From Reclinomonas americana ATCC 50394 (Eukaryota), in contig PS015009.1 of NCBI GenBank assembly GCA_048213135.1, positions 124,001 through 188,000 on the forward strand: DNA of 64,000 bases, given 5' to 3'. Numbering within the stretch: position 1 is the stretch's first letter; each line of letters starts with the position of its first letter. The notes beneath the pieces are model-generated. The model made no database searches. It was not told the DNA's origin and worked only from the letters and a program-made list of their open reading frames with translations. This document shows, one piece after another, positions 1 to 64,000 of this stretch. The translations under genes were made by a program, and so were the position numbers.

Positions 1-1127
1 CCGTTGAAATGGCGGTTAAGTTCGAAGATGCCGCAGGAGGCATCATACTCACGGCCAGCCATAATCCCAAAGAATGGAATGCGCTCAAACTGCTCAACAG
101 CAAAGGAGAGTTCATCAGTGGTGAAGAAGGCAAACTGATACTGGATATCGCCGCTAAAGAAGAATTTGATTTTGCCACGGTCGATAAACTGGGCGCCTGT
201 ACTAATAATGACACCGCTTTGCAGCAGCATATCGACGCAATCCTACAGCATGAATGGGTAGATGCGGCCGCTATCAAAAAAGCGAAATTCAAAATTGTGG
301 TGGATGCCGTTAACAGTACCGGCGCCATTGCGGTACCCGCGCTGCTGAAGGCACTCGGTATTAAAGACGTGACCGTACTCAATGCCGAAGTGAACGGTAA
401 ATTCGCCCACAATCCCGAACCCCTGCCCGAGCACCTTACCGGCCTCAGCAATGAAGTCGTAAAACAGGGAGCGCACCTGGGCATTGCGGTTGACCCCGAC
501 GTGGACAGGCTTTGCTTTGTGTGTGAAGATGGCAGTATGTTCGGCGAAGAGTATACCCTGGTAGCCGTTGCCGATTATGTACTCGGCAAACGCAAGGGCA
601 ACACGGTTTCCAATATGTCGTCGACCAGGGCCCTGAAAGACGTCACCCTGAAACACGGCGGTGAATATTTCCCCAGCATGGTAGGTGAAGTGAACGTGGT
701 GAATAAGATGAAAGCCGTTGACGCGGTGATCGGTGGAGAAGGTAACGGTGGTATCATTGTGCCGGACCTGCATTACGGCAGGGATGCGCTCATCGGCATT
801 GCCCTGTTTCTCACGCACCTGGCCGCTAGCGGAAAAACGATCAAACAGTTACGCAGTACCTACCCCGATTATTTCATCAGCAAGAACAAGATCACGCTGG
901 AAGGAGGTACCGACGTAAAAGCTATTTTTGAAAAGATCACAAAAAAATACAAGAACCAGCCCATCAACAGCGAAGACGGTCTGAAGATCGAATTCGACAA
1001 CGACTGGGTACACCTGCGCACCAGCAACACCGAGCCTATTATCCGCATATACGCCGAAAGTAATTTCGAGACCACCGCAGATAATATCGCCAAACGATTG
1101 ATGCAGGATATTGGAGAACTCATGTAA
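1..1127 (+). CDS. glmM: Phosphoglucosamine mutase / alpha-D-phosphohexomutase (5'-truncated by window edge)
   Basis: Catalytic LTASHNP, metal loop DPDVDR, GEGNGG and C-terminal RTSNTEP motifs; the frame is open upstream of the ATG at 9. Confidence 0.85.
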   Translation, partial: VEMAVKFEDAAGGIILTASHNPKEWNALKLLNSKGEFISGEEGKLILDIAAKEEFDFATVDKLGACTNNDTALQQHIDAILQHEWVDAAAIKKAKFKIVVDAVNSTGAIAVPALLKALGIKDVTVLNAEVNGKFAHNPEPLPEHLTGLSNEVVKQGAHLGIAVDPDVDRLCFVCEDGSMFGEEYTLVAVADYVLGKRKGNTVSNMSSTRALKDVTLKHGGEYFPSMVGEVNVVNKMKAVDAVIGGEGNGGIIVPDLHYGRDALIGIALFLTHLAASGKTIKQLRSTYPDYFISKNKITLEGGTDVKAIFEKITKKYKNQPINSEDGLKIEFDNDWVHLRTSNTEPIIRIYAESNFETTADNIAKRLMQDIGELM

Positions 1128-1153
1128 TTCAAAAAAACGAATATTGCCAGCAT

Positions 1154-2281
1154 ATGGACAGGATCTACTTTGACAACGCCGCCACCACATCGCTCGACCC
1201 GCAGGTACTCGATGCCATGATGCCTTATCTCACCGAGAAATTCGGTAACCCCTCTTCTATCTATTCTTATGGCAGGGAAAGCCGTATGGCCATTGAAGCC
1301 GCACGTAAAAGCGTGGCGAAGATCCTGAATGCGCATCCCGCGGAAATTTTCTTTACCAGTGGTGGTACGGAAAGCAGCAACACGGCCATAACAGCCGCCA
1401 TCCGCGACCTGGGCTGCCGTCACATCATCACTTCACCAATAGAACACCACGCCGTATCCCATACGGTTGAGCATCTCGACAACCTGGATGTGGCCAAAGT
1501 TAGTTTTGTAAAACTGCTGCCCAATGGTCATATCGACCTCGAAGACCTGGAACGCCTGCTGGCCTCCAGTGACGACAAAACACTGGTTACGCTGATGCAT
1601 GCCAACAACGAGATTGGCAATATCCTCGACATGAACGCGGTGGGTGAACTCTGTAAATTATACAACGCCATCTTCCACAGCGATACGGTTCAAACCGTTG
1701 GCCATTTTCCTTTCGACCTTCGCAAAACACCAATACATTTCATCACCGGCGCATCGCATAAATTCCACGGACCAAAAGGCGTGGGCATTCTCTACATCAA
1801 CGAAAATGTGAAAATCAAACCATTCGTACACGGCGGCGCACAGGAACGCAACATGCGTGCGGGAACCGAGAACCTGTATGGCATTGTAGGTTTTGCCAAA
1901 GCGCTGGAATTGGCTACTGCCAATCATGAAACCGACAGCGCCCATATCGGCACACTGAAATATTATATGATGGATGAGCTGAAGAAAAATATCAAAGGCG
2001 TATCCTTCAACGGCGATGTACTGGGAAGAAGCCTCTACACCGTACTGAGCGTTAGTTTTCCTAAAACGGAGAAATCGGAAATGATCCTGTTCAACCTCGA
2101 CATCAACAATATCTGCGCCAGCGGCGGCAGTGCCTGCACCAGCGGCGCCGACCAGGGCAGCCATGTAATACGTGCCATCAACAACAACCCCAACCAGGTA
2201 ACCGTACGGTTCAGCTTCAGTAAGAACAACACCAAAGCGGAAGTGGATGCAGTGGTGGAGAAGTTGAAAGAACTGGTATAA
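1154..2281 (+). CDS. Cysteine desulfurase (IscS/NifS class, PLP-dependent)
   Basis: IYFDNAATT, FTSGGTES, SHKFHGPKG (PLP Lys) and SGGSACTS (catalytic Cys). Confidence 0.93.
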   Translation: MDRIYFDNAATTSLDPQVLDAMMPYLTEKFGNPSSIYSYGRESRMAIEAARKSVAKILNAHPAEIFFTSGGTESSNTAITAAIRDLGCRHIITSPIEHHAVSHTVEHLDNLDVAKVSFVKLLPNGHIDLEDLERLLASSDDKTLVTLMHANNEIGNILDMNAVGELCKLYNAIFHSDTVQTVGHFPFDLRKTPIHFITGASHKFHGPKGVGILYINENVKIKPFVHGGAQERNMRAGTENLYGIVGFAKALELATANHETDSAHIGTLKYYMMDELKKNIKGVSFNGDVLGRSLYTVLSVSFPKTEKSEMILFNLDINNICASGGSACTSGADQGSHVIRAINNNPNQVTVRFSFSKNNTKAEVDAVVEKLKELV

Positions 2282-2283
2282 AT

Positions 2284-2301
2284 AATTACGAATTACGAAT
2301 T
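2284..2301. repeat. Short heptamer tandem repeat (AATTACG)n
   Basis: AATTACGAATTACGAATT right after the desulfurase stop; the same unit recurs at 30101-30125. Confidence 0.5.
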
Positions 2302-2325
2302 TTAAATCGCGGGTATGATCAACCA

Positions 2326-3321
2326 TTAAGACCTGTACCCCAACTGCTCTGCCAATTCTTCCGGCAGGGAAGGCAATTTTCGCCTGTCCACCAGGAAACT
2401 CGTCAGCTGCGCTACTTCTTTAAATACATAATGCTTGTCCATAGCCGCTTTCAGGTAACCAGCGCCGGAACTGCCACCTGTGCCGATGCGGGTGCCGATC
2501 ATACGCTGCACCATGTTGATGTGGCGGTTGCGCCAGTTGGCCAGTTGGTTGTCTATTTCCAGTAAAGTATCCAGTAACTGGAAAGGCAGCTCCAGCATAG
2601 GATAGCCGTGGTACAACATAATGAATAATGCGGAACGGCAGGCTGCGGGAGACAGTTGTCTTTCCGCATTATCTCCACCGGAACCAAATACCTGGTCAAA
2701 AAGGGCTTCATTATTTTTTTCCGCTTCGGCAAGGCTGCCCACATATACTGAGCGGTATTCTTTCCAGGCGGCATCGGTAATGAACGGCATGCGTTCCAGC
2801 CAGACATTCACCAGTTGTAATACGGATTGATGATTTTCCGCTTCCTTAATATGTTTTACATCTTCTTCCTTCAGTTGTGAAGTATAATAATGCTGCCCGT
2901 GGCGGTGTTCAAACTTCAGTCCCAGTTTGGCTTCAATGATCTTGAACTGGTAACTCTGGAAACCTGATGCGGGGCGGAGCATGTCGCGGAAATCGAGGAA
3001 GTCCATCGGCGTCATCGTTTCCATAATATCGATCTGCTGTACCAGTACCCGCAAAATAGTAACCACGCGTTTGAGGCGGTGAACAATGGTTTGCAATTCC
3101 GGCGAATTGTCATTCAGCGAAGGCTGGCTCATAATACGGATCACGGAATCCACTTCAAACAACACCTGTTTGAACCACAGTTCATAAGCCTGGTGGATGA
3201 TAATGAACAGCATTTCATCATGTGCCGGTTCCCTGCCGGGTTGAAAACTTTCCGGTTCCTGGGCGCCGGTTATTTTATCGAGCTGGAGATAATCTTTATA
3301 ATAGACAGGCTTATGTTCCAT
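2326..3321 (-). CDS. kynA: Tryptophan 2,3-dioxygenase
   Basis: YLQLDKI, HDEMLFIIIHQAYELWFKQ, PASGFQSYQF and GTGGSSGAGYL motifs. Confidence 0.95.
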   Translation of the reverse strand: MEHKPVYYKDYLQLDKITGAQEPESFQPGREPAHDEMLFIIIHQAYELWFKQVLFEVDSVIRIMSQPSLNDNSPELQTIVHRLKRVVTILRVLVQQIDIMETMTPMDFLDFRDMLRPASGFQSYQFKIIEAKLGLKFEHRHGQHYYTSQLKEEDVKHIKEAENHQSVLQLVNVWLERMPFITDAAWKEYRSVYVGSLAEAEKNNEALFDQVFGSGGDNAERQLSPAACRSALFIMLYHGYPMLELPFQLLDTLLEIDNQLANWRNRHINMVQRMIGTRIGTGGSSGAGYLKAAMDKHYVFKEVAQLTSFLVDRRKLPSLPEELAEQLGYRS

Positions 3322-3425
3322 AACAGCATTTTAAGTACGCAAACTTAATCAATTAGCAACACTTTACCCGTTGACAGACTACCCTATGACAAGCAATTCC
3401 GTGAAAGCCCTGCTAATTATGAAAG

Positions 3426-3450
3426 GAGATTCCTCCTGCGTCGGGATGAC
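3426..3450. repeat. REP-like extragenic palindrome (GTCATCCCGACGCAGGAGGAATCTC on minus strand)
   Basis: Resembles the GTCAT(T/C)CCGACGnAGGAGGAATC element I recall from Bacteroidota intergenic DNA; possible degenerate copy at 17494-17514. Confidence 0.45.
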
Positions 3451-3493
3451 CAGTACTTCTAAATGAATACACCGTCGCTATTGTCAGTGAATG

Positions 3494-4285
3494 TCACTTT
3501 AAAAAACGCAACACCTGTTCAGCAAATCCAACCGTATACGCCGTTGTGTTGTGGTTACCGGGCACCTCTGCAAATTTTGAGTTGGGGATCAGCAGTTGTA
3601 ATTCCGGTCCTTTGCCATTATCAGAATCTTCGTTACCGCAAATGATGAGTACTTTTTGTTTCAGGCGGGCCAGTTCGGTTTTGGATGTCGACGGTTGCTC
3701 TTTCTGCTGGCAGGCCAGTATCAAAGGATCAAGCCCTTTACCTGCGATATACCGGCGGAAGCCTTCATACCCCTTGATGGTATCATTCATCAATGCATGG
3801 TAAAAACCTATGCGTCTTGGCCATTGCGGGTTGGTAAAATCAGCGCCCATTCCTCCCAGTACAGCACGTTTGCAGTTGTTGTCCAGTACCAGCAAACTGG
3901 CGAGTATGATAGAGCCGCGGGAGTAGCCTACAGCATCATATTTTTTTATACCCAGAAAATGCATCAGCCCGGCCAGATCCTTCGCTTCCGCGTTATTGGC
4001 ATAGGCTTCCGGTACACGGGGTTTATCCGACCAACCATTACCCCTCAGATCGACAACAATGAGTTGAAACCCGTGCGACAGTAAACTATCGGCCATCGGT
4101 TTATTGATCCAGTCGCCACTGCTGCCGGTAAATCCGTGGATGAGCAATACCGGCCGGCCTTTGCCCAGCACTTCATAATGGATCTTCACGCCATCGAAAG
4201 AAGTAAAATATTTTGTGGTTTGTGCCCGTGAGGAAAAAGACAAGAACAAACCAAACAGCAATAGTGTACAATTGATTCTGGACAT
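3494..4285 (-). CDS. Secreted alpha/beta hydrolase
   Basis: Signal peptide, LIHGF, DLRGNG, nucleophile GYSRG and C-terminal His (PGNH). Confidence 0.88.
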   Translation of the reverse strand: MSRINCTLLLFGLFLSFSSRAQTTKYFTSFDGVKIHYEVLGKGRPVLLIHGFTGSSGDWINKPMADSLLSHGFQLIVVDLRGNGWSDKPRVPEAYANNAEAKDLAGLMHFLGIKKYDAVGYSRGSIILASLLVLDNNCKRAVLGGMGADFTNPQWPRRIGFYHALMNDTIKGYEGFRRYIAGKGLDPLILACQQKEQPSTSKTELARLKQKVLIICGNEDSDNGKGPELQLLIPNSKFAEVPGNHNTTAYTVGFAEQVLRFLK

Positions 4286-4476
4286 GAGTGATGAGATCAG
4301 TATTCTTAAATATACAAAACTCCCGTTCCTGTAAAAGCAGTTTTCTTTCCGTCGCCGTTTTTGTTAACCGCTGGTGAACAATCATTTGCTTTAACAGTTC
4401 CTTCTCTAAATAAAAAAACTGTGGCACATTATTCTAAAGCAATGCACAAGCAGCCAATAAAACCCTGCCAACGTGT

Positions 4477-5142
4477 ATGAAAAGAAATGCAATACTTGTA
4501 TTGACGGGCCTCGTATTGTCCGTATCGCTCAATGCCCAGGTAAGATTCGGTATCCGTGCCGGGGTCAATTTCTCCAAATGGGCAGGCGCCGATCTCCAGG
4601 TCATAGAAGACCTCCTCGAAAAAACAGATGGCTACGTGGTCACCAAAGGCAAAACAGGTTTTCATGTGGGCGGCTACCTGGACATCCCCATTTCCGAAGT
4701 GTTCAGTTTTGAACCGGGATTGCAATATTCCAAAAAAGGGTACAGCATCCAGGGCGATCTGCAGATACCCGTGCTCAAACTGCTGGCCCTGAATGCCGGC
4801 GCCAGGGTGCAGTCGCATTATATAGACATGCCCCTTTACCTGAAGGCCAATCCCGTGAAAGGCTTTACCGTCTATGCAGGTCCGCAGGTGTCGTACCTGG
4901 TCAGAAGTACGCTGAATGCCAAGCTGGGCGTACTGGGTATTTCCATTTTCAACAAAGGATTTGGTATTACGGAACGATTCAACCGGGTTGACCTGGGTGT
5001 TTCGGGCGGTGTGGGCTACCAGTTCGATAACGGGCTGAACCTGCAGGCGGGCTATGATTACGGGTTATCCAAACTCGACAAAAACGACAATTATGACGCC
5101 TATAACCGGGTAGTTAAGGTGTCCCTGGGCTATACCTTTTAG
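4477..5142 (+). CDS. Outer-membrane beta-barrel (porin-family, OmpA-like 8-strand) protein
   Basis: Signal peptide, FGIRAGVN, YIDMPL, GPQVSYL and terminal SLGYTF. Confidence 0.85.
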   Translation: MKRNAILVLTGLVLSVSLNAQVRFGIRAGVNFSKWAGADLQVIEDLLEKTDGYVVTKGKTGFHVGGYLDIPISEVFSFEPGLQYSKKGYSIQGDLQIPVLKLLALNAGARVQSHYIDMPLYLKANPVKGFTVYAGPQVSYLVRSTLNAKLGVLGISIFNKGFGITERFNRVDLGVSGGVGYQFDNGLNLQAGYDYGLSKLDKNDNYDAYNRVVKVSLGYTF

Positions 5143-5150
5143 ATTTTTCC

Positions 5151-5158
5151 TACATTTG
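5151..5158 (+). promoter_or_regulatory. Bacteroidota housekeeping -7 promoter box
   Basis: TACATTTG matches TAnnTTTG about 50 nt upstream of yebC. Confidence 0.55.
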
Positions 5159-5207
5159 CAGCCATTATAAAACCCTCCGCTGAGGAGACAATAAGGATTG
5201 CAATTTT

Positions 5208-5918
5208 ATGGGACGCATATTTGAAGTAAGAAAAAGTGCCATGTTTGCCCGCTGGGATAAGATGGCCAAGAATTTCACCCGTATCGGTAAAGAGATCGCC
5301 ATTGCCGTTAAGGCCGGCGGCCCCGACCCGGAAAATAACCCAGCCCTGAGGCGCTGCTACCTCAACGCCAAAGCCTGCAACATGCCTAAAGACCGCGTGG
5401 AAGCGGCGATCAAAAGGGCGATGGGTAAGGACAAAACCGATTACGAAGAGATCGTGTATGAAGGATATGCTCCGCATGGTGTGGCAGTAATGGTGGAAAC
5501 CGCTACCGACAACTCTACCCGTACCGTGGCTAATGTACGTATGCATTTCACCAAGGGAAAAGGCGCACTGGGCACCAGCGGATCGGTTGCCTTTACCTTC
5601 AACCGCATGGGTGAATTCAAAGTAAAAAGCGCCGCTTCGCAGATCGATGAACTGGAACTGGACCTGATCGATTACGGACTGGAAGAGATCGGCGAGGACG
5701 CGGAAGGCAATATCATCATCCGTACGGCTTACAATGAATTCGGCAATATGAGTAAGGCTCTTGAAGAAAAGAATATTGAAGTGATCAGCGCCGAGCTGAC
5801 ACGCATCCCTTCCACCACCGTTGAACTGGGTGAAGAAGAATCAAACGATGTGCTGAAACTGGTGGATATGCTGGAACAGGACGATGATGTGCAGAAGGTG
5901 TATCACAATCTTAAATAA
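5208..5918 (+). CDS. yebC: YebC/PmpR family protein
   Basis: [31 protein letters not shown] and [10 protein letters not shown] motifs. Confidence 0.95.
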
Positions 5919-5920
5919 TA

Positions 5921-5952
5921 AAAAAAGCCCCGCGAAAAAACGGGGCTTTTTT
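5921..5952. terminator. Bidirectional intrinsic terminator
   Basis: AAAAAAGCCCCG-loop-CGGGGCTTTTTT between convergent genes. Confidence 0.85.
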
Positions 5953-6081
5953 ATAACGCAAAAGTAAAAATTCAACAATCAGCGGGTTCATTGCTATTAC
6001 TCCCGCTATGTAGATTATAAAACAATATACCTTATTACCTCTTCCCTGTTACATCTTTAAGGTAAACCCAATGCCTTTATA

Positions 6082-6723
6082 TCATTCTAACTGAACGATC
6101 TGGTGCTGCAATGCCTTTGCTACCGCTTCTGTGCCGCAGTTCACGTGCAGCTTGTGATAAATATTCTGCAGGTGTTTTTTTACGGTATCGACAGAAATAG
6201 AAGTCTTATCGGCGATCATCTTGTAAGAGTTTCCTTTGACCAGTAACTCCAAAATCTCTTTCTCTCTTTTGGTGAGACCGAATTCTTCATTCACCGGTTT
6301 CCGGTTCCGGAAATGCTGGAACACTTTCTGTGCTACGAAGGGACTCATGGCACCGCCGCCATGCATTACATCCTGGAGGTATTGTATCAGCTGAACAGGT
6401 GAAGTGTTCTTTAACAGGTAACCATCCGCACCGGCGCAAATAGAGTCGAATATGCGGTTATCATCATCAAACACCGTATGCATCACCACTTTGGTTTCGG
6501 GCCTGCTGTTCTTTACATTCTTTACGCCCTCAATACCGCCAATGCCCGGCATATCAATATCCATAATGGCCAGGTCGGCCTGCAAATTGACCACCTGTTC
6601 CGCGGCATCGTTACAATTGGCGAATGAGCCTGCCACGCTGAATATATTATCATCATTCAGCAGTATCTCTAATGACTGCCGCAGGCGGGTATTATCTTCA
6701 AAAATGATGAGCCGGTATGACAT
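6082..6723 (-). CDS. NarL/LuxR-family response regulator
   Basis: REC domain (IFED, MDIDMP, GYLLK) plus LuxR HTH (LTKREKEIL...TVKKHLQNIYHKL). Confidence 0.95.
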   Translation of the reverse strand: MSYRLIIFEDNTRLRQSLEILLNDDNIFSVAGSFANCNDAAEQVVNLQADLAIMDIDMPGIGGIEGVKNVKNSRPETKVVMHTVFDDDNRIFDSICAGADGYLLKNTSPVQLIQYLQDVMHGGGAMSPFVAQKVFQHFRNRKPVNEEFGLTKREKEILELLVKGNSYKMIADKTSISVDTVKKHLQNIYHKLHVNCGTEAVAKALQHQIVQLE

Positions 6724-6776
6724 GGTACAAATGTAAGCTGTGATGATTGCCGAAAAAACTACCCGATCGGGTAATC

Positions 6777-8990
6777 TTAGTCCAGCGGCATGGTAAAACT
6801 GATACGGGTTCCTTTGCCGGGTGCTGAATGAATATCCAGTGTGCCATTGCAGGACAGTGCCCGCTGCCGGATATTGTTCAGCCCGTTCCCATTGCCGTTG
6901 CTTTCCGGGTCGAAACCTTTTCCGTCGTCGCTGATCTCCATACCCAGGTGGTGCCGGTTGATCTGCACCTGAACAGTGGCCCTGCCCGCTTCCGAATATT
7001 TCACCAGGTTATTGATCACCTCTTTATAAATCAGGTAAAGATCGCGGCGCTGTACCATACTCAGTTTCACCTGCAATGATTCTTCAGGGAACACCAGCTC
7101 TCCCGCGATATTCTTGCCCTCCAGCATATCGGCGCCATATCTTTTCATCCGGACAAAAAGATTATCGAGGTCATCATATTTAGGGTTGATGTTCCACACA
7201 ATATCACTGAGCGATTCACTGATGCGCTGGATATCTTCACCCGCCTTACCCAGGTACTCTCCCACTTTTTCTTTATTACCCGTATTCCGTTTCGCGAGTT
7301 CATTCAGGATGCCGATGTTGCTCAGCGATGCACCGATATCATCATGCAGGTTGCGGCTGATGTCGTTGCGTACATTCAGCAGTTCCGCCTGCTGCTGCAG
7401 TTTCTTTTTCAGCTGGTACCTGTTGAACAATACGATTGCCAGTATGAGGAATACCACAATACCGGCAATCATTACATTACGCAACTGCTTCTGGTTGGCC
7501 AATTGTTTGTCCTGGAAATCCTTGGCCTGTTCCGATATTTTAAGTTGCTGCTGCTGGTTCTGCGCCAGCAATACCTGTTTCTCCAGTTCTTCGCCCTGCT
7601 GTTTCAGGCGGGCGTCCCGCAATTCGTTCTCTTTTGATAACAGGTCTATCTCGTTTTGTTTTTGTTTGGCCGATAGCAGGTTACCGGCAATGAGTGCCTG
7701 TTGCTTCTCCAGTTCCAGTTGCTGAATGCGTTTTTCATTTTTCAGCATCGATATCTGCGCATCCTTTTTCTCCGTTTCAAATTTTGTTTTTATTTCTTCG
7801 ATCTTCGACAGGTTGCTGCTGGTGGAGATGCTGTCGTGGTAGTTGACATATTGTTTGTAATAGGTATAAGCCCTGGAAGGATCGTTATGCAGCTGGTAAA
7901 AATTACTGAGCCGTTCATACATCCGCATGATGTTGTCTTTATTGCCCAGTTGCAGCGACAGGCCCAATGCCTTGTTGAAGTAACTGGTCGCCATCACGGA
8001 ATCGCCGGTAGCGCTTGACAGTCCGCCTACAGAACCATATAGCCTGGAAAGGACAGGCTTATCATCAATTTCTTCGAAGAACTGTATGGCTTTCTTTTGC
8101 CAGAACAAGGCCTGTTCATAATTTTTCTGCCGGTTGTAAATAGCTCCCAATCCCATATAGGCTGTGGCTCTCGATTTGGGATTATTGATCTGTTCCGCTT
8201 TGCTGATGGCCAGTTTCTGGTAATACAACGCCGCCTGCATGGAGTCTTTCAGGATGTACAACTGGGCAATGTTCGAATACGGTATTACCAATCCCTGTAT
8301 ATCATTCTGTTTTTCCCGCAGGGCAATACTTTGTTTGATATAATTGATGGACTCATCCGTTCTGCCCATCAGGAAGAGTATAGAAGAAATATTACTGTAG
8401 GTTTCTCCCTGCCCGCGTTCGTTCCCGCTTTTTTCGAACAGCCGGAGGGCTTTAAAGAACAGGTCAACAGCTTTGTCCTTTTCCCCGGCGGCCAGATGCA
8501 GGGAAGCCATATTACCGTATACTTCGGCGGTTTTATTGGATTGATCTTTTTCAAGCCCCAGTGCCAGCGCATTTAAAAAAGATTTTTCCGACTCTTTATT
8601 CCGGCCCTGTTCCATCAGGTAAACGCCCATGCGGTTATAGGTGTTTTGCAGGAGCTGGGTATCTTTCAGGTGTTGCGCCACGGGCATGACCAGGGAGTCG
8701 TAATACCTCACTTCTTTCATACGCCCGTTAACAGCCATCACTTCCGAGAGCCTGTCCCAGCCATAGGCCTCTCCTCTTTTATAACCACTGCTGCCGGCAA
8801 TAGCGATTACCTGTTCTGATAAGCGGTTGGCGGAGTCGTACCGGGCAGCACGGATCAGTTCATCGGCCTGTTTCAGCAGTCCTTTGATCTTAATGGAATC
8901 GGCGGGATCGTATCGCTTCTGGGCATGAGCAACTGATGGCCAGAGGCAGCAGTAAAGCAGAAACGCAAATATGACAGCAGGAATACGCAT
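6777..8990 (-). CDS. TPR-containing NarX/UhpB-type sensor histidine kinase
   Basis: Signal peptide, TPR array, coiled coil, one TM helix, HisKA_3 box (RNLHDDIG), HATPase (DDGKGF, GNGLNN, GKGT). Confidence 0.93.
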   Translation of the reverse strand: MRIPAVIFAFLLYCCLWPSVAHAQKRYDPADSIKIKGLLKQADELIRAARYDSANRLSEQVIAIAGSSGYKRGEAYGWDRLSEVMAVNGRMKEVRYYDSLVMPVAQHLKDTQLLQNTYNRMGVYLMEQGRNKESEKSFLNALALGLEKDQSNKTAEVYGNMASLHLAAGEKDKAVDLFFKALRLFEKSGNERGQGETYSNISSILFLMGRTDESINYIKQSIALREKQNDIQGLVIPYSNIAQLYILKDSMQAALYYQKLAISKAEQINNPKSRATAYMGLGAIYNRQKNYEQALFWQKKAIQFFEEIDDKPVLSRLYGSVGGLSSATGDSVMATSYFNKALGLSLQLGNKDNIMRMYERLSNFYQLHNDPSRAYTYYKQYVNYHDSISTSSNLSKIEEIKTKFETEKKDAQISMLKNEKRIQQLELEKQQALIAGNLLSAKQKQNEIDLLSKENELRDARLKQQGEELEKQVLLAQNQQQQLKISEQAKDFQDKQLANQKQLRNVMIAGIVVFLILAIVLFNRYQLKKKLQQQAELLNVRNDISRNLHDDIGASLSNIGILNELAKRNTGNKEKVGEYLGKAGEDIQRISESLSDIVWNINPKYDDLDNLFVRMKRYGADMLEGKNIAGELVFPEESLQVKLSMVQRRDLYLIYKEVINNLVKYSEAGRATVQVQINRHHLGMEISDDGKGFDPESNGNGNGLNNIRQRALSCNGTLDIHSAPGKGTRISFTMPLD

Positions 8991-9021
8991 ACATTGATAC
9001 CCTGTTATGGTGAGGTAAATC

Positions 9022-9819
9022 TTAAAGACTGATCGTTCCCTTCATATAGAAAACACAGGTGCCGCCCATCTCTACCCTGTCACTGCTCAGTTGCTTGCAC
9101 CAGAGTTCGCCGCCGCGTTTCGACAGTTGCCGGGCATGCAGATCGCTTTTGCCCAGTTTTTCACTCCAGAAAGGGATCAGCTGCGAATGCGCTGAACCCG
9201 TAACCGGGTCTTCATCAATGCCAATAGCCGGAGCAAAGAACCTCGACACAAAATCAACCTCTTCTCCTTTGGCGGTGATGATCATTTTATCGAAGTGTTT
9301 CTTCATTAATGTAAAGTCAGGATTGCAGCGCCTTACCGCGTCTTCATCTGCCAGTTCCACCAGCAGGTCGCGGTGGCGGTATACACCAACTACAGGCGCA
9401 TTATCCAGGATCAGGGCCAGCTCTGCTTTGTAATCATCAACGGGCATGGGTTTCCAGGAAGGGAAATCGAGCATGATCCTGTCGCCATTGCGGCCCACGG
9501 TGAGTATACCACTCATGGAATGAAAACGGATCTGCGGAAGATCATGTCCCAGTAAATGGAAAAGCACCCAGGCGCTGGCGAGGGTAGCATGCCCGCAAAG
9601 ATTGATCTCCGCCCCCGGTGTGAACCAGCGGATATCATAATCCGCATCGTCGCGGGAAGAAGGTACAAAGAAGACCGTTTCCGCCAGGTTATTCTCCATG
9701 GCCAGGGATTGCATCAGTTCTTCGCTGATCCAGCTTTGCAGGGGAATAACCGCCGCCGGGTTGCCGCTGAACAGGCGATCGGCAAAGGCGTCTACCTGGT
9801 ATATCGTCAGTTCCATCAT
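9022..9819 (-). CDS. PhzF-family epimerase/isomerase
   Basis: YQVDAF, GNPAAV, RWFTP, LCGHATLA and EDPVTGSAH motifs. Confidence 0.93.
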   Translation of the reverse strand: MMELTIYQVDAFADRLFSGNPAAVIPLQSWISEELMQSLAMENNLAETVFFVPSSRDDADYDIRWFTPGAEINLCGHATLASAWVLFHLLGHDLPQIRFHSMSGILTVGRNGDRIMLDFPSWKPMPVDDYKAELALILDNAPVVGVYRHRDLLVELADEDAVRRCNPDFTLMKKHFDKMIITAKGEEVDFVSRFFAPAIGIDEDPVTGSAHSQLIPFWSEKLGKSDLHARQLSKRGGELWCKQLSSDRVEMGGTCVFYMKGTISL

Positions 9820-9837
9820 ATCGTTTATGCAGTACCG

Positions 9838-12204
9838 TTATTCAGACATCATCTGCCGTATTACCGCGATGATCTCTTCGGCACTGGGTTTGCTGAAATA
9901 GTCGCCGTCGCTGCCATAAGAAGGCCTGTGTGCTTTGGCGGTGATGGTCCGGGGCGATACATCGAGGTAACGGTAGCCACCCTGTTCTTCCATCACTTTG
10001 TTGAACATATAACCGGCTGCGCCACCCGGCACATCCTCATCCACAAAAACAATGCGGTTGGTCTTGCGCAGCGAGTCCACGATGTGGTGGTTGATATCGA
10101 AAGGCAATAAGGTTTGTACGTCTACCACTTCGCAATCAATACCCAGTGTTGACAGCCGCTCTGCCGCATCCATTACAATGCGCAAAGTGGACCCGTAGCT
10201 TACCACAGTAATGTCGGCTCCTTCGCGGATCGTTTCAGGTATACCTAACGGTACCGTATAAGCGACGAGATTGGAAGGTAATTTTTCCTTGAGGCGGTAG
10301 CCATTCAGGCATTCGATAACCAGGCCGGGATCATTACCCTGCAGCAGGGTGTTGTACATACCGGCGGCCTGTACCATGTTACGTGGTACACAAACATGCA
10401 TACCCCTGAGGGCATTGATGATAACGCCCATGGGCGAACCACTGTGCCAGATGCCTTCGAGTCTGTGTCCGCGGGTACGGACGATCAGCGGGCAACTCTG
10501 CTGTCCCGCTGTGCGGAAATGCGTGGTACACACATCATCGCTCAGGGGCTGGAGCCCGTATAAAAGATAATCGAGGTATTGTATTTCCGCTATGGGACGC
10601 AGTCCGCGTAAAGCCATACCAATACCCTGTCCCATAATGGTGATCTCGCGGATACCGGTATCGAATATGCGCTCTTCGCCATATTTTTCCTGCAAACCGC
10701 TGAAGCCCTGGTTAACGTCGCCGATAAAGCCGAGGTCTTCTCCAAAAGCGGCCACTTTTCCGTTCGTGGCAAAAAGGGAATCGAAATATTTATTCAGCAC
10801 TTCATAACCATTCACAACCGGGGCGTCGTCTGTGTAATAAGGAGCGATCACCGGTACCTTCAGGGCCGATTTGGGGCCTTCGTTGTAGAGATAGGTATTA
10901 TAAGTAGCCGCGTATTTTTCTTTCAACTGATCATAGTAAGCGGATAAGGGTGCGTTCGTTTCCGTATCAAGTACAGTGGCGATGGCTTTCATCACATCGC
11001 GACGAAGCGGTTCACGCAGGCCCTGCAGTTCATTGGCGATCTTTTTCACGGCATCATTTTCACCGGCTGCCGCATGAATCAATGCGGTTGCTTCAGCCAC
11101 CAGTTCTTTTACAGGCTGAATGTATTCGTCCCAGGCTTTCTGTTTGCTTTCCTTTACAAAAACAACAGCATTTGTTTCGATGCCGGAGAGCTGTTCTTCA
11201 TCAGCCAGGCCGTTCTCCAGTATCCACTGGCGCATTTGTTTGAGGCCGTCCCATTCTTTCTCCCAGGCCAGGCGTTCAGGCGTTTTATAACGTTCGTGGC
11301 TGCCCGAAGTGGAATGCCCCTGCGGCTGGGTAATTTCTTCTATATGAAAAATGGCAGGCGTATGTGTATCCCTTATTTTTTGCAGCGCCGGTTCCAGCAC
11401 TTCACACATACCGGCGTAGTCCCATCCTTTTAATTGGTAAATATCGAGTCCGTTGGTGCCTTCTTCTTTCTGAAAACCTTTCAGCACTTCGGATATGGAG
11501 CCTTTCGTGGTCTGGTAGTCTTTTGGTACGGAGATGCCGTAACCATTATCCCATACGAATATGGCCAGTGGCACCTGCAATACGCCGGCGGCGTTAACGG
11601 TTTCCCAGAAGTGGCCTTCACTGGTAGACGCGTCGCCGATGGTACAGAAACAGATCTCATTACCATTATCGCTGAGGTTGTGCAGTTGGTGGAGTTCTTT
11701 TACCTGCCTGAACATACGGGAGGCGAAAGCCAGCCCGAGTGCACGGGGCATTTGCCCTGCAGTAGGTGCTATATCGCTGCTCACGTTGCGTAATTGGGCC
11801 AATGGAAGCCAGTCGCCGTTAGCATCCACCATTGGGGTGGCAAAGTGCGCATTCATCTGGCGGCCGGCGCTGAAAGGATCGTGGGCCGGGTTGGGATCGG
11901 CATACAACTGGGCAAAGAACTGCTGTACTGTGGCCAGTCCGCTGGCGAACATAAAGGTCTGGTCGCGGTAATATCCCGAACGGAAATCACCCGGTTTGAA
12001 AAACCTGGCCATGGCCACCTGGGCCACTTCCTTACCATCCCCGAATATGCCGAATTTGGCTTTGCCCGTGAGTACTTCCTTACGGCCCAAAAGGCTGGTT
12101 TCCCGGCTTTCGCAGGCTACCTGGTAATCTTTAAGCACCTGTTCCCTGAATGTGTCAAAACTCAGTTTCTCATCCAGGACGCTATCGTTATTGAGGTTAT
12201 CCAT
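9838..12204 (-). CDS. 2-oxoacid (probably branched-chain) dehydrogenase E1, fused alpha+beta subunits
   Basis: TPP motif GDASTSEG...WDN, GHSTS and transketolase-type C-terminal domains; the fusion is typical of Bacteroidota. Confidence 0.9.
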   Translation of the reverse strand: MDNLNNDSVLDEKLSFDTFREQVLKDYQVACESRETSLLGRKEVLTGKAKFGIFGDGKEVAQVAMARFFKPGDFRSGYYRDQTFMFASGLATVQQFFAQLYADPNPAHDPFSAGRQMNAHFATPMVDANGDWLPLAQLRNVSSDIAPTAGQMPRALGLAFASRMFRQVKELHQLHNLSDNGNEICFCTIGDASTSEGHFWETVNAAGVLQVPLAIFVWDNGYGISVPKDYQTTKGSISEVLKGFQKEEGTNGLDIYQLKGWDYAGMCEVLEPALQKIRDTHTPAIFHIEEITQPQGHSTSGSHERYKTPERLAWEKEWDGLKQMRQWILENGLADEEQLSGIETNAVVFVKESKQKAWDEYIQPVKELVAEATALIHAAAGENDAVKKIANELQGLREPLRRDVMKAIATVLDTETNAPLSAYYDQLKEKYAATYNTYLYNEGPKSALKVPVIAPYYTDDAPVVNGYEVLNKYFDSLFATNGKVAAFGEDLGFIGDVNQGFSGLQEKYGEERIFDTGIREITIMGQGIGMALRGLRPIAEIQYLDYLLYGLQPLSDDVCTTHFRTAGQQSCPLIVRTRGHRLEGIWHSGSPMGVIINALRGMHVCVPRNMVQAAGMYNTLLQGNDPGLVIECLNGYRLKEKLPSNLVAYTVPLGIPETIREGADITVVSYGSTLRIVMDAAERLSTLGIDCEVVDVQTLLPFDINHHIVDSLRKTNRIVFVDEDVPGGAAGYMFNKVMEEQGGYRYLDVSPRTITAKAHRPSYGSDGDYFSKPSAEEIIAVIRQMMSE

Positions 12205-12333
12205 AAAGCAATTATGATGTACTGCAAAAGTATAGATTCTGCGGGGAGCTTTGTTAAAAATCTGCTAACGGGGCGGCAATTTAAAGCAGTTAGGGGCGTT
12301 TTAGTATCTTTAACCTACAATCAAAACCATCAA

Positions 12334-12843
12334 ATGAAAAAAATAATTACACTCGTTTCTGCTACCCTTATCGTGGTAAGCATGAATGCCCAGACCGGCA
12401 GTAAAGCCGCTCCGCAGACAGCTGCTGTTACCAATGATGTGAAAACTGCTCCTGTGGCTACAGAAGCTGCGATCGTTGCCCCTGAAGAAGCACTTAGCCT
12501 CAAGGAAATGGAATTCAACTTCGGTAAAATTCCACAGGGCAAACCGGTAACCCACATTTTTGAAGTAACCAACAAAAGCGCTGTTGCCCTGAAAATCTCG
12601 AATGTACAGGCCAGCTGCGGTTGCACAACTCCTGAATGGGAAAGGGAAAAAACAGTTGCTCCCGGCGAAAGCACCAAGATCACTGTTGGCTACAATGCCG
12701 CTGCTGAAGGTCCGTTCACCAAACAGATCACCATCACTTATAATGGTTCTGCTCCTAAAGTAATTACCATTAAAGGTGAAGTGTGGAAAACACCAGCCGC
12801 CTCTGCTCCTGAGAACAAAGGCCTGAATGACCTGAAAAACTAA
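12334..12843 (+). CDS. DUF1573 (Ig-like) exported protein
   Basis: Start re-assigned to ATG 12334 (MKKIITLV signal peptide); NFGKIPQG, ASCGCT and GPFTKQITI motifs. Confidence 0.85.
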   Translation: MKKIITLVSATLIVVSMNAQTGSKAAPQTAAVTNDVKTAPVATEAAIVAPEEALSLKEMEFNFGKIPQGKPVTHIFEVTNKSAVALKISNVQASCGCTTPEWEREKTVAPGESTKITVGYNAAAEGPFTKQITITYNGSAPKVITIKGEVWKTPAASAPENKGLNDLKN

Positions 12844-12878
12844 GTTCATCCATCAACTATTATAAAACAGGAATAACA

Positions 12879-13403
12879 ATGAAAAAATTGATTTTATCCG
12901 TTGCCGCTTTTACTTTTTCCGCGGCTTTATTTGCCCAGAAAACGGCAGCTGATGTAGCCAAATTCACTACAGAGACTGTTGATCTGGGAAAAATTAAACA
13001 AGGCGTCCCGGCTACCGCCACTTTCACCGTAACCAACATCAGCAAGGAACCCCTGATCATTGACCAGGCCAATCCTACCTGCGGTTGCACCGTGAGTGAC
13101 TACACCAAATCGCCTATTGCTCCCGGCAAAACAGGTTTCATCACCGCTACTTACAATGCAGCTGGTGTAAGCCATTTCGACAAACACCTGACCGTTAAGT
13201 TCGCCGGTGTTGACGAAGTAAAAAGCATCACCATTACCGGGGATGTACTGGCCGCTGAAGACTATGACAAGTGGGTACAGGAAAACAAGAAAAAACCGGA
13301 TGTAGCCGTTACCCCGGCCCCGGCAAAAACCTCTCCTGCAGGCGCTAAAGCCAAACCAGCTACAAAAACAACTGCCAAACTGAGCACTGCTAAAAGCAAC
13401 TAA
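12879..13403 (+). CDS. DUF1573 (Ig-like) exported protein, tandem paralogue
   Basis: Signal peptide, DLGKIKQG, PTCGCT, PIAPGKTG; Lys/Ala/Pro-rich tail. Confidence 0.87.
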   Translation: MKKLILSVAAFTFSAALFAQKTAADVAKFTTETVDLGKIKQGVPATATFTVTNISKEPLIIDQANPTCGCTVSDYTKSPIAPGKTGFITATYNAAGVSHFDKHLTVKFAGVDEVKSITITGDVLAAEDYDKWVQENKKKPDVAVTPAPAKTSPAGAKAKPATKTTAKLSTAKSN

Positions 13404-13419
13404 TCAGTTTAAACAGATA

Positions 13420-13456
13420 AATAAAAAAGGCTTCCTTCCCGGAAGCCTTTTTTATT
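13420..13456 (+). terminator. Intrinsic terminator of DUF1573 pair
   Basis: AATAAAAAAGGCTTCC-TTCCC-GGAAGCCTTTTTTATT. Confidence 0.85.
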
Positions 13457-13758
13457 GCTTTTATTTCCGTTTTATCCACATTTAAGGGGAAAACATAATA
13501 TTCTGCGCCGGAACATATAATAAAGTTCATAAAACGGCGTTAATAGGGAGAACCTCTGAATGTGAAACCACAAATCCAAGACTATGACAATAGGCTTACG
13601 TAAAGTTATTACCTGCCCTGGTACCTTTTTCACCCGCATTTTACAGGCTTCCGGCCATTATCAAACTTCCTGAACATACATATTACCAATCCTGATCTCA
13701 AAAGTCGTGCGCTAACAACTAAAGATTTTTGTTTTTATGGATTGTTTGGATAACAGAG

Positions 13759-13783
13759 GCCCTGCCATTTTTGGCGGGGCTTT
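13759..13783. terminator. Hairpin/terminator (aquaporin 3' end, or end of a putative plus-strand small transcript)
   Basis: GCCCTGCCA-TTTT-TGGCGGGGC-TTT. Confidence 0.6.
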
Positions 13784-13825
13784 CCGTTTTCTATCGAATA
13801 AGGACTATTGAAGATTTACTATTAT

Positions 13826-14512
13826 TTATGCGGCCTGTTTATCTTCTCCTGATGCTTTCCACAACAAAGCGGCCAGCACAGCGCCCAGGATAGGAGCCAC
13901 AACAAACAGCCACAGCTGCGTTAAAGCCTTACCTCCCGCAAATACCGCCGGGCCAAAACTACGGGCAGGGTTAACCGAAGTACCGGTAATAGGGATGGCC
14001 ACCAGGTGAATAAGCACCAGTGTAACGCCTATTGCCAGTCCGGCCATAGTACTGTTGCCATACTTAGAGGTAACGTGGAAGATAACATACAGGAAAAGGA
14101 AAGTAAATACCGTTTCGGCGATAAAGGCAGCCGTGGTGTTGTAACCACCCAGGTATCCCTCTCCCCAGCCATTGGAGCCCAGGGCCCACTCCTTCATTAC
14201 AAAGCCGGGAGCGCCGCCTGCCAGCAGGTACAGGATGCCCGCGCCGGCTACCGCCCCCGCCAGTTGGGCAACGATATAACCAGCGGCATCTTTACCGTTG
14301 ATCTTACCCGCTACCAGCATGGCCAGGGTAATGGCCGGGTTAATATGACAGCCCGAAATACCGCCGATGGCATAGGCCATTACCACAACGGTAAGCCCGA
14401 AAGCCAGGGCTATAGCCAGCAGGCCCGCTTCAGGCCCTGAAATAACCGCGGTACCGCACCCGAAAAGAACGAGGGAAGCCGTACCGGTGAATTCGCATAG
14501 ATACTTTTTCAT
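13826..14512 (-). CDS. aqpZ: Aquaporin (MIP family, AqpZ-like)
   Basis: Two NPA motifs (SGCHINPA, TSVNPARS); start re-assigned to MKKYLCEF at 14512. Confidence 0.88.
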   Translation of the reverse strand: MKKYLCEFTGTASLVLFGCGTAVISGPEAGLLAIALAFGLTVVVMAYAIGGISGCHINPAITLAMLVAGKINGKDAAGYIVAQLAGAVAGAGILYLLAGGAPGFVMKEWALGSNGWGEGYLGGYNTTAAFIAETVFTFLFLYVIFHVTSKYGNSTMAGLAIGVTLVLIHLVAIPITGTSVNPARSFGPAVFAGGKALTQLWLFVVAPILGAVLAALLWKASGEDKQAA

Positions 14513-14625
14513 ATTTATGATTGGTTTTAGTTGTACAATCAGGAGACTATTCAGGCAGAGAAAAGGATACAATAAAGGGCGCCTTTTTTCAGAACACTTA
14601 TCTTTGCATTCTCAAACCCATCAAC

Positions 14626-15099
14626 ATGAGTATCAGCATCGGCAGCAAGGCACCGGAATTCAGTTTATTCGACACCGGCAAAAACAAGATAAATCTTTCC
14701 GATTACAAAGGCAAGACTGTATTGTTACTGTTTTTTCCCCAGGCGTTCACCAGCACCTGCACAAAGGAACTCTGCGCCATCAGGGATGACATTGCCCGGT
14801 ACAACAATGCCAATGCCGTGGTTTTTGGCATTTCCGTAGATTCTGTATTTACACTGAACAAGTTCAAAGAAGAACAGCAGTACAATTTTCCTCTGCTGAG
14901 CGACTTCAACAAAACGGCTTCGGCGGCTTATGATTCGCTGTACCAGGACTGGATACTGGAGATGAAAGGCGTGAGTAAGCGCTCGGCTTTCATTATCGAT
15001 AAGGACGGGATCATCCGTTATGCCGAAATACTGGAGAATGCCGGGGAGGTTCCTGATTTTGAAGCCATTAACCGGGAACTGGAGGTCTTAACAGCCTGA
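14626..15099 (+). CDS. Peroxiredoxin (AhpC/TSA, AhpE/BCP-like)
   Basis: PxxxTxxC motif FFPQAFTSTCTKELC, GISVDS, LLSDF, RSAFIID; start re-assigned to 14626, with a TATCTTTG box at 14599-14606. Confidence 0.9.
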   Translation: MSISIGSKAPEFSLFDTGKNKINLSDYKGKTVLLLFFPQAFTSTCTKELCAIRDDIARYNNANAVVFGISVDSVFTLNKFKEEQQYNFPLLSDFNKTASAAYDSLYQDWILEMKGVSKRSAFIIDKDGIIRYAEILENAGEVPDFEAINRELEVLTA

Positions 15100-15197
15100 T
15101 AACCGTTCAAACCCGCTTTTGGCCTCTTATTTGTCCTATTGGAAGGTATAAAATATTGAATTTGGGTTATTTGACAGATTTTCCTATTTTTACTTAG

Positions 15198-15536
15198 TTG
15201 AAATATATTGTTTACATATTCATTTTTATTATTGGATTAACTTTTACTTCTTCTGCACAAAATAAGCCTGCCGGTTCCGGAGAACAGGCCAAGTTGTTAA
15301 AGTCCTATCCAATACCAGCAACCACGGTGATCACTTTCGAGTTTCAGCGTGGGTTCGACAGGTCGTATACCTTACAGATCTATAATTTCCCCGGGAAAAA
15401 AGTTTACGAAGCCAACACCGCCTATCCCAAAATAACCGTTAGCCTGGATGAATACTATCGCGGTGTGTATTACTACAAGCTGCTTGATAAAGAAGGCCGC
15501 ACTATTGAATCAGGCAGGTTCCTCGTTGTGAAGTAA
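15198..15536 (+). CDS. Small T9SS type A sorting-domain protein
   Basis: Signal peptide followed almost directly by a CTD-like segment (YPIPA...GVYYYKL...GRFLVVK); TTG start. Confidence 0.75.
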   Translation: MKYIVYIFIFIIGLTFTSSAQNKPAGSGEQAKLLKSYPIPATTVITFEFQRGFDRSYTLQIYNFPGKKVYEANTAYPKITVSLDEYYRGVYYYKLLDKEGRTIESGRFLVVK

Positions 15537-15556
15537 TTCTTCATTCTTTCATTTTC

Positions 15557-16738
15557 TTACAGCACCTGCACGACCAGGAATTTCAGGTAATGTGTATTTT
15601 CCTGTCCGTGTATGATGGGATGATCTGCCGATTGCGCATTGAACATCACCCGCCTGATCTTTCTTTTGGCATCGTATGCGGCATGCTGCACCACATCAAG
15701 AAATTGCTCCGGCTGCACCAGGTTGGTACAGCTTGAGGTAACCAGGAAACCGCCGGGTTTCACCAGTTTCATGCCCCGCAGGTTGATCTCTTTGTAACCC
15801 GCCAGCGCTTTGCCAATGGTCGCCCTGCTCTTGGTAAAAGAAGGCGGATCCAGCATCACCACATCCCATTGCTTATCTTCCTTCGTCCAGTTTTTCAGCA
15901 CATCAAAAGCGTTCACACATTCAAAACGGCACACGTTCTCCAGCCCGTTGAGTGCGGCGTTGCGGTTACACATATCCACTGCTGCCTGGGAAATATCCAG
16001 CCCCAGTACCGATCGGGCGCCATAAAAACCGGCACTGATCTCGAATGAACCGGTATAACAAAATGCACCCAGCACATCCGCGTCTTTTACAATATGGCGT
16101 ATCGCCTGCCTGTTGTCCTGCTGATCTAGAAAATAGCCCGTCTTTTGCCCGTTGGCGATATCAACATGGAAGCGGATACCATTTTCATTGATGATGATAT
16201 TGGTGTCGAATGGAGCTGACAAAAAGCCTTTCTGCTGCTGCAGTCCTTCCAGTTCACGCACAGGCACATCATTGCGCTCGTATATGCCTTTGGGAGAGAA
16301 CAGCTCTTCCAGCGCCTTCACGATTTCAGCCTTCCACATATCTATCCCCAGCGCCAGGGTCTGTATCACGAAATAGTCGTTGAATTTGTCGATGATCAGT
16401 TGCGGCAGGTCATCGGCCTCGCCGAAAATAAGCCGGCAATTTTCCGTGTAACCCAGTTTTTGCCGGTAAGCCCAGGCCTGGCTGATGCGGTTGCGGAAAA
16501 AATCAGCGTTGATGTTATCCTCCTTATTGCGGGTAAGCAGGCGGACAGATATCTGCGATTGCGGGTTATAATACCCCTTGCCTATGAATTTTTTATCAAA
16601 AGTGAACACTTCCACGATCTCCCCGGGTTTTGCCGCGGTGTCTTTTTCATGGCCCGGATTAACCTCGTTCGCAAATATCCAGGGGTGGCCATTCTCTACC
16701 CGGCGGCTGATCTTCTTGTTCAGTACAATACTTTTCAT
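15557..16738 (-). CDS. Class I SAM-dependent rRNA methyltransferase (RlmI/RlmK-like)
   Basis: PUA-like GHPWIF, GQKTGYFLDQ, FCYTGSF and LDPPSF motifs; start re-assigned to MKSIVLNKK at 16738. Confidence 0.9.
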   Translation of the reverse strand: MKSIVLNKKISRRVENGHPWIFANEVNPGHEKDTAAKPGEIVEVFTFDKKFIGKGYYNPQSQISVRLLTRNKEDNINADFFRNRISQAWAYRQKLGYTENCRLIFGEADDLPQLIIDKFNDYFVIQTLALGIDMWKAEIVKALEELFSPKGIYERNDVPVRELEGLQQQKGFLSAPFDTNIIINENGIRFHVDIANGQKTGYFLDQQDNRQAIRHIVKDADVLGAFCYTGSFEISAGFYGARSVLGLDISQAAVDMCNRNAALNGLENVCRFECVNAFDVLKNWTKEDKQWDVVMLDPPSFTKSRATIGKALAGYKEINLRGMKLVKPGGFLVTSSCTNLVQPEQFLDVVQHAAYDAKRKIRRVMFNAQSADHPIIHGQENTHYLKFLVVQVL

Positions 16739-16874
16739 GCCGCAAAGGTAGCTTTTAGGGGGTGAAACACTCAAAATGACCCTTACCGGGTGGCAGGTTT
16801 GCCATTTTGACCGCAAATGAGGGTTGGCAAAATGTTTGACTGTTGTACCTTTGCAAACAATTTTACATACAGCA

Positions 16875-17423
16875 ATGGAAGAAAAAGAAATCATACCCGA
16901 ACAGAACGAAACGCTCAATATCAATGCCGATGCCGACGTACCCGGCAATACCCACCTGAGCAACGAAGGTGCGGAAGACGTGGTGGAGAAGCTGCAGAAC
17001 GAGCTTGATGAGCAGAGAGACAAGTACCTGCGCCTGGTAGCGGAGTTCGATAATTTCAAAAGGCGTACGGCCAAAGAAAGGATCGACCTGATACAAACTG
17101 CCGGTAAGGACGTGATCGTTTCCCTGCTGGAAGTGGTGGACGACTGCGACCGTGCCGAAAAACAACTGGACCAGAGCGATGACCTGGCCAACAGCAAGGA
17201 AGGCATCAGGCTCGTATTCAGCAAACTGCGCAGTTCCCTGCAGGCAAAGGGACTTAAGGCCATGGAAAGCATCAATACGCCTTTTGACGTGGAGAAACAC
17301 GAAGCCATTACAGAAATACCCGCCGGGGAAGGAATGGCAGGTAAAGTAGTGGATGAGATCGAAAAAGGATATTACCTCAACGACAAGATCATCCGTTTTG
17401 CTAAAGTGGTGGTAGGAAAATAA
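16875..17423 (+). CDS. grpE: Nucleotide exchange factor GrpE
   Basis: YLRLVAEFDNFKRR, FDVEKHEA, KGYYLNDKIIRFAKVVV; start re-assigned to 16875. Confidence 0.96.
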   Translation: MEEKEIIPEQNETLNINADADVPGNTHLSNEGAEDVVEKLQNELDEQRDKYLRLVAEFDNFKRRTAKERIDLIQTAGKDVIVSLLEVVDDCDRAEKQLDQSDDLANSKEGIRLVFSKLRSSLQAKGLKAMESINTPFDVEKHEAITEIPAGEGMAGKVVDEIEKGYYLNDKIIRFAKVVVGK

Positions 17424-17529
17424 TGGACAAATTTGCGAATAGGCGAATAAATAGCCTTGCAAAAGAAAGAACGTTTTCAAATCACTGCAACTTGTCCCGA
17501 CCGAAGAAGGGATTCAAACTTTCAATTGA

Positions 17530-18699
17530 ATGAAAAGAGATTATTACGAAATACTGGGCATCACCAAATCTGCGTCGCAGGACGAGATCAAGAAAGCCTA
17601 TCGTAAGGTGGCCATGCAGTACCACCCCGACCGTAATCCCGGCGACAAGGCCGCGGAAGAAAAATTCAAGGAAGCGGCGGAGGCTTACGAGATCCTGAGC
17701 GATACTGATAAACGGGCGCAATACGACCGTTTCGGGCACCAGGCATTCGGACCAGGCCGCAGTACCGGCGGGTACAGCGGAGGCGGCGGTATGAATATGG
17801 ATGACATCTTCAGCCAGTTCGGCGACATCTTTGGTGATGAGAGCCCCTTTGGCAGCTTCTTTGGCGGCAGCAGCCGTCGCGGTGGCGGAGGTGGCAGGGC
17901 CAGGGGTACACGTGGCAGTAATCTCCGGGTAAAACTGAAACTTAATTTTGAAGAAATAGCCCGCGGCGCTACCAAGACCATCAAGGTAAAAAAATACGTG
18001 GTGTGTACGACCTGCAGCGGCAGCGGCGCCAAAGACAAGAACAGCGTACAAACCTGCAGCACCTGCGGCGGAAGCGGACAGGTACGCAAAGTACAGAATA
18101 CATTCCTGGGCCAGATGCAAACCGTTACCACCTGTCCTACCTGCAATGGTGAGGGCTCAACGGTAACACATAAATGCGGCGCCTGCAAGGGCGAAGGAAG
18201 GGTATACGGTGAAGAAACCGTTACCATCGACATTCCGGCTGGTGTACAGGAAGGTATGCAGCTGAGCATTTCCGGAAAAGGCAATGCCGGCGAAAGAGGC
18301 GGTTCTCCCGGCGATCTTATCGTACTGATCGAGGAAGAAGCACACCCGCAACTGCACCGCGACGGATTGAACGTAGCTTTTGATCTGCACATCTCCATAC
18401 CCGATGCCATTTTCGGTACACAGGTGGAAGTACCTACTATTGACGGCAGGGCCAAGATTAAGATACCGGCAGGCACACAAAGCGGCAAAATATTCCGCCT
18501 GAAAGGCAAGGGTTTCCCCAGCGTAAACAGCTACGAAAAAGGCGACCAGTTGATACAGGTAAACGTGTGGACACCGCAGCATGTAACCGCCGAAGAAAAG
18601 CAGATGCTGGATAAAATGCAGCAGTCGACCAACTTTGCGCCCAAGCCGGAAAAGACCGATAAATCATTCTTCGATAAAGTGAGGGAAATGTTCAGCTGA
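17530..18699 (+). CDS. dnaJ: Chaperone DnaJ
   Basis: J domain with HPD, G/F-rich region, four CxxCxGxG zinc-finger repeats. Confidence 0.98.
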
Positions 18700-20938
18700 C
18701 GAAAACGTGCTCCTGCTCCCCTGCTGATAATTGCTGCTGAACCAGGCTGAAGTAAACACCACCCGCCTGTATGAGTTGTTCGTGTTCGCCCGATTCGCAG
18801 ATATGTCCTTTCTGCATAACGAGTATCTGGTCTGCCGAACGTATGGTGCTGAGGCGGTGAGCAACAATGATTACCGTTTTATTCCTGAAATATTCCTTTA
18901 ATTCTTCGTGTATCATTTTTTCATTCATCGCATCGAGGTTATTGGTGGCCTCATCAAGAAAAATAAATTCGGGATCTTTGTATACCACCCTCGCGATAAG
19001 TATGCGTTGCTTCTGTCCTGAACTGATACCGTGACCTTCTTCCCCGATCTTTGTATGGATGCCCTGCGGAAGGCGGCTGATCACATCTTCCACCCTCGCG
19101 ATGCGTATGGCCTCCCGGAGCCGCTCCTCGTTTACCGTTGCATTGCCCGGCACAATATTGCGCAGCACCGTATCCGGAAAGATATAACTGTCCTGCATCA
19201 CCACACCGCATCTTGAGCGCCACGGTTTATGCAGGTAATTGTCCAGGTCAATACCATTAACAGATATATGTCCTTCTGCCACCGGGTAATACTTCAGCAG
19301 CAGTTTGAACAAAGTGGTTTTACCGCTGCCACTGGCGCCCACAACAGCCGTGGTTTTACCCGGCAGTATGCTGCAGGATATATGGCGAAGCACCGGTTCA
19401 TCGCTGTCTCCCGGGTAAGCGAAAGATACATTGTCCAGTACGATCCCTTTCAGTGCTCCTTTCCGTTCTTCGTTTGCCGTTGCTGTGTGATCATCGCTCC
19501 ACTTTTGTTCTCCTTCCCCTTCATCGGGTACCTGGTGTATGGCATTGATCCGCTCCATGCTGATGAGCGCATGCTGCCAGTTCTGGCTGAAAGTAATCAC
19601 CTGTTCCACAGGGCCGCCCAGTTGCCCTATGATCAGTTGTATGGCCATCATTGTGCCCAGGGAAAGTGATCCCGACATGACCATTCCGGCCAGTATAAAA
19701 ATGATCGCCAGGTTCCGGCTTTCGTTGATCAGCGTACCACCTGTGCGCTGCCATTGATCCAGCCTGGTGATGCGCATATTCATATCATAATTTTTTTGCT
19801 GCACTTCATCCCATTTTTCCCGAACGGCATCTTCAATTCCAAACAACCTGATCTCCTGTGCGCCTTCGAGCAATTGCAGGGTTGTATTGTTCTCCTGCAC
19901 CGTAATATGAAAACGTTCATAATCGAGTCTTTTTCTTTTCGACATGAAGTACAACACCCATGCGGCATACAGTATCGCGGAACCCAGGAAAATGAGGAAT
20001 ATGGTAACACTTGCCCATGCCAATGCCACAGCAAAGAACAAGAGGCTGAATACAGCGAAAACAATATTAAGTACAGCGCCGGTAAGGAAGGCTTCAATCC
20101 TGCTGTGGTCCTGCATGCGTTGAAGTATACCTCCTTTTGTATGTACGGAGAAATAAGATATGGGGAGCCGAAGCAGCTTGGCAACAAGGTCAGACAGGAT
20201 GCTGATATTGATCTTTGAGCTGAGCATGGCCAGTGCCCGTGTCCTGATGTACTCACCCGATATCCTGCCCAGTATGAGGCAGCATTGCGCCGCCAGGAGC
20301 AGTACCAGCATATGATAATCTGCACGACCAATGGCCTTATCAACAATACTGCGGGTAAGATAAGGCGGCAGTAACTGCAAAGCTGCCAGCAGGGCGGTCA
20401 GTATGATCATACCTGCAACAGGAGCTTTGTACTTCCGAAGGTACCCGGATATTTTTTTTTCAGCAGCTACAGGTTCAGCTTCTCCGGTTGCATATTCTCC
20501 CTTGATAAAACTATCACCCGGTTCCATCAATAACGCAATACCTTCTTCAGCCTGTGTACCGCCATCACTCAACCAGTGTTTCAAAAAATTGTCCCTGTCC
20601 AGTTTTGTTTTTCCGCTGGCGGGATCGGCAATAAAAAAATTGCCTTTACTGATCCTGTACAACACCACATAATGTTGCTGGTTCCAGTGAAGGATAGCGG
20701 GGAGTGGTAAGTGTTGTTCCAGGTCTGCCACACTTAATTTTGCAGGATGGGTTTCAAAACCCAGTTGCCCGGCGAGTGTGGTAAGCCCCGCCAGGTTCAG
20801 TCCCGATGCTGTCATGGCCGCTGTTTGTTTCAGCTGCGCCTGTGATACTTGTAAGCCATAGGCACGCGCCACCATACGCAGGCAGGCAGGCCCGCAATCA
20901 GACTGGTCGTGTTGTGCGTAAAAAGTAAAAGACATCAC
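18692..20938 (-). CDS. Peptidase-containing ABC transporter (C39 PCAT, double-glycine leader exporter)
   Basis: C39 triad QHDQSDCG / HWNQQHYVV / IADPA, TM domain, Walker [28 protein letters not shown]. Confidence 0.95.
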
Positions 20939-20953
20939 CCGGAAATAAAATAA

Positions 20954-20983
20954 TGGTCATGCCCGTTGTTGCGGGCATGACCA
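20954..20983 (-). terminator. 12-bp perfect hairpin with U-rich tail between precursor and exporter
   Basis: TGGTCATGCCCG-TTGTTG-CGGGCATGACCA, followed on the minus strand by TTATTTTATTT. Confidence 0.7.
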
Positions 20984-20989
20984 ATGGGA

Positions 20990-21220
20990 TTACATGCAGG
21001 CAGTGCAGGTAAGGCCGATCCAGTCGAGCCCGCCATGCGTACTGCAGAAATTGAATGTTGTGCAGTAGGTCTGCGCCTGTGCGCAGTTGGTACCACAGGA
21101 ATACTCGATAGTACCGTCGGCACAACCGCAAGTACCTTGTCTTGCAGTAAGCAGACCACCGTTTACCTGGCGTTGCTCTTCTTTGGTGAGCGTTTTACCC
21201 AGACTTTGAATTTTTTTCAT
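20990..21220 (-). CDS. Double-glycine-leader precursor peptide with 8-Cys core (bacteriocin/RiPP-like)
   Basis: Leader MKKIQSLGKTLTKEEQRQVNGG fits the L-x-x-E-E-x-x-x-(I/V)-x-G-G pattern; 54-aa Cys-rich core; directly upstream of a C39 exporter. Confidence 0.88.
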   Translation of the reverse strand: MKKIQSLGKTLTKEEQRQVNGGLLTARQGTCGCADGTIEYSCGTNCAQAQTYCTTFNFCSTHGGLDWIGLTCTACM

Positions 21221-21324
21221 AATAAAAAGCATTGAGGTTAAAAATTGGTCCTGGTTTTAAGGTACAGAACTCGGTTACCCTGTTTGCAAACTTTCGCGGG
21301 ACATTATTGCCCGGCTTACTATTA

Positions 21325-22875
21325 TCAGGCCATGATGTTACTCATGGAAAAACATTCTTCCGGGTAGTAGCGGACGATCTTAAAAAAATCATCGATGCTG
21401 TATTCTTTTGGCAGCATTTTCTCATGCACAGACAAAGATGGTGTTGCGTTTATCTTATTCATGGCAAACCAGGATTTGCACTCGCTGAGAAAAACACCTG
21501 CCTTGTCTGCATCTGCAGGCGAAAGCGGGTATTGCCTGCTGAAACGGCCAAAATCCATGTTCCTGAACCACTCTCCCAATACCTTTCTCCTCGCTTGCCC
21601 ATCCTGTTTGCCCAACAGGACGCCGGATATATGCCTCAGCATAGCCATCCTTTGTTCGTTACCTGCAACATTGGGTATTTTAAACCTTATCCTGATGTTG
21701 ATGCGGCCGGGAAATTTGTCCAGTATGACCTCCGCAGCATTAAACGCTTCCGCACATGGCTGGCAGGTGATGCTGCTGGCCATTACCAGCTGCATGGGAG
21801 CGTTTTCATTGCCCAGGCTGATCTCGGAAGTGAAATCTCCGGCAATACCCGCTGGCTCCTGCTGAAGGGCAGCGTGGAACATTTTCCAGGAATGCATCGA
21901 ACGCCTGAGGTTAAATAATTCCTTTTGTTTTTCCGACGCGTTTGTGAGGATCTTTTTTACCCTGGTCCATACCATGATCACCACAAGTGATATACCTGAA
22001 AAAAGCAGCAAGGGTAAGATCTGCGGGAAAGTAAAAAGAGTGTTTCCGTTATAAGCCACCAGCAGGGCGGCCTGGGTCCAGAGCAATGCGGTAACCGCTA
22101 AACACATCCGGCACCATTTGCGGGCTGTGAACGCCTGGTAATAAAGCGTAAAAAATGTAGGGATGACAGCAACCACGGAAAGCTGCGTTAACGGCAAGGC
22201 TATTCCGTCAAAGCCGGTAGAAACGGCGGCGATAAAAAGAAACAGGAACAGGCTGGCAAACCAGGTAATGCAGAGATCTGCCAGGCTGATACCGGCAAAG
22301 GGTAAACGTTTTTTTGTGCCGATGATGCTGTCGCAGCTGTCGTTACAGAGTTTACCGGCCATGCGGTTAAAAATTCCCATTTCAGAAGCAATGATCATCC
22401 CGCTTATCAATATACCCACACCCTGGATGACAACCAGCCCGCTGAACAACCATTGTTTTTCCAGTAAAATGGCGGTACCGCCAAGCAAGGCCATCACTAT
22501 ACCCGCCAGTAGGGAATAACCAATAGTTTCCGGCGCTTTTCTTTTTTGTCCTTCAGGACGCTCCGCCACCAGCACAATGTTGGCCCAGCGTTCCTCAAAA
22601 TGCGGCACTTCTTTTACAGGATCTTTTTTAATAAGCGCATACTCCCCGCCGTTGCTGTAAAGAAATACGAGGTAAGGGTCTTCAATAGCCGAAAGGCTTT
22701 CCAGGCCCATTTCCACGGAGGTGTTGGGAATGTCCATATCGTCAAGCGTATCGGTAATAGCTACCAGTGAAGGATACTCCGGATGGCTGAGCAGTTTTTC
22801 TTCCAGTTGTGAAAAGGGGACATCAATATGCAGGAGCAGGAGCCAATCGTGAAGCATTACTTCAAGGGTTTTCAT
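21325..22875 (-). CDS. Pseudo-C39 / VKOR / thioredoxin (DsbA-like) fusion membrane protein
   Basis: N-terminal C39-like domain without Cys (SHPEYPSL), VKOR loop cysteines CNDSC, TM CxxC (WCRMC), C-terminal CQPC and cis-Pro ATP motif. Confidence 0.85.
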   Translation of the reverse strand: MKTLEVMLHDWLLLLHIDVPFSQLEEKLLSHPEYPSLVAITDTLDDMDIPNTSVEMGLESLSAIEDPYLVFLYSNGGEYALIKKDPVKEVPHFEERWANIVLVAERPEGQKRKAPETIGYSLLAGIVMALLGGTAILLEKQWLFSGLVVIQGVGILISGMIIASEMGIFNRMAGKLCNDSCDSIIGTKKRLPFAGISLADLCITWFASLFLFLFIAAVSTGFDGIALPLTQLSVVAVIPTFFTLYYQAFTARKWCRMCLAVTALLWTQAALLVAYNGNTLFTFPQILPLLLFSGISLVVIMVWTRVKKILTNASEKQKELFNLRRSMHSWKMFHAALQQEPAGIAGDFTSEISLGNENAPMQLVMASSITCQPCAEAFNAAEVILDKFPGRINIRIRFKIPNVAGNEQRMAMLRHISGVLLGKQDGQARRKVLGEWFRNMDFGRFSRQYPLSPADADKAGVFLSECKSWFAMNKINATPSLSVHEKMLPKEYSIDDFFKIVRYYPEECFSMSNIMA

Positions 22876-22971
22876 AACGAGTACGGTTAGGTTTGAATGA
22901 TGCAGTTATCGCATCCGGATTCCTAATATAATTCAAATTACAGGTAAATGGAAATTATTTTGGCGAACTTT

Positions 22972-24732
22972 CTATTCCGCCTTCTTTTTCTTCTTCTTGC
23001 CGGTATCGTATATCTTCCTGGCCTTACCCACCAGCTGAAGAAATTCATTCTGCAGGTAACTGGAAGGATCGTAACTGTTCAGCGTCAGGGTCTCAATCTC
23101 CTGCCAGTCCACTTCCTTTATATATTTGGATTGCTTCAGTTTTAACCCGAAGAGCGAAACCGCCGCGGCGAACTGTAATTCTTTTTCGAGTTCCTTAAAA
23201 TCGATATAGTTGGCGGGGCAGGTATACTGCATGTATAAGCGTGACGTATCGTTGCACAGGCTGTACCGCATCGATATGCCGGCGAGGCCATCCTTATCGG
23301 GCAAACGCGTGGTGAGGTCCGCGGCCGGTATAATTTCAAACATAGCCACTACACTGTTGCCGCTGCCTATCTCTCCTCCTTCCAGGTCAATGGTACTGTC
23401 GGCCACGGCGTCTTTTTTATTATCAAAACCTATGAGCCTGTAGGAACGCACCAGCCGGGGGTTAAATTGAATATTCATAAACACATCATCAGCTACGGCA
23501 AAAAAAGTCTGCGTCAATTCTTTTACCAGCACTTTTTCCGCTTCGGCAATATCATCCAGGTAAGCGAAGTTGCCATTGCCCCGTTTGGCCAGCGCTTCCA
23601 GTTTTGAATTTTTAAAATTACCCATTCCCACACCCAGGCAGGTAAGGTATACACCCGATTGTCTTTCTTTGGTGATCAGTTCTTCAAGTGCTTTCTCAGA
23701 AGTAAGGCCCACGTTAAAATCGCCGTCGGTAGCGAGTATCACCCGGTTGGTACCCTTCTTGTTAAACGTATTCCGGGCCAGCGAATAAGCGGTCATGATA
23801 GCCGCTTCGCCGGGTGTGTCGCCACTGGCCGTGAGTTCTTCAATCCGTTCTATGATTTTCTCTTTTTCAGCGCCACCGGTGGGTTGCATCCAGATACCAA
23901 CGGTACCGCCATAGGTTACGATAGACACGGTATCAATAGGTCGCAGGTTTTTTACAAACATCTGGAAAGCCGCTTTCAGTAAGGGTAACCGGTTTTGCAT
24001 ATCCATACTCCCCGATGCATCGATAAGAAAAACGAAATTGCCCGGCGGTATTTTGTCGAGATCCAGTTTGCGGGCATTGATGTTAAGGAGCAGCAACTGC
24101 TTTTCCTCGTCCCAGGGACAGGAGGTTAGCTGCGATGATATTTTGAATACGGAAGAAGCGTCGGGCTCGCTGTAGTGCAGGTTGAAGTAGTTGACCATCT
24201 CCTCTGTACGAACAGCGTCGGGCGGTACAGAACTGTTGGTATTGATGAAGCGCCGTACATTGCTGTAGGAAGCTTTGTTCACGTTGAGTGAGAAACCGGT
24301 GTTGGGATATTTTTTGGCGTCGACATATTCATTCTCGACGAGCTGAAAATAAGTTTCGTCGTTTTGTATCCATTTCGACCGCGAGGTCTGTTCCAGGTCT
24401 TTGGTGATGGAGATCAGTTTGGGCCGGTTACGCATCACCGTTGCCGGCAACACTTTCATGGTTACGTATTGCCAGGTGTTGGCGTTTATCTTTACCGTTT
24501 GTGTTTCATAACCATCGAGCGATACGGTAATACTGTCGTTCAGCGTACGGGTAATGATGCCGAAACCTCCGGAGGTTCCCGACATATATTGCTGACGAAC
24601 GGAGTGCAGGAATATCCTGGCGTTCTGAAGGGGCTGGTTTTTTTCGTCTTTTACTTCACCACGGAGATAATACTGTCCTTTTGCGGACATGGCAAGCAGC
24701 AGCAGGAGGATATAAGTCAGACGAATAGTCAA
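22972..24732 (-). CDS. VWA-domain protein (YfbK-like) with N-terminal carboxypeptidase-regulatory-like domain
   Basis: Signal peptide, ASYSNVRR, VRTEEMVNYF, MIDAS DASGSM, ILATDGDFNVG. Confidence 0.88.
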   Translation of the reverse strand: MTIRLTYILLLLLAMSAKGQYYLRGEVKDEKNQPLQNARIFLHSVRQQYMSGTSGGFGIITRTLNDSITVSLDGYETQTVKINANTWQYVTMKVLPATVMRNRPKLISITKDLEQTSRSKWIQNDETYFQLVENEYVDAKKYPNTGFSLNVNKASYSNVRRFINTNSSVPPDAVRTEEMVNYFNLHYSEPDASSVFKISSQLTSCPWDEEKQLLLLNINARKLDLDKIPPGNFVFLIDASGSMDMQNRLPLLKAAFQMFVKNLRPIDTVSIVTYGGTVGIWMQPTGGAEKEKIIERIEELTASGDTPGEAAIMTAYSLARNTFNKKGTNRVILATDGDFNVGLTSEKALEELITKERQSGVYLTCLGVGMGNFKNSKLEALAKRGNGNFAYLDDIAEAEKVLVKELTQTFFAVADDVFMNIQFNPRLVRSYRLIGFDNKKDAVADSTIDLEGGEIGSGNSVVAMFEIIPAADLTTRLPDKDGLAGISMRYSLCNDTSRLYMQYTCPANYIDFKELEKELQFAAAVSLFGLKLKQSKYIKEVDWQEIETLTLNSYDPSSYLQNEFLQLVGKARKIYDTGKKKKKKAE

Positions 24733-24805
24733 GCTAAAGGTTAATTTCAGAAAAATAATACTTTTCCGCTAGCAAGACAAGGTTTCCCGCGATAATGTTG
24801 CCTAG

Positions 24806-25342
24806 CTATCCCTCCGTCAACTGGTAAATTTCTTTTAAATTTCTGCCCAGCCCGTCATAGTCGAGGCCATACCCCAGCAGGAACTTATTGGGCACGCTGA
24901 ATCCGAGGTAATCGATCGTAAGGGGAAATACCAGTGCTTCGGGCTTATGCAGCAGGGAGGCGATCCGGAGTGAGGCTGGTTGCTGGTTGATCAGTTGCGG
25001 CAGGAATTCATGCAGGGTTTTGCCCGTATCTACGATGTCTTCCACAATGATCACGTGGCGGTCCTGCAAAGGCATATCCAGGCCAATGGAAGTGATTACA
25101 TTACCGGTGGATTTTGTTCCCTTGTAAGAAGCCAGTTTAATAAAGCAGATCTCCGCTTCTATGGTCAGTTCCTTGAACAGGTCGGAGGCGAACATAAAAG
25201 ACCCGTTGAGGATGGCGATGAAAAGCGGTTTCTTTCCTGCATAGTCTTCATTGAGGCGGGCGCCCAATTTGGCAACCTGTTCGCTGATCTGTTCGGAAGT
25301 GATATAAGGTTCAAATTTTTTGTCTAATACCTGGATTATCAT
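24806..25342 (-). CDS. hpt: Hypoxanthine phosphoribosyltransferase
   Basis: ILNGSFMF, PRPP loop IVEDIVDTGKT, GYGLDY. Confidence 0.95.
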   Translation of the reverse strand: MIIQVLDKKFEPYITSEQISEQVAKLGARLNEDYAGKKPLFIAILNGSFMFASDLFKELTIEAEICFIKLASYKGTKSTGNVITSIGLDMPLQDRHVIIVEDIVDTGKTLHEFLPQLINQQPASLRIASLLHKPEALVFPLTIDYLGFSVPNKFLLGYGLDYDGLGRNLKEIYQLTEG

Positions 25343-25364
25343 AAGCCGTATTGTTGAGTGTTTT

Positions 25365-26522
25365 TTACCTGGATACGATCAGTTCCTGGCCAATGCTGAG
25401 CCTGTCGCTGTCAAGATGATTCCATTCCCTGAGCTGGTCTACGGTTACACCGTATTTCTTCGCAATGCTGTATAGGCCTTCTTTTGGCGCTACGGTGTGT
25501 TTCTTAACTGTGGTGACTGCAGGTTTATTTTTCTCCGCTTTTACAGGCTGCAGTAAAAGGCGTGTGCCAGCTTCCAGCGGCTGATCTTCTTTCCACTGGT
25601 TGTAGTCCATAAGATACTGCAGCTGGATGCCGTTTTTCTGCGCCACATCATACATCGTTTCTCCTTCCTGTGCGATATAGAAGTCTGTACTTCCTGTTTT
25701 GGATTTTTTCTGAAGGTATACATACTGGTCTTTGGCGAGGATGCCATCTTCCGCCAGTTCATTGTACTCCAGCAGTTTTTTCAGGTTCACATCATTCCGG
25801 GTGGCGATCACCAGCAGCGACGTACCACGTTTGGCATATACACAGCGTGTACTGTTCACCGTTATTACTTTAGCAGGCATATCCAGTACGCTGTTCATCT
25901 CTTCTTTTATCCCTTCTGTTATGATGGTGACCGCGTTCTCAATGGAGGGCGTCATAACGGGTGGCTCCTTGGATTGCGGACTGTCGGGGTTACCGAATAC
26001 CGGCACTTCTCCCGCGCCGGAAAGCGTGTACTGCTGCAGGTTGTACTGCTCAATATTTTTGATGAGTATCTCCGGGTAACGCGGGTTGGTGGCATAACCG
26101 GCCCTTTTCAAACCATAGGCCCATCCTTTATAATCGGCTACTTCAAGTGAGAAAAGCGAAGCGTATCTTTTATTGCCGCGGAGAAAATTACTGTGATCGC
26201 GGTAGCTTTCTTCCGGCGTTTTATAAGCACGGAAACATTCGCCATTGGCATCGTCATCATGACTCACGGTATCCCCCGTCCAGGTACTTTTACATTTAAT
26301 GCCGAAATGATTGTTGGATTTTTTTACCAGTACACTGTTGCCGCTTTCTGTTTCCAGCAGGCCCTGGGCCAGGGTTATGGCGGCAGGTACGCCCATGCGT
26401 TTCATTTCTGAAATGGCAATATCCTTATACTGATCGATATACTGCTCAGCCGTTACTCTTTGCGCCCGGGCAGTCAGTACAGCCAGGCAGGTAATAACGA
26501 TGATCAATAATTGTCGCGTCAT
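25365..26522 (-). CDS. GH73 glucosaminidase with LysM domains (peptidoglycan hydrolase)
   Basis: ITLAQGLLE, NNHFGIKC, GYATNPRY, C-terminal LysM repeats (GLYSIAKKYGVTV). Confidence 0.92.
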   Translation of the reverse strand: MTRQLLIIVITCLAVLTARAQRVTAEQYIDQYKDIAISEMKRMGVPAAITLAQGLLETESGNSVLVKKSNNHFGIKCKSTWTGDTVSHDDDANGECFRAYKTPEESYRDHSNFLRGNKRYASLFSLEVADYKGWAYGLKRAGYATNPRYPEILIKNIEQYNLQQYTLSGAGEVPVFGNPDSPQSKEPPVMTPSIENAVTIITEGIKEEMNSVLDMPAKVITVNSTRCVYAKRGTSLLVIATRNDVNLKKLLEYNELAEDGILAKDQYVYLQKKSKTGSTDFYIAQEGETMYDVAQKNGIQLQYLMDYNQWKEDQPLEAGTRLLLQPVKAEKNKPAVTTVKKHTVAPKEGLYSIAKKYGVTVDQLREWNHLDSDRLSIGQELIVSR

Positions 26523-26530
26523 GGGTAATA

Positions 26531-27175
26531 TTATTTTTTTTGAATGACCATCAGTCCGTCCCTTACGGTGAGTAATACCTGGTCCACCCTTTCATCCGCC
26601 GCCACATGTTCATTGAATGCCTGTATGGCCAGGGCGTTCTTACCGGTTACCGGTTCTTCGAGCACCTGCCCGTGAAACAGTACGTTATCGGCAATAATCC
26701 ATCCGCCGCTGCGTACTGCAGGTAAAGTTAACTCGTAATAATTAATGTAATTCACTTTATCGGCATCGATAAATACCAGGTCCCATAGAGCACTTTCCTG
26801 CAACCCGGGCACTACCTGCTGCGCATCACCGATGTGAAGGTGTATTTGTTCTTCCTGCCCCGACTTTTGGAAATAGCGTGCTGCCGTCGCGGCATCGTCT
26901 TCCCGTAATTCGATGGTATGCAGTTCCCCGCCGGGTTGCAAACCTTTGGCCAGGCACAGGGCACTGAAGCCGGTAAAAGTGCCGATCTCCAATATCCTTG
27001 ACGGCTGTACCATGCGGCTGATCGCTTCCAGGCAGCGGCCCTGTACATGTCCGCTCAGCATATGGGCATGCGGGTGGGCAGATAAGGTTTCGCGTTCCAG
27101 TTCATCCAGTACCGGGTCGAGCGGACTGGTGAATTTTTTTGCGTACGTTTCAACGATATGTGGTACCAGTTCCAT
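26531..27175 (-). CDS. O-methyltransferase (caffeoyl-CoA OMT-like)
   Basis: ILEIGTFTGFS, FIDADK, IADNVL motifs. Confidence 0.92.
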   Translation of the reverse strand: MELVPHIVETYAKKFTSPLDPVLDELERETLSAHPHAHMLSGHVQGRCLEAISRMVQPSRILEIGTFTGFSALCLAKGLQPGGELHTIELREDDAATAARYFQKSGQEEQIHLHIGDAQQVVPGLQESALWDLVFIDADKVNYINYYELTLPAVRSGGWIIADNVLFHGQVLEEPVTGKNALAIQAFNEHVAADERVDQVLLTVRDGLMVIQKK

Positions 27176-27873
27176 CAGAAGTTGGGTGCCAGTGGTTTAT
27201 GTTTATAGAATTCCAGCAGGAAGTTCACCACTTCATCCGCGGTATCGAATACCTGCAACAGATCGAGGTCCTGCATGTTGATGTTCTTCTCCTGTTCACC
27301 CATCACATCCTTCATCCATTTCAGCAGGCCTTCCCAGTATTTCCTGCCCACGAGTACCATAGGACTTTCGCGGAACTTACCGGTTTGTATAAGTGTGGCC
27401 ACTTCAAAAAACTCATCCATAGTGCCAAAGCCGCCGGGCATCATGATAAAGCCCTGCGAATATTTTACAAACATTACTTTGCGTACAAAGAAGAAATCGA
27501 ACTGCAGACTTTTGTCCCTGTCGATAAAAGGATTGGCATGCTGTTCAAAAGGCAGTTCAATATTCAGACCTACCGATTTACCACCCGCGATAGAAGCTCC
27601 TTTATTGGCCGCTTCCATAATACCCGGTCCGCCGCCTGTGATCACACCAAAACCTTCTTCAGATAAGCGCCTGGCGATCTCCACCGCGATCTCGTAATAA
27701 GGATTACCCGGCTGGGTACGGGCGCTGCCGAAAATAGAGATACAGGGACCAATTTTGCTGAGGGCCTCAAATCCATCCACAAATTCCGCCATGATCTTAA
27801 ATATCTGCCAGCTGCTGTGCGCCTGGCTCTCTTTCCACTGCCGTTGTTTGGCAACATTGATTGTTCCGTTCAT
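27175..27873 (-). CDS. LOG family (TIGR00730) Rossmann-fold protein
   Basis: FGSAR, TGGGPGIMEA, RKVMF, PGGFGTMDE. Confidence 0.92.
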   Translation of the reverse strand: MNGTINVAKQRQWKESQAHSSWQIFKIMAEFVDGFEALSKIGPCISIFGSARTQPGNPYYEIAVEIARRLSEEGFGVITGGGPGIMEAANKGASIAGGKSVGLNIELPFEQHANPFIDRDKSLQFDFFFVRKVMFVKYSQGFIMMPGGFGTMDEFFEVATLIQTGKFRESPMVLVGRKYWEGLLKWMKDVMGEQEKNINMQDLDLLQVFDTADEVVNFLLEFYKHKPLAPNF

Positions 27874-28002
27874 AATACCAGTTTGTTTCTTTTAAAAGCA
27901 ATGCCATTCTCCACTTTATTGAAGTGATGAATGGCACTTACTAACCTTACAAAAATACGGCGAAATCACCGTTTTGCAGGCATATTTTTTAATGATTAAC
28001 AG

Positions 28003-29493
28003 TTATACAACAGGCTGTATCTCAGCCGGTTGACCATCTTCTTTTTTATGCGATATCAGCAAAAGACCAATATAGGTGAGCAGACCGTTGATGATGAGCA
28101 GCTCCAGCCCGATCTGGAATTCGCCAAAGAGGGCAGCCTGGTATTTGTCGATGAAGAAGCACACCACGGGCGCCAGTATCGCTACCAGCGGCACCAGGTT
28201 GTCCTTCACCTGCCGTTTGGTAAGCATACCAAAGGCGAACAAGCCCAGCAGCGGACCATAGGTATAACCCGCGACTTTGAGTATGAGCCCGATCATGCTT
28301 TTATTATCTACCCAGTAAAACACCATCACCACCAGCAGGAACACTGCGGCAAAAGAAAGGTGCACTACCTGGCGGGTACGTTTCTTTTGTTTTTCGCTGG
28401 ATTGTGTGTCACGCTTCAATCCGAGTATATCGATACAGAATGATGATGTTAGTGCTGTGATGGCGCCGTCTGCACTGGGGAATAAAGCCGATATCAATGC
28501 GATGATAAAGATGATGGAAATGTACGGCGGCATATGTTTGATGGCGGCTGAAGGGAACAGCTGATCACCGGTTTCGGAAATACCATTTTTCGCGGCATAG
28601 AGGTAAAGCAGTCCGCCCAGCAGCAGGAAAAGGAAGTTTACCACAACCAGTATACCGGAAAAGGTCATCATGTTTTTTTGTGAGTCCTTCAGCGTTTTTA
28701 CACTGATGTTCTTCTGCATCATTTCCTGGTCAAGCCCGGTCATGGTTACGGTAATGAAGGCGCCCGCTACAATCTGTTTGACGATGAACAATTTACTGTT
28801 GGGATCGGTAACGAACATATTGCTGTATCCTTTTTCCGAAAGGGTGCTCATGGCACTGCCAAAATTGAGATCAAGAGAATTGAGGATGTACAATACGCAA
28901 ACTACCAGGCCAATGAGCATGCAGGTCGTTTGCAGGGTATCCGTATATACAATGGTTTTTACGCCACCTTCAAATGTATACAGCAGTATCATCAGCAGGA
29001 TGATGAGCGTGGTCAACCAGAATGGGATATGAAACCCCTCGCCGAGGTTGGCAAAGATGCTGTCCTGCAGGATCTTCACTACCAGGTACAGGCGGGCTGT
29101 GGCGCCCAGTGTGCGGGACAGGATAAAGAAAGACGCCCCGGTTTTATACGATACCATACCCAGCCGGTGCTGCAGGTAGTTATAAATAGAAGTGAGGTTA
29201 AGCCGGTAATACAGCGGCAGCAATACATAAGCGATGATGGCATAGCCGATGAGGTAGCCGAGTACGATCTGGAAATAGGCAAACCCGTCCTTCCCTACGC
29301 CGCCGGGCACGCTTACGAAGGTGACCCCGCTGAGCGAAGTGCCGATCATACCAAAAGCCACCAGCATCCAGTTGCTGTTGCGGTTGCCGATAAAGAAAGA
29401 GTCGTTGTTGCTGTTTTTGGAAGTAATGTAGGCTACCAGTAGCAGGACCAGGAAATACCCGATCACAAAGGAGAACAAGATTAACGGCGACAT
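28003..29493 (-). CDS. Sodium:solute symporter
   Basis: About 13 TM helices; SLSGVTFVSVPG, GGVKTIVYTDTLQ, DQEMMQK motifs. Confidence 0.92.
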   Translation of the reverse strand: MSPLILFSFVIGYFLVLLLVAYITSKNSNNDSFFIGNRNSNWMLVAFGMIGTSLSGVTFVSVPGGVGKDGFAYFQIVLGYLIGYAIIAYVLLPLYYRLNLTSIYNYLQHRLGMVSYKTGASFFILSRTLGATARLYLVVKILQDSIFANLGEGFHIPFWLTTLIILLMILLYTFEGGVKTIVYTDTLQTTCMLIGLVVCVLYILNSLDLNFGSAMSTLSEKGYSNMFVTDPNSKLFIVKQIVAGAFITVTMTGLDQEMMQKNISVKTLKDSQKNMMTFSGILVVVNFLFLLLGGLLYLYAAKNGISETGDQLFPSAAIKHMPPYISIIFIIALISALFPSADGAITALTSSFCIDILGLKRDTQSSEKQKKRTRQVVHLSFAAVFLLVVMVFYWVDNKSMIGLILKVAGYTYGPLLGLFAFGMLTKRQVKDNLVPLVAILAPVVCFFIDKYQAALFGEFQIGLELLIINGLLTYIGLLLISHKKEDGQPAEIQPVV

Positions 29494-29574
29494 GCGTTAT
29501 TTTTTGATGACGAAAAAACAAAGCCGCAGCTATAGTGCGGAATTTTATTTAGGTTTGAAGATACAATTTTTACC

Positions 29575-30114
29575 ATGATCAGGTCACTGGCAGTTTTTTG
29601 CGGCTCTAAAAGCGGCAACGATCCAAAATTTGAAAGCGAAGCCCGGCAGCTCGGAGAGTTCCTGGCCCGGCAATCCATCACCCTTATCTATGGCGGAGGC
29701 AACAAAGGCATTATGGGCACGGTGGCCAACGCGGTGCTGGAAGGTGGCGGTCATGTGATCGGCATCATCCCTCACCTGCTTACGCAATGGGAGCACCAGC
29801 ACAACGGCATTACCGAACTGCTGGTGGTAGATGATATGCACATCCGCAAAAGAATGCTGTATGAAAAATGCGACGCGGCTATCGTTCTTCCCGGTGGTTA
29901 CGGCACACTGGATGAGTTATTTGAAATGCTGACCTGGAACCAGCTGAACATACACGATAAAAAAATGTTCATCCTCAACACCTCCGGTTTTTACGATCAC
30001 TTACTGGCGCACGCCCGGAAAATGGAGGAAGAACAGTTTTTATATGATGCTGTAGACAGCAGGATTGTGGTGCTTAACAGTGTGAATGAGTTTGATAAGT
30101 TAATTACGAATTAG
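29575..30114 (+). CDS. LOG family (TIGR00730) protein, cytokinin-riboside phosphoribohydrolase-like
   Basis: VFCGS, YGGG..GIMG, MHIRK, PGGYGTLDE. Confidence 0.92.
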   Translation: MIRSLAVFCGSKSGNDPKFESEARQLGEFLARQSITLIYGGGNKGIMGTVANAVLEGGGHVIGIIPHLLTQWEHQHNGITELLVVDDMHIRKRMLYEKCDAAIVLPGGYGTLDELFEMLTWNQLNIHDKKMFILNTSGFYDHLLAHARKMEEEQFLYDAVDSRIVVLNSVNEFDKLITN

Positions 30115-30187
30115 TAATTACGAATATTGTTACAACAAGGACTTAACTTTATACACTGATCGTATCCTGCACATTCGCACATTAATC

Positions 30188-30844
30188 CTACCACCTCCTG
30201 TTCTTTCCCTGGAATAGCGGCACCTGCAGGCCAGCCCTGATGATGGGTAACAGGTTCACTTTATTATTGGAAAGCACTTCCACGTAAGGGGAATTTCTGT
30301 CCTTGATCACATCCACGGCTACGGAAACATAATAAAAAAGATCGCCGACACTTTCCCTGCCATTGGCATACCCCACTCCCAGCAACAGGCTTGGGGCTGA
30401 TACGTTGGAGACTTCACTTGGACTGCCGTCTGCATAAATGAATTTATCACGGATAAAATTCTGTTCTACCTGCGCCTGTACGAACAGGAATTTCAGCGGG
30501 TAAAATTTCACGAAAGCACCGGGACCGTAGGTAGTTTGCCTTTGCTTATCGTCGCTGTAATAGTAGCCGTAGTAAGGATCATAATACAACACATGCCGGT
30601 TAGAACCGTACACGAAATTGAACAGCACGCCGGCGTCCAGCCATTTGTTGATACTGTAACCAAACACAGGCGAAGCGCCCGCTACAAAAGTGTTTCCGGA
30701 AAAGGATAAGGTGATGCCACCGCCGGTGAACAGGTGATCTTTTTTGAAGCCGCCTTTTTTCTCTTCATTTTTTTCTTCAGGCTCTTGCGCAAACGCGGTG
30801 CAGCCAATAGTAAGTAAGGCTGCCGCCAGTAGGATTCTTCTCAT
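30188..30844 (-). CDS. Exported hypothetical protein, probable beta-barrel
   Basis: Start re-assigned to MRRILL (signal peptide); alternating aromatic/Gly strands. Confidence 0.7.
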   Translation of the reverse strand: MRRILLAAALLTIGCTAFAQEPEEKNEEKKGGFKKDHLFTGGGITLSFSGNTFVAGASPVFGYSINKWLDAGVLFNFVYGSNRHVLYYDPYYGYYYSDDKQRQTTYGPGAFVKFYPLKFLFVQAQVEQNFIRDKFIYADGSPSEVSNVSAPSLLLGVGYANGRESVGDLFYYVSVAVDVIKDRNSPYVEVLSNNKVNLLPIIRAGLQVPLFQGKNRRW

Positions 30845-30914
30845 GTGACTATTTTTTATGGTTTCCGAATGACTATACCGGTTGGTTGGAGCCCGGTTAA
30901 GCTCCATAGTTTAA

Positions 30915-32330
30915 TCAGTTATCGAATATTTTTCCGCGGTTGAGGATATTATTCGGATCAAATACTTTTTTGATGCCCCGCATCAGTTCCAACTGCGACT
31001 GCTCAAAAACAATGTCCATGTATTCTTTCTGTATCAGCCCAATGCCATGCTCACCGCTGATGGTACCACCCAGTCTTTTTACCAGTTCAAAAAGGGCACG
31101 CAGGGCGGGGATCACTTCAGGATTATTGAGGCTGTAAATACTGCCCGGTTTTTTGATGCGGATGTGCAGGTTGCCATCGCCGGCATGCCCGTAACACACG
31201 GCTTTGAACTGGTACTGCTCTCCCAGCGCTTTTACGCCACGGATGAGCGCCGGCAGTTCGGCACGGGGTACTACGGTGTCTTCTTCAATGGTATACCCGT
31301 CTATTTTCACCGCCTCTGCAACACGGCGGCGCAGCTTCCAGAGTTCGGCTTTTTGCTGGGCATCGTCGGCAAAGAACAGCTCACCGCAATCATACTGCTG
31401 CAGCAGTTCCGATATAGCTTCCATTTCGCTCATCAGTGTTTCAGCATGGTTACCGTCCACTTCAATGATGAGGTGGGCAGCCGTTCCTTCCGATACCGGC
31501 ACGGCAGAACTGTCCACAAAAGCGCTTACAATGTTCAACGCGTCGATCTCCATCAACTCCAGTGCGCTGGGTGTAAAGCCTGCCCTGAAAATGGCGCTCA
31601 CAGCCTCTCCCGCTCTTTCCAGTGAATTGAAAGGCGCCAGCATCAGCAGATCGTATTTAGGGAATGGCAGTAATTTCAAAACAATTTTAGTTACAATACC
31701 CAGGGTGCCTTCGCTGCCTACAATGAGTTGTGTAAGGTTATAGCCGGTTGAGTTTTTCAGTACATTGGCGCCGGTCCAGATGATATCACCTGTTGGCAGC
31801 ACGACCTGCAGGTTCAGTACATAATCTTTTACCACACCATATTTTACGGCTTTGGGGCCGCCGCTGTTCTCTGCAATATTACCGCCGATAAAACAACTGC
31901 CCCTGCTGCTGGGATCGGGCGGATAGAACAGTCCTTTTTCCTTTACCGCGTTTTGCAGCACTTCGGTGATCACGCCCGGCTCGGTAGTTACCTGCAGGTT
32001 ACGTTCATCGATATGCAGTATGCTGTTCATCCTTTCCGTAGAGATCAGTACGCCACCCAGGTTGGGCAATGCGCCGCCGCTCAGCCCGGTTCCGGCGCCG
32101 CGGGGCGTTACGGGTATGCGATGCTCATTACAGGTGCGCATGATGGCGCTCAGCTCTTCCGCTGTTCGGGGCCTGATGACCACATCGGGTAAAAAATGCA
32201 GGTTCTCAGTTTCGTCGTGGGCATAATTACTCATCGTTTCCTCGTCAACGATCACGTGCTCCGCACCGCAGACGTCCCTGAAATGATTGAGTAATGTTGG
32301 TATGCTGCCCGGGTTTTCTCCAATCGGCAT
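30915..32330 (-). CDS. FAD-linked oxidase (GlcD / D-2-hydroxyacid dehydrogenase-like)
   Basis: PRGAGTGLSGG, PPDPSS, GSEGTLG, HAGDGNLH, GEHGIG. Confidence 0.92.
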   Translation of the reverse strand: MPIGENPGSIPTLLNHFRDVCGAEHVIVDEETMSNYAHDETENLHFLPDVVIRPRTAEELSAIMRTCNEHRIPVTPRGAGTGLSGGALPNLGGVLISTERMNSILHIDERNLQVTTEPGVITEVLQNAVKEKGLFYPPDPSSRGSCFIGGNIAENSGGPKAVKYGVVKDYVLNLQVVLPTGDIIWTGANVLKNSTGYNLTQLIVGSEGTLGIVTKIVLKLLPFPKYDLLMLAPFNSLERAGEAVSAIFRAGFTPSALELMEIDALNIVSAFVDSSAVPVSEGTAAHLIIEVDGNHAETLMSEMEAISELLQQYDCGELFFADDAQQKAELWKLRRRVAEAVKIDGYTIEEDTVVPRAELPALIRGVKALGEQYQFKAVCYGHAGDGNLHIRIKKPGSIYSLNNPEVIPALRALFELVKRLGGTISGEHGIGLIQKEYMDIVFEQSQLELMRGIKKVFDPNNILNRGKIFDN

Positions 32331-32461
32331 GTAACATTATTTATGTAAAAATCGTATAAAATAGCGAGTTGATAAAATCAACACGATCAGGAGGGTACGA
32401 CAGACAGCCCCATAAAATGTTAAAATTTATTAAGGGTGGGTAAAAATGTGAAAACCCGGAC

Positions 32462-32486
32462 TATATTTGCTACGAAGTATTTCGTA
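32462..32486 (+). promoter_or_regulatory. -7 promoter box followed by palindromic operator
   Basis: TATATTTG (32462-32469), then TACGAA-GTAT-TTCGTA (32471-32486). Confidence 0.6.
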
Positions 32487-32514
32487 ATAATTCTTAACCA
32501 ATTAAAGTAAAGCC

Positions 32515-33342
32515 ATGAAACAATTTCTTTTAAAAAACAAACGGGCGATCACCGGTGTCGCCGCGGCCCTTTGTATAGGGGTCATTGCCCTGTCCTTCCA
32601 GGACTCTCCATTCGTAACGCACGACTTCAGCAGCTACGACAGCGTGAAGAAAAGCTGCGACACGGTTCCTGACCACGACTACAACAATTCCATGAAGATG
32701 AAGGATTTTGACAGGATCATCAATGAACTGGACCAGACCATGCTCAAAACCAGCGATGAGCTGAAAAAGATCGATATGGACAAGATCATGAAAGATGTTG
32801 AAGTGTCCCTGGCCTCCATCGACGCGGAAAAGATCATGAAAGATGTACAGCTTTCCCTGAAACAGGTTGACCTGGACAAGATCATGCAGGATGTAAAAGA
32901 ATCGCTGCAGAGCATTAAGGACATCAAAATTGAGGATGTGAACGGGGAAGTGGAAAAAGCGCTGAAAGAAGCCAAAGTGGAAATGGAAAACGCTAAAAAG
33001 GAAATGGATAAAGTAGATACCAGATCCATCCGCCGCGAACTGGAAAAAGCCAAAGAAGAAGTGGAAAAAAGCAAACTGGAGATCGGCAAAATCGACATGG
33101 GTAAGATCATGGACGAAGCAAAAGAAGGTATCGATAAAGCCAAAACAGAACTGCGCCAGATCAAAGCCATGTTCCTGGAAATGGAAAAAGACGGGCTGGT
33201 GGATACCAAAAAAGGATTCAGCATTGAATACAAAAACAAAGACCTGTACATCGACGGTAAAAAACAATCCGAACAGGTAACCGATAAATACCGCCACTAT
33301 TTCAAAGATGATCATTTTAAAATGACCATCGAAAAAGAATAG
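32515..33342 (+). CDS. Exported helical/coiled-coil hypothetical protein with 16-aa repeats
   Basis: N-terminal hydrophobic segment, three DKIMKDV-type repeats at 48-nt spacing, C-terminal LYIDGKKQ domain. Confidence 0.8.
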   Translation: MKQFLLKNKRAITGVAAALCIGVIALSFQDSPFVTHDFSSYDSVKKSCDTVPDHDYNNSMKMKDFDRIINELDQTMLKTSDELKKIDMDKIMKDVEVSLASIDAEKIMKDVQLSLKQVDLDKIMQDVKESLQSIKDIKIEDVNGEVEKALKEAKVEMENAKKEMDKVDTRSIRRELEKAKEEVEKSKLEIGKIDMGKIMDEAKEGIDKAKTELRQIKAMFLEMEKDGLVDTKKGFSIEYKNKDLYIDGKKQSEQVTDKYRHYFKDDHFKMTIEKE

Positions 33343-33365
33343 GCTTACTAAGCATGAGCTAAATA

Positions 33366-33402
33366 AAAAGGACCGGCAGAGCGCATACTCGCCGGTCCTT
33401 TT
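33366..33402. terminator. Bidirectional intrinsic terminator
   Basis: AAAAGGACCGGC...GCCGGTCCTTTT between convergent genes. Confidence 0.8.
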
Positions 33403-33423
33403 ACATTATAGAGGAGGGTAATT

Positions 33424-34491
33424 TTAGAATTTAGGGCAAAGCGACTGGCGGTCCACCGTTTCAGGATAGAATCCTTTCTTAATGAGACTGATCTCGCTTC
33501 CGCCTTTATAACCATTAAACTTACTTAAGCTGGATAAAGTGAAATCGTAACTGTACGTGATTTTTACAGACCCCAGTTCAAAGCCCACAACAGGCGCAAC
33601 CGCATCACCCAGCCGGTAATATACACCGGCGATGAGTTGCTTCTCACCGAATTCGGACAGGTTATAATTCGCATTCATGCCCAGCACCAGTTCGGTGGCC
33701 CTGGCCTGCGTGGAGAAATAGGCATTGGGGTTAATGATCACCCGGGGATTCACTTTCAGCAGGGCATTCACAAAGCCGGTGTGCCGGAAAGGTATGCGTC
33801 CTTCATTCGTCAGGTCAGCAAAAAAAGTTTCTTTAGGCCTGTTCACATGCATGATGGAGTACCCCGCATTGATGTATACATTCTCACTGGGGAAGTAAGC
33901 GTAATTCACGCCTGCCTGCATATCCAGGTAACTTACATTGTTATTGGTCAGCACCACGGAGGTAGGCAGTGTGTTGTCGAAGAATTTACCATCGAACTGG
34001 TCAGGAAATTTCAGTTTACTCTGGTCAATACGTTTGTTGGCCCAGCCAATGTTGAACCCTGCGGATACCAGGCTGCTGTTGCCCAGCATCTGGTGGTAGG
34101 CGATGGAACCATACACTTTGGTACTCCTGAGGCTGCCGCTGCCGGCCACATCATACAATACCAGTGCGCCCAGTCCGAGCCAGCCGTTTTCCAGCCTGTC
34201 CCTGAACACCTGGGCGTCGCCGAAAATGGTTCCTGTTTTATAAGGCACCGTCATCACGTTACTCCATTGCTGGCGGTAGCTGCCGCCAATACGGTAATCA
34301 GCATCGGGAATAAAACCCGTGTTGGCCGGGTTAGTCACCAGCGGTGTATTGAAGTATTGTGAAAAGTGAAGGTCCTGCGCCTTGCCGCCCGTTGCCGCCA
34401 GCACCAGCAATAACAAGAGGTTCCACGCAAAATAATATTGCCTGTGCTCCTGTTTGCCTTTCTTCTTATGATATGCTATTGCCTCGTTCAT
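33424..34491 (-). CDS. PorP/SprF-family T9SS membrane protein
   Basis: QDLHFSQYF..PL..NPA.TG, YRQQW, YSYDFT...S...GGSEISL; lies directly after a type B CTD cargo gene. Confidence 0.92.
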   Translation of the reverse strand: MNEAIAYHKKKGKQEHRQYYFAWNLLLLLVLAATGGKAQDLHFSQYFNTPLVTNPANTGFIPDADYRIGGSYRQQWSNVMTVPYKTGTIFGDAQVFRDRLENGWLGLGALVLYDVAGSGSLRSTKVYGSIAYHQMLGNSSLVSAGFNIGWANKRIDQSKLKFPDQFDGKFFDNTLPTSVVLTNNNVSYLDMQAGVNYAYFPSENVYINAGYSIMHVNRPKETFFADLTNEGRIPFRHTGFVNALLKVNPRVIINPNAYFSTQARATELVLGMNANYNLSEFGEKQLIAGVYYRLGDAVAPVVGFELGSVKITYSYDFTLSSLSKFNGYKGGSEISLIKKGFYPETVDRQSLCPKF

Positions 34492-34505
34492 GCTTTTAAA
34501 TTTCT

Positions 34506-37500
34506 TTATCGGAGCAGGGTGATGTCCCCTGTCTTCCTGAATTTTACACCATCTGTAAATACTACGTCAAGTGTATAGGTATATACGTCCATGGGTTGCA
34601 GTGCGCCTTTGAATTTACCGTCCCATCCCTGGTTGCGGTCCTCGGTCTGGAATACGACCTGCCCCCAGCGGTTGTATATTTTCCAGCTCATCTGCCCGAT
34701 ACCAAATCCCATTACACGTACCACATCTGCACTGCCGGTAAACCTGCCGGGTGTAAAGGCGTTGGGTACATCGAGCAATGGCTTGATGAGCGCCTGCACA
34801 TCAAGCGTGATACTGTCTACACAATTGGCCACATTGTAAGCATACAAAGTTGCCTGGAAGGTGCCGGTGGAATTGTACTGGTGTACGGGATTCACCTGTG
34901 TGGAGGTTTCCCCATCGCCGAAATTCCAGAGATAGCGGGTGGCACCAACAGACAGGTTGGTAAAACGCGTGGGCCTGTTCTCTTCCGCCGGGTTGGGCGC
35001 CCAGCTGAAATTAGCTGTGGGTATGGGATACACGGTAATAGTAAAATAGGCGGATGTGTCCCGTTTATTACAGGTATTATCGTCAATAGCAATCAGCCGT
35101 ACATTGTAAGTACCTACCGCGGTATATTCATGCGTAGGATTAGGATCGGTGGAGGTTTGCGTATCGCCGAATTCCCATATAAAATCCGTACCGCCGATGG
35201 AAGTATTTTTAAACTCAGCTTTGTAAGGTACGCAGCCGATGGGGTTTACCTCAAACTGTGCTTTTACATTAGGACTGATGCGCAGCGTTTTTTTGACCGA
35301 GTCGGGCGAATTACAGAACGTGGTATCATCTACCACCAGCGTTACTTCATAAGTGCCGGTAGAAGGATAAGTATGTATCTGTGAGCCAAAGCCGGTACGT
35401 ATGCGGGGCGAGCCATCACCAAAATCCCAGATGAAGGTTTTGTTGGTATAGTTAGGCAGCACAGCCGTGGTCAGGTTGTCAAACCGGTAACGAAGACTGC
35501 TGCAGCTGTCGAGTTTGGTAAAGCTGAAATCGGGTTTGACTTCATTATTACCCACTTTTACGCTGATGTACGCCGTATCGGCAATATTACAGGTAGAAGA
35601 GTCGATAGACACCAGCATGAGCTGGTAAGTGCCCACCTGGTTGTACGTATGACTGCTGGTATTGTTGGGCGCATAGGTCGTATCCGGTTTGGGATAAGTA
35701 GGATCGCCGTAATGCCAGATGTACATTTTTCCTTTGGCAAGTGTATCGGTAAACTTGATGGTGAGCGGTACACAACCTACCGTATCCACTACCCCGCCAA
35801 TGGTCGCTTTTACACTGGCACCCACGCCAGAAAAGTTCATCTCAATTTTAACAGCGGCCTGGTTACAGCCGATCGTTCCGTTATTCACGGCCCATACACC
35901 CGCGGTAGTAGGAAAGGGCACATCCCTGCCGCAGTTGGCACATATGCCCTGGTAAATAACACCATTGGCATCAAAACGGCTGGTACCGCCATCCACGTGA
36001 TCACCAACGCCGCCGTTCTGCCCGAAGTGTGTTCCGAACAGTTGGCTGTTGGCATCGCGTTCCAATACAAAAAAGTAGAAATCGGCGCCATCGGCTGCAG
36101 GTAAACCCGGTATGGGGTTGACTTCGGGCATACCATTGGTACCGGCAGACTGGAATAACTGGGTAATATTGAGACCACCGCCCCAGCCGGAAACGTATAC
36201 ATTCTGGCACCGGTCAACCAGGAAGGCTACCGGCGAAAGATTAGGAACCGCGGCGGCTGTTCCAAATACCGTGGAGTAAACAAAATTGGACAGGTCGGGC
36301 TGCAGTTTCGAAATAAACTGTTTGGACCCGGGGTTGCTGAACGTGGCATTCACTACCGGCCAGTTGCCCGTAGTGGTACCCATGATGTAAGGGAAACCGA
36401 ATTTATCGAACTGGATACCATATACGAGGTCATTACCTGATGTACCCATGAATGTTGTTTTGAGGAAGGGTCCGCCCGTTGTCGCGATCGAAGTGATAAA
36501 ACCGTCGCATTCCCCGCCCTGGAACGTGCTCCTGTATACACCTGTTTTATCGCCGGGTATGCTGGTGCTGGTTGTGCCGCCGGCAACATACAGTATGCCG
36601 GATACGGGGTTGATGGACAATACAAACGCCGCATCATCACCACCGCCGCCAAAAAAGGTACTGTAAGTAAGCGCCAGGCTGGGCGTGAATTTCAATAGGG
36701 CGCCGTCCTGCCTGCCGCCGCCAAATGAGGCCTGGCCTGCGGTAGCGGTCACGGGAAAATCGGAGGATTGGGTACAGGAAGCCAGGTATACATTACCTGC
36801 CGCGTCGAGGATCACTTCGCTGCGGGCATCATCGCCATAGTTCCTGCGGGTGGCATCGGTACCGGGCGGGTTGGCATATTTATGCCTGATATTGACACCA
36901 TCGTTATTGCTGCCTCCTATTTTGGTGGAAGCAATCATCGCACCGCTACTGTTGAATTTGGTGATCACGATATCATAACCGCCCAAAGCCGTATTGGCCG
37001 TGGTTACGGGGTAATTGGTCGAAAAACTCCTGCCCGCCATTACCAGGTTACCCTGTGCATCGCACATCAAACTGTGGGGTTGTTCGTTGCCTGAGCCGCC
37101 CACATAAGTGGCATACATCCTGTTCCTGCCATTGGGCGATAATTTCATTAACGCGATATCATAAGGGAATAAACCATTCTCCGTTACACCACCGCCAAAA
37201 GTGGCCTGGTAAGCGCCCGGTGAAGTGGGGTAACCTTCGCCATAACATACACCGCCCATAAAGAAACTGCCGTCGGGGCCCGGCGTAGCAGTGAAGCCCC
37301 AGTTATCGGCCGTGCTGCCGGTGAAGCTGGAGAAGATCAGCGAAGGGTCAACAACCAGTGTGCTGGCGGGATCATAATCCCCTACTTTGAAGCGAACGAT
37401 GTTACCGTTGACAACATATTTACAGTCAACCGTATTTCTTTTACCCGCAACAGAGGACTGGTAACTATAAGGATACAACTCTTTTACATCACCTACAGAA

Positions 37501-38090
37501 GTACTAATCACCAGTTCTTTATTCTTCACCTGCAGGCGATCGGCACCCTGGTAACGCATAGCGATGGCGTTTACATTGCCGCCGGGCTTTACAATAAAAT
37601 CGTACTTCAGTTTATCGCCGTCGCTGTAATAACGTACATCAATATTCGGGTACACGTTGGCGTAAGTAACGGCATTATAGATGCGGCATTCATCGGCCCA
37701 TTTGGATCGGTCCTGGCCAATGAAATAGTTGTTGTAATTGGGCAGCATTTTATCGGGCACAGCCATTACTTTGGAAGAGCTGCCAAGGAATTCTACTTTA
37801 TAAGCGTGTGATCTTACAGTAACAACGGGTTTGGGGTTCTGGCTGCCGATGCCGTGCCCGTGCATCAGTTCCGACAGTTTTGCGAGGTCGTCGGGGTTGC
37901 TCATCTGTACGGTAAACCCATTATTTTCAAGATAGAAAGCCCCGTAGGAAAAATTGCCCCGGTAATTGACACGGCCATCCCACTGGCCTTTGTTCTCAAT
38001 AAATTCCATCTGGGCCCGGGAAGAGAAGGTCAGTGTAAGGATCAAAAGAAGTAAGTAGAAACGAGGTAGTATTTTCCTGGATAAGTTCAA
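34506..38090 (-). CDS. T9SS type B cargo: beta-propeller (SBBP-like) plus PKD domains plus gliding-motility C-terminal domain
   Basis: FIENKGQW, PKD motifs WDFGDG, type B CTD PNAFTP...IYNRWG...WDG...GDITLLR. Confidence 0.9.
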   Translation of the reverse strand: MNLSRKILPRFYLLLLILTLTFSSRAQMEFIENKGQWDGRVNYRGNFSYGAFYLENNGFTVQMSNPDDLAKLSELMHGHGIGSQNPKPVVTVRSHAYKVEFLGSSSKVMAVPDKMLPNYNNYFIGQDRSKWADECRIYNAVTYANVYPNIDVRYYSDGDKLKYDFIVKPGGNVNAIAMRYQGADRLQVKNKELVISTSVGDVKELYPYSYQSSVAGKRNTVDCKYVVNGNIVRFKVGDYDPASTLVVDPSLIFSSFTGSTADNWGFTATPGPDGSFFMGGVCYGEGYPTSPGAYQATFGGGVTENGLFPYDIALMKLSPNGRNRMYATYVGGSGNEQPHSLMCDAQGNLVMAGRSFSTNYPVTTANTALGGYDIVITKFNSSGAMIASTKIGGSNNDGVNIRHKYANPPGTDATRRNYGDDARSEVILDAAGNVYLASCTQSSDFPVTATAGQASFGGGRQDGALLKFTPSLALTYSTFFGGGGDDAAFVLSINPVSGILYVAGGTTSTSIPGDKTGVYRSTFQGGECDGFITSIATTGGPFLKTTFMGTSGNDLVYGIQFDKFGFPYIMGTTTGNWPVVNATFSNPGSKQFISKLQPDLSNFVYSTVFGTAAAVPNLSPVAFLVDRCQNVYVSGWGGGLNITQLFQSAGTNGMPEVNPIPGLPAADGADFYFFVLERDANSQLFGTHFGQNGGVGDHVDGGTSRFDANGVIYQGICANCGRDVPFPTTAGVWAVNNGTIGCNQAAVKIEMNFSGVGASVKATIGGVVDTVGCVPLTIKFTDTLAKGKMYIWHYGDPTYPKPDTTYAPNNTSSHTYNQVGTYQLMLVSIDSSTCNIADTAYISVKVGNNEVKPDFSFTKLDSCSSLRYRFDNLTTAVLPNYTNKTFIWDFGDGSPRIRTGFGSQIHTYPSTGTYEVTLVVDDTTFCNSPDSVKKTLRISPNVKAQFEVNPIGCVPYKAEFKNTSIGGTDFIWEFGDTQTSTDPNPTHEYTAVGTYNVRLIAIDDNTCNKRDTSAYFTITVYPIPTANFSWAPNPAEENRPTRFTNLSVGATRYLWNFGDGETSTQVNPVHQYNSTGTFQATLYAYNVANCVDSITLDVQALIKPLLDVPNAFTPGRFTGSADVVRVMGFGIGQMSWKIYNRWGQVVFQTEDRNQGWDGKFKGALQPMDVYTYTLDVVFTDGVKFRKTGDITLLR

Positions 38091-38165
38091 GCGAATCTTT
38101 TTTACAATTTACTAATATAAAACGACATCTGCAGGGCGTATTCAGTTACAGAATGGTTAAAATAG

Positions 38166-40280
38166 CTACGATATTTTGCTCCATGCCGTTTTGTTTTTCT
38201 GCTCCTGCAGGAAATTTTTAACAGGCTGGTTTTCGGGGGCAGAAAGGTCGGGGTCTTTATCGAGGATATGGGATACTGCGTCTCTTGCCGCTTCCAGGAT
38301 CACTTTATCCTGAACAATATTGGCCAGCTTAAAGTTCAGTACGCCGCTCTGGCGGGTACCTTCAATGTCGCCCGGCCCCCTTAATTCCAGGTCCTTTTCG
38401 GCTATGGCGAAGCCGTCGTTGGTGGCCGTCATCACTTTCAGCCTTTCCCGGGCATCCTGCGACAGTTTGGGCCCGGTGAGGAGGATGCAGTAGCTTTTTT
38501 CTGCCCCGCGGCCTACCCTGCCCCGCAACTGGTGCATCTGGGAAAGACCGAACTTTTCAGCGCTTTCTATCACCATAACACTGGCATTGGGCACGTTCAC
38601 CCCTACTTCAATCACCGTGGTGCTCACCATCAGCTGGGTTTCGCCCTTAACGAACCGCTGCATATTGGTGTCTTTCTGCTCGGGTGTTTGCCTGCCGTGG
38701 ACCATACTGATCCAGTATTTGGGCTCGGGGAAAAAGGATTTCACTTCCTCGAAGCCTTTCATCAGGTTCTCGTAGTCCAGCGTGCTGCTTTCTTCAATGA
38801 GCGGGTATACCAGGTAGGCCTGGCGCCCTTTGGCAATTTCTTCCTTTACAAAATCCATTACCCGTGGCCGCATACTTTCCATACGGTGAATCGTATGTAC
38901 GGGTTGCCTGCCGGGCGGTAATTCGTCGATCACGCTGTAATCCAGGTCGCCATAGGCGGTAAGGGCCAGCGTCCGGGGGATTGGCGTAGCGGTCATTACG
39001 AGTATGTGCGGCGGTATGGCATTCTTTTTCCACAATTGCGCCCGCTGGGCCACTCCAAATTTGTGCTGCTCGTCAATAACCGCAAATCCCAGGTTCTTAA
39101 AATTCACTTTATCCTCTATCACGGCATGGGTGCCTACCAGTATATTCACCGTTCCGTCGGTACAGCCGGCCAGCACTTCCCGCCGCTCTTTGGTTTTAGA
39201 TGAGCCCGTAAGCAGTTTTACACAAACCGGCATTTCTTTTACCAGCGAACAAATACTGCCGAAATGCTGGCGGGCCAGAATCTCCGTGGGGGCCATCATC
39301 ACCGACTGGAAACCGTTATCGGCTGCCAGCAGCATGGCCATCAGGGCCACAATCGTTTTCCCGCTGCCCACATCCCCTTGTAAGAGGCGGTTCATCTGCC
39401 GCCCGCTGCCTGCATCCTGCCGTATCTCTTTCAACACCCGTTTTTGGGCGCCGGTCAGACTAAAAGGCAGGTACTGGTTATAAAAAGTATTGAAATGATC
39501 GCCCACTTTATCAAATACCAGGCCCCGGCTGAAGCGGTGACGGCTGCCCCGGATGAGCGCCATCCGCAACTGGGCAAAGAACAGTTCTTCAAACTTGATG
39601 CGGCGCAGGGCGTGGTGGTAATGCTTTTCCGATGCCGGGAAATGCACCTGGCGGTAAGCATCGAAACGGCTGATGAATTTGTATTGTTTGATGATATGCT
39701 CCGGCAGGTTCTCAGGCAGATCTTTTTCTGTGATCAGCTGCAGGAGAGAATAAGTGAGTTTGCTGATGGCCCTGCCGTTGAGCCCCCTGGCTTTCAGTTT
39801 TTCGGTGGTGGGGTACACCGGCTCGAGAAAGGCTTTACCGGCAGGTTGCTGAACCAGGGGTTCCAGTTCGGGATGAGACACCTGGGGTTTGTTCATGAAA
39901 AAACCCAGTTTGCCGAATACGAGGTACTGCCGTCCGGGTTCTATGGCTTTCTGCACCCAATTGATGCCCTGGAACCATACCAGTTCCATTTCACCGGTAT
40001 CGTCCTGCAACTGGGCTACCAGGCGGCGGCTTCTTTTTTCGCCGAGTACCTGTACAGAGGTAATGCGGCCCGCCACCTGCGCATATTCATTGCGGTAAGT
40101 GAGGGAGCCTATGCTGTCAATTCTTGTTTTGTCGATATGCCGCAGGGGAAAATGTTCCAGCAGGTCGCGGAAAGTGAATATCTGCAGTTCCTTACGCAAC
40201 AGGTCACCACGCTGGGTGCTCACCCCGTGAATATATTCGATGGGGTTCAATAAGGTATTGGTGCTGAAACCTGTTGCCAT
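38166..40280 (-). CDS. recG: ATP-dependent DNA helicase RecG
   Basis: QGDVGSGKT, DEQH, MTATPIPRT, QLRGRVGRG, DLELRGPG; start re-assigned to 40280 (alternative starts possible). Confidence 0.96.
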   Translation of the reverse strand: MATGFSTNTLLNPIEYIHGVSTQRGDLLRKELQIFTFRDLLEHFPLRHIDKTRIDSIGSLTYRNEYAQVAGRITSVQVLGEKRSRRLVAQLQDDTGEMELVWFQGINWVQKAIEPGRQYLVFGKLGFFMNKPQVSHPELEPLVQQPAGKAFLEPVYPTTEKLKARGLNGRAISKLTYSLLQLITEKDLPENLPEHIIKQYKFISRFDAYRQVHFPASEKHYHHALRRIKFEELFFAQLRMALIRGSRHRFSRGLVFDKVGDHFNTFYNQYLPFSLTGAQKRVLKEIRQDAGSGRQMNRLLQGDVGSGKTIVALMAMLLAADNGFQSVMMAPTEILARQHFGSICSLVKEMPVCVKLLTGSSKTKERREVLAGCTDGTVNILVGTHAVIEDKVNFKNLGFAVIDEQHKFGVAQRAQLWKKNAIPPHILVMTATPIPRTLALTAYGDLDYSVIDELPPGRQPVHTIHRMESMRPRVMDFVKEEIAKGRQAYLVYPLIEESSTLDYENLMKGFEEVKSFFPEPKYWISMVHGRQTPEQKDTNMQRFVKGETQLMVSTTVIEVGVNVPNASVMVIESAEKFGLSQMHQLRGRVGRGAEKSYCILLTGPKLSQDARERLKVMTATNDGFAIAEKDLELRGPGDIEGTRQSGVLNFKLANIVQDKVILEAARDAVSHILDKDPDLSAPENQPVKNFLQEQKNKTAWSKIS

Positions 40281-40340
40281 TGAAATACAAATATATTTTA
40301 TTGGTCTCTTTTTAAACGGGAGTATCTTACATCCTTTCAA

Positions 40341-41441
40341 ATGAATACCCCAACGCTCTACCGTTTCCATGCGCTTACAGGATTGAGGGCCCTCGCTGCC
40401 ATCATGGTATTTGTGTACCATAACCGGAAAGTATGGATAGGCTTTTTACCAGAGTATGTTATCCGGCTGTTAAATGAATTCCATACCGGCGTATCCGTTT
40501 TCTTCGTTTTGAGCGGCTTCCTGATCACTTACACTTATGGAGATGAGCCCGCCCGCAGCGGTAAAGCTTATCGGCAATATATTTTCGTTCGCATGGCCCG
40601 CATTTTCCCGATCTACCTGGTACTGCTTTCGATCAAATACATTGACCTTGGCTTCCCCGGTAGACTGGAAATGGGTTTAACCTATACGCTTACCCACGGG
40701 CTATTCAAGAACTACTCCCTTTCCGGCATACCGCAAGCCTGGTCGCTCACAACCGAACTTTGTTTTTATGTACTGGCGCCGTTTATCGTTATGATCGCTG
40801 TAAAAAATGTTTACAGGGCTTTACTCCTTCTGGCCGGTATGCTGACTGCCTGTTTATTGCTGGGCTGGGGGTTGCATGCGGCAGGACTTAATCCGCATAA
40901 TTTTTTATACAACCCGATGTTTGTTTGCAATACCGTTTTCTTCGGCCGGTTCGCAGAATTTTTTGCTGGCATACTATTGGCATTATTCATCCGCAACTCC
41001 ATGCGCTTACCGCGTTTCCTGCAATGGCGTCACCAGACGTTATTGGGCGGGCTGGGTATGATTGTCATACTGGGGCTTATTCTTCTTTTCCAGGAAAATA
41101 TGTGGACACACGGTATCGACAACTGGGGTGGCCTGCTGGTCCGTAACCTGTTGTTCCCGGTAGCAACAATGGTTTTTATTCATGGCCTCATCAAAGAAAA
41201 AACCTGGGTACAGTGGTTGCTGGGGAATAAGGTGGCCGTGTTACTGGGCAATGCGTCCTTCATCTTTTACCTCGTGCACATCAACTATGTCAATAATGTT
41301 ACCTGGAAATGGCATCATTTCCCCGACAGGAATTTTACCCTGCTCTGGCTCATAAGTATTGTTTTGTACTGGTTGATAGAAAAGCCGGTGTATCAATTCT
41401 TTAAAGGGGTCATTCGTAAACCCCGGCATACCAACGATTAG
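40341..41441 (+). CDS. Acyltransferase family 3 (OafA-like O-acyltransferase)
   Basis: LTGLRALA, GVSVFFVLSGFLI, R..RIFP, WSL..E..FY; multiple TM helices. Confidence 0.92.
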   Translation: MNTPTLYRFHALTGLRALAAIMVFVYHNRKVWIGFLPEYVIRLLNEFHTGVSVFFVLSGFLITYTYGDEPARSGKAYRQYIFVRMARIFPIYLVLLSIKYIDLGFPGRLEMGLTYTLTHGLFKNYSLSGIPQAWSLTTELCFYVLAPFIVMIAVKNVYRALLLLAGMLTACLLLGWGLHAAGLNPHNFLYNPMFVCNTVFFGRFAEFFAGILLALFIRNSMRLPRFLQWRHQTLLGGLGMIVILGLILLFQENMWTHGIDNWGGLLVRNLLFPVATMVFIHGLIKEKTWVQWLLGNKVAVLLGNASFIFYLVHINYVNNVTWKWHHFPDRNFTLLWLISIVLYWLIEKPVYQFFKGVIRKPRHTND

Positions 41442-42679
41442 TTGCTCTTGGGTCGTGGTTTGAAGTGCCTTTTACCGCCTCCGCCTTTACCGCGATTGCC
41501 TCCGCCACCCTGGCGGGATGATAACTGTGGGTTGAAAACAGGTGTTTCGCCCAGCTCAGCGGGCACTTCCGTCTTGGTTACGGTTTTCCCGATCAGTTTT
41601 TCAATAGCGGCGAATTTGCGCTGCTCTTTGGGGCTGATGAAGGTGTAAGCGGTACCATCGGCTTCTGCCCGGGCGGTACGGCCAATACGGTGTACATAAT
41701 CCTCCCCGTCGTGCGGTACATCATAATTGATCACCAGTTCTATATTGTCGATGTCGATGCCCCGGCTGAGGATATCCGTAGCGATGAGTACCGGCAACCG
41801 GCGGCTCTTGAACCGCATCAGCACTTCTTCCCGTTTGTCCTGTTCCAGGTCACTGTGGATCTCGTCCACATTCAGTCGGTTTCGTTTAAGCTCCCGCGTT
41901 AGTTGCTTTACGCTGAGTTTGCTGCTGCAGAAGATGAGTACCGATTTGAATTCTTTTTTATGCAGGAGGTGTTTAATAAGCGGAATTTTCTGTGTGTCGT
42001 ACACTACGAATGCTTCCTGTATGATCTTGTCGTTGGGCTTGCTGATGGCGATGTTGATCTCAACAGGCTGGTGCAATATTTTCCTGGCCATTTCCCTGAT
42101 CTTGAAAGGCATGGTGGCCGAGAGGAGTATGTTCTGTCTTTGTGGCGGCAGGCTGTTGATGATGAACATGATGTCGTCATAAAAACCCATGTCCAGCATA
42201 CGGTCGGCCTCATCTAATACGAGATACTTCAGTCCCTTCAGTTTTACATAACCCATTTTAATGTGGGCCATCATTTTACCGGGGGTGCAGATCACCACAT
42301 CGGCGCCCTGGCTCAGTGCTTTCTTTTCCTGTATAAAAGCATTGCCGTCGCCACCGCCGTATACCGCGATGGAACTTACAGAAGTGAAATAGGAAAGGCC
42401 CTCCATGTGCTGGGATATCTGTATGGCGAGTTCACGTGTGGGTACGATCACCAGCGCCAGGTTGGTATGGTCTTCTGCCGGATCGGTAATGATTTTGTTG
42501 ATCAGTGGCAGCAGGAAAGCGGCTGTTTTACCGGTGCCCGTCTGCGCAGAAGCGATCACGTCCCTTCCCTCCATAACGGCGGGTATCACTTCCGCCTGCA
42601 CCGGGGTGGCTGTTTCATAACCTGAAGCGTCGATACCCTCCATCAGCCTGTTGTCAAATCCGAAATCTGTAAAATTCAA
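41438..42679 (-). CDS. DEAD-box RNA helicase (RhlE-like)
   Basis: AQTGTGKT, PTRELA, DEAD, SAT, HRIGRTAR. Confidence 0.96.
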   Translation of the reverse strand: MNFTDFGFDNRLMEGIDASGYETATPVQAEVIPAVMEGRDVIASAQTGTGKTAAFLLPLINKIITDPAEDHTNLALVIVPTRELAIQISQHMEGLSYFTSVSSIAVYGGGDGNAFIQEKKALSQGADVVICTPGKMMAHIKMGYVKLKGLKYLVLDEADRMLDMGFYDDIMFIINSLPPQRQNILLSATMPFKIREMARKILHQPVEINIAISKPNDKIIQEAFVVYDTQKIPLIKHLLHKKEFKSVLIFCSSKLSVKQLTRELKRNRLNVDEIHSDLEQDKREEVLMRFKSRRLPVLIATDILSRGIDIDNIELVINYDVPHDGEDYVHRIGRTARAEADGTAYTFISPKEQRKFAAIEKLIGKTVTKTEVPAELGETPVFNPQLSSRQGGGGNRGKGGGGKRHFKPRPKSN

Positions 42680-42939
42680 AATTGCTGGTTTGTTTTGCCC
42701 GCGAAGATAGGTTATTTGTCAGACAGGCCAGCAGGAACAGGCTCCAGGGCGGCATACCTATTTGAATATCGCTACCGCAAAGGCACCAAGAGGCAAAACC
42801 CTGAACTCAGTTACCTGTTTTACAGCTTTCGCGGCTTTGTGGGAATTGGGCTCCCATTAACCAGGCATACTGCCGGTCACAAGTATCACATTTCCGGGAT
42901 GAGGAGCGATCAGCTATCTTTGTGCTTTATAACGATAAC

Positions 42940-43770
42940 ATGATCAGGGTCGGAGAATACAATACACTTAACGTAATACGCGAAACGCCTATCGGGGTTT
43001 ACCTCGATGACGGTGCCGAAGGAATACTGCTTCCCAACCGGTTTGTACCGGCGGGCACCAAAACAGGCGACAACCTCCGTGTATTTATTTACCACGATGG
43101 CGAGGAAAGGCTCATCGCCACCACACAGCAACCCAAAGGCGTGCTGGGCGATATTGTCAAACTCCGCGTAGTGAGCATCACCCCGCAGGGCGCCTTTATG
43201 GATAACGGGCTGATGAAAGACCTGTTTGTGCCGAAATCCAGGCAGCAGCGGGGCATGATACCCAACGGGGAATACCTCGTTAAGATATATCTCGACGAAC
43301 AAACGGGCAGGCTGGCCGCTACAGAAAAGATCGATGGGTTCCTCAGTAATGAGGAGCTGACGGTGAAGGAAAAAGATATGGTTGATCTCACGGTATACCG
43401 CCGAACGGATATTGGTTACGTGGTGATCATCAACAACACGCATACCGGTGTATTGCATCATAACGAGATCTACCGCAGTATTGGAACAGGTGACCGCTTC
43501 AAGGGTTTTATTAAAAAAATATATGCCGACAACCGCATTGATGTGGCCGCGGGCAAACCGGGTTACGACCGTGTTGAAGATGAATCAGGAAAAATACTCC
43601 GCCTGCTGCAGGAGAACAATGGCTTCCTCCCCTACCACGACAAAAGTGATCCCGAAGAAATTTACGCGTTCTTTTCCATGAGTAAGAAAACGTTCAAAAT
43701 GACAACCGGTAATTTATACAGGCAAAAGAAAATTGTGTTTGAAGAAGGCGGCATAAGACTTGTTGGATAA
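42940..43770 (+). CDS. CvfB/YitL-family S1 RNA-binding protein
   Basis: S1 repeats (GAFMD.GL.KDLFVP) and winged-helix end MSKKTFK...GNLY; start re-assigned to 42940. Confidence 0.9.
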   Translation: MIRVGEYNTLNVIRETPIGVYLDDGAEGILLPNRFVPAGTKTGDNLRVFIYHDGEERLIATTQQPKGVLGDIVKLRVVSITPQGAFMDNGLMKDLFVPKSRQQRGMIPNGEYLVKIYLDEQTGRLAATEKIDGFLSNEELTVKEKDMVDLTVYRRTDIGYVVIINNTHTGVLHHNEIYRSIGTGDRFKGFIKKIYADNRIDVAAGKPGYDRVEDESGKILRLLQENNGFLPYHDKSDPEEIYAFFSMSKKTFKMTTGNLYRQKKIVFEEGGIRLVG

Positions 43771-43799
43771 TAGTATCATCAGCAAAGCGCATAATAAAA

Positions 43800-43824
43800 C
43801 CGGGATCCCTGGCTGGAATCCCGG
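43800..43824. terminator. Hairpin between convergent genes
   Basis: CCGGGAT.CC...GGAATCCCGG. Confidence 0.55.
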
Positions 43825-43842
43825 CATAACATACATTTTATA

Positions 43843-44604
43843 CTAATAGCTGTAGGTATATACAGTTGTGTTGCCTCCAACTGCCTCATATCTTGTCTCT
43901 TTCACCGGGTAGCCATCGGCATCCATTTCAAATTTACTTTCTGCATCCCATTTTATAGTACCCATCGCATCTTTCGTCCTGTACCGCACCTGCCTGTTCC
44001 TGGGTGTCTTTCCGAATAAAGAATAAGATCGCCAGTAGCCGTGAGGATTGGGCATGGTATTAAAAGCATTATTGTCATAGGTATAATCGCCCCTGGTACT
44101 AAGAACACCATTATAATATATTTCCTGCGAAATATAATTACCTCCTGCTATCGTATACCGTACCTCAAAATCATTGCTATTTGATGGAGAGCCCACCTTC
44201 CTGATAATATATCCTTCGTCATTGTAAGTGAACCCGTAATTATAGGTAACAACCCCTGCACTGTTCTTAAAAACGATATTGGTTACATACCCTTTGGCGT
44301 TCAATACACACTCCTTGGTTAACCTGAAACTGTTATCAGCATTGTTTCTTTCCGTTACTACCAATGATGCATCAGATACGTAATCAAAAGTTGATGTAAT
44401 GTTGTCGTCACTTATGGATGCGATCCTTCCTTTTGCATCATAGGCGTAAATCTCTGTTTCAGGAGTTCCGCCGTTATATAAGGTTACCAACTGTGAAATG
44501 AACTTGGTAACCGCCGGTGCCGGGGTTAATGGAGCCGGAGTTGTTTCTTTTTTACAACCGGCCATTACTGCAAGAACAAAAAAAGTGAAGCATAATTTTT
44601 TCAT
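43843..44604 (-). CDS. Lipoprotein with YD-like beta-strand repeats (DUF4595-like)
   Basis: Lipobox MAGC followed by KKE; YAYDAKGR, YNDEGY and DADGYP repeats; start re-assigned to 44604. Confidence 0.75.
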   Translation of the reverse strand: MKKLCFTFFVLAVMAGCKKETTPAPLTPAPAVTKFISQLVTLYNGGTPETEIYAYDAKGRIASISDDNITSTFDYVSDASLVVTERNNADNSFRLTKECVLNAKGYVTNIVFKNSAGVVTYNYGFTYNDEGYIIRKVGSPSNSNDFEVRYTIAGGNYISQEIYYNGVLSTRGDYTYDNNAFNTMPNPHGYWRSYSLFGKTPRNRQVRYRTKDAMGTIKWDAESKFEMDADGYPVKETRYEAVGGNTTVYTYSY

Positions 44605-44684
44605 GATCTTTATTTTAAACTGTTTGTTTTTGATTACGATGTAAAAATGCAACCCGGCAACGGTCTGCTCAATTTTACTCCACC

Positions 44685-44733
44685 CAAATGCCAATAAGCT
44701 TATTTAAAATGCAGCTATCCTGTGGTTAAATGA
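44685..44733 (-). promoter_or_regulatory. Putative LytTR binding site (three repeats, 21-bp period)
   Basis: Coding strand TCATTTA / GCATTTT / GCATTTG at 44727, 44706 and 44685. Confidence 0.55.
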
Positions 44734-44779
44734 AATGCAGGAAAACATGAAGACAGATGAAACAACAACGGAATAAAAT

Positions 44780-44804
44780 AAAAAAGCCACTCATAAAGAG
44801 TGGC
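44780..44804 (-). terminator. Intrinsic terminator
   Basis: GCCACTC-ATAAA-GAGTGGC with a U6 tail on the minus strand. Confidence 0.75.
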
Positions 44805-44827
44805 CCCGGTTATGATCATGGCAGTGA

Positions 44828-45349
44828 CTATACTTCTACTTTTATTTTTACAAGTAGTGCGTCGTTATCGGCCCTGGTTATATACATCACCCCTCTTTTA
44901 CCTGATGCTAACTGGAAAATGAGACAGGGGTAATTAATGATGCCGGCATGGTTGTTAGCAATAACTGCGTAAAAAGAAAAGGAATGATTGGTAATGTGAC
45001 CAGCCATTCTTTTCATATCTGCAACCGTTTCGCATTTGTTGAACAGGTCTTTATCCCAACTGATCGGAGCGATTCCGGTTTGAGTTCCCTGCAAATTTTC
45101 CGGCACAACAGAAGCCTTATTGCTCATGTTGTAAAATTCTTTGATCGTATCACGGCCATCCACCCTGAGCGAATATAAAAAGTCAAGGGCCTGCTTAACA
45201 CCCTGCGCATTTGCTTCTGTATACACTTGTTTATCCCCTATACTTACATAGCCCTGCACAGGCAGGGTAAGAGAAAAACTGGCGAGCTTTTGTGCTTTGA
45301 CTGTATACAAACAGGAGAAGACAAGCACGGAAAGGAATAATTTTTTCAT
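44828..45349 (-). CDS. Exported hypothetical protein
   Basis: Signal peptide MKKLFLSVL...VKA-Q; no family recognised. Confidence 0.75.
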   Translation of the reverse strand: MKKLFLSVLVFSCLYTVKAQKLASFSLTLPVQGYVSIGDKQVYTEANAQGVKQALDFLYSLRVDGRDTIKEFYNMSNKASVVPENLQGTQTGIAPISWDKDLFNKCETVADMKRMAGHITNHSFSFYAVIANNHAGIINYPCLIFQLASGKRGVMYITRADNDALLVKIKVEV

Positions 45350-45424
45350 GATCGTTTTTTTTGAAGTTAGTCGAATGCCTCAAAATTGTATACATACAAG
45401 TGCAACATCAATTTTTTTTTAAAC

Positions 45425-45473
45425 GAACTGCAGTCTTTACTATTTAAAATGTGCTTTATCCTGCCTGAATTGC
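45425..45473 (-). promoter_or_regulatory. Putative LytTR binding site (three repeats, 21-bp period)
   Basis: Coding strand GCAATTC / ACATTTT / GCAGTTC at 45467, 45446 and 45425. Confidence 0.6.
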
Positions 45474-45598
45474 GCTTCAATTTTTATCATCGCCGGCTGG
45501 CAAATGAGCTGTTGTAAGTTCGATATTTGTATACCTGAAAGTATACAGCCTCCCATCACGGTTAATACGTACAAGATGCGGCAAGCTATTCAGCAGTA

Positions 45599-46018
45599 TT
45601 ATGTTGCCGGTATTGAGGAGGCATTGATCATTGTTGCAGACAATGTAGCATAACATTCCATCCATGCACCTCTTGTTTCTGTTGTCCAATCCTTACCCAG
45701 CCCCTGCTGCAGGGTCCACAGCAAAGCGACACCCACCCTTTTATAATGCGCTGGTTTTACGCCATAGCTGTTATGACGCCGGGCCATATTAATGATCTCT
45801 TCATTCAATTCATCAAGACGGTCGAGTCTTCCTACGATGGTGTTCAGCATATGCACCAGTTTCCTGTATTGGTCATCCATATTTTCAGGAAACATATTGC
45901 GGAGCGAAGCTGTATCTGAAAATAATTTGCTGTAAAAAAGGTCGCCAACTACTGCGGGGTCGATCAGCCGGATCATCCGCCAGGATCTTTTGATCAAATG
46001 TATCTGTTCACTGGTCAT
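45599..46018 (-). CDS. Single-domain globin (flavohemoglobin-like globin domain)
   Basis: B10 Tyr (FY), CD1 Phe (MF), E7 Gln, proximal His in RRH..YGV...HY..VG.ALL. Confidence 0.9.
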   Translation of the reverse strand: MTSEQIHLIKRSWRMIRLIDPAVVGDLFYSKLFSDTASLRNMFPENMDDQYRKLVHMLNTIVGRLDRLDELNEEIINMARRHNSYGVKPAHYKRVGVALLWTLQQGLGKDWTTETRGAWMECYATLSATMINASSIPAT

Positions 46019-46075
46019 ACTTAATATTTAAGCGAAATTGATCCAAACTTTATGACTGTCCGAATATTTCCTTGC

Positions 46076-46103
46076 GAGCTGTTTAAAAACTAACCCGAAC
46101 TGC
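46076..46103 (-). promoter_or_regulatory. Putative LytTR binding site (two repeats, 21-bp period)
   Basis: Coding strand GCAGTTC / ACAGCTC at 46097 and 46076. Confidence 0.5.
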
Positions 46104-46108
46104 CGAAA

Positions 46109-46879
46109 TCAGCGATCCATCCATTTTTTAAACTCCGGGCTTTTGAGCCGACTCATATCAATTTCCAATTTCTGGTTAGGCTCTTTCAACTTTATGATCA
46201 GTTTTGAATTTTCTACCGGCTTAACGGTTTGTATCGCATCAATATTAATAATGAACTGGCGGTTGGCGCGGTAGAACTGTTTGGGATCAAGCAGTTCTTC
46301 CACTTCTTCTAATGTAACAAAATCGATCATGTACCGTTCACCGGTAAACAGGTAGATATAGTTGAGTATTTCTTTGCTGAAACAGGCAATATCTTTTGTA
46401 TTGACCGGCATCCATTGGTTGCGGATACTGACAATAAATTTCTCTTTGTATTTTGATCCGGCCGATGGATTTGCCAGTGACCTGATGAGTGCAGCCATAT
46501 CGGGTGGGGCTTCTGTTGTGGCGCCATTGATCTTCCTGCATTTATCGATGGCGGTCGCCAGCTCGGCTTCCTTTACAGGTTTGAGCAAATAATCAACACC
46601 ATTCACTTTAAATGCCCTGATCGCATATTCATCATATGCAGTAATAAAAATCACAGGACATTTCAATTCAAAATCATTGAAGAGATCGAAACTAACACCG
46701 TCACTCAACTGTATATCCATAAATAGTAAATCCGGTTCTGCATTTTCTGCGAACCATCGTCTTGCAGTTTTAAGGCTGGGCAACATGGTCTGTATATCTA
46801 CATCTACAGCCACTTTAGCGATCTTATTTTTCAATGCATTGGCGATGATCTCTTCATCTTCGATAATTATTGCTTTCAT
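46109..46879 (-). CDS. LytTR-family response regulator
   Basis: REC domain (IIEDE, FMDIQL, TAYDEYA, DYLLKP) plus LytTR domain (FYRANRQFIIN). Confidence 0.95.
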   Translation of the reverse strand: MKAIIIEDEEIIANALKNKIAKVAVDVDIQTMLPSLKTARRWFAENAEPDLLFMDIQLSDGVSFDLFNDFELKCPVIFITAYDEYAIRAFKVNGVDYLLKPVKEAELATAIDKCRKINGATTEAPPDMAALIRSLANPSAGSKYKEKFIVSIRNQWMPVNTKDIACFSKEILNYIYLFTGERYMIDFVTLEEVEELLDPKQFYRANRQFIINIDAIQTVKPVENSKLIIKLKEPNQKLEIDMSRLKSPEFKKWMDR

Positions 46880-46889
46880 ATTCGGTTGT

Positions 46890-49800
46890 TTATACTAATG
46901 GTATCTGTATTTCAAAATGCCGATTATCTTCTTTTATAATAACGGGCAGATCGCTCAGGTATCTGTACAACGACCTGAACTGGTCCAATCCCTTCCTGTT
47001 GGATGTTTCCACTACGTTTTTCTTTTGCAGGTTATTCCTTACTACCAGGTAATCGCCGCTGATAAAAATATCTATCTGTAACGGCGAGCCGCTATCAATG
47101 ATATTGTGCTTGATGGCATTTTCTATCATATTCTGCAGGGTAACAGGGGCCATTTTATAATGCAGATAATCTTCCGGCACACTGATATTGACGAGCAAGC
47201 CTTTTTTAAAACGTGTTTGTTGCAAATTGATATACAGTTTTACAAATTCCAGTTCGTCCTTTAATGATACGGTCTCATTATCCCCGTTCTTTAAAATGTA
47301 TCGGTAGATCCCCGACATCTGTTCGAGAAAATTACCGGCTACCTGCTGATCTGTTTCTATAAGCCCCGACAACGAGGTAAGTGAATTGAACAGGAAATGC
47401 GGATTGAGTTGTTGCTTAAGGCTGTCGTACATCACTATTGTTTTCTCTTTTTCCAACTGTTGTGCCTTGGTTTGCAGCATGAGTATCTGCTTTTGCTTAT
47501 TGAGGCGGAAACGATAGAAAAAGAAGAGTGCGGCAACCAGGCATGCAGCTATGATGAGCCAAAACCACCATGCTTTGTAAAAAGGCGTACCGATAACGAT
47601 CTTAATTACCCGCTCCGGTGTTTGCCAGCTTTTATCGTTAGCCACAATTTTTACCCTGAAGCTGTATTTACCGGGTTGCAGGTTATTGTACAGGGCTGTT
47701 GCGGCGTTATTTGCAGTTACCCACTCTTTATCGAATCCATCAAGTTTGTATTCGAACCGGTAAGGAAACACAAAGGCATTGACCAGGGATCCAAAACTAA
47801 ATTCAAGGGAATTCTGATCGGGCTCAAGACGGAGTGACGTTTCACCGGAGATCAGTTTCTCGTTGCCCGAGATCATGATCTTACTTATAGCAGGGGCTGT
47901 GAGTACAGGTTTAAGGTTCATCCGATCGGGCATGAATTGAACAATATCATTCCGAAGGGTAGAAAGGATAACGCCACTGCTGTCCGTTAAAATCACATTA
48001 TTGTAATCGATCGAGTTCTCATACACCGGCAGGTTAAAATTGGTAACACTTTTTCTAGCGGGGTCAAAAACCGAAAATTTATTGGCAGCGGCTATCCATA
48101 CGCGGCCTTTTTTATCAAGTGTTACTTGTCGCACCATACTTGTTATACCACTTCCCTGGTCATACAATTTCATTTCCTGCGTGGCAATGGAATACTGGTA
48201 AAGACCTACACCGGCGCCAGCCATCCACAGGTTACCACCCGCATCGGCCAGGATCGAAGTAAGATAGCCGGCCAGTTCTTTTGGTTTATTCCTGATATAA
48301 TAATGCGTGATGACTTCATTAGCCGGAGTGATGTATGCCAGCCAGCCAAATGCCGGCACAAACCATGGCGTACCTTTTTTATCAAATGTGATCCTGCTAT
48401 AACTTACCCGCTGACCATCGGAAAAAACAGTTACCGGTGCTTTGAGGAGTACCGCTTTATCGTTGCGTTTATCCCATTTTATGTAGCCACTATCGGATGT
48501 GAACCACACTTCATCGCCATGCGCTACAAAATAAGTATAACGGAGTGCCGGTAAGCCATTGAATGTTTTTTCAAATGCTGTCATTTTCCTGCTGACCCTG
48601 TCGATGCGCCATACGCCGGTATGGGTACAGGCGTAGGGTTGTCCATCAATAAAATTTATACTGGATACGGGACCAGGTAATTGCCCGCTGCTATTTTTTG
48701 CAGCTTTCGAAAGATCAAAGAAACGGTAACTGCCTGTGTTAGGATTGTACTGCATCACATTGGCATTTTCTTCTGAGGACAGCCACCAGGTCTTATCTAT
48801 CGGGTCTACAGTAAAGGCATCGAGTTTACTGTTATTGAACTCCGGCACTGATGATGTCACCGGCACGATACTGTATACGCTTTTCATATAATTGCACCTG
48901 GCAATACCGCCTGCTGTTGCCAACCATATATTCTTATCCGCATCTTCCCAGGCATCCCAAAAACCGTCTCCCGCAATCGACAATGGATTATCATTTTTAT
49001 ATGCGATGGGGGTGATGACATTTTTCCTGTAATCAATAACTGCCATTTTCCCGTTCCAGGCACTGAACCAGAGCATGTGGTTACTATCTTCAAAAAGTGT
49101 CTGGCCGATCGCACCGGGGATAGCTGCATCAACGTTGATCCTGTATAGTATTGTATGTGTTCCCGGATCAAAGGAAATGATATCCTTTGTGCGGTTATCA
49201 AAGAACCAATAATTGCCCGAAGCAGATACAGACAATGCCGCTACGCCATGATCGGTAAATAAAGTATCAGCAGGTTTATCCGGGTAACCATAGAATTTGC
49301 CTTCAATAGTATTATAGAAACGTATGCCTTTACGTGTAGCAAGCCATAACCCTTTACCCGAAGGATCTTCACGCAACCCATTTTGACGGACAGTAAAAGG
49401 CCCCTCCTTATCGTTGGCAACCGCAGGCGATGGAATGGCTTCGAATATATTTTTTTCCCGGTTTAATTTAAGCAGGTTCAGCGCTGACGTAGCCCAAATT
49501 TGCCCTTTTGCATCACAGATGATGTTATTGATCTGCCTTTCAAAATCCAGTGTTGGCGGAATATAATTTACCAGGCGATCCTGCCCGACCCGGTAACAAA
49601 AGATACCACTTGCCGCACAGCCCCATATATTCCCTTCTTTGTCTTCACAAAGGTCGATAATCTGGCTGTTCACGAAAGCTGTGTTACCGATCCCCGATTT
49701 AAAATTGTAAAAATGGTTACCGTCATACCGGCTAAGTCCATTACCGGTACCCACCCAGATCATGTTCCTGCTGTCTTTTAATATACTGTAACAAAAATTG

Positions 49801-49907
49801 GCACTCAGCCCCTGGCGCTCAGTTACATTATGAAAAATAAAATTGAGCGATTGGGAAAAGCCATTCAGCGATAACAACGTAAATAATATAACCAGGCGTG
49901 TTTTCAA
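46890..49907 (-). CDS. LytS-type histidine kinase with periplasmic beta-propeller and Y_Y_Y domain
   Basis: Reg_prop repeats (IWVGT.NGL, ED..GNIW), YKLDGFDKEW, one TM helix, QLNPHFLFNSL, ENAIKH. Confidence 0.93.
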   Translation of the reverse strand: MKTRLVILFTLLSLNGFSQSLNFIFHNVTERQGLSANFCYSILKDSRNMIWVGTGNGLSRYDGNHFYNFKSGIGNTAFVNSQIIDLCEDKEGNIWGCAASGIFCYRVGQDRLVNYIPPTLDFERQINNIICDAKGQIWATSALNLLKLNREKNIFEAIPSPAVANDKEGPFTVRQNGLREDPSGKGLWLATRKGIRFYNTIEGKFYGYPDKPADTLFTDHGVAALSVSASGNYWFFDNRTKDIISFDPGTHTILYRINVDAAIPGAIGQTLFEDSNHMLWFSAWNGKMAVIDYRKNVITPIAYKNDNPLSIAGDGFWDAWEDADKNIWLATAGGIARCNYMKSVYSIVPVTSSVPEFNNSKLDAFTVDPIDKTWWLSSEENANVMQYNPNTGSYRFFDLSKAAKNSSGQLPGPVSSINFIDGQPYACTHTGVWRIDRVSRKMTAFEKTFNGLPALRYTYFVAHGDEVWFTSDSGYIKWDKRNDKAVLLKAPVTVFSDGQRVSYSRITFDKKGTPWFVPAFGWLAYITPANEVITHYYIRNKPKELAGYLTSILADAGGNLWMAGAGVGLYQYSIATQEMKLYDQGSGITSMVRQVTLDKKGRVWIAAANKFSVFDPARKSVTNFNLPVYENSIDYNNVILTDSSGVILSTLRNDIVQFMPDRMNLKPVLTAPAISKIMISGNEKLISGETSLRLEPDQNSLEFSFGSLVNAFVFPYRFEYKLDGFDKEWVTANNAATALYNNLQPGKYSFRVKIVANDKSWQTPERVIKIVIGTPFYKAWWFWLIIAACLVAALFFFYRFRLNKQKQILMLQTKAQQLEKEKTIVMYDSLKQQLNPHFLFNSLTSLSGLIETDQQVAGNFLEQMSGIYRYILKNGDNETVSLKDELEFVKLYINLQQTRFKKGLLVNISVPEDYLHYKMAPVTLQNMIENAIKHNIIDSGSPLQIDIFISGDYLVVRNNLQKKNVVETSNRKGLDQFRSLYRYLSDLPVIIKEDNRHFEIQIPLV

Positions 49908-50096
49908 ACAATTGATCTTTCAGTTACAGCAAGCTATAAAAAAGCCCTCTCAATAGCAAGTTTAGCCGGTGAATATGATTAGAAATGAATTGAGGTGTAT
50001 CAAAACCCAAACGAAGTGTAGTCAACTGTACCTGACCCTATATTACACCAAACCCAATACCGGACTGGCTTTACTGGAATTACAGATCGTTTTCTG

Positions 50097-50188
50097 CCAA
50101 TTCAATTTACGGCAAAGGCATTTCAATTATTCTTTTCAGCATATCGGTTGCATAAATTTTAAACGGCCGGGACACGCATCTACTTTTG
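50097..50188 (+). promoter_or_regulatory. Putative LytTR site (three repeats) and -7 box
   Basis: CCAATTC / GCATTTC / GCATATC at 50097, 50118 and 50139; TACTTTTG at 50181. Confidence 0.6.
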
Positions 50189-50235
50189 GTACATCAAAAT
50201 AAACGCAGGCATCAACTCACTCCAAAATAAAAAAA

Positions 50236-50715
50236 ATGAAAAATAAAAAATTTACACTTAGTGTGCTGCTGTTAAGCTTTGGACTTAGCCTGCAGGCACA
50301 GGAGGTTACGACTGCTACCGGCGGCAATGCTACAGGCAGTACCGGCAATGTTTCTTACACGGTCGGCCAAATCGGCTATACGGTGAATTCAGGTAGTAGC
50401 GGCACTGTAACAGAAGGCGTGCAGCAACCCTATGAGCTTTTTGTGGTTGCAGGCACCGGCAATCCCAATGTCACTGCAGAAATGGCTGTTTATCCAAACC
50501 CCACTACCGGCATGATCATACTCAGTATCAAAAACCAGCCTCTTGCCGGGTTTAGCTTTCAACTATTCGATGGGATGGGAAGAATCGTTGAGCAAAGAAA
50601 GATCACATCCGTTACTGAGATCATCCGCATGCAAAGCTTGCCCGCTTCTGCTTACTTTTTAAAAGTTACCCAGCTTGACCAAATAATCAAAACGTTCAAA
50701 ATCATCAAAAACTAA
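50236..50715 (+). CDS. Small T9SS type A sorting-domain protein (partner of downstream fibre)
   Basis: Signal peptide, GG...VSYTVGQ...TEGVQQP segment, CTD VYPNP...YFLKV...KTFKIIKN. Confidence 0.88.
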   Translation: MKNKKFTLSVLLLSFGLSLQAQEVTTATGGNATGSTGNVSYTVGQIGYTVNSGSSGTVTEGVQQPYELFVVAGTGNPNVTAEMAVYPNPTTGMIILSIKNQPLAGFSFQLFDGMGRIVEQRKITSVTEIIRMQSLPASAYFLKVTQLDQIIKTFKIIKN

Positions 50716-50720
50716 CTAAC

Positions 50721-52286
50721 ATGAAAAATTTAAACAAATTTCTCGTTGCCGTTCTATTAATGGCAGCTGCCTGCAGCACTCAATACGCGAATGCACAGGC
50801 TCCCCAAAAAATGAGTTACCAGGCAGTAATCCGCAACAGCAGCAGTGCGCTGGTCAAATCCTCTGCTGTTGGTATGCGCATCAGTGTACTGCAGGGTACT
50901 GCTTCAGGTACGGTTGTATACGCCGAAACACAAAAGCCTGCCACCAATATCAACGGCCTGGTAAGTATAGAAATTGGCAGCGGCACTGTTATCACCGGAA
51001 CATTTGCAGGTATCAACTGGGGTGCCGGTCCGTACTTTATTAAAACAGAAACCGATCCTGCAGGAGGAACCAATTACAGCATTACAGGCACCAGCCAATT
51101 GATGAGTGTACCTTACGCATTATTTGCAGCAAATAGCCCGGCCGGCCCCATGGGTCCGCAGGGTCCTGCCGGAGCTACCGGTGCCCAGGGGCCAGCAGGT
51201 ATACAGGGACCGGCAGGTGCAACAGGCGCCACAGGTGCAACGGGGAATCAGGGACCGGCGGGGCCACAGGGTGTTCCCGGCCAAGGTGGTGTAACTACTG
51301 CTGGCAATAATATAACGATCACGGGTAGCGGAACGATTGCCAGCCCATACGTGATCAATGCAACAGGTGGCGGCGGAGCAAACTTCACCCTTCCTTATGC
51401 CGGAACGCAAACATCAACCAGTCCTCTTTTCAGCATTACGAACAATACCAGTACCGCCATTGAAGGACAATCGGCCAATGGTACGGGTATATCAGCCAAA
51501 TCGAATACGGGTTATGGTGTATATGCAATTTCTGAAAATGCTGACGGCATTTATGGCGTATCAAACAAGCCGGTGAATGGCGTTGGTGTAAAGGGTGCTT
51601 CCAATACTGCAACAGGCATTGGTGTGTACGGAAGCTCAAATGGAGGTGATGGCGTTAGAGGTTATTCTACAAGCGGTAAAGCGGTATTTGGAAGCGCATT
51701 GACGGGAACTGCTTTGTATGGCTACAGCTATGACGGTTACGGACTTGAAGTAGATGGCAAAGTAAAGATTAGCGGAGCCAATACAACACCCGGCATGGGC
51801 AAGGTACTTACAAGCGATGCCAATGGTAACGCGACCTGGGAAGGAGGAGTAGCTTTTGCTGCCAGTGGTACTAAAAGCGACTGGACATTAATTGGCGCAA
51901 ATGGCAAATGGGTGCAGCACTGGGCTGGCGTGGAGTATGACCTGGGTAATAATTTTGATTTGAACAGCAATACATTTACTGCACCTGTAAGTGGCATCTA
52001 TCATTTTGATGCGCAGGTATGGGTCGGATTACAGGAAGAGGACACCCGGGAATTTGAGATCAGTTTACGCAGAACGAGGAGTGGAAATACCGTTGACCTG
52101 AAACGATCTTTTGTGGTTGGTGGTGTAATAAATGACGCTTACTCTGTTGGCTTTTCTACAGATGTAAAACTGAATGCCGGGGATAAGATCGACCTGTACC
52201 TAACGAACGGCTATAACGATCAGGTTCATATAGATGGCAGAACAACAGGTTGCTGGTTTTCGGGAAGGCTTGTGGTAAGGCAATAA
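50721..52286 (+). CDS. Collagen-like / C1q-domain fibre protein
   Basis: Signal peptide, YQAVIRN...SVPYAL domain, 16 Gly-X-Y triplets, G(V/I)YGxS beta repeats, C1q-like FTAPVSGIYHF...FSG. Confidence 0.85.
   Translation: MKNLNKFLVAVLLMAAACSTQYANAQAPQKMSYQAVIRNSSSALVKSSAVGMRISVLQGTASGTVVYAETQKPATNINGLVSIEIGSGTVITGTFAGINWGAGPYFIKTETDPAGGTNYSITGTSQLMSVPYALFAANSPAGPMGPQGPAGATGAQGPAGIQGPAGATGATGATGNQGPAGPQGVPGQGGVTTAGNNITITGSGTIASPYVINATGGGGANFTLPYAGTQTSTSPLFSITNNTSTAIEGQSANGTGISAKSNTGYGVYAISENADGIYGVSNKPVNGVGVKGASNTATGIGVYGSSNGGDGVRGYSTSGKAVFGSALTGTALYGYSYDGYGLEVDGKVKISGANTTPGMGKVLTSDANGNATWEGGVAFAASGTKSDWTLIGANGKWVQHWAGVEYDLGNNFDLNSNTFTAPVSGIYHFDAQVWVGLQEEDTREFEISLRRTRSGNTVDLKRSFVVGGVINDAYSVGFSTDVKLNAGDKIDLYLTNGYNDQVHIDGRTTGCWFSGRLVVRQ
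51144..51287 (+). repeat. Collagen Gly-X-Y tract (16 triplets)
   Basis: GPMGPQGPAGATGAQGPAGIQGPAGATGATGATGNQGPAGPQGVPGQG. Confidence 0.9.
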
Positions 52287-52306
52287 ACTATACCTGGTTT
52301 TGATGT

Positions 52307-52332
52307 AATACCGGCCATGTGCCGGTATTTTT
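52307..52332 (+). terminator. Intrinsic terminator
   Basis: AATACCGGC-CATGT-GCCGGTATTTTT. Confidence 0.8.
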
Positions 52333-52360
52333 GTATGAGATATAGCTGCTTAATATTCCT

Positions 52361-52981
52361 TTACAATTTAACGGAGAATAATGTTTGGCAGATAATCATC
52401 GCCGCCTGCTCTGTCCCTTTCGGCGAGGGGTGAAAAAAGTCTGGTCCGTACCAGGAAAGGTCCTTTGCATCCACCCGTTTTTTCCATGCTTCCCCAACAG
52501 CGCATAATAAAGCACCTGTAACAGTAGCGGCTTCCCGGTAATTTTTGATCACGCCATCGAATGTGTTTATATTGATCAGCGCGGGCCAGACCATAAAAAA
52601 AGCAAGCTGTGTTTTCTTCTTTTCACATATCGCTTTTATCCGGGCACCGTAATCAAGCAGTATTGCTCTTCCGTCCTGCTGCGAGGAAGGCCCCTGCTGA
52701 ACGACCACGAAATCATAGCTGCTGTCTTCAATAAACTGCTGTATTTTCCCGTCATTCCAGTAATCTTCCAGCGCATAGTCGGGGTAAGCGACCATATCCG
52801 CTTTGATCTTTATTCCCTTTTCTTTTCCAATCCGGACTACCTGTTGAGGCAGGTCATTATAATAGGTAAGGCTGTTGCCGATGAACAGTATTTTCCGTGT
52901 TGAGTCACCCGTACCCGCAGCCCGGCCGGGCAGAGCAAAGCAGAGGGTAAGCAGGCAACAAAGTGTAACAGCGATCTTCAT
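52361..52981 (-). CDS. SGNH/GDSL-like hydrolase
   Basis: ILFIGNSLT block I and D..HPS block V; start re-assigned to MKIAVT (signal peptide). Confidence 0.85.
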   Translation of the reverse strand: MKIAVTLCCLLTLCFALPGRAAGTGDSTRKILFIGNSLTYYNDLPQQVVRIGKEKGIKIKADMVAYPDYALEDYWNDGKIQQFIEDSSYDFVVVQQGPSSQQDGRAILLDYGARIKAICEKKKTQLAFFMVWPALININTFDGVIKNYREAATVTGALLCAVGEAWKKRVDAKDLSWYGPDFFHPSPKGTEQAAMIICQTLFSVKL

Positions 52982-53220
52982 AACAGTCCTTACGTTTGAT
53001 CCGTAAGGGAAGATACTTTTTCCCTTTTTAAGCTGCGCCGGTTTTATATGAATGGCGAAAGCCAAAATAAAAAATACGACTCATTGCTATTGGCTGTTCT
53101 GCGATGTCCCTAAAACAGTATTCCATATTAGATCAATAAGGTTTCACGCAAAGTCCGCAAAGAAGCAAGAATGTTAAGGCTTGAGCTCTTAATCGTAAAC
53201 AGTTCCATTCTATTCGATAT

Positions 53221-53262
53221 AAAAGGGAAAGCGGCCTGCACAAGGCAGACCGCTTTCCCTTT
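53221..53262 (-). terminator. Intrinsic terminator of fibre/T9SS operon
   Basis: AAAAGGGAAAGCGG...CCGCTTTCCCTTTT. Confidence 0.85.
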
Positions 53263-53276
53263 TATTTTTAAACTTC

Positions 53277-54533
53277 CTAATTGACCTTGATCACTTTCAG
53301 CGTTTGTTCTCTCTTCTCCTGTATTACATTGACGAGATAGGTTCCGATGAACAATTTTTCACCAAGCCGGATAACGCTGTTGGGCGCAATACCGGTCTGA
53401 ACGAACAGTATTCTTCCATACACATCCGCAATACGAACGGTCACCGGTGCTTTGCTGTTGCTTGTCACCGACAGGTTGAAGTAATCCCGTGCAGGATTGG
53501 GCATCACCGTCGCCCTGAAATTGTCTTCCGCCGCCTCCTCCGCAACCGGTTCTGTTTCCGATCTGCCAACATACAATGGCTGCGATACATTGCAGGGCTG
53601 CTCATCGCAGCGGCCAAGCCTGTCGTTACTGTGACCGGGCACATGCGCCGAAACCGCGTTGGTATTCACCTGTTGTGTATTGTTGTTGTGGCAGATGTAT
53701 ACCTTCTTGCCACCGGTTCCCGGCACGCGAATATCGAGTACACAGATGGTTACCGTACAGGTGGTGGTACAACCGCTGGCATTGGTAACGGTAACAGTGA
53801 AAGTATATACACCTTCCGTTGAAGGCGCAAATACAGGCGCTGCACAATTGTTGCAATTCAGCGAACCATTACCGGTCCAGTTGTAACTGAACGGCGCTCC
53901 GCCAGATGCACTAACGTTTAAGAATACCCGCTGCGGACCATATCCCAGGTAAATGTTGGAAGCCACACCACCGGTGTAGGTATTATTCTCCGGCACTACC
54001 GTTATACCACAGGATGGTTTCGCCCATACCGAAAGATTGCTGCCATTATCCGGTCCGCGGAACAGGGGCAGCGAACTGCGCACCCTTATGCGGTAGCCCG
54101 TGCCTGCAGGTGTACTGACAGGAATGGTACAGGAAATGGTGCCATTGTTGCGTCCCGTAAGTGTACCTACAGTTACCGGGCTGGCGAAACTGCCCGATGC
54201 ATTGGATAATTCCGCGGTAAAAATATTACTGGTGCTGATAATACCCGATTGCGTATACGGCACCTGCAGTACCGAACCCGGGCAAATTCCCGAAGGGCCG
54301 ATCGCTCCTGTCCATACCTGCAATTCGGGTTGTTCAAAATTTTGGGTAAGGATATAGCCACCTGAACTGAATGTTGACGCGGCTACTCCACCGGTGGTCC
54401 AGCTCAGCTGCATACCACCAGCAGCATAATGAGCTCCCTGCGGGGTAATGACCGAAGGACTTATGGTTTGTGCAGCACTGCTTTTTGCTATCAGCAGCAG
54501 GAAGAGCAGTCTGCTTATTTTTTTTGTTATCAT
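53277..54533 (-). CDS. T9SS type A sorting-domain protein with Ig-like and Cys-rich domains (partner of upstream fibre)
   Basis: Signal peptide, LSWTTG...TQNFEQP segment, GTGYRIRV Ig-like domain, KVYICH...LGRC, CTD MPNPA...LKVIK. Confidence 0.88.
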   Translation of the reverse strand: MITKKISRLLFLLLIAKSSAAQTISPSVITPQGAHYAAGGMQLSWTTGGVAASTFSSGGYILTQNFEQPELQVWTGAIGPSGICPGSVLQVPYTQSGIISTSNIFTAELSNASGSFASPVTVGTLTGRNNGTISCTIPVSTPAGTGYRIRVRSSLPLFRGPDNGSNLSVWAKPSCGITVVPENNTYTGGVASNIYLGYGPQRVFLNVSASGGAPFSYNWTGNGSLNCNNCAAPVFAPSTEGVYTFTVTVTNASGCTTTCTVTICVLDIRVPGTGGKKVYICHNNNTQQVNTNAVSAHVPGHSNDRLGRCDEQPCNVSQPLYVGRSETEPVAEEAAEDNFRATVMPNPARDYFNLSVTSNSKAPVTVRIADVYGRILFVQTGIAPNSVIRLGEKLFIGTYLVNVIQEKREQTLKVIKVN

Positions 54534-54577
54534 TTCATTTCGCTTTAAAAATCATGAATGGTTGTTGTTATCCTGAT

Positions 54578-57500
54578 CTATAAAGGATTTGAATATACCA
54601 GGTGAGCGCTGAAGCCGCTTTCGTATTTCAATATGTTTACGGCGCTGCTGGAATAAGCTTCTATCCAGATAGGGCCTGGTGTTATGTTGGTATTGTACGT
54701 TGTTGATAAAGTGATCACGCCCGAACCTGCGGCAGGAATACTTTGCACGCCTTTGATAATGTGACCAGCGGGGAAACGCAATGCGATGTCAACGATCTCT
54801 CCCGGTGTTCCCTGGTAGTTCACCGTAACATTTACCTGGTAAACACCCGGCACCGGCGGGGTGAACCTGTTGGTGGCCGTACTGTAACCGCCGCCGTCGT
54901 TAAAGTGTGCATACCCCGGACCAAAAGCAACGGTTTGAACTGTTGCTGCCGGGATAGCCTGGGATGCCACTACATCATTACCCGCGAAGAAAGCCACATG
55001 AGGTGTGCCGCCGCCTGTTCCGCCGGAAGCCGGTTGCCAGCTGGCATTGCCATTCGCATCGGAGGTCAATACTTTACCCGATCCCTGTGTACCGTCAACG
55101 ATCCTTACATTGCCCCGTACATCCAGCTTAGCCGACGGGTTTTGTGTACCGATACCGACATTGCCATTGTGCTTGATGATGAGGTTGGTGCGGGGAATAG
55201 TTTCGCCGTAGCGGGCTGTTGCAAAATAGATAGAGCCGGGGTTGCCTGCATCCACCAGTGTATCGGCACGGAAAAATATAGATGCCGCACGGGAACTGCC
55301 CTGAGAATATCCCGCAGCAGTATAGTAATTACCGTCGAGGCGGCCGAAAACACTTCCTTCCGCAATGGGTTCCGGTGCAGCGAGTGTACCGCCCTGCTGC
55401 GCCCAGGTAATGGCGGGAATACCACCGCCCGCTACCAGTTGCTGTATATCGCTGTTCTCACCGGTCTCATCGCGTATATCGAGTTTCGCATAGGGATTGT
55501 ATCCGTTTACACCCGGCGTAGTAGTACCGATGCCTACTTTACCATTGTGTTTGATGATCATACGGGTAAGGCTGCGCACACTATCGGTACCGGTTGTACG
55601 AAATTGTATGGAAGCCGGGAAAGAAGTGGCGGATATGGTATCGGCCACATAGTACATGGCAGCGCCTACGCTGTATCCTGAACCGTTGAAATAGTTGCCT
55701 TGTATACCACCGATAAATGTATTCTTCACCACGGCTTCGGGTGCGGCGAGTGTGCCCAGTTGCTTGGTCCACACCAATGCAGGAAAACCAACACCCGCTA
55801 CTGTTTGACCAATATCACTGTTGCTGCCATCCTCATCCCAGATATCAATTTTGGCTGTAGGCGCATTACCCGATCCCGGTGCCGTTGTTCCCAGCCCTAT
55901 TTTCACACCATCACTGAAGAGAGCGTTATCGGCCAGCCAGGAGGTACCATCCCAGCGAAGTGTGTTGCCTGCCAGCGTGCCGTTGGGTACATTACCCCCG
56001 GGAAGCGTCGCCCATGAACCCACACCATTGGCATCGGAAGTAAATACTTTTCCAGCACCTTGGGTGCCGTCAGTGATCTTCGCTTTACCTATGATATCCA
56101 ATTTAGCCTCGGGGTTATTCGTACCAATGCCGACGTTGCCATTGTGTTTGATGATCATGCGGGTGAGGTTACGCGTGCTATCGGTACCGGTTGTACGAAA
56201 TTGTATAGAGGCCGGGAAAGAAGTAGCCGATGTGGTATCAGCGATATAATACATGGCAGCGCCTACGTTGTAACCCGCTCCATTATAATAGTTGCCCTGT
56301 ATGCCGCCCACAAAGGTATTTTTTACCAGTGCCTGCGGAGCGGCGAGTGTACCCAGTTGCTTGGTCCATACCAATGCAGGGAAGCCTGATCCGGCTACAG
56401 TCTGACCGATATCGCTGTTACTGCCGTCTTCATCCCATATATCAATTTTAGCGGTTGGTGCATTACCCGATCCCGGTGCTGTTGTACCTAATCCCACTTT
56501 CACGCCATCGCTGAAGATGGCATTATCCGCCAGCCAGGAAGCCCCGCTCCAGCGAAGCGTATTACCAGCCAGTGTACCATTGGGTACATTGCCCGGAGGT
56601 AAGGCCTGCCATGAACCTGTTCCGGTAGCGTCGGAAGTGAATACCCTGCCAACAGCTTCTGTACCATCCTGTATTTTCACATTACCCCTTATATCCAGCT
56701 TAGCGAGCGGAGAAGTGGTGCCAATACCAATATTGCCATTGTGTTTAATGGTCATCCGCGTGGTGTTGGTATTGTTGCCGAATGGCGTAGTGCGGAATTG
56801 TATGGAAGCCGGATGCCAGTTGCCGACCGTTGTATCGGCCACATAATACATGGCGGCTCCGGTGCGGTAATCTATCCCGTTGTAATAATTGCCCTGCACA
56901 CCACCCAGGAAAGTACCGTTGGTGACTGCGGCGGGAGCAGCGAGTGTTCCCAATTGTTTGTTCCACAACAGGGCCGGGAAGCCAGCACCTGCAACGGTTT
57001 GACTGATGTCGCTGTTGTTGCCATCCTCGTCCCTGATATCCAGTTTGGCTGAAGGGCTCGCTCCACTGCCGGGAACCGTAGTACCCAGGCCAATCTTCAG
57101 CCCGTCGTTATAAATACCGTTATCCGCTATCCATTGGCTGCCATTCCAGCGCAATGTATTGCCCGCCATGGTACCGTTGGGCACATTGGCCCCGGATGCG
57201 GATCCCGCGAATAACGCGTAAGGTACGCTCAGCAGTTGCGATGTACCCATATTGATAAAACTGTTGCCGCCTGCAGGATCCAGCTCCACTTTCAGGTATT
57301 TGGCATTCACACCCCAGTTGATCGAAGGAAAAGCGCCGTTAAGGATAGTGCCTTGTCCAATGTTGACCGTAAACAGGCCAAACTGGTTGGTGGTTACCGT
57401 ATGACGTTCGCGGTAAGCGATGGGGCCACCGGCCGATCCGTCGAGTATACTGAGCCGTATGGAAATATTCTGGTTGGCGACCAGGTTACCGGCAGCGTTT

Positions 57501-57598
57501 CTTGCCACCGCCTGGTAAGGAACCGCTTGCGGCACCTGGGCATGGGTAAGCAACCCGATGCTTAAAGCGATCATGAGGAGCAGGACGTTCTTTTTCAT
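54578..57598 (-). CDS. Repeat-containing fibre protein with C1q-like C-terminus
   Basis: Signal peptide, YQAVARN...SVPYAL domain, GNVGIGT..P.AKLD repeats, C1q-like FTPPVPGVYQV...FSAHLV. Confidence 0.85.
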   Translation of the reverse strand: MKKNVLLLMIALSIGLLTHAQVPQAVPYQAVARNAAGNLVANQNISIRLSILDGSAGGPIAYRERHTVTTNQFGLFTVNIGQGTILNGAFPSINWGVNAKYLKVELDPAGGNSFINMGTSQLLSVPYALFAGSASGANVPNGTMAGNTLRWNGSQWIADNGIYNDGLKIGLGTTVPGSGASPSAKLDIRDEDGNNSDISQTVAGAGFPALLWNKQLGTLAAPAAVTNGTFLGGVQGNYYNGIDYRTGAAMYYVADTTVGNWHPASIQFRTTPFGNNTNTTRMTIKHNGNIGIGTTSPLAKLDIRGNVKIQDGTEAVGRVFTSDATGTGSWQALPPGNVPNGTLAGNTLRWSGASWLADNAIFSDGVKVGLGTTAPGSGNAPTAKIDIWDEDGSNSDIGQTVAGSGFPALVWTKQLGTLAAPQALVKNTFVGGIQGNYYNGAGYNVGAAMYYIADTTSATSFPASIQFRTTGTDSTRNLTRMIIKHNGNVGIGTNNPEAKLDIIGKAKITDGTQGAGKVFTSDANGVGSWATLPGGNVPNGTLAGNTLRWDGTSWLADNALFSDGVKIGLGTTAPGSGNAPTAKIDIWDEDGSNSDIGQTVAGVGFPALVWTKQLGTLAAPEAVVKNTFIGGIQGNYFNGSGYSVGAAMYYVADTISATSFPASIQFRTTGTDSVRSLTRMIIKHNGKVGIGTTTPGVNGYNPYAKLDIRDETGENSDIQQLVAGGGIPAITWAQQGGTLAAPEPIAEGSVFGRLDGNYYTAAGYSQGSSRAASIFFRADTLVDAGNPGSIYFATARYGETIPRTNLIIKHNGNVGIGTQNPSAKLDVRGNVRIVDGTQGSGKVLTSDANGNASWQPASGGTGGGTPHVAFFAGNDVVASQAIPAATVQTVAFGPGYAHFNDGGGYSTATNRFTPPVPGVYQVNVTVNYQGTPGEIVDIALRFPAGHIIKGVQSIPAAGSGVITLSTTYNTNITPGPIWIEAYSSSAVNILKYESGFSAHLVYSNPL
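55035..57187 (-). repeat. Intragenic tandem repeat with a 597-bp (199-aa) unit: two full copies, a third lacking its C-terminal tail, and a divergent partial fourth
   Basis: NVPNGT(M/L)AGNTLRW units begin at 57187, 56590 and 55993 (exactly 597 apart). Confidence 0.9.
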
Positions 57599-57853
57599 TT
57601 TTGTTTGATTTATATTACGTTGGTTGAATACATTACAATTCCAGGCAGACCGCCTGCACAGGCCATTCAGCTACTAATAAGGATAAAAGGGATAAGGGAC
57701 CGGGATCAATGCACTGGTATAGGGGTTGAATACACAGTCAGCAGCGAAGTCACCAGGGAGATGACTTTCCAGTTTAGCACAGATTCTTTATCAAGATAAA
57801 CAACCCGGGTGTAAAACAAAATAAAATAGAGGAAAATAGAAATACTACTAAAT

Positions 57854-57892
57854 GGGTATATTCAGCAGGCCCGTATACTGCTGAATATACCC
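57854..57892. terminator. 15-bp perfect hairpin downstream of outer-membrane protein gene
   Basis: GGGTATATTCAGCAG-9nt-CTGCTGAATATACCC. Confidence 0.7.
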
Positions 57893-57918
57893 GGCGAATT
57901 GATTTTATTAGTGGCCTG

Positions 57919-60309
57919 TTAGTTACTCACTCTTTTTTCTTCGTCGGTTGTCCTTGCCTGTTTGGTTTTATATCTGGATCTTCCAAAACTGAAGGCCGCT
58001 GTAAGCATGAGTCTCTGGTTGCCCGACCAATGAGAGAACCGGTTGTCGATGATCGCCTTCTCCCGGAACTCCCACCTTACAAGATTGGTATTGAAAAGGT
58101 CATAAAAATTGAGTTTGGTATTCAGCTTTCCGCCCAGCCAGTTTTTTTGAACCCCGATATTAACTGATGCTACTGGTTTACCGGTATAAAGTCCATTCCC
58201 GCTTTTTGATTTATAGTAGTAAGAAAGATCGGCTGTATAGCCTTTGGGCAGTGAAAAAACCTGGCTGCCATTGATCGTGTAATCGATTATGCCAATAGCA
58301 TAAGTAACTCCGAAGTAGGGTGTTTGCTCTTTGTTATAATACACCCCTACTGTATGATTTGTTTTCCACCATTTCGTTATCGCGAAACCATAACCCGATT
58401 CTATGCTGGCAAAATCCCTGTAAGGCAGGTTCCTGCCCAGGTAAAGCAATTCATTGGTGACCCTGTTGTATTCAGGATAACGCGACATGGGGTCCTCTTC
58501 CCTTCCAATTGAAAAAGAAAGCAGGAAACTTTTATTGTTGTAGGCAATGTTCAGCAGGTTGGTCACGGAAGGCTGCAAAAAAGGATTGCCTACCCAATAG
58601 TTTAAAGGGCTGAAATAAAAACGGAAAGGATTGAGCTGATCAAAATTCGGCCTGGTGATCCGGCGGGTGAACGCGATATTGATCCGCTGGTTGGGATTGA
58701 TGGCATAGGAAAAACTGGCACCCGGCAACCAGGTGAGATAACGCCTTCTTTCAATGGAGCCCATGGTAATGGCATTCGCTTTTGTGTGGGTATACTCCGT
58801 ACGTAGGCTCAGTTTAACCGTATAATCATCCCACTTACGTTCGTAGGAAACATAGGCTGCGCCGATATATTCGTCATATAAGAATTGGTTGGTGCGACCG
58901 GCATCCGGTACAAAATACCCGCTTCCGTTCAACGTATCATAACGCAGGTTGTTCCGCGTGGTGATGAAAGCGAACTTTCCTCCCAACTCCAGTGTGCCCT
59001 TCTGCAATTGATTGGAATAATCGGCCTGCAGGGTCCGCAGTTGAACATCGTTTTGTAATGTGGTTTTCCAGTAACTCATCAAAGTGCCGGCTAACTGGTC
59101 GGTGTTTTGAATATCTTCTTTTTGCCTGTTCCCGATTTTTGTGAAGGAGCCGAATACATTCAGCCGTTGCCCGCCAAACCTGCCATCATAATTTATGTTG
59201 ATGGCATTGCTCTGCTGGTATGGTGTTGCCTGGTTAACGCTTTGGGTGAACCCAACCGTTTTGTTCCGGGTGGAATCGGTAAAATGAAGGGTGTTGAAAG
59301 CATACATATCCCGGTCAGACTGATAGGTCTTGCCGGATATTTCAATGACCTGTTTTTTTTTAATGACATATTCAACCGCCAGCTGGGCATTAAAATTATG
59401 GAGCCCTGTTTTTCTCACGGTATTCGTGGCCATATAGTTGGTATTGGCCTGGTGCTGCAATGCCTTGTACTCATAAGGCACATCTCCTTCCAGGTATCCT
59501 GACCTAAGGGTATACAGCCATTTTTTTGTTTTGAAGGTCAGCTGCCCATTATTGTCGAAAGCAGCATAATCATTCTGCCGGTAATTCGAACTGATATTTC
59601 CCTGCCAGCCCAGCGATTGATCCCGCCTGAGTTTGATATCGATAATGGCTTTGTATTGTGCATCATAGCGGGAAGAAGGGTTACTGATGATGTCAATGGA
59701 TTCTACCAGGTCGGGAGAAAGGCTGTTTAAATAATTTTGCTGTTCTTCGGCGCTCATGGGTACGGGCTTTCCATCTATGAAGATCACAGGTGTATTCCTG
59801 CCCGATACCAGCAGCGTTCCATCCGGGTTCTCGGAAACACCGGGTGCTTTCCGAACGACATCAAATACATTGGAAGCGGTTTTATATAAACTGTTACCAG
59901 CAACCTGCAATATCATTTTATCAGACCGGTATTGAATAGCGCTCTTTTCACCCACCACAATCACCGACTGCAGGGTCCTGGACTGGCTGGTCAAGCGCAC
60001 TACCCCGAGGTCGATCATGGGATGGCCGGGTAGCGCTTCTACCGGCCGGTACAGGGATATATAAGCCGGGGAGGAAATGGACAGTGTATAGTTTCCGGGG
60101 TGAACCGCCGTGAATTCAAAAAAGCCGCTGGTATCGGACAGGGCTGCTTTGACCCGGGAGGAGTCGGACCCTGCCAGGAGGGTTATACTGGCATAGCCTA
60201 TACCGGCATTACCCGCACTGTCGGTCAGTTTTCCTTTAATGGTTACCTGGGCACGGGCCGGCAATACAGCCAGGATACAGCAATAAAAAACAGGCAAAAA
60301 ACGAAGCAT
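57919..60309 (-). CDS. TonB-dependent-receptor-like outer-membrane beta-barrel protein
   Basis: Signal peptide, carboxypeptidase-regulatory-like N-domain, plug (PGV...IDGK...NPSSRYDA), RRITRP..LNPF...GNPFLQP. Confidence 0.88.
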   Translation of the reverse strand: MLRFLPVFYCCILAVLPARAQVTIKGKLTDSAGNAGIGYASITLLAGSDSSRVKAALSDTSGFFEFTAVHPGNYTLSISSPAYISLYRPVEALPGHPMIDLGVVRLTSQSRTLQSVIVVGEKSAIQYRSDKMILQVAGNSLYKTASNVFDVVRKAPGVSENPDGTLLVSGRNTPVIFIDGKPVPMSAEEQQNYLNSLSPDLVESIDIISNPSSRYDAQYKAIIDIKLRRDQSLGWQGNISSNYRQNDYAAFDNNGQLTFKTKKWLYTLRSGYLEGDVPYEYKALQHQANTNYMATNTVRKTGLHNFNAQLAVEYVIKKKQVIEISGKTYQSDRDMYAFNTLHFTDSTRNKTVGFTQSVNQATPYQQSNAININYDGRFGGQRLNVFGSFTKIGNRQKEDIQNTDQLAGTLMSYWKTTLQNDVQLRTLQADYSNQLQKGTLELGGKFAFITTRNNLRYDTLNGSGYFVPDAGRTNQFLYDEYIGAAYVSYERKWDDYTVKLSLRTEYTHTKANAITMGSIERRRYLTWLPGASFSYAINPNQRINIAFTRRITRPNFDQLNPFRFYFSPLNYWVGNPFLQPSVTNLLNIAYNNKSFLLSFSIGREEDPMSRYPEYNRVTNELLYLGRNLPYRDFASIESGYGFAITKWWKTNHTVGVYYNKEQTPYFGVTYAIGIIDYTINGSQVFSLPKGYTADLSYYYKSKSGNGLYTGKPVASVNIGVQKNWLGGKLNTKLNFYDLFNTNLVRWEFREKAIIDNRFSHWSGNQRLMLTAAFSFGRSRYKTKQARTTDEEKRVSN

Positions 60310-60386
60310 AGCATGTGTTGATTTGATGAAACATAAAGCTATGCTGACACCGTCCTGGCGACGTCCGGTCTGGCGATAATAGTAGC

Positions 60387-60404
60387 ACGGATTTATAAAT
60401 CCGT
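60387..60404. promoter_or_regulatory. Perfect 18-bp palindrome, putative AraC-regulator site
   Basis: ACGGATTTATAAATCCGT between the AraC gene and the receptor start. Confidence 0.55.
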
Positions 60405-60445
60405 ACCCCGTACCAGGAATAAAAAAGTGATTAACTTATTGAGGA

Positions 60446-61531
60446 TCAGGATATTTTATCTTTTCCGATCTGCTCCTTGTATTGGAGTGGTGTGGTGCCC
60501 CTGGCTTTTTTAAAAGAGGAATAAAAAGTGGATTTGGAATTAAAACCGACCTCATATCCGAGGGCTTCCAGTGAAAAGGGATGGTCATCCGCGATCATTT
60601 TGCAGGCCGCGTTGATCCGGTACCCGTTGACGAAGGAAGTGAAGTTTTTTCCCAGGTTATCGTTCAATACCTGTGACAACTGGTGACTTGGCAGGCTCAC
60701 CGCTTTGGCCAGTTCGCCCAGGGTGAGATTAGGATTTTTGTACATTTCTTTTCCCAGCATCAACTGGTCAAGTGCCTGAATGAGAGAGGCAGCATCATCG
60801 TCACTCACTTTTTTCGCGGGGTTACGGGAAGTTGTTATGTTGAAAAGATCATTGGTCTTTTTCCGGTATAACAATACAAAAACGATGAGGTATAACAGAA
60901 AAGAGAAGATCATCGCCCCGCTGAAATATACATTGGCATTCACTGCAAAAAGCAAAGACAACTGGAACGACAAACAGATCATGGCATTACTGGCATAAAT
61001 GGCCAGCAACCATTTTTCCTGGTTACTAAGCCCGGCCAGGGAGATCGTTCCTTTCGCAAATATCTTCGCCCACTGCCTGCGAAGTACAACCGCGGTGGCG
61101 ACCATATACAGGAACCATACTCCGTAAATGAAGTAGATAAAATAATGATTCCAGTAACCGGGATAAGTAGCATAAGGGAACAGTATGCCGGTGAGCACGA
61201 TAATACCCACCAGGACGGCCATCTGCAATTTCCACAAACGGGGAAAGGTATTGATCTGTTCGAGGGTGGACCGTACAAAATAATAGAGCGCCGGGCCTAT
61301 GAGGAAGCAGGCTGACAACCCGATCTGCAGGTAGATCTTCGCCAAACCGGGGTTAAAGTATACGAAAACAGATTTGCCTACCCTTATACTCAGCGCCAGC
61401 AACAGGCATCCCAAAAAAAAGGTCGGCAGATTTTTTTTCCGTGCCAGCAGTATCAAGTAAATTCCAATCACCACACCATTAAAAGCTCCAAGTCCGCCCA
61501 GGAAGAACAGGATATATTTACTTGTATTCAT
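60446..61531 (-). CDS. Membrane-anchored AraC-family transcriptional regulator
   Basis: About 7 N-terminal TM helices; C-terminal HQLSQVLN...NF..FVN.YRI and GFNSKSTFY..FKK..G.TP. Confidence 0.92.
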   Translation of the reverse strand: MNTSKYILFFLGGLGAFNGVVIGIYLILLARKKNLPTFFLGCLLLALSIRVGKSVFVYFNPGLAKIYLQIGLSACFLIGPALYYFVRSTLEQINTFPRLWKLQMAVLVGIIVLTGILFPYATYPGYWNHYFIYFIYGVWFLYMVATAVVLRRQWAKIFAKGTISLAGLSNQEKWLLAIYASNAMICLSFQLSLLFAVNANVYFSGAMIFSFLLYLIVFVLLYRKKTNDLFNITTSRNPAKKVSDDDAASLIQALDQLMLGKEMYKNPNLTLGELAKAVSLPSHQLSQVLNDNLGKNFTSFVNGYRINAACKMIADDHPFSLEALGYEVGFNSKSTFYSSFKKARGTTPLQYKEQIGKDKIS

Positions 61532-61612
61532 GTCTGCGTTAAAGATAATGATTCGGGGGCATTGCCTCAGGCCGGCAGCTGTTAAAAAACGATCAGTCTT
61601 TTATTGAACAGT

Positions 61613-62980
61613 TTACTTTCCGATACAAAACTTACTGAAGATATAATCCAGCAGGTCTTCATTCGACACATCGCCGGTGATCTCGGAAATATATTGCAGG
61701 CAGCGGCGGATATCGGGTGCCAGCAAGTCGCCGGAAACCCGGTTGTCGAGCCCCGTGCGGATGTCCTGCAGCGAAGCATACACCTGCTCCAGCGCGGCAA
61801 AATGGCGGGTATTGGTAACAATGGTATTTTCACCCGAAGGCGCCTGCTCTACTGTTGTATTGTATAACGCTGTCTTCAGTTCTTCCACGCCGGTACCATT
61901 TTTCGCCGAAATAAAATGAATGCCGGGAACAGGGAGATCATGGGTTTGTCCCTGGTCTGATTTATTAGCAGCCAGCAGGTAACGGGTGCCGGCTTTATTG
62001 AAATCGTTTTCCAGTTGTGTAAGTTCATTGGCACTGGTCGTGTTCACATCAAAAATATACAACACCACATCGGCCGACTGCATTTTTTCGCGGCTGCGTT
62101 CAATACCAATATTTTCGACCACATCGGTGCTGTGATCGCGTATGCCTGCTGTATCGATAATGCGAAAAAGAATACCATTGATGTTGAGCATTTCTTCAAT
62201 GGTATCGCGGGTAGTACCGGCGATCTCACTCACAATAGCCCGTTCCTCATTCAGCAATGTATTGAGCAGTGTACTCTTGCCGGCATTGGGACGTCCAATA
62301 ATGGCGACGCTCACACCATTCCGGATCACATTGCCCAGCCTGAAGGAATCGATGAGCTGCCGGGTGGAAAGCATGGCTGATTCAATCAATTCATAGAATT
62401 TTTTCCTGTCGGCAAACTCCACATCTTCTTCACTGAAATCGAGCTCCAGTTCTATCAGGGCGGCAAACTGCACCAGGTTCTCCCGCAGGGTTTTGAGTAC
62501 TTCACTGAATCCTCCCCGCACATTATGCAGGGCCGTACGTTGCGAAGCAGAGCTGTTGGAAGCGATCAGATCGGCCACCGCTTCTGCCTGGGTAAGATCC
62601 AGCTTACCATTGAGGAATGCCCTTTGTGTAAATTCTCCCGGGCGTGCCATGCGTGCACCGTTACGGATACAGGCCTGCAACACCTGCTGCAGCACGTATG
62701 GGCTACCATGACAGCTGATCTCCACCACATCTTCCCCGGTGTAACTGCGGGGATTTTTATAAAGGGAAACAACGGCTTCATCAATGTCCTTTCCCTCATC
62801 GGTTATTAAACCCACATGCAGGGTATGACTGGCCTGGCCGGTAAGATCTTTGGAAGGAAAAATAGCATTGGCGATATCAATCGCCTTTTGTCCGCTCAGC
62901 CTGATGACCCCGATGGCACCAATACCCGCAGGGGTAACAGGCGCAACAATGGTATCATCCCAACCAGAGAGTTTATTCAT
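61613..62980 (-). CDS. mnmE: tRNA modification GTPase MnmE
   Basis: SYTGED, GEFTQRAFLNGK, GRPNAGKS, GTTRD, DTAG, terminal FCIGK. Confidence 0.98.
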   Translation of the reverse strand: MNKLSGWDDTIVAPVTPAGIGAIGVIRLSGQKAIDIANAIFPSKDLTGQASHTLHVGLITDEGKDIDEAVVSLYKNPRSYTGEDVVEISCHGSPYVLQQVLQACIRNGARMARPGEFTQRAFLNGKLDLTQAEAVADLIASNSSASQRTALHNVRGGFSEVLKTLRENLVQFAALIELELDFSEEDVEFADRKKFYELIESAMLSTRQLIDSFRLGNVIRNGVSVAIIGRPNAGKSTLLNTLLNEERAIVSEIAGTTRDTIEEMLNINGILFRIIDTAGIRDHSTDVVENIGIERSREKMQSADVVLYIFDVNTTSANELTQLENDFNKAGTRYLLAANKSDQGQTHDLPVPGIHFISAKNGTGVEELKTALYNTTVEQAPSGENTIVTNTRHFAALEQVYASLQDIRTGLDNRVSGDLLAPDIRRCLQYISEITGDVSNEDLLDYIFSKFCIGK

Positions 62981-63040
62981 GCTGCAAAGATAAACGGCAT
63001 TCGGTAAACGACAGCGGGCAATTGGAAACCCCTGCCACCA

Positions 63041-63568
63041 TCAGTACCCAGATTTTTTAAGGAGCCGTTTATCTTCTTCATTGACATCGTCGATAAAATA
63101 GTGGCGAACTCCAGTAATGGCCACCTCATCCAGTATGTCGATGAAATTTTTATAGGAAGATGCTACGGAGGGTTTGATGATGAGTACCATATCCCCGGCG
63201 CTGCCTCTTGCTACGCGTACGGCTTCTTTTTTCTTTTGCAGCAGGTCGCGGAGTTGCGGCCCGGTAAATGAAATGGATTTAACCTGCGGGTCCTGCTCCG
63301 GCATACCTTCATAATAGCGGATGGTATTGCCTTCATCGGGAATGACGGTGATCACGCAGGAGTTACAAACTTCTGTTGTGATCTTTGACTCCAGTGGTAC
63401 ATGTATATCCATCACTTTAGGTTTTGCCATGGTGGTGGTAAATACAAAAAAAGTGATGAGCAGGAAACCCAGGTCAACCATTGGGGTAAGGTCAACCCGT
63501 GTACTCTTTTTAATGAGCCGTTTGTTTCCTTTCTGTTTGATTGCGGATGTTGCGGATATTTCTGCCAT
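63041..63568 (-). CDS. exbD: ExbD biopolymer transport protein
   Basis: VDLTPMVDLGFLLITFF TM motif, LIIKP...SYKN..DILDE. Confidence 0.9.
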   Translation of the reverse strand: MAEISATSAIKQKGNKRLIKKSTRVDLTPMVDLGFLLITFFVFTTTMAKPKVMDIHVPLESKITTEVCNSCVITVIPDEGNTIRYYEGMPEQDPQVKSISFTGPQLRDLLQKKKEAVRVARGSAGDMVLIIKPSVASSYKNFIDILDEVAITGVRHYFIDDVNEEDKRLLKKSGY

Positions 63569-63616
63569 AACCTGTGACTGAAAAATGAAGAAATAAAAAG
63601 TGAAGGTGCAAATAGA

Positions 63617-63646
63617 TCATCATCCCGGTTATGCCCGGGATGATGA
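63617..63646. terminator. 12-bp perfect hairpin between tonB and exbD
   Basis: TCATCATCCCGG-TTATGC-CCGGGATGATGA. Confidence 0.6.
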
Positions 63647-63654
63647 CATTCTAT

Positions 63655-64000
63655 CTACTGTGCTTCTACCTGGAAGGTAATGGGCTGGCGCCTGTAAGCA
63701 TTTACATGCTGACCGTTCTGTAAGGCAGGTGTCCAGTTTTTTGTTTTTTTGATCACCCGCAGCGCTTCCTGGCACATGCCAAAGCCCGGGTCATTTTCAC
63801 AAATGATATCGCTGAGGCTGCCGTCTTTGCTTACCACGAACTTGATGGTAACGGTATATAAGCCTGGCTCTGCGCCATTGTCTGCCGGAATATTGGCATT
63901 CAGATTTTTCCGGAGGTAATTGCCCCAGGCTCCTTCTCCGCCCGGAAATTCAGCTTCCTTTTCTACTTTCAAAAATATCTTGTTCTCATCATCGGCCACT
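63655..64000 (-). CDS. Energy transducer TonB, C-terminal domain (5'-truncated by window edge)
   Basis: VEKEAEFPGG, FVVSKDG, EALRVI...WTPA.QNG..V...QPITF. Confidence 0.9.
   Translation of the reverse strand, partial: VADDENKIFLKVEKEAEFPGGEGAWGNYLRKNLNANIPADNGAEPGLYTVTIKFVVSKDGSLSDIICENDPGFGMCQEALRVIKKTKNWTPALQNGQHVNAYRRQPITFQVEAQ

Follow-up and report, generated by a model that had tools for sequence, protein, structure and literature searches.

A Chitinophagaceae island that probably encodes a disulfide-rich double-glycine peptide next to a C39-VKOR-DsbA fusion oxidoreductase

Closest described systems

Bacteroidetocins are disulfide-bonded peptides of Bacteroidota with a double-glycine (GG) leader. 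Their genes adjoin those of a thiol oxidoreductase and a peptidase-ABC exporter (PCAT), and deletion of the oxidoreductase weakens toxin activity, from which the authors infer dedicated disulfide formation (PMC6671954). The target of these toxins is BamA (Coyne et al. 2019, PMC6671954; Matano et al. 2021, PMC8546649). Sublancin 168, encoded in the sunA-sunT-bdbA-sunS-bdbB operon, needs BdbB and SunT (PMC6391423).

Here, we describe a three-gene island within a 64-kb window, that is, the whole stretch of DNA analysed. Like the bacteroidetocin loci, the island unites a Cys-containing GG-leader peptide, an exporter of the peptidase-ABC type and a thiol oxidoreductase; like the sublancin operon, it joins a GG-type precursor with an ABC exporter that would cleave it and with an oxidoreductase dedicated to disulfide formation. 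The statement in the sequence-only reading of this DNA that no product of this kind had been characterised was thus too strong, as both systems are precedents (PMC6671954, PMC6391423). On the other hand, bacteroidetocins are described there with a leader of 15 aa and a mature peptide of 42 aa with 4 Cys, compared with 22 aa, 54 aa and 8 Cys in the island; their loci differ in gene order and contain a gene for a five-TM protein that is absent from the island; and the peptides are called somewhat basic (PMC6671954), whereas acidic residues exceed basic ones by about 2 in the island core, as counted from the translation. The domain family of the bacteroidetocin oxidoreductase is not stated in the papers and supplement searched (PMC6671954, PMC8546649), and we liken the enzymes by description. 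Sublancin, as reported, comes from a Gram-positive host; it contains two disulfides, is S-glucosylated by SunS and is accompanied by the immunity gene sunI (PMC6391423).

The three-gene island

The island comprises three co-oriented ORFs for the oxidoreductase (516 aa), the precursor (80 aa) and the PCAT (748 aa), whose coordinates and translations (Table 1) agree with what had been read earlier. The host is a Chitinophagaceae bacterium. In a comparison of the insertion site, dnaJ was followed by a vWA gene at less than 1 kb in 44 of 49 relatives, and the three genes are a self-contained accessory island inserted between these two. Immunity, regulator, HlyD and outer-membrane genes were absent from the island in the ORF list and the family scan of the window, which is odd for a Gram-negative bacteriocin.

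Table 1. Positions of the island's features in the window
Feature	Position	Strand	Basis and remarks
PCAT, 748 aa, GTG start	18692..20938	-	Pfam Peptidase_C39, ABC_membrane, ABC_tran; C39 domain residues 5-122 (20573-20926)
Hairpin, 12 bp perfect stem, then U-rich tract	20954..20983	-	terminator scan; between peptide stop and PCAT start
Precursor, 76 aa	20990..21220	-	leader 22 aa, 21155-21220; core 54 aa, 20993-21154; stop 20990-20992
Membrane oxidoreductase, 516 aa, three domains	21325..22875	-	ORF; Pfam VKOR and Thioredoxin_4; family alignment; AF2
DsbA/BdbD-like thioredoxin-fold domain, residues ~340-505	21361..21858	-	CQPC 371-374, invariant T478-P479
Six hydrophobic helices, residues 117-303	21967..22527	-	extra helix 117-137 and VKOR TM1-TM5; AF2
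C39-like domain, residues 1-113	22537..22875	-	catalytically inactive; putative leader-binding module
Sigma-70-like promoter match (weak)	22925..22954	-	consensus scan, 9/12 matches; upstream of oxidoreductase gene

The precursor ORF (20990-21232) has 80 aa, or 76 aa if translation starts with MKKIQ at 21220. The shorter form would be synthesised with the 22-aa GG leader MKKIQSLGKTLTKEEQRQVNGG, followed by a 54-aa anionic core with abundant Thr, Gly and Cys. Its eight Cys residues lie at core positions 9, 11, 20, 24, 31, 37, 50 and 53, exactly as first reported. This is the sole GG-leader candidate with at least four Cys in the window, and it matches none of the curated leader and bacteriocin models (for NF047798 it scores 10 bits, where the cut-off is 23.5). 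Downstream, the PCAT matches Peptidase_C39 with an E-value of 1.7e-35; its supposedly intact catalytic triad indeed holds, with Q9, C15, H89 and D105 aligning to the catalytic residues of PCAT1, and NCBIfam bacteriocin exporter models match it with scores under their cut-offs. By homology, the exporter would cut after Gly22 and release the 54-aa product, with cleavage site and secretion both predicted from sequence.

The hairpin 3' of the peptide gene folds at -23.7 kcal/mol (z -5.67; none of 200 shuffles was as stable) and is likely an intrinsic terminator or attenuator, which would probably keep precursor transcripts above those of the exporter. The promoter match is a hint only, the scan consensus being unlike Bacteroidota promoters; an RNA-library contig terminates nearby, at 22905. 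Besides, the peptide gene is covered by RNA-library contigs from two runs of one study, which may include DNA and carry no information on strand or level.

Related loci and the nature of the product

Judged by its matches, the oxidoreductase belongs to a large Bacteroidota family: 3,231 representative clusters match at E<=1e-3, of which 509 still do so at E<=1e-30, and nearly all of the 150 listed matches are full length. Among 40 related loci, which represent the best-scoring matches and not a random sample, 25 have a PCAT at less than 4 kb and 33 have at least one co-oriented, Cys-containing GG-leader ORF, while the same detector found no GG peptide in the other seven. Where a peptide lies downstream (30 loci), the nearest one is a median of 110 nt past the oxidoreductase stop and starts within 400 nt of it in 24 loci. 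Two more metagenome loci display the same gene pattern with 8-Cys cores. Across 370 kb flanking homologous oxidoreductase genes, 51 GG-leader ORFs have at least four Cys, versus three in control loci totalling 1,045 kb, and for at least six Cys the numbers are 40 and none; the precursor beside the oxidoreductase is not a chance finding.

Cys counts were even in 49 of the 53 neighbouring GG peptides (mostly 4, 6 or 8) and odd in four, which favours the view that every cysteine is paired in a disulfide. The co-occurrence of VKOR-thioredoxin genes with even-Cys GG precursors, on which the sequence-only reading had staked its proposal, is thus borne out. The 53 leaders share a consensus, to which that of the window peptide conforms (L-12, E/Q-8 and I/V-4 in 46 peptides each, GG in all). 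The curated Bacteroidota GG-leader models are NF047798 (leader_Chryseo, 'bacteriocin-like protein') and TIGR04149 (GG_sam_targ_CFB); the cut-off of NF047798 is attained by six of the 53, and a good many others match one or both models below cut-off. TIGR04149 describes targets of radical SAM enzymes. As had been claimed, neither these nor LanB/C/M, YcaO or ATP-grasp maturases were found in the window, at E<=1e-8 and in a scan confined to the 40 ORFs at least about 180 aa long, seven of which had no family match at all.

The core may hold four disulfides and may adopt a defensin/knottin fold. That some cysteines instead bind metal, or that thioethers or glycosylation are introduced by enzymes encoded elsewhere, is improbable. 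Such a product would fit the CxC, CxxxC and CxxC spacings of the core and the glycosyltransferases or LanC-like gene added in a Parabacteroides record and in six loci (L117, L120, L122, L126, L131, L148). However, no such modifying gene occurs among the 40 scanned ORFs, the even-Cys rule speaks for full pairing, and the one constant partner of the peptides is a disulfide-generating enzyme.

The peptide is better conserved than its enzyme: an identical peptide adjoins a 92%-identical oxidoreductase, and an 87%-identical one that keeps 8/8 Cys adjoins a 45%-identical oxidoreductase. These are the two close relatives of the window core, and non-Cys residues are strongly kept between their distant hosts. 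As for the role of the product, our leading guess, given about an even chance and drawn from the analogy to bacteroidetocins, would be antagonism by a class II-type bacteriocin. With a distinctly lower probability, the product might instead be secreted as a signal, inhibit proteases or serve in adhesion or at the cell surface: the island lacks an immunity gene and a regulator, the core has a negative and not a positive charge, and the conserved non-Cys residues would also suit a specific receptor or target. Yet the characterised analogues named above are all toxins, and several divergent peptide genes with one leader type are frequent in related loci (three to four each in L127, L131, L132 and L142), an arrangement typical of antagonism loci. 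Bacteroidetocin loci likewise come without an identifiable immunity gene (PMC6671954).

Taken as a whole, the island probably makes a secreted disulfide-rich mini-protein. Of the earlier interpretation, the single unit of GG precursor, PCAT and VKOR-type oxidoreductase is supported, whereas its account of the enzyme's domains and of the novelty of the product type needs correction.

Architecture and membrane orientation of the oxidoreductase

The enzyme had been described as a two-part VKOR-thioredoxin protein. While the VKOR part and a redox domain stand, an N-terminal C39 fold had been missed and the C-terminal domain is DsbA/BdbD-like. Pfam VKOR scores 27.9 bits (cut-off 27.5) and Thioredoxin_4 20.8 bits, under its cut-off of 23.2; the AF2 model has a pLDDT of 87 and a pTM of 0.75. 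The expected cysteines are all present, namely C177/C181 (CNDSC) and C255/C258 (WCRMC) in the helical region and C371/C374 (CQPC), and five of the six are invariant in a 42-sequence family alignment, with C177 at least 90% conserved. In the host family, all 20 VKOR matches (13 of the 61 genomes searched) lie in the C39-VKOR-DsbA fusion type, so the VKOR domain there is not housekeeping.

From its second helix onward, the family profile aligns to the Synechococcus VKOR 4nv6 (E 5e-6). This VKOR-thioredoxin fusion (3kp9, 4nv2, 4nv5, 4nv6), of established outward topology, shares with the island enzyme the VKOR core, the loop Cys pair, the CxxC and a fifth helix that joins the core to the thioredoxin-fold domain. 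It differs in being a general oxidase that is not dedicated to peptides, in lacking the extra helix and the C39-like domain, and in its redox domain, since that of the island enzyme resembles DsbA-like 4xvw (E 5.7e-7 by family profile) as well as BdbD 3eu3 and DsbA family chains (Foldseek, E ~1e-5). The sublancin enzyme BdbB belongs to the DsbB family, not to VKOR, and that system has no fused leader-type domain.

Peptidase_C39 matches 20 of 42 family members, and the family profile finds the peptidase domains of PCAT1, ComA and LahT (best E 4.7e-4). The model of residues 1-113 (pLDDT 94) returned only C39 or C39-like domains in the best 21 Foldseek rows and only those of ABC exporters in the best 18 VIA-align rows, with PCAT1 at Z 11.5 (rmsd 2.9 A, 113 residues). 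The catalytic Cys and His are missing, their positions falling near T3 and aligning to E78, respectively. A protease-inactive C39 fold N-terminal to the membrane domain is also found in HlyB (3zua, 7sgr, 8dck; Z 9.7-11.1), where it binds the substrate HlyA, yet HlyB is an ABC exporter whose substrate lacks a GG leader. In the literature searched, no fusion of a leader-type domain to an oxidoreductase turned up. The C39-like domain may bind the precursor leader, so that the DsbA-like CxxC of a dedicated membrane enzyme could join the eight cysteines of the core in four disulfides and, by homology, be re-oxidised by the fused VKOR core, with electrons passing to a membrane quinone.

As the enzyme has six membrane helices, its C39-like domain shares one side of the membrane with the DsbA-like domain. 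In 148 of 149 family members, the Cys-bearing loops are richer in Lys and Arg than loops 2/3 and 4/5 (0.148 versus 0.034 per residue across the family), while the bias is opposite in 18 canonical VKORs from this phylum (0.058 versus 0.206, and 0.043 versus 0.216). In addition, the segment preceding the extra helix holds at least three Lys or Arg in 140 of 149 members, and that following TM5 at least four in 146. This distribution predicts that the redox sites and the putative leader-binding domain are cytoplasmic, a placement to which we assign about even probability, and does not back the usual assumption of an extracytoplasmic relay. A reversed bias of this kind was likewise absent from the literature searched. 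Bacterial VKORs in general face outward, and a preprint describes a natural VKOR with catalytic Cys toward the cytoplasm, VKORi of Aeropyrum pernix, which is archaeal and not described there with a leader-type or DsbA-like fusion (10.64898/2026.03.26.714578); for the family studied here, inward orientation is predicted from charge bias only.

The canonical orientation, with a chance only just short of even, would place the VKOR core and the DsbA-like domain in the periplasm, the side known for every characterised bacterial VKOR, where the core peptide would be oxidised after leader removal and delivery by the PCAT; the C39-like domain would be periplasmic too, with a non-leader role such as core binding, docking or oligomerising. 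DsbA/BdbD-like domains are normally extracytoplasmic, and 26 TlpA-like thioredoxin proteins from 21 of the 40 loci suggest that the peptides undergo thiol-disulfide chemistry in the periplasm (all 24 N-termini inspected by eye resemble signal peptides). Against this stand, besides the reversed charge bias and the Lys/Arg-rich flanks, the 113-aa N-terminal domain, which would need translocation without a signal peptide, and its structural matches, since the C39 and C39-like domains of ABC exporters are cytoplasmic; a leader-type domain in the periplasm would meet no leader. If, however, the cytoplasmic orientation is true, the peptide would fold before its leader is removed and before it is exported.

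The island and its insertion site

Judged by domain content and gene linkage, the three genes of the island appear to encode a dedicated disulfide-forming enzyme, a double-glycine (GG) precursor and a cleaving exporter, and the core of an earlier, sequence-only reading of this DNA holds. With one oxidoreductase, one peptide and one exporter, the island is the minimal form of the system (see table).

Coordinates of the island and of further features in the window and in fetched related or control loci (L-numbers; locus coordinates)
Feature	Position	Strand	Remarks
Exporter (PCAT), 748 aa	18692-20938	minus	ORF call
Perfect 12-bp hairpin with U-rich tail	20954-20983		between precursor stop and exporter start
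Precursor, 80 aa, or 76 aa from MKKIQ start at 21220	20990-21232	minus	ORF call
Oxidoreductase, 516 aa	21325-22875	minus	ORF call
583-aa ORF, over-called	15557-17308	minus	PUA and SAM methyltransferase matches confined to the final ~390 residues; the 5' portion runs across grpE on the opposite strand
T9SS pair	33424-38090		PorP/SprF membrane protein and 1194-aa DUF7948/PKD protein with CHU_C sorting domain
Low-GC stretch	44001-50000		0.41-0.44 vs ~0.48 elsewhere
LytTR response regulator	46109-46879		in low-GC stretch
Reg_prop/Y_Y_Y histidine kinase, 1005 aa	46890-49907		in low-GC stretch
Four large ORFs (521, 234, 418, 1006 aa)	50721-57598		no Pfam match at E<=1e-8
Insert of closest relative, 4.5 kb	L001:9257-13012		at dnaJ-vWA; sensor histidine kinase, response regulator, Kup-type potassium transporter
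Precursor arrays	L127:5660-6898, L131:3045-3889, L132:2844-3902, L142:2909-3902
TlpA-like proteins, 330-510 aa (L115-L154), examples	L115:2116-3591, L139:2015-3463, L197:2170-3519
Divergent homologue amid five small ORFs	L195:2053-5168		leader end KGAG or GRG, 2-4 Cys
Parabacteroides distasonis locus (NZ_OY725766.1)	L113:4908-11509		fusion homologue, DUF4369 protein, LanC-family gene, two glycosyltransferases, PCAT

Translation of the small ORF gives MKKIQSLGKTLTKEEQRQVNGG followed by a 54-residue core whose cysteines lie at positions 9, 11, 20, 24, 31, 37, 50 and 53, identical to the eight positions first named from the sequence. Its leader (L-12, E-8, V-4, GG at -2/-1) fits the consensus of 53 peptides neighbouring related oxidoreductases, and a leader regex matches it together with 44/53 of them. 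None of the curated leader models NF047798, TIGR04149 and TIGR01847 reaches its cut-off on this leader (best for the window peptide: NF047798, 10 bits, E 0.83, cut-off 23.5); the generic Bacteroidota GG-leader models of NCBIfam match many of the neighbouring peptides, but not that of the window, and at E<=0.01 NCBIfam holds no model for either oxidoreductase or precursor. The exporter combines Peptidase_C39 (E 1.7e-35), ABC_membrane (E 1.1e-27) and ABC_tran (E 7.4e-29) in a single chain, as in peptidase-containing ABC transporters (PCATs), and scores 375-414 bits with NCBIfam exporter models, under their equivalog and subfamily cut-offs. Its Q9, C15, H89 and D105 line up with the catalytic residues of PCAT1, the last three being the intact triad that had been claimed. 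The hairpin preceding the exporter gene has a fold energy of -23.7 kcal/mol (z -5.67; 0/200 shuffles as stable), and no Rfam family matched between 17000 and 25000 at E<=0.1.

When the 40 window ORFs of ~180 aa or more were run against Pfam (E<=1e-8), 7 had no match at all, and among the 40 there was neither a lanthipeptide, radical SAM, YcaO or ATP-grasp enzyme nor a sactipeptide, thiopeptide, graspetide or glycocin maturase family. For ORFs of this size, the absence of LanB/C/M, radical SAM, YcaO and ATP-grasp genes noted earlier is thus borne out. Neither HlyD nor outer-membrane genes were found in the window.

T9SS genes (PorP/SprF, CHU_C) assign the window to Bacteroidota, and the DnaJ adjoining the cluster shares up to 87% identity with that of Chitinophagaceae/Chitinophagales assemblies. 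In relatives' loci holding both genes, a vWA/YfbK gene lies <=1 kb after dnaJ in 44/49 cases; the oxidoreductase occurs at this site in 0/80 relatives' loci, and PCAT matches in 3/80 comprise the ATPase domain alone, at 25-28% identity. In the window, dnaJ and vWA are 4.27 kb apart, a gap filled by the three island genes with no further gene between them. As the relatives lack the island and the gap is accounted for by it, the island is an accessory insertion; no flanking repeats were found around it. Insertions seem to recur at this junction, where the closest relative carries a different insert (L001).

The identical 76-aa peptide is recorded on 7 contigs. A 39,298-nt contig covers the entire locus at ~93% DNA identity; its length is that recorded for the contigs of the database peptide P0001 and of a 92%-identical oxidoreductase, P0002. 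A peptide variant, P0153, differs at 10/76 residues while keeping all 8 Cys; since it has the same contig statistics (2 contigs, longest 18,038) as a 45%-identical oxidoreductase, P0003, we infer that both lie on one contig. Because identical or 8-Cys peptides are paired with 92%- and 45%-identical oxidoreductases, the window peptide appears much better conserved than its enzyme. A word-based search for peptide relatives returned only the peptide itself, and sub-threshold ESM Atlas leads (0.85-0.86) to Bacteroidota 'rSAM-modified peptide' clusters are read as leader similarity only. Fused or longer peptide forms were not found, which is weak evidence; a 704-aa frame in locus L195 was rejected as such a form, as it looks like an over-called start adjoining a different leader type.

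Two metatranscriptome runs of one study contain contigs from a ~93% relative of the locus, covering 19956-22905 at depth 75.7 and 20010-21087 at depth 53.9, next to dnaJ contigs at depths 17.4 and 11. One of the former stops 30 nt upstream of the oxidoreductase start, by a weak promoter-like match. Such RNA-library contigs, which possibly include DNA and carry neither strand nor level, give only a hint of expression.

Domains of the oxidoreductase

On the window oxidoreductase (hereafter the fusion), Pfam VKOR (PF07884) scores 27.9 bits, just over its gathering cut-off of 27.5, and Thioredoxin_4 falls just under its own; across 42 family members, VKOR is matched in 42/42 (best E 3.4e-16), Thioredoxin_4 in 40/42 and Peptidase_C39 in 20/42. 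An alignment of these 42 sequences has C181, C255, C258, C371 and C374 invariant and C177 conserved in at least 90%; H31, P67 and P479 are conserved too, and T478 is nearly invariant. The VKOR signature is present, with the loop pair C177/C181 and the CxxC C255/C258 at the start of TM4 aligned to Synechococcus VKOR, and the family profile matches the Synechococcus VKOR-thioredoxin structure 4nv6 (E 5e-6) from the second hydrophobic helix onwards. The same profile matches the DsbA-like 4xvw over residues 320-519 (E 5.7e-7). With the full-length model (pLDDT 87, pTM 0.75), Foldseek finds BdbD and DsbA-family chains (TM 0.5-0.67 on target), and the C-terminal domain has the CxxC (C371/C374), the cis-Pro loop (T478/P479) and the helical insertion of a DsbA/BdbD-like fold.

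The N-terminal domain was aligned over its first ~113-118 residues in 40 sequences. Among PDB sequences, the 12 best matches to the resulting profile are all C39 peptidase domains (PCAT1, ComA, LahT; best E 4.7e-4), and a model of the domain (pLDDT 94) superposes on PCAT1 over all 113 residues (Z 11.5, rmsd 2.9 A). The top 18 structural rows are all C39 or C39-like, the C39-like domain of HlyB included, and Foldseek agrees. In these comparisons, the C39 catalytic His aligns with E78 and the place of the catalytic Cys falls near T3, and the family alignment has no conserved Cys within residues 1-113. An invariant 'HPDYPS' motif was considered as a substitute for the catalytic Cys motif and rejected, the alignments placing the Cys near residue 3. 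With catalytic Cys and His both missing, the domain is best described, from alignment and model, as a protease-dead C39-like domain and not a peptidase, and it may bind the GG leader. Of the VKOR-thioredoxin enzyme seen in the sequence-only reading, the VKOR cysteines and the CQPC motif are confirmed, but the third, C39-like domain had been overlooked, and the thioredoxin domain is DsbA/BdbD-like.

Family distribution and linkage to cysteine-rich peptides

At E<=1e-3, an exhaustive, profile-free search assigns 3,231 representative clusters to the family, of which 509 remain at E<=1e-30; the 150 members listed are 399-564 aa long and nearly all align end to end. Its profile was found in 57/301 genomes of the Chitinophagaceae-level family and in 22/401 genomes of the class. 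In 61 family genomes, all 20 VKOR-domain matches (13 genomes; frames 270-599 aa, two short ones being a contig-end fragment and a split gene) are of the fusion type, so VKOR does not serve as a housekeeping substitute for DsbB there. In 7/8 plasmid-collection records, the NCBI annotation of the fusion reads 'vitamin K epoxide reductase family protein'.

Linkage was assessed in 40 loci with 4-kb flanks. Of these, 24 cover 26/29 class-level match rows (G001 and two fragments of one gene being left out), and 16 are the best-scoring of 78 family-level rows, first match per genome; the set is a top-score and not a random sample. A PCAT lies within 4 kb of the oxidoreductase gene in 25/40 loci, and 33/40 contain one or more small ORFs in the same orientation that combine a GG leader with a core of at least 2 Cys. 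The nearest downstream peptide (30 loci) starts a median of 110 nt past the oxidoreductase stop, and <=400 nt in 24/30. After by-eye removal of one ORF (L152:138-458), the set comprised 53 peptides, with Cys counts of 2 (1 peptide), 3 (1), 4 (11), 6 (24), 7 (3), 8 (12) and 10 (1); even counts thus number 49 and odd ones 4. GG-leader candidates with 4 or more Cys numbered 51 in 370 kb of related loci vs 3 in 1,045 kb of dnaJ control loci, and those with 6 or more numbered 40 vs 0. The leaders share a consensus (L-12 in 46/53, S/T-11 in 45/53, E/Q-8, K/R-6 and I/V-4 in 46/53 each, GG in 53/53), and the cores are mutually unrelated. A first pass over 30 loci with 1.5-kb flanks, overlapping the 40-locus sample, gave the same picture. 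A related-locus search found no relative in genome contigs and two further loci in metagenome contigs, each repeating the pattern with an 8-Cys core. The co-occurrence of homologous oxidoreductases with even-Cys GG precursors, on which the sequence-only reading had staked its interpretation, is therefore the rule in this sample, and linkage and even Cys counts together favour full disulfide pairing. In several loci, tandem arrays place 3-4 precursor genes with near-identical leaders and unrelated 4-8-Cys cores behind one oxidoreductase gene.

For other genes of these loci, Pfam was run on 52/134 co-oriented neighbour ORFs, picked as lying inside or adjoining clusters. It revealed 26 proteins in 21/40 loci with a C-terminal TlpA-like thioredoxin domain (Thioredoxin_8, Redoxin, AhpC-TSA; DUF4369 often added); the N-termini of 24 were inspected by eye, and all resemble signal peptides or lipoprotein signals. 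The window island holds no TlpA-like protein; in the related loci, these proteins may act as isomerases, reductases or immunity factors. HlyD-type proteins occur in 3 related loci, several loci encode glycosyltransferases and one has a LanC-like gene. The Parabacteroides distasonis locus L113, on a contig filed as plasmid yet with housekeeping genes aboard, includes a Cys-rich 59-aa peptide (6 Cys, leader end AG) and could represent a version of the system with glycosylation or lanthionines.

Membrane orientation, precedents and significance

The full-length model has six helices (residues 117-303), and VKOR homology begins at the second. This leaves one extra helix ahead of the VKOR core, and a count of six means that the C39-like and DsbA-like domains share one face of the membrane. 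The helix number was taken from the alignment and the AF2 helices instead of hydropathy, whose crude segment counts in 149 members (three segments in 1, four in 31, five in 64, six in 44, seven in 9) are unreliable, as short loops merge. In the same 149 members, the mean number of K+R is 4.95 before the extra helix, 0.15 in the loop between it and TM1, 4.13 in the Cys-pair loop, 0.26 in loop 2/3, 1.88 in the CxxC loop, 0.38 in loop 4/5 and 5.99 after TM5. K+R is greater in the two Cys-bearing loops than in loops 2/3 and 4/5 in 148/149 members (0.148 vs 0.034 per residue). Canonical controls from the same phylum have the reverse bias, both 10 stand-alone VKORs of 134-161 aa (0.058 vs 0.206; 12 fetched, two without profile match dropped) and 8 VKORs of 409-458 aa (0.043 vs 0.216). 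In the phylum sample, L187-L194 make up another class of Bacteroidota VKORs, about 410-460 aa long and distinct from the fusion, with canonical charge bias and a C-terminal extension following the fifth helix.

By the positive-inside rule, this bias predicts cytoplasmic redox sites and cytoplasmic DsbA-like and C39-like domains, and the cytoplasm is the sole place where the GG leader still exists. According to a preprint, the bacterial VKORs characterised so far all face outward, some VKORs break the rule, and an inward-facing archaeal paralogue is described (10.64898/2026.03.26.714578). Taking these points together, we consider the chances of a predicted inward orientation of the family about evenly balanced. 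That the catalytic cysteines face outward, as stated for bacterial VKORs, strikes us as a serious alternative with somewhat less than an even chance: the TlpA-like partners, which are periplasmic and present at half of the related loci, suggest extracytoplasmic redox activity, and the crude hydropathy count does not confirm six segments across the family, whereas the charge bias of nearly every member points inward, opposite to that of all 18 canonical controls.

The fusion could be a naturally inverted bacterial VKOR dedicated to leader-guided, cytoplasmic oxidative folding of a GG precursor before PCAT export, a proposal that we hold to be as open to being right as to being wrong. The extra N-terminal helix would flip the VKOR core, such that a quinone-driven disulfide relay faces the cytoplasm; the protease-dead leader-recognition domain would keep the GG precursor bound during the formation of its four disulfides; and the folded mini-protein would then be passed to the PCAT, which would remove the leader and export the product. 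For the window peptide, the four disulfides, the fold, secretion past the periplasm and antibacterial activity are all putative.

The sequence-only reading had known of no characterised product of this kind, yet two published systems provide precedents. Bacteroidetocins, the nearest characterised system, share with the island a GG leader, Cys pairs, a thiol oxidoreductase and a peptidase-ABC exporter, and deletion of the oxidoreductase attenuates their toxin activity (PMC6671954). They differ in having a 15-aa leader and a mature peptide of ~42 aa with 4 Cys, compared with a 22-aa leader and a 54-aa, 8-Cys core in the island, and their loci hold a gene for a five-TM protein that the island lacks (PMC6671954). 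The bacteroidetocin papers and supplement, as far as searched, do not state the domain family of this oxidoreductase, whose genes carry the locus tags EH213_01843 and EH215_03702 (Supplementary Data 2 of PMC6671954). Sublancin requires the operon-encoded BdbB and SunT (PMC6391423), a dedicated oxidoreductase and an exporter as in the island. In full-text literature outside subscription journals, nothing relevant linked VKOR to double-glycine, to C39/bacteriocin or to Bacteroidetes leader peptides, and a Bacteroidales RiPP-mining paper contained no redox terms.

To our knowledge, dedicated disulfide catalysts for exported peptides are represented by few cases. Novel here are an enzyme of three domains that includes a leader-type module, a family of this size with its even-Cys cargo, and the predicted inward relay. 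Should our reading be true, this would be a tailoring enzyme with disulfide formation as its only chemistry, spread across hundreds of Bacteroidota lineages. The family, in which a leader-type domain fused to a complete relay is paired with hypervariable Cys-rich cores, may show how such catalysts choose their substrate. If the predicted inward orientation is true, no bacterial VKOR before the fusion would have been known to face the cytoplasm, and the fusion would be a natural case in which disulfides form under control inside a reducing compartment, immediately ahead of export. This would be relevant to the handling of folded cargo by PCATs and to engineering the cytoplasmic production of disulfide-rich peptides. 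The family also points to a large reservoir of small multi-disulfide peptides in environmental Bacteroidota, 53 in 40 loci, which so far carry at most a generic 'bacteriocin-like' label.
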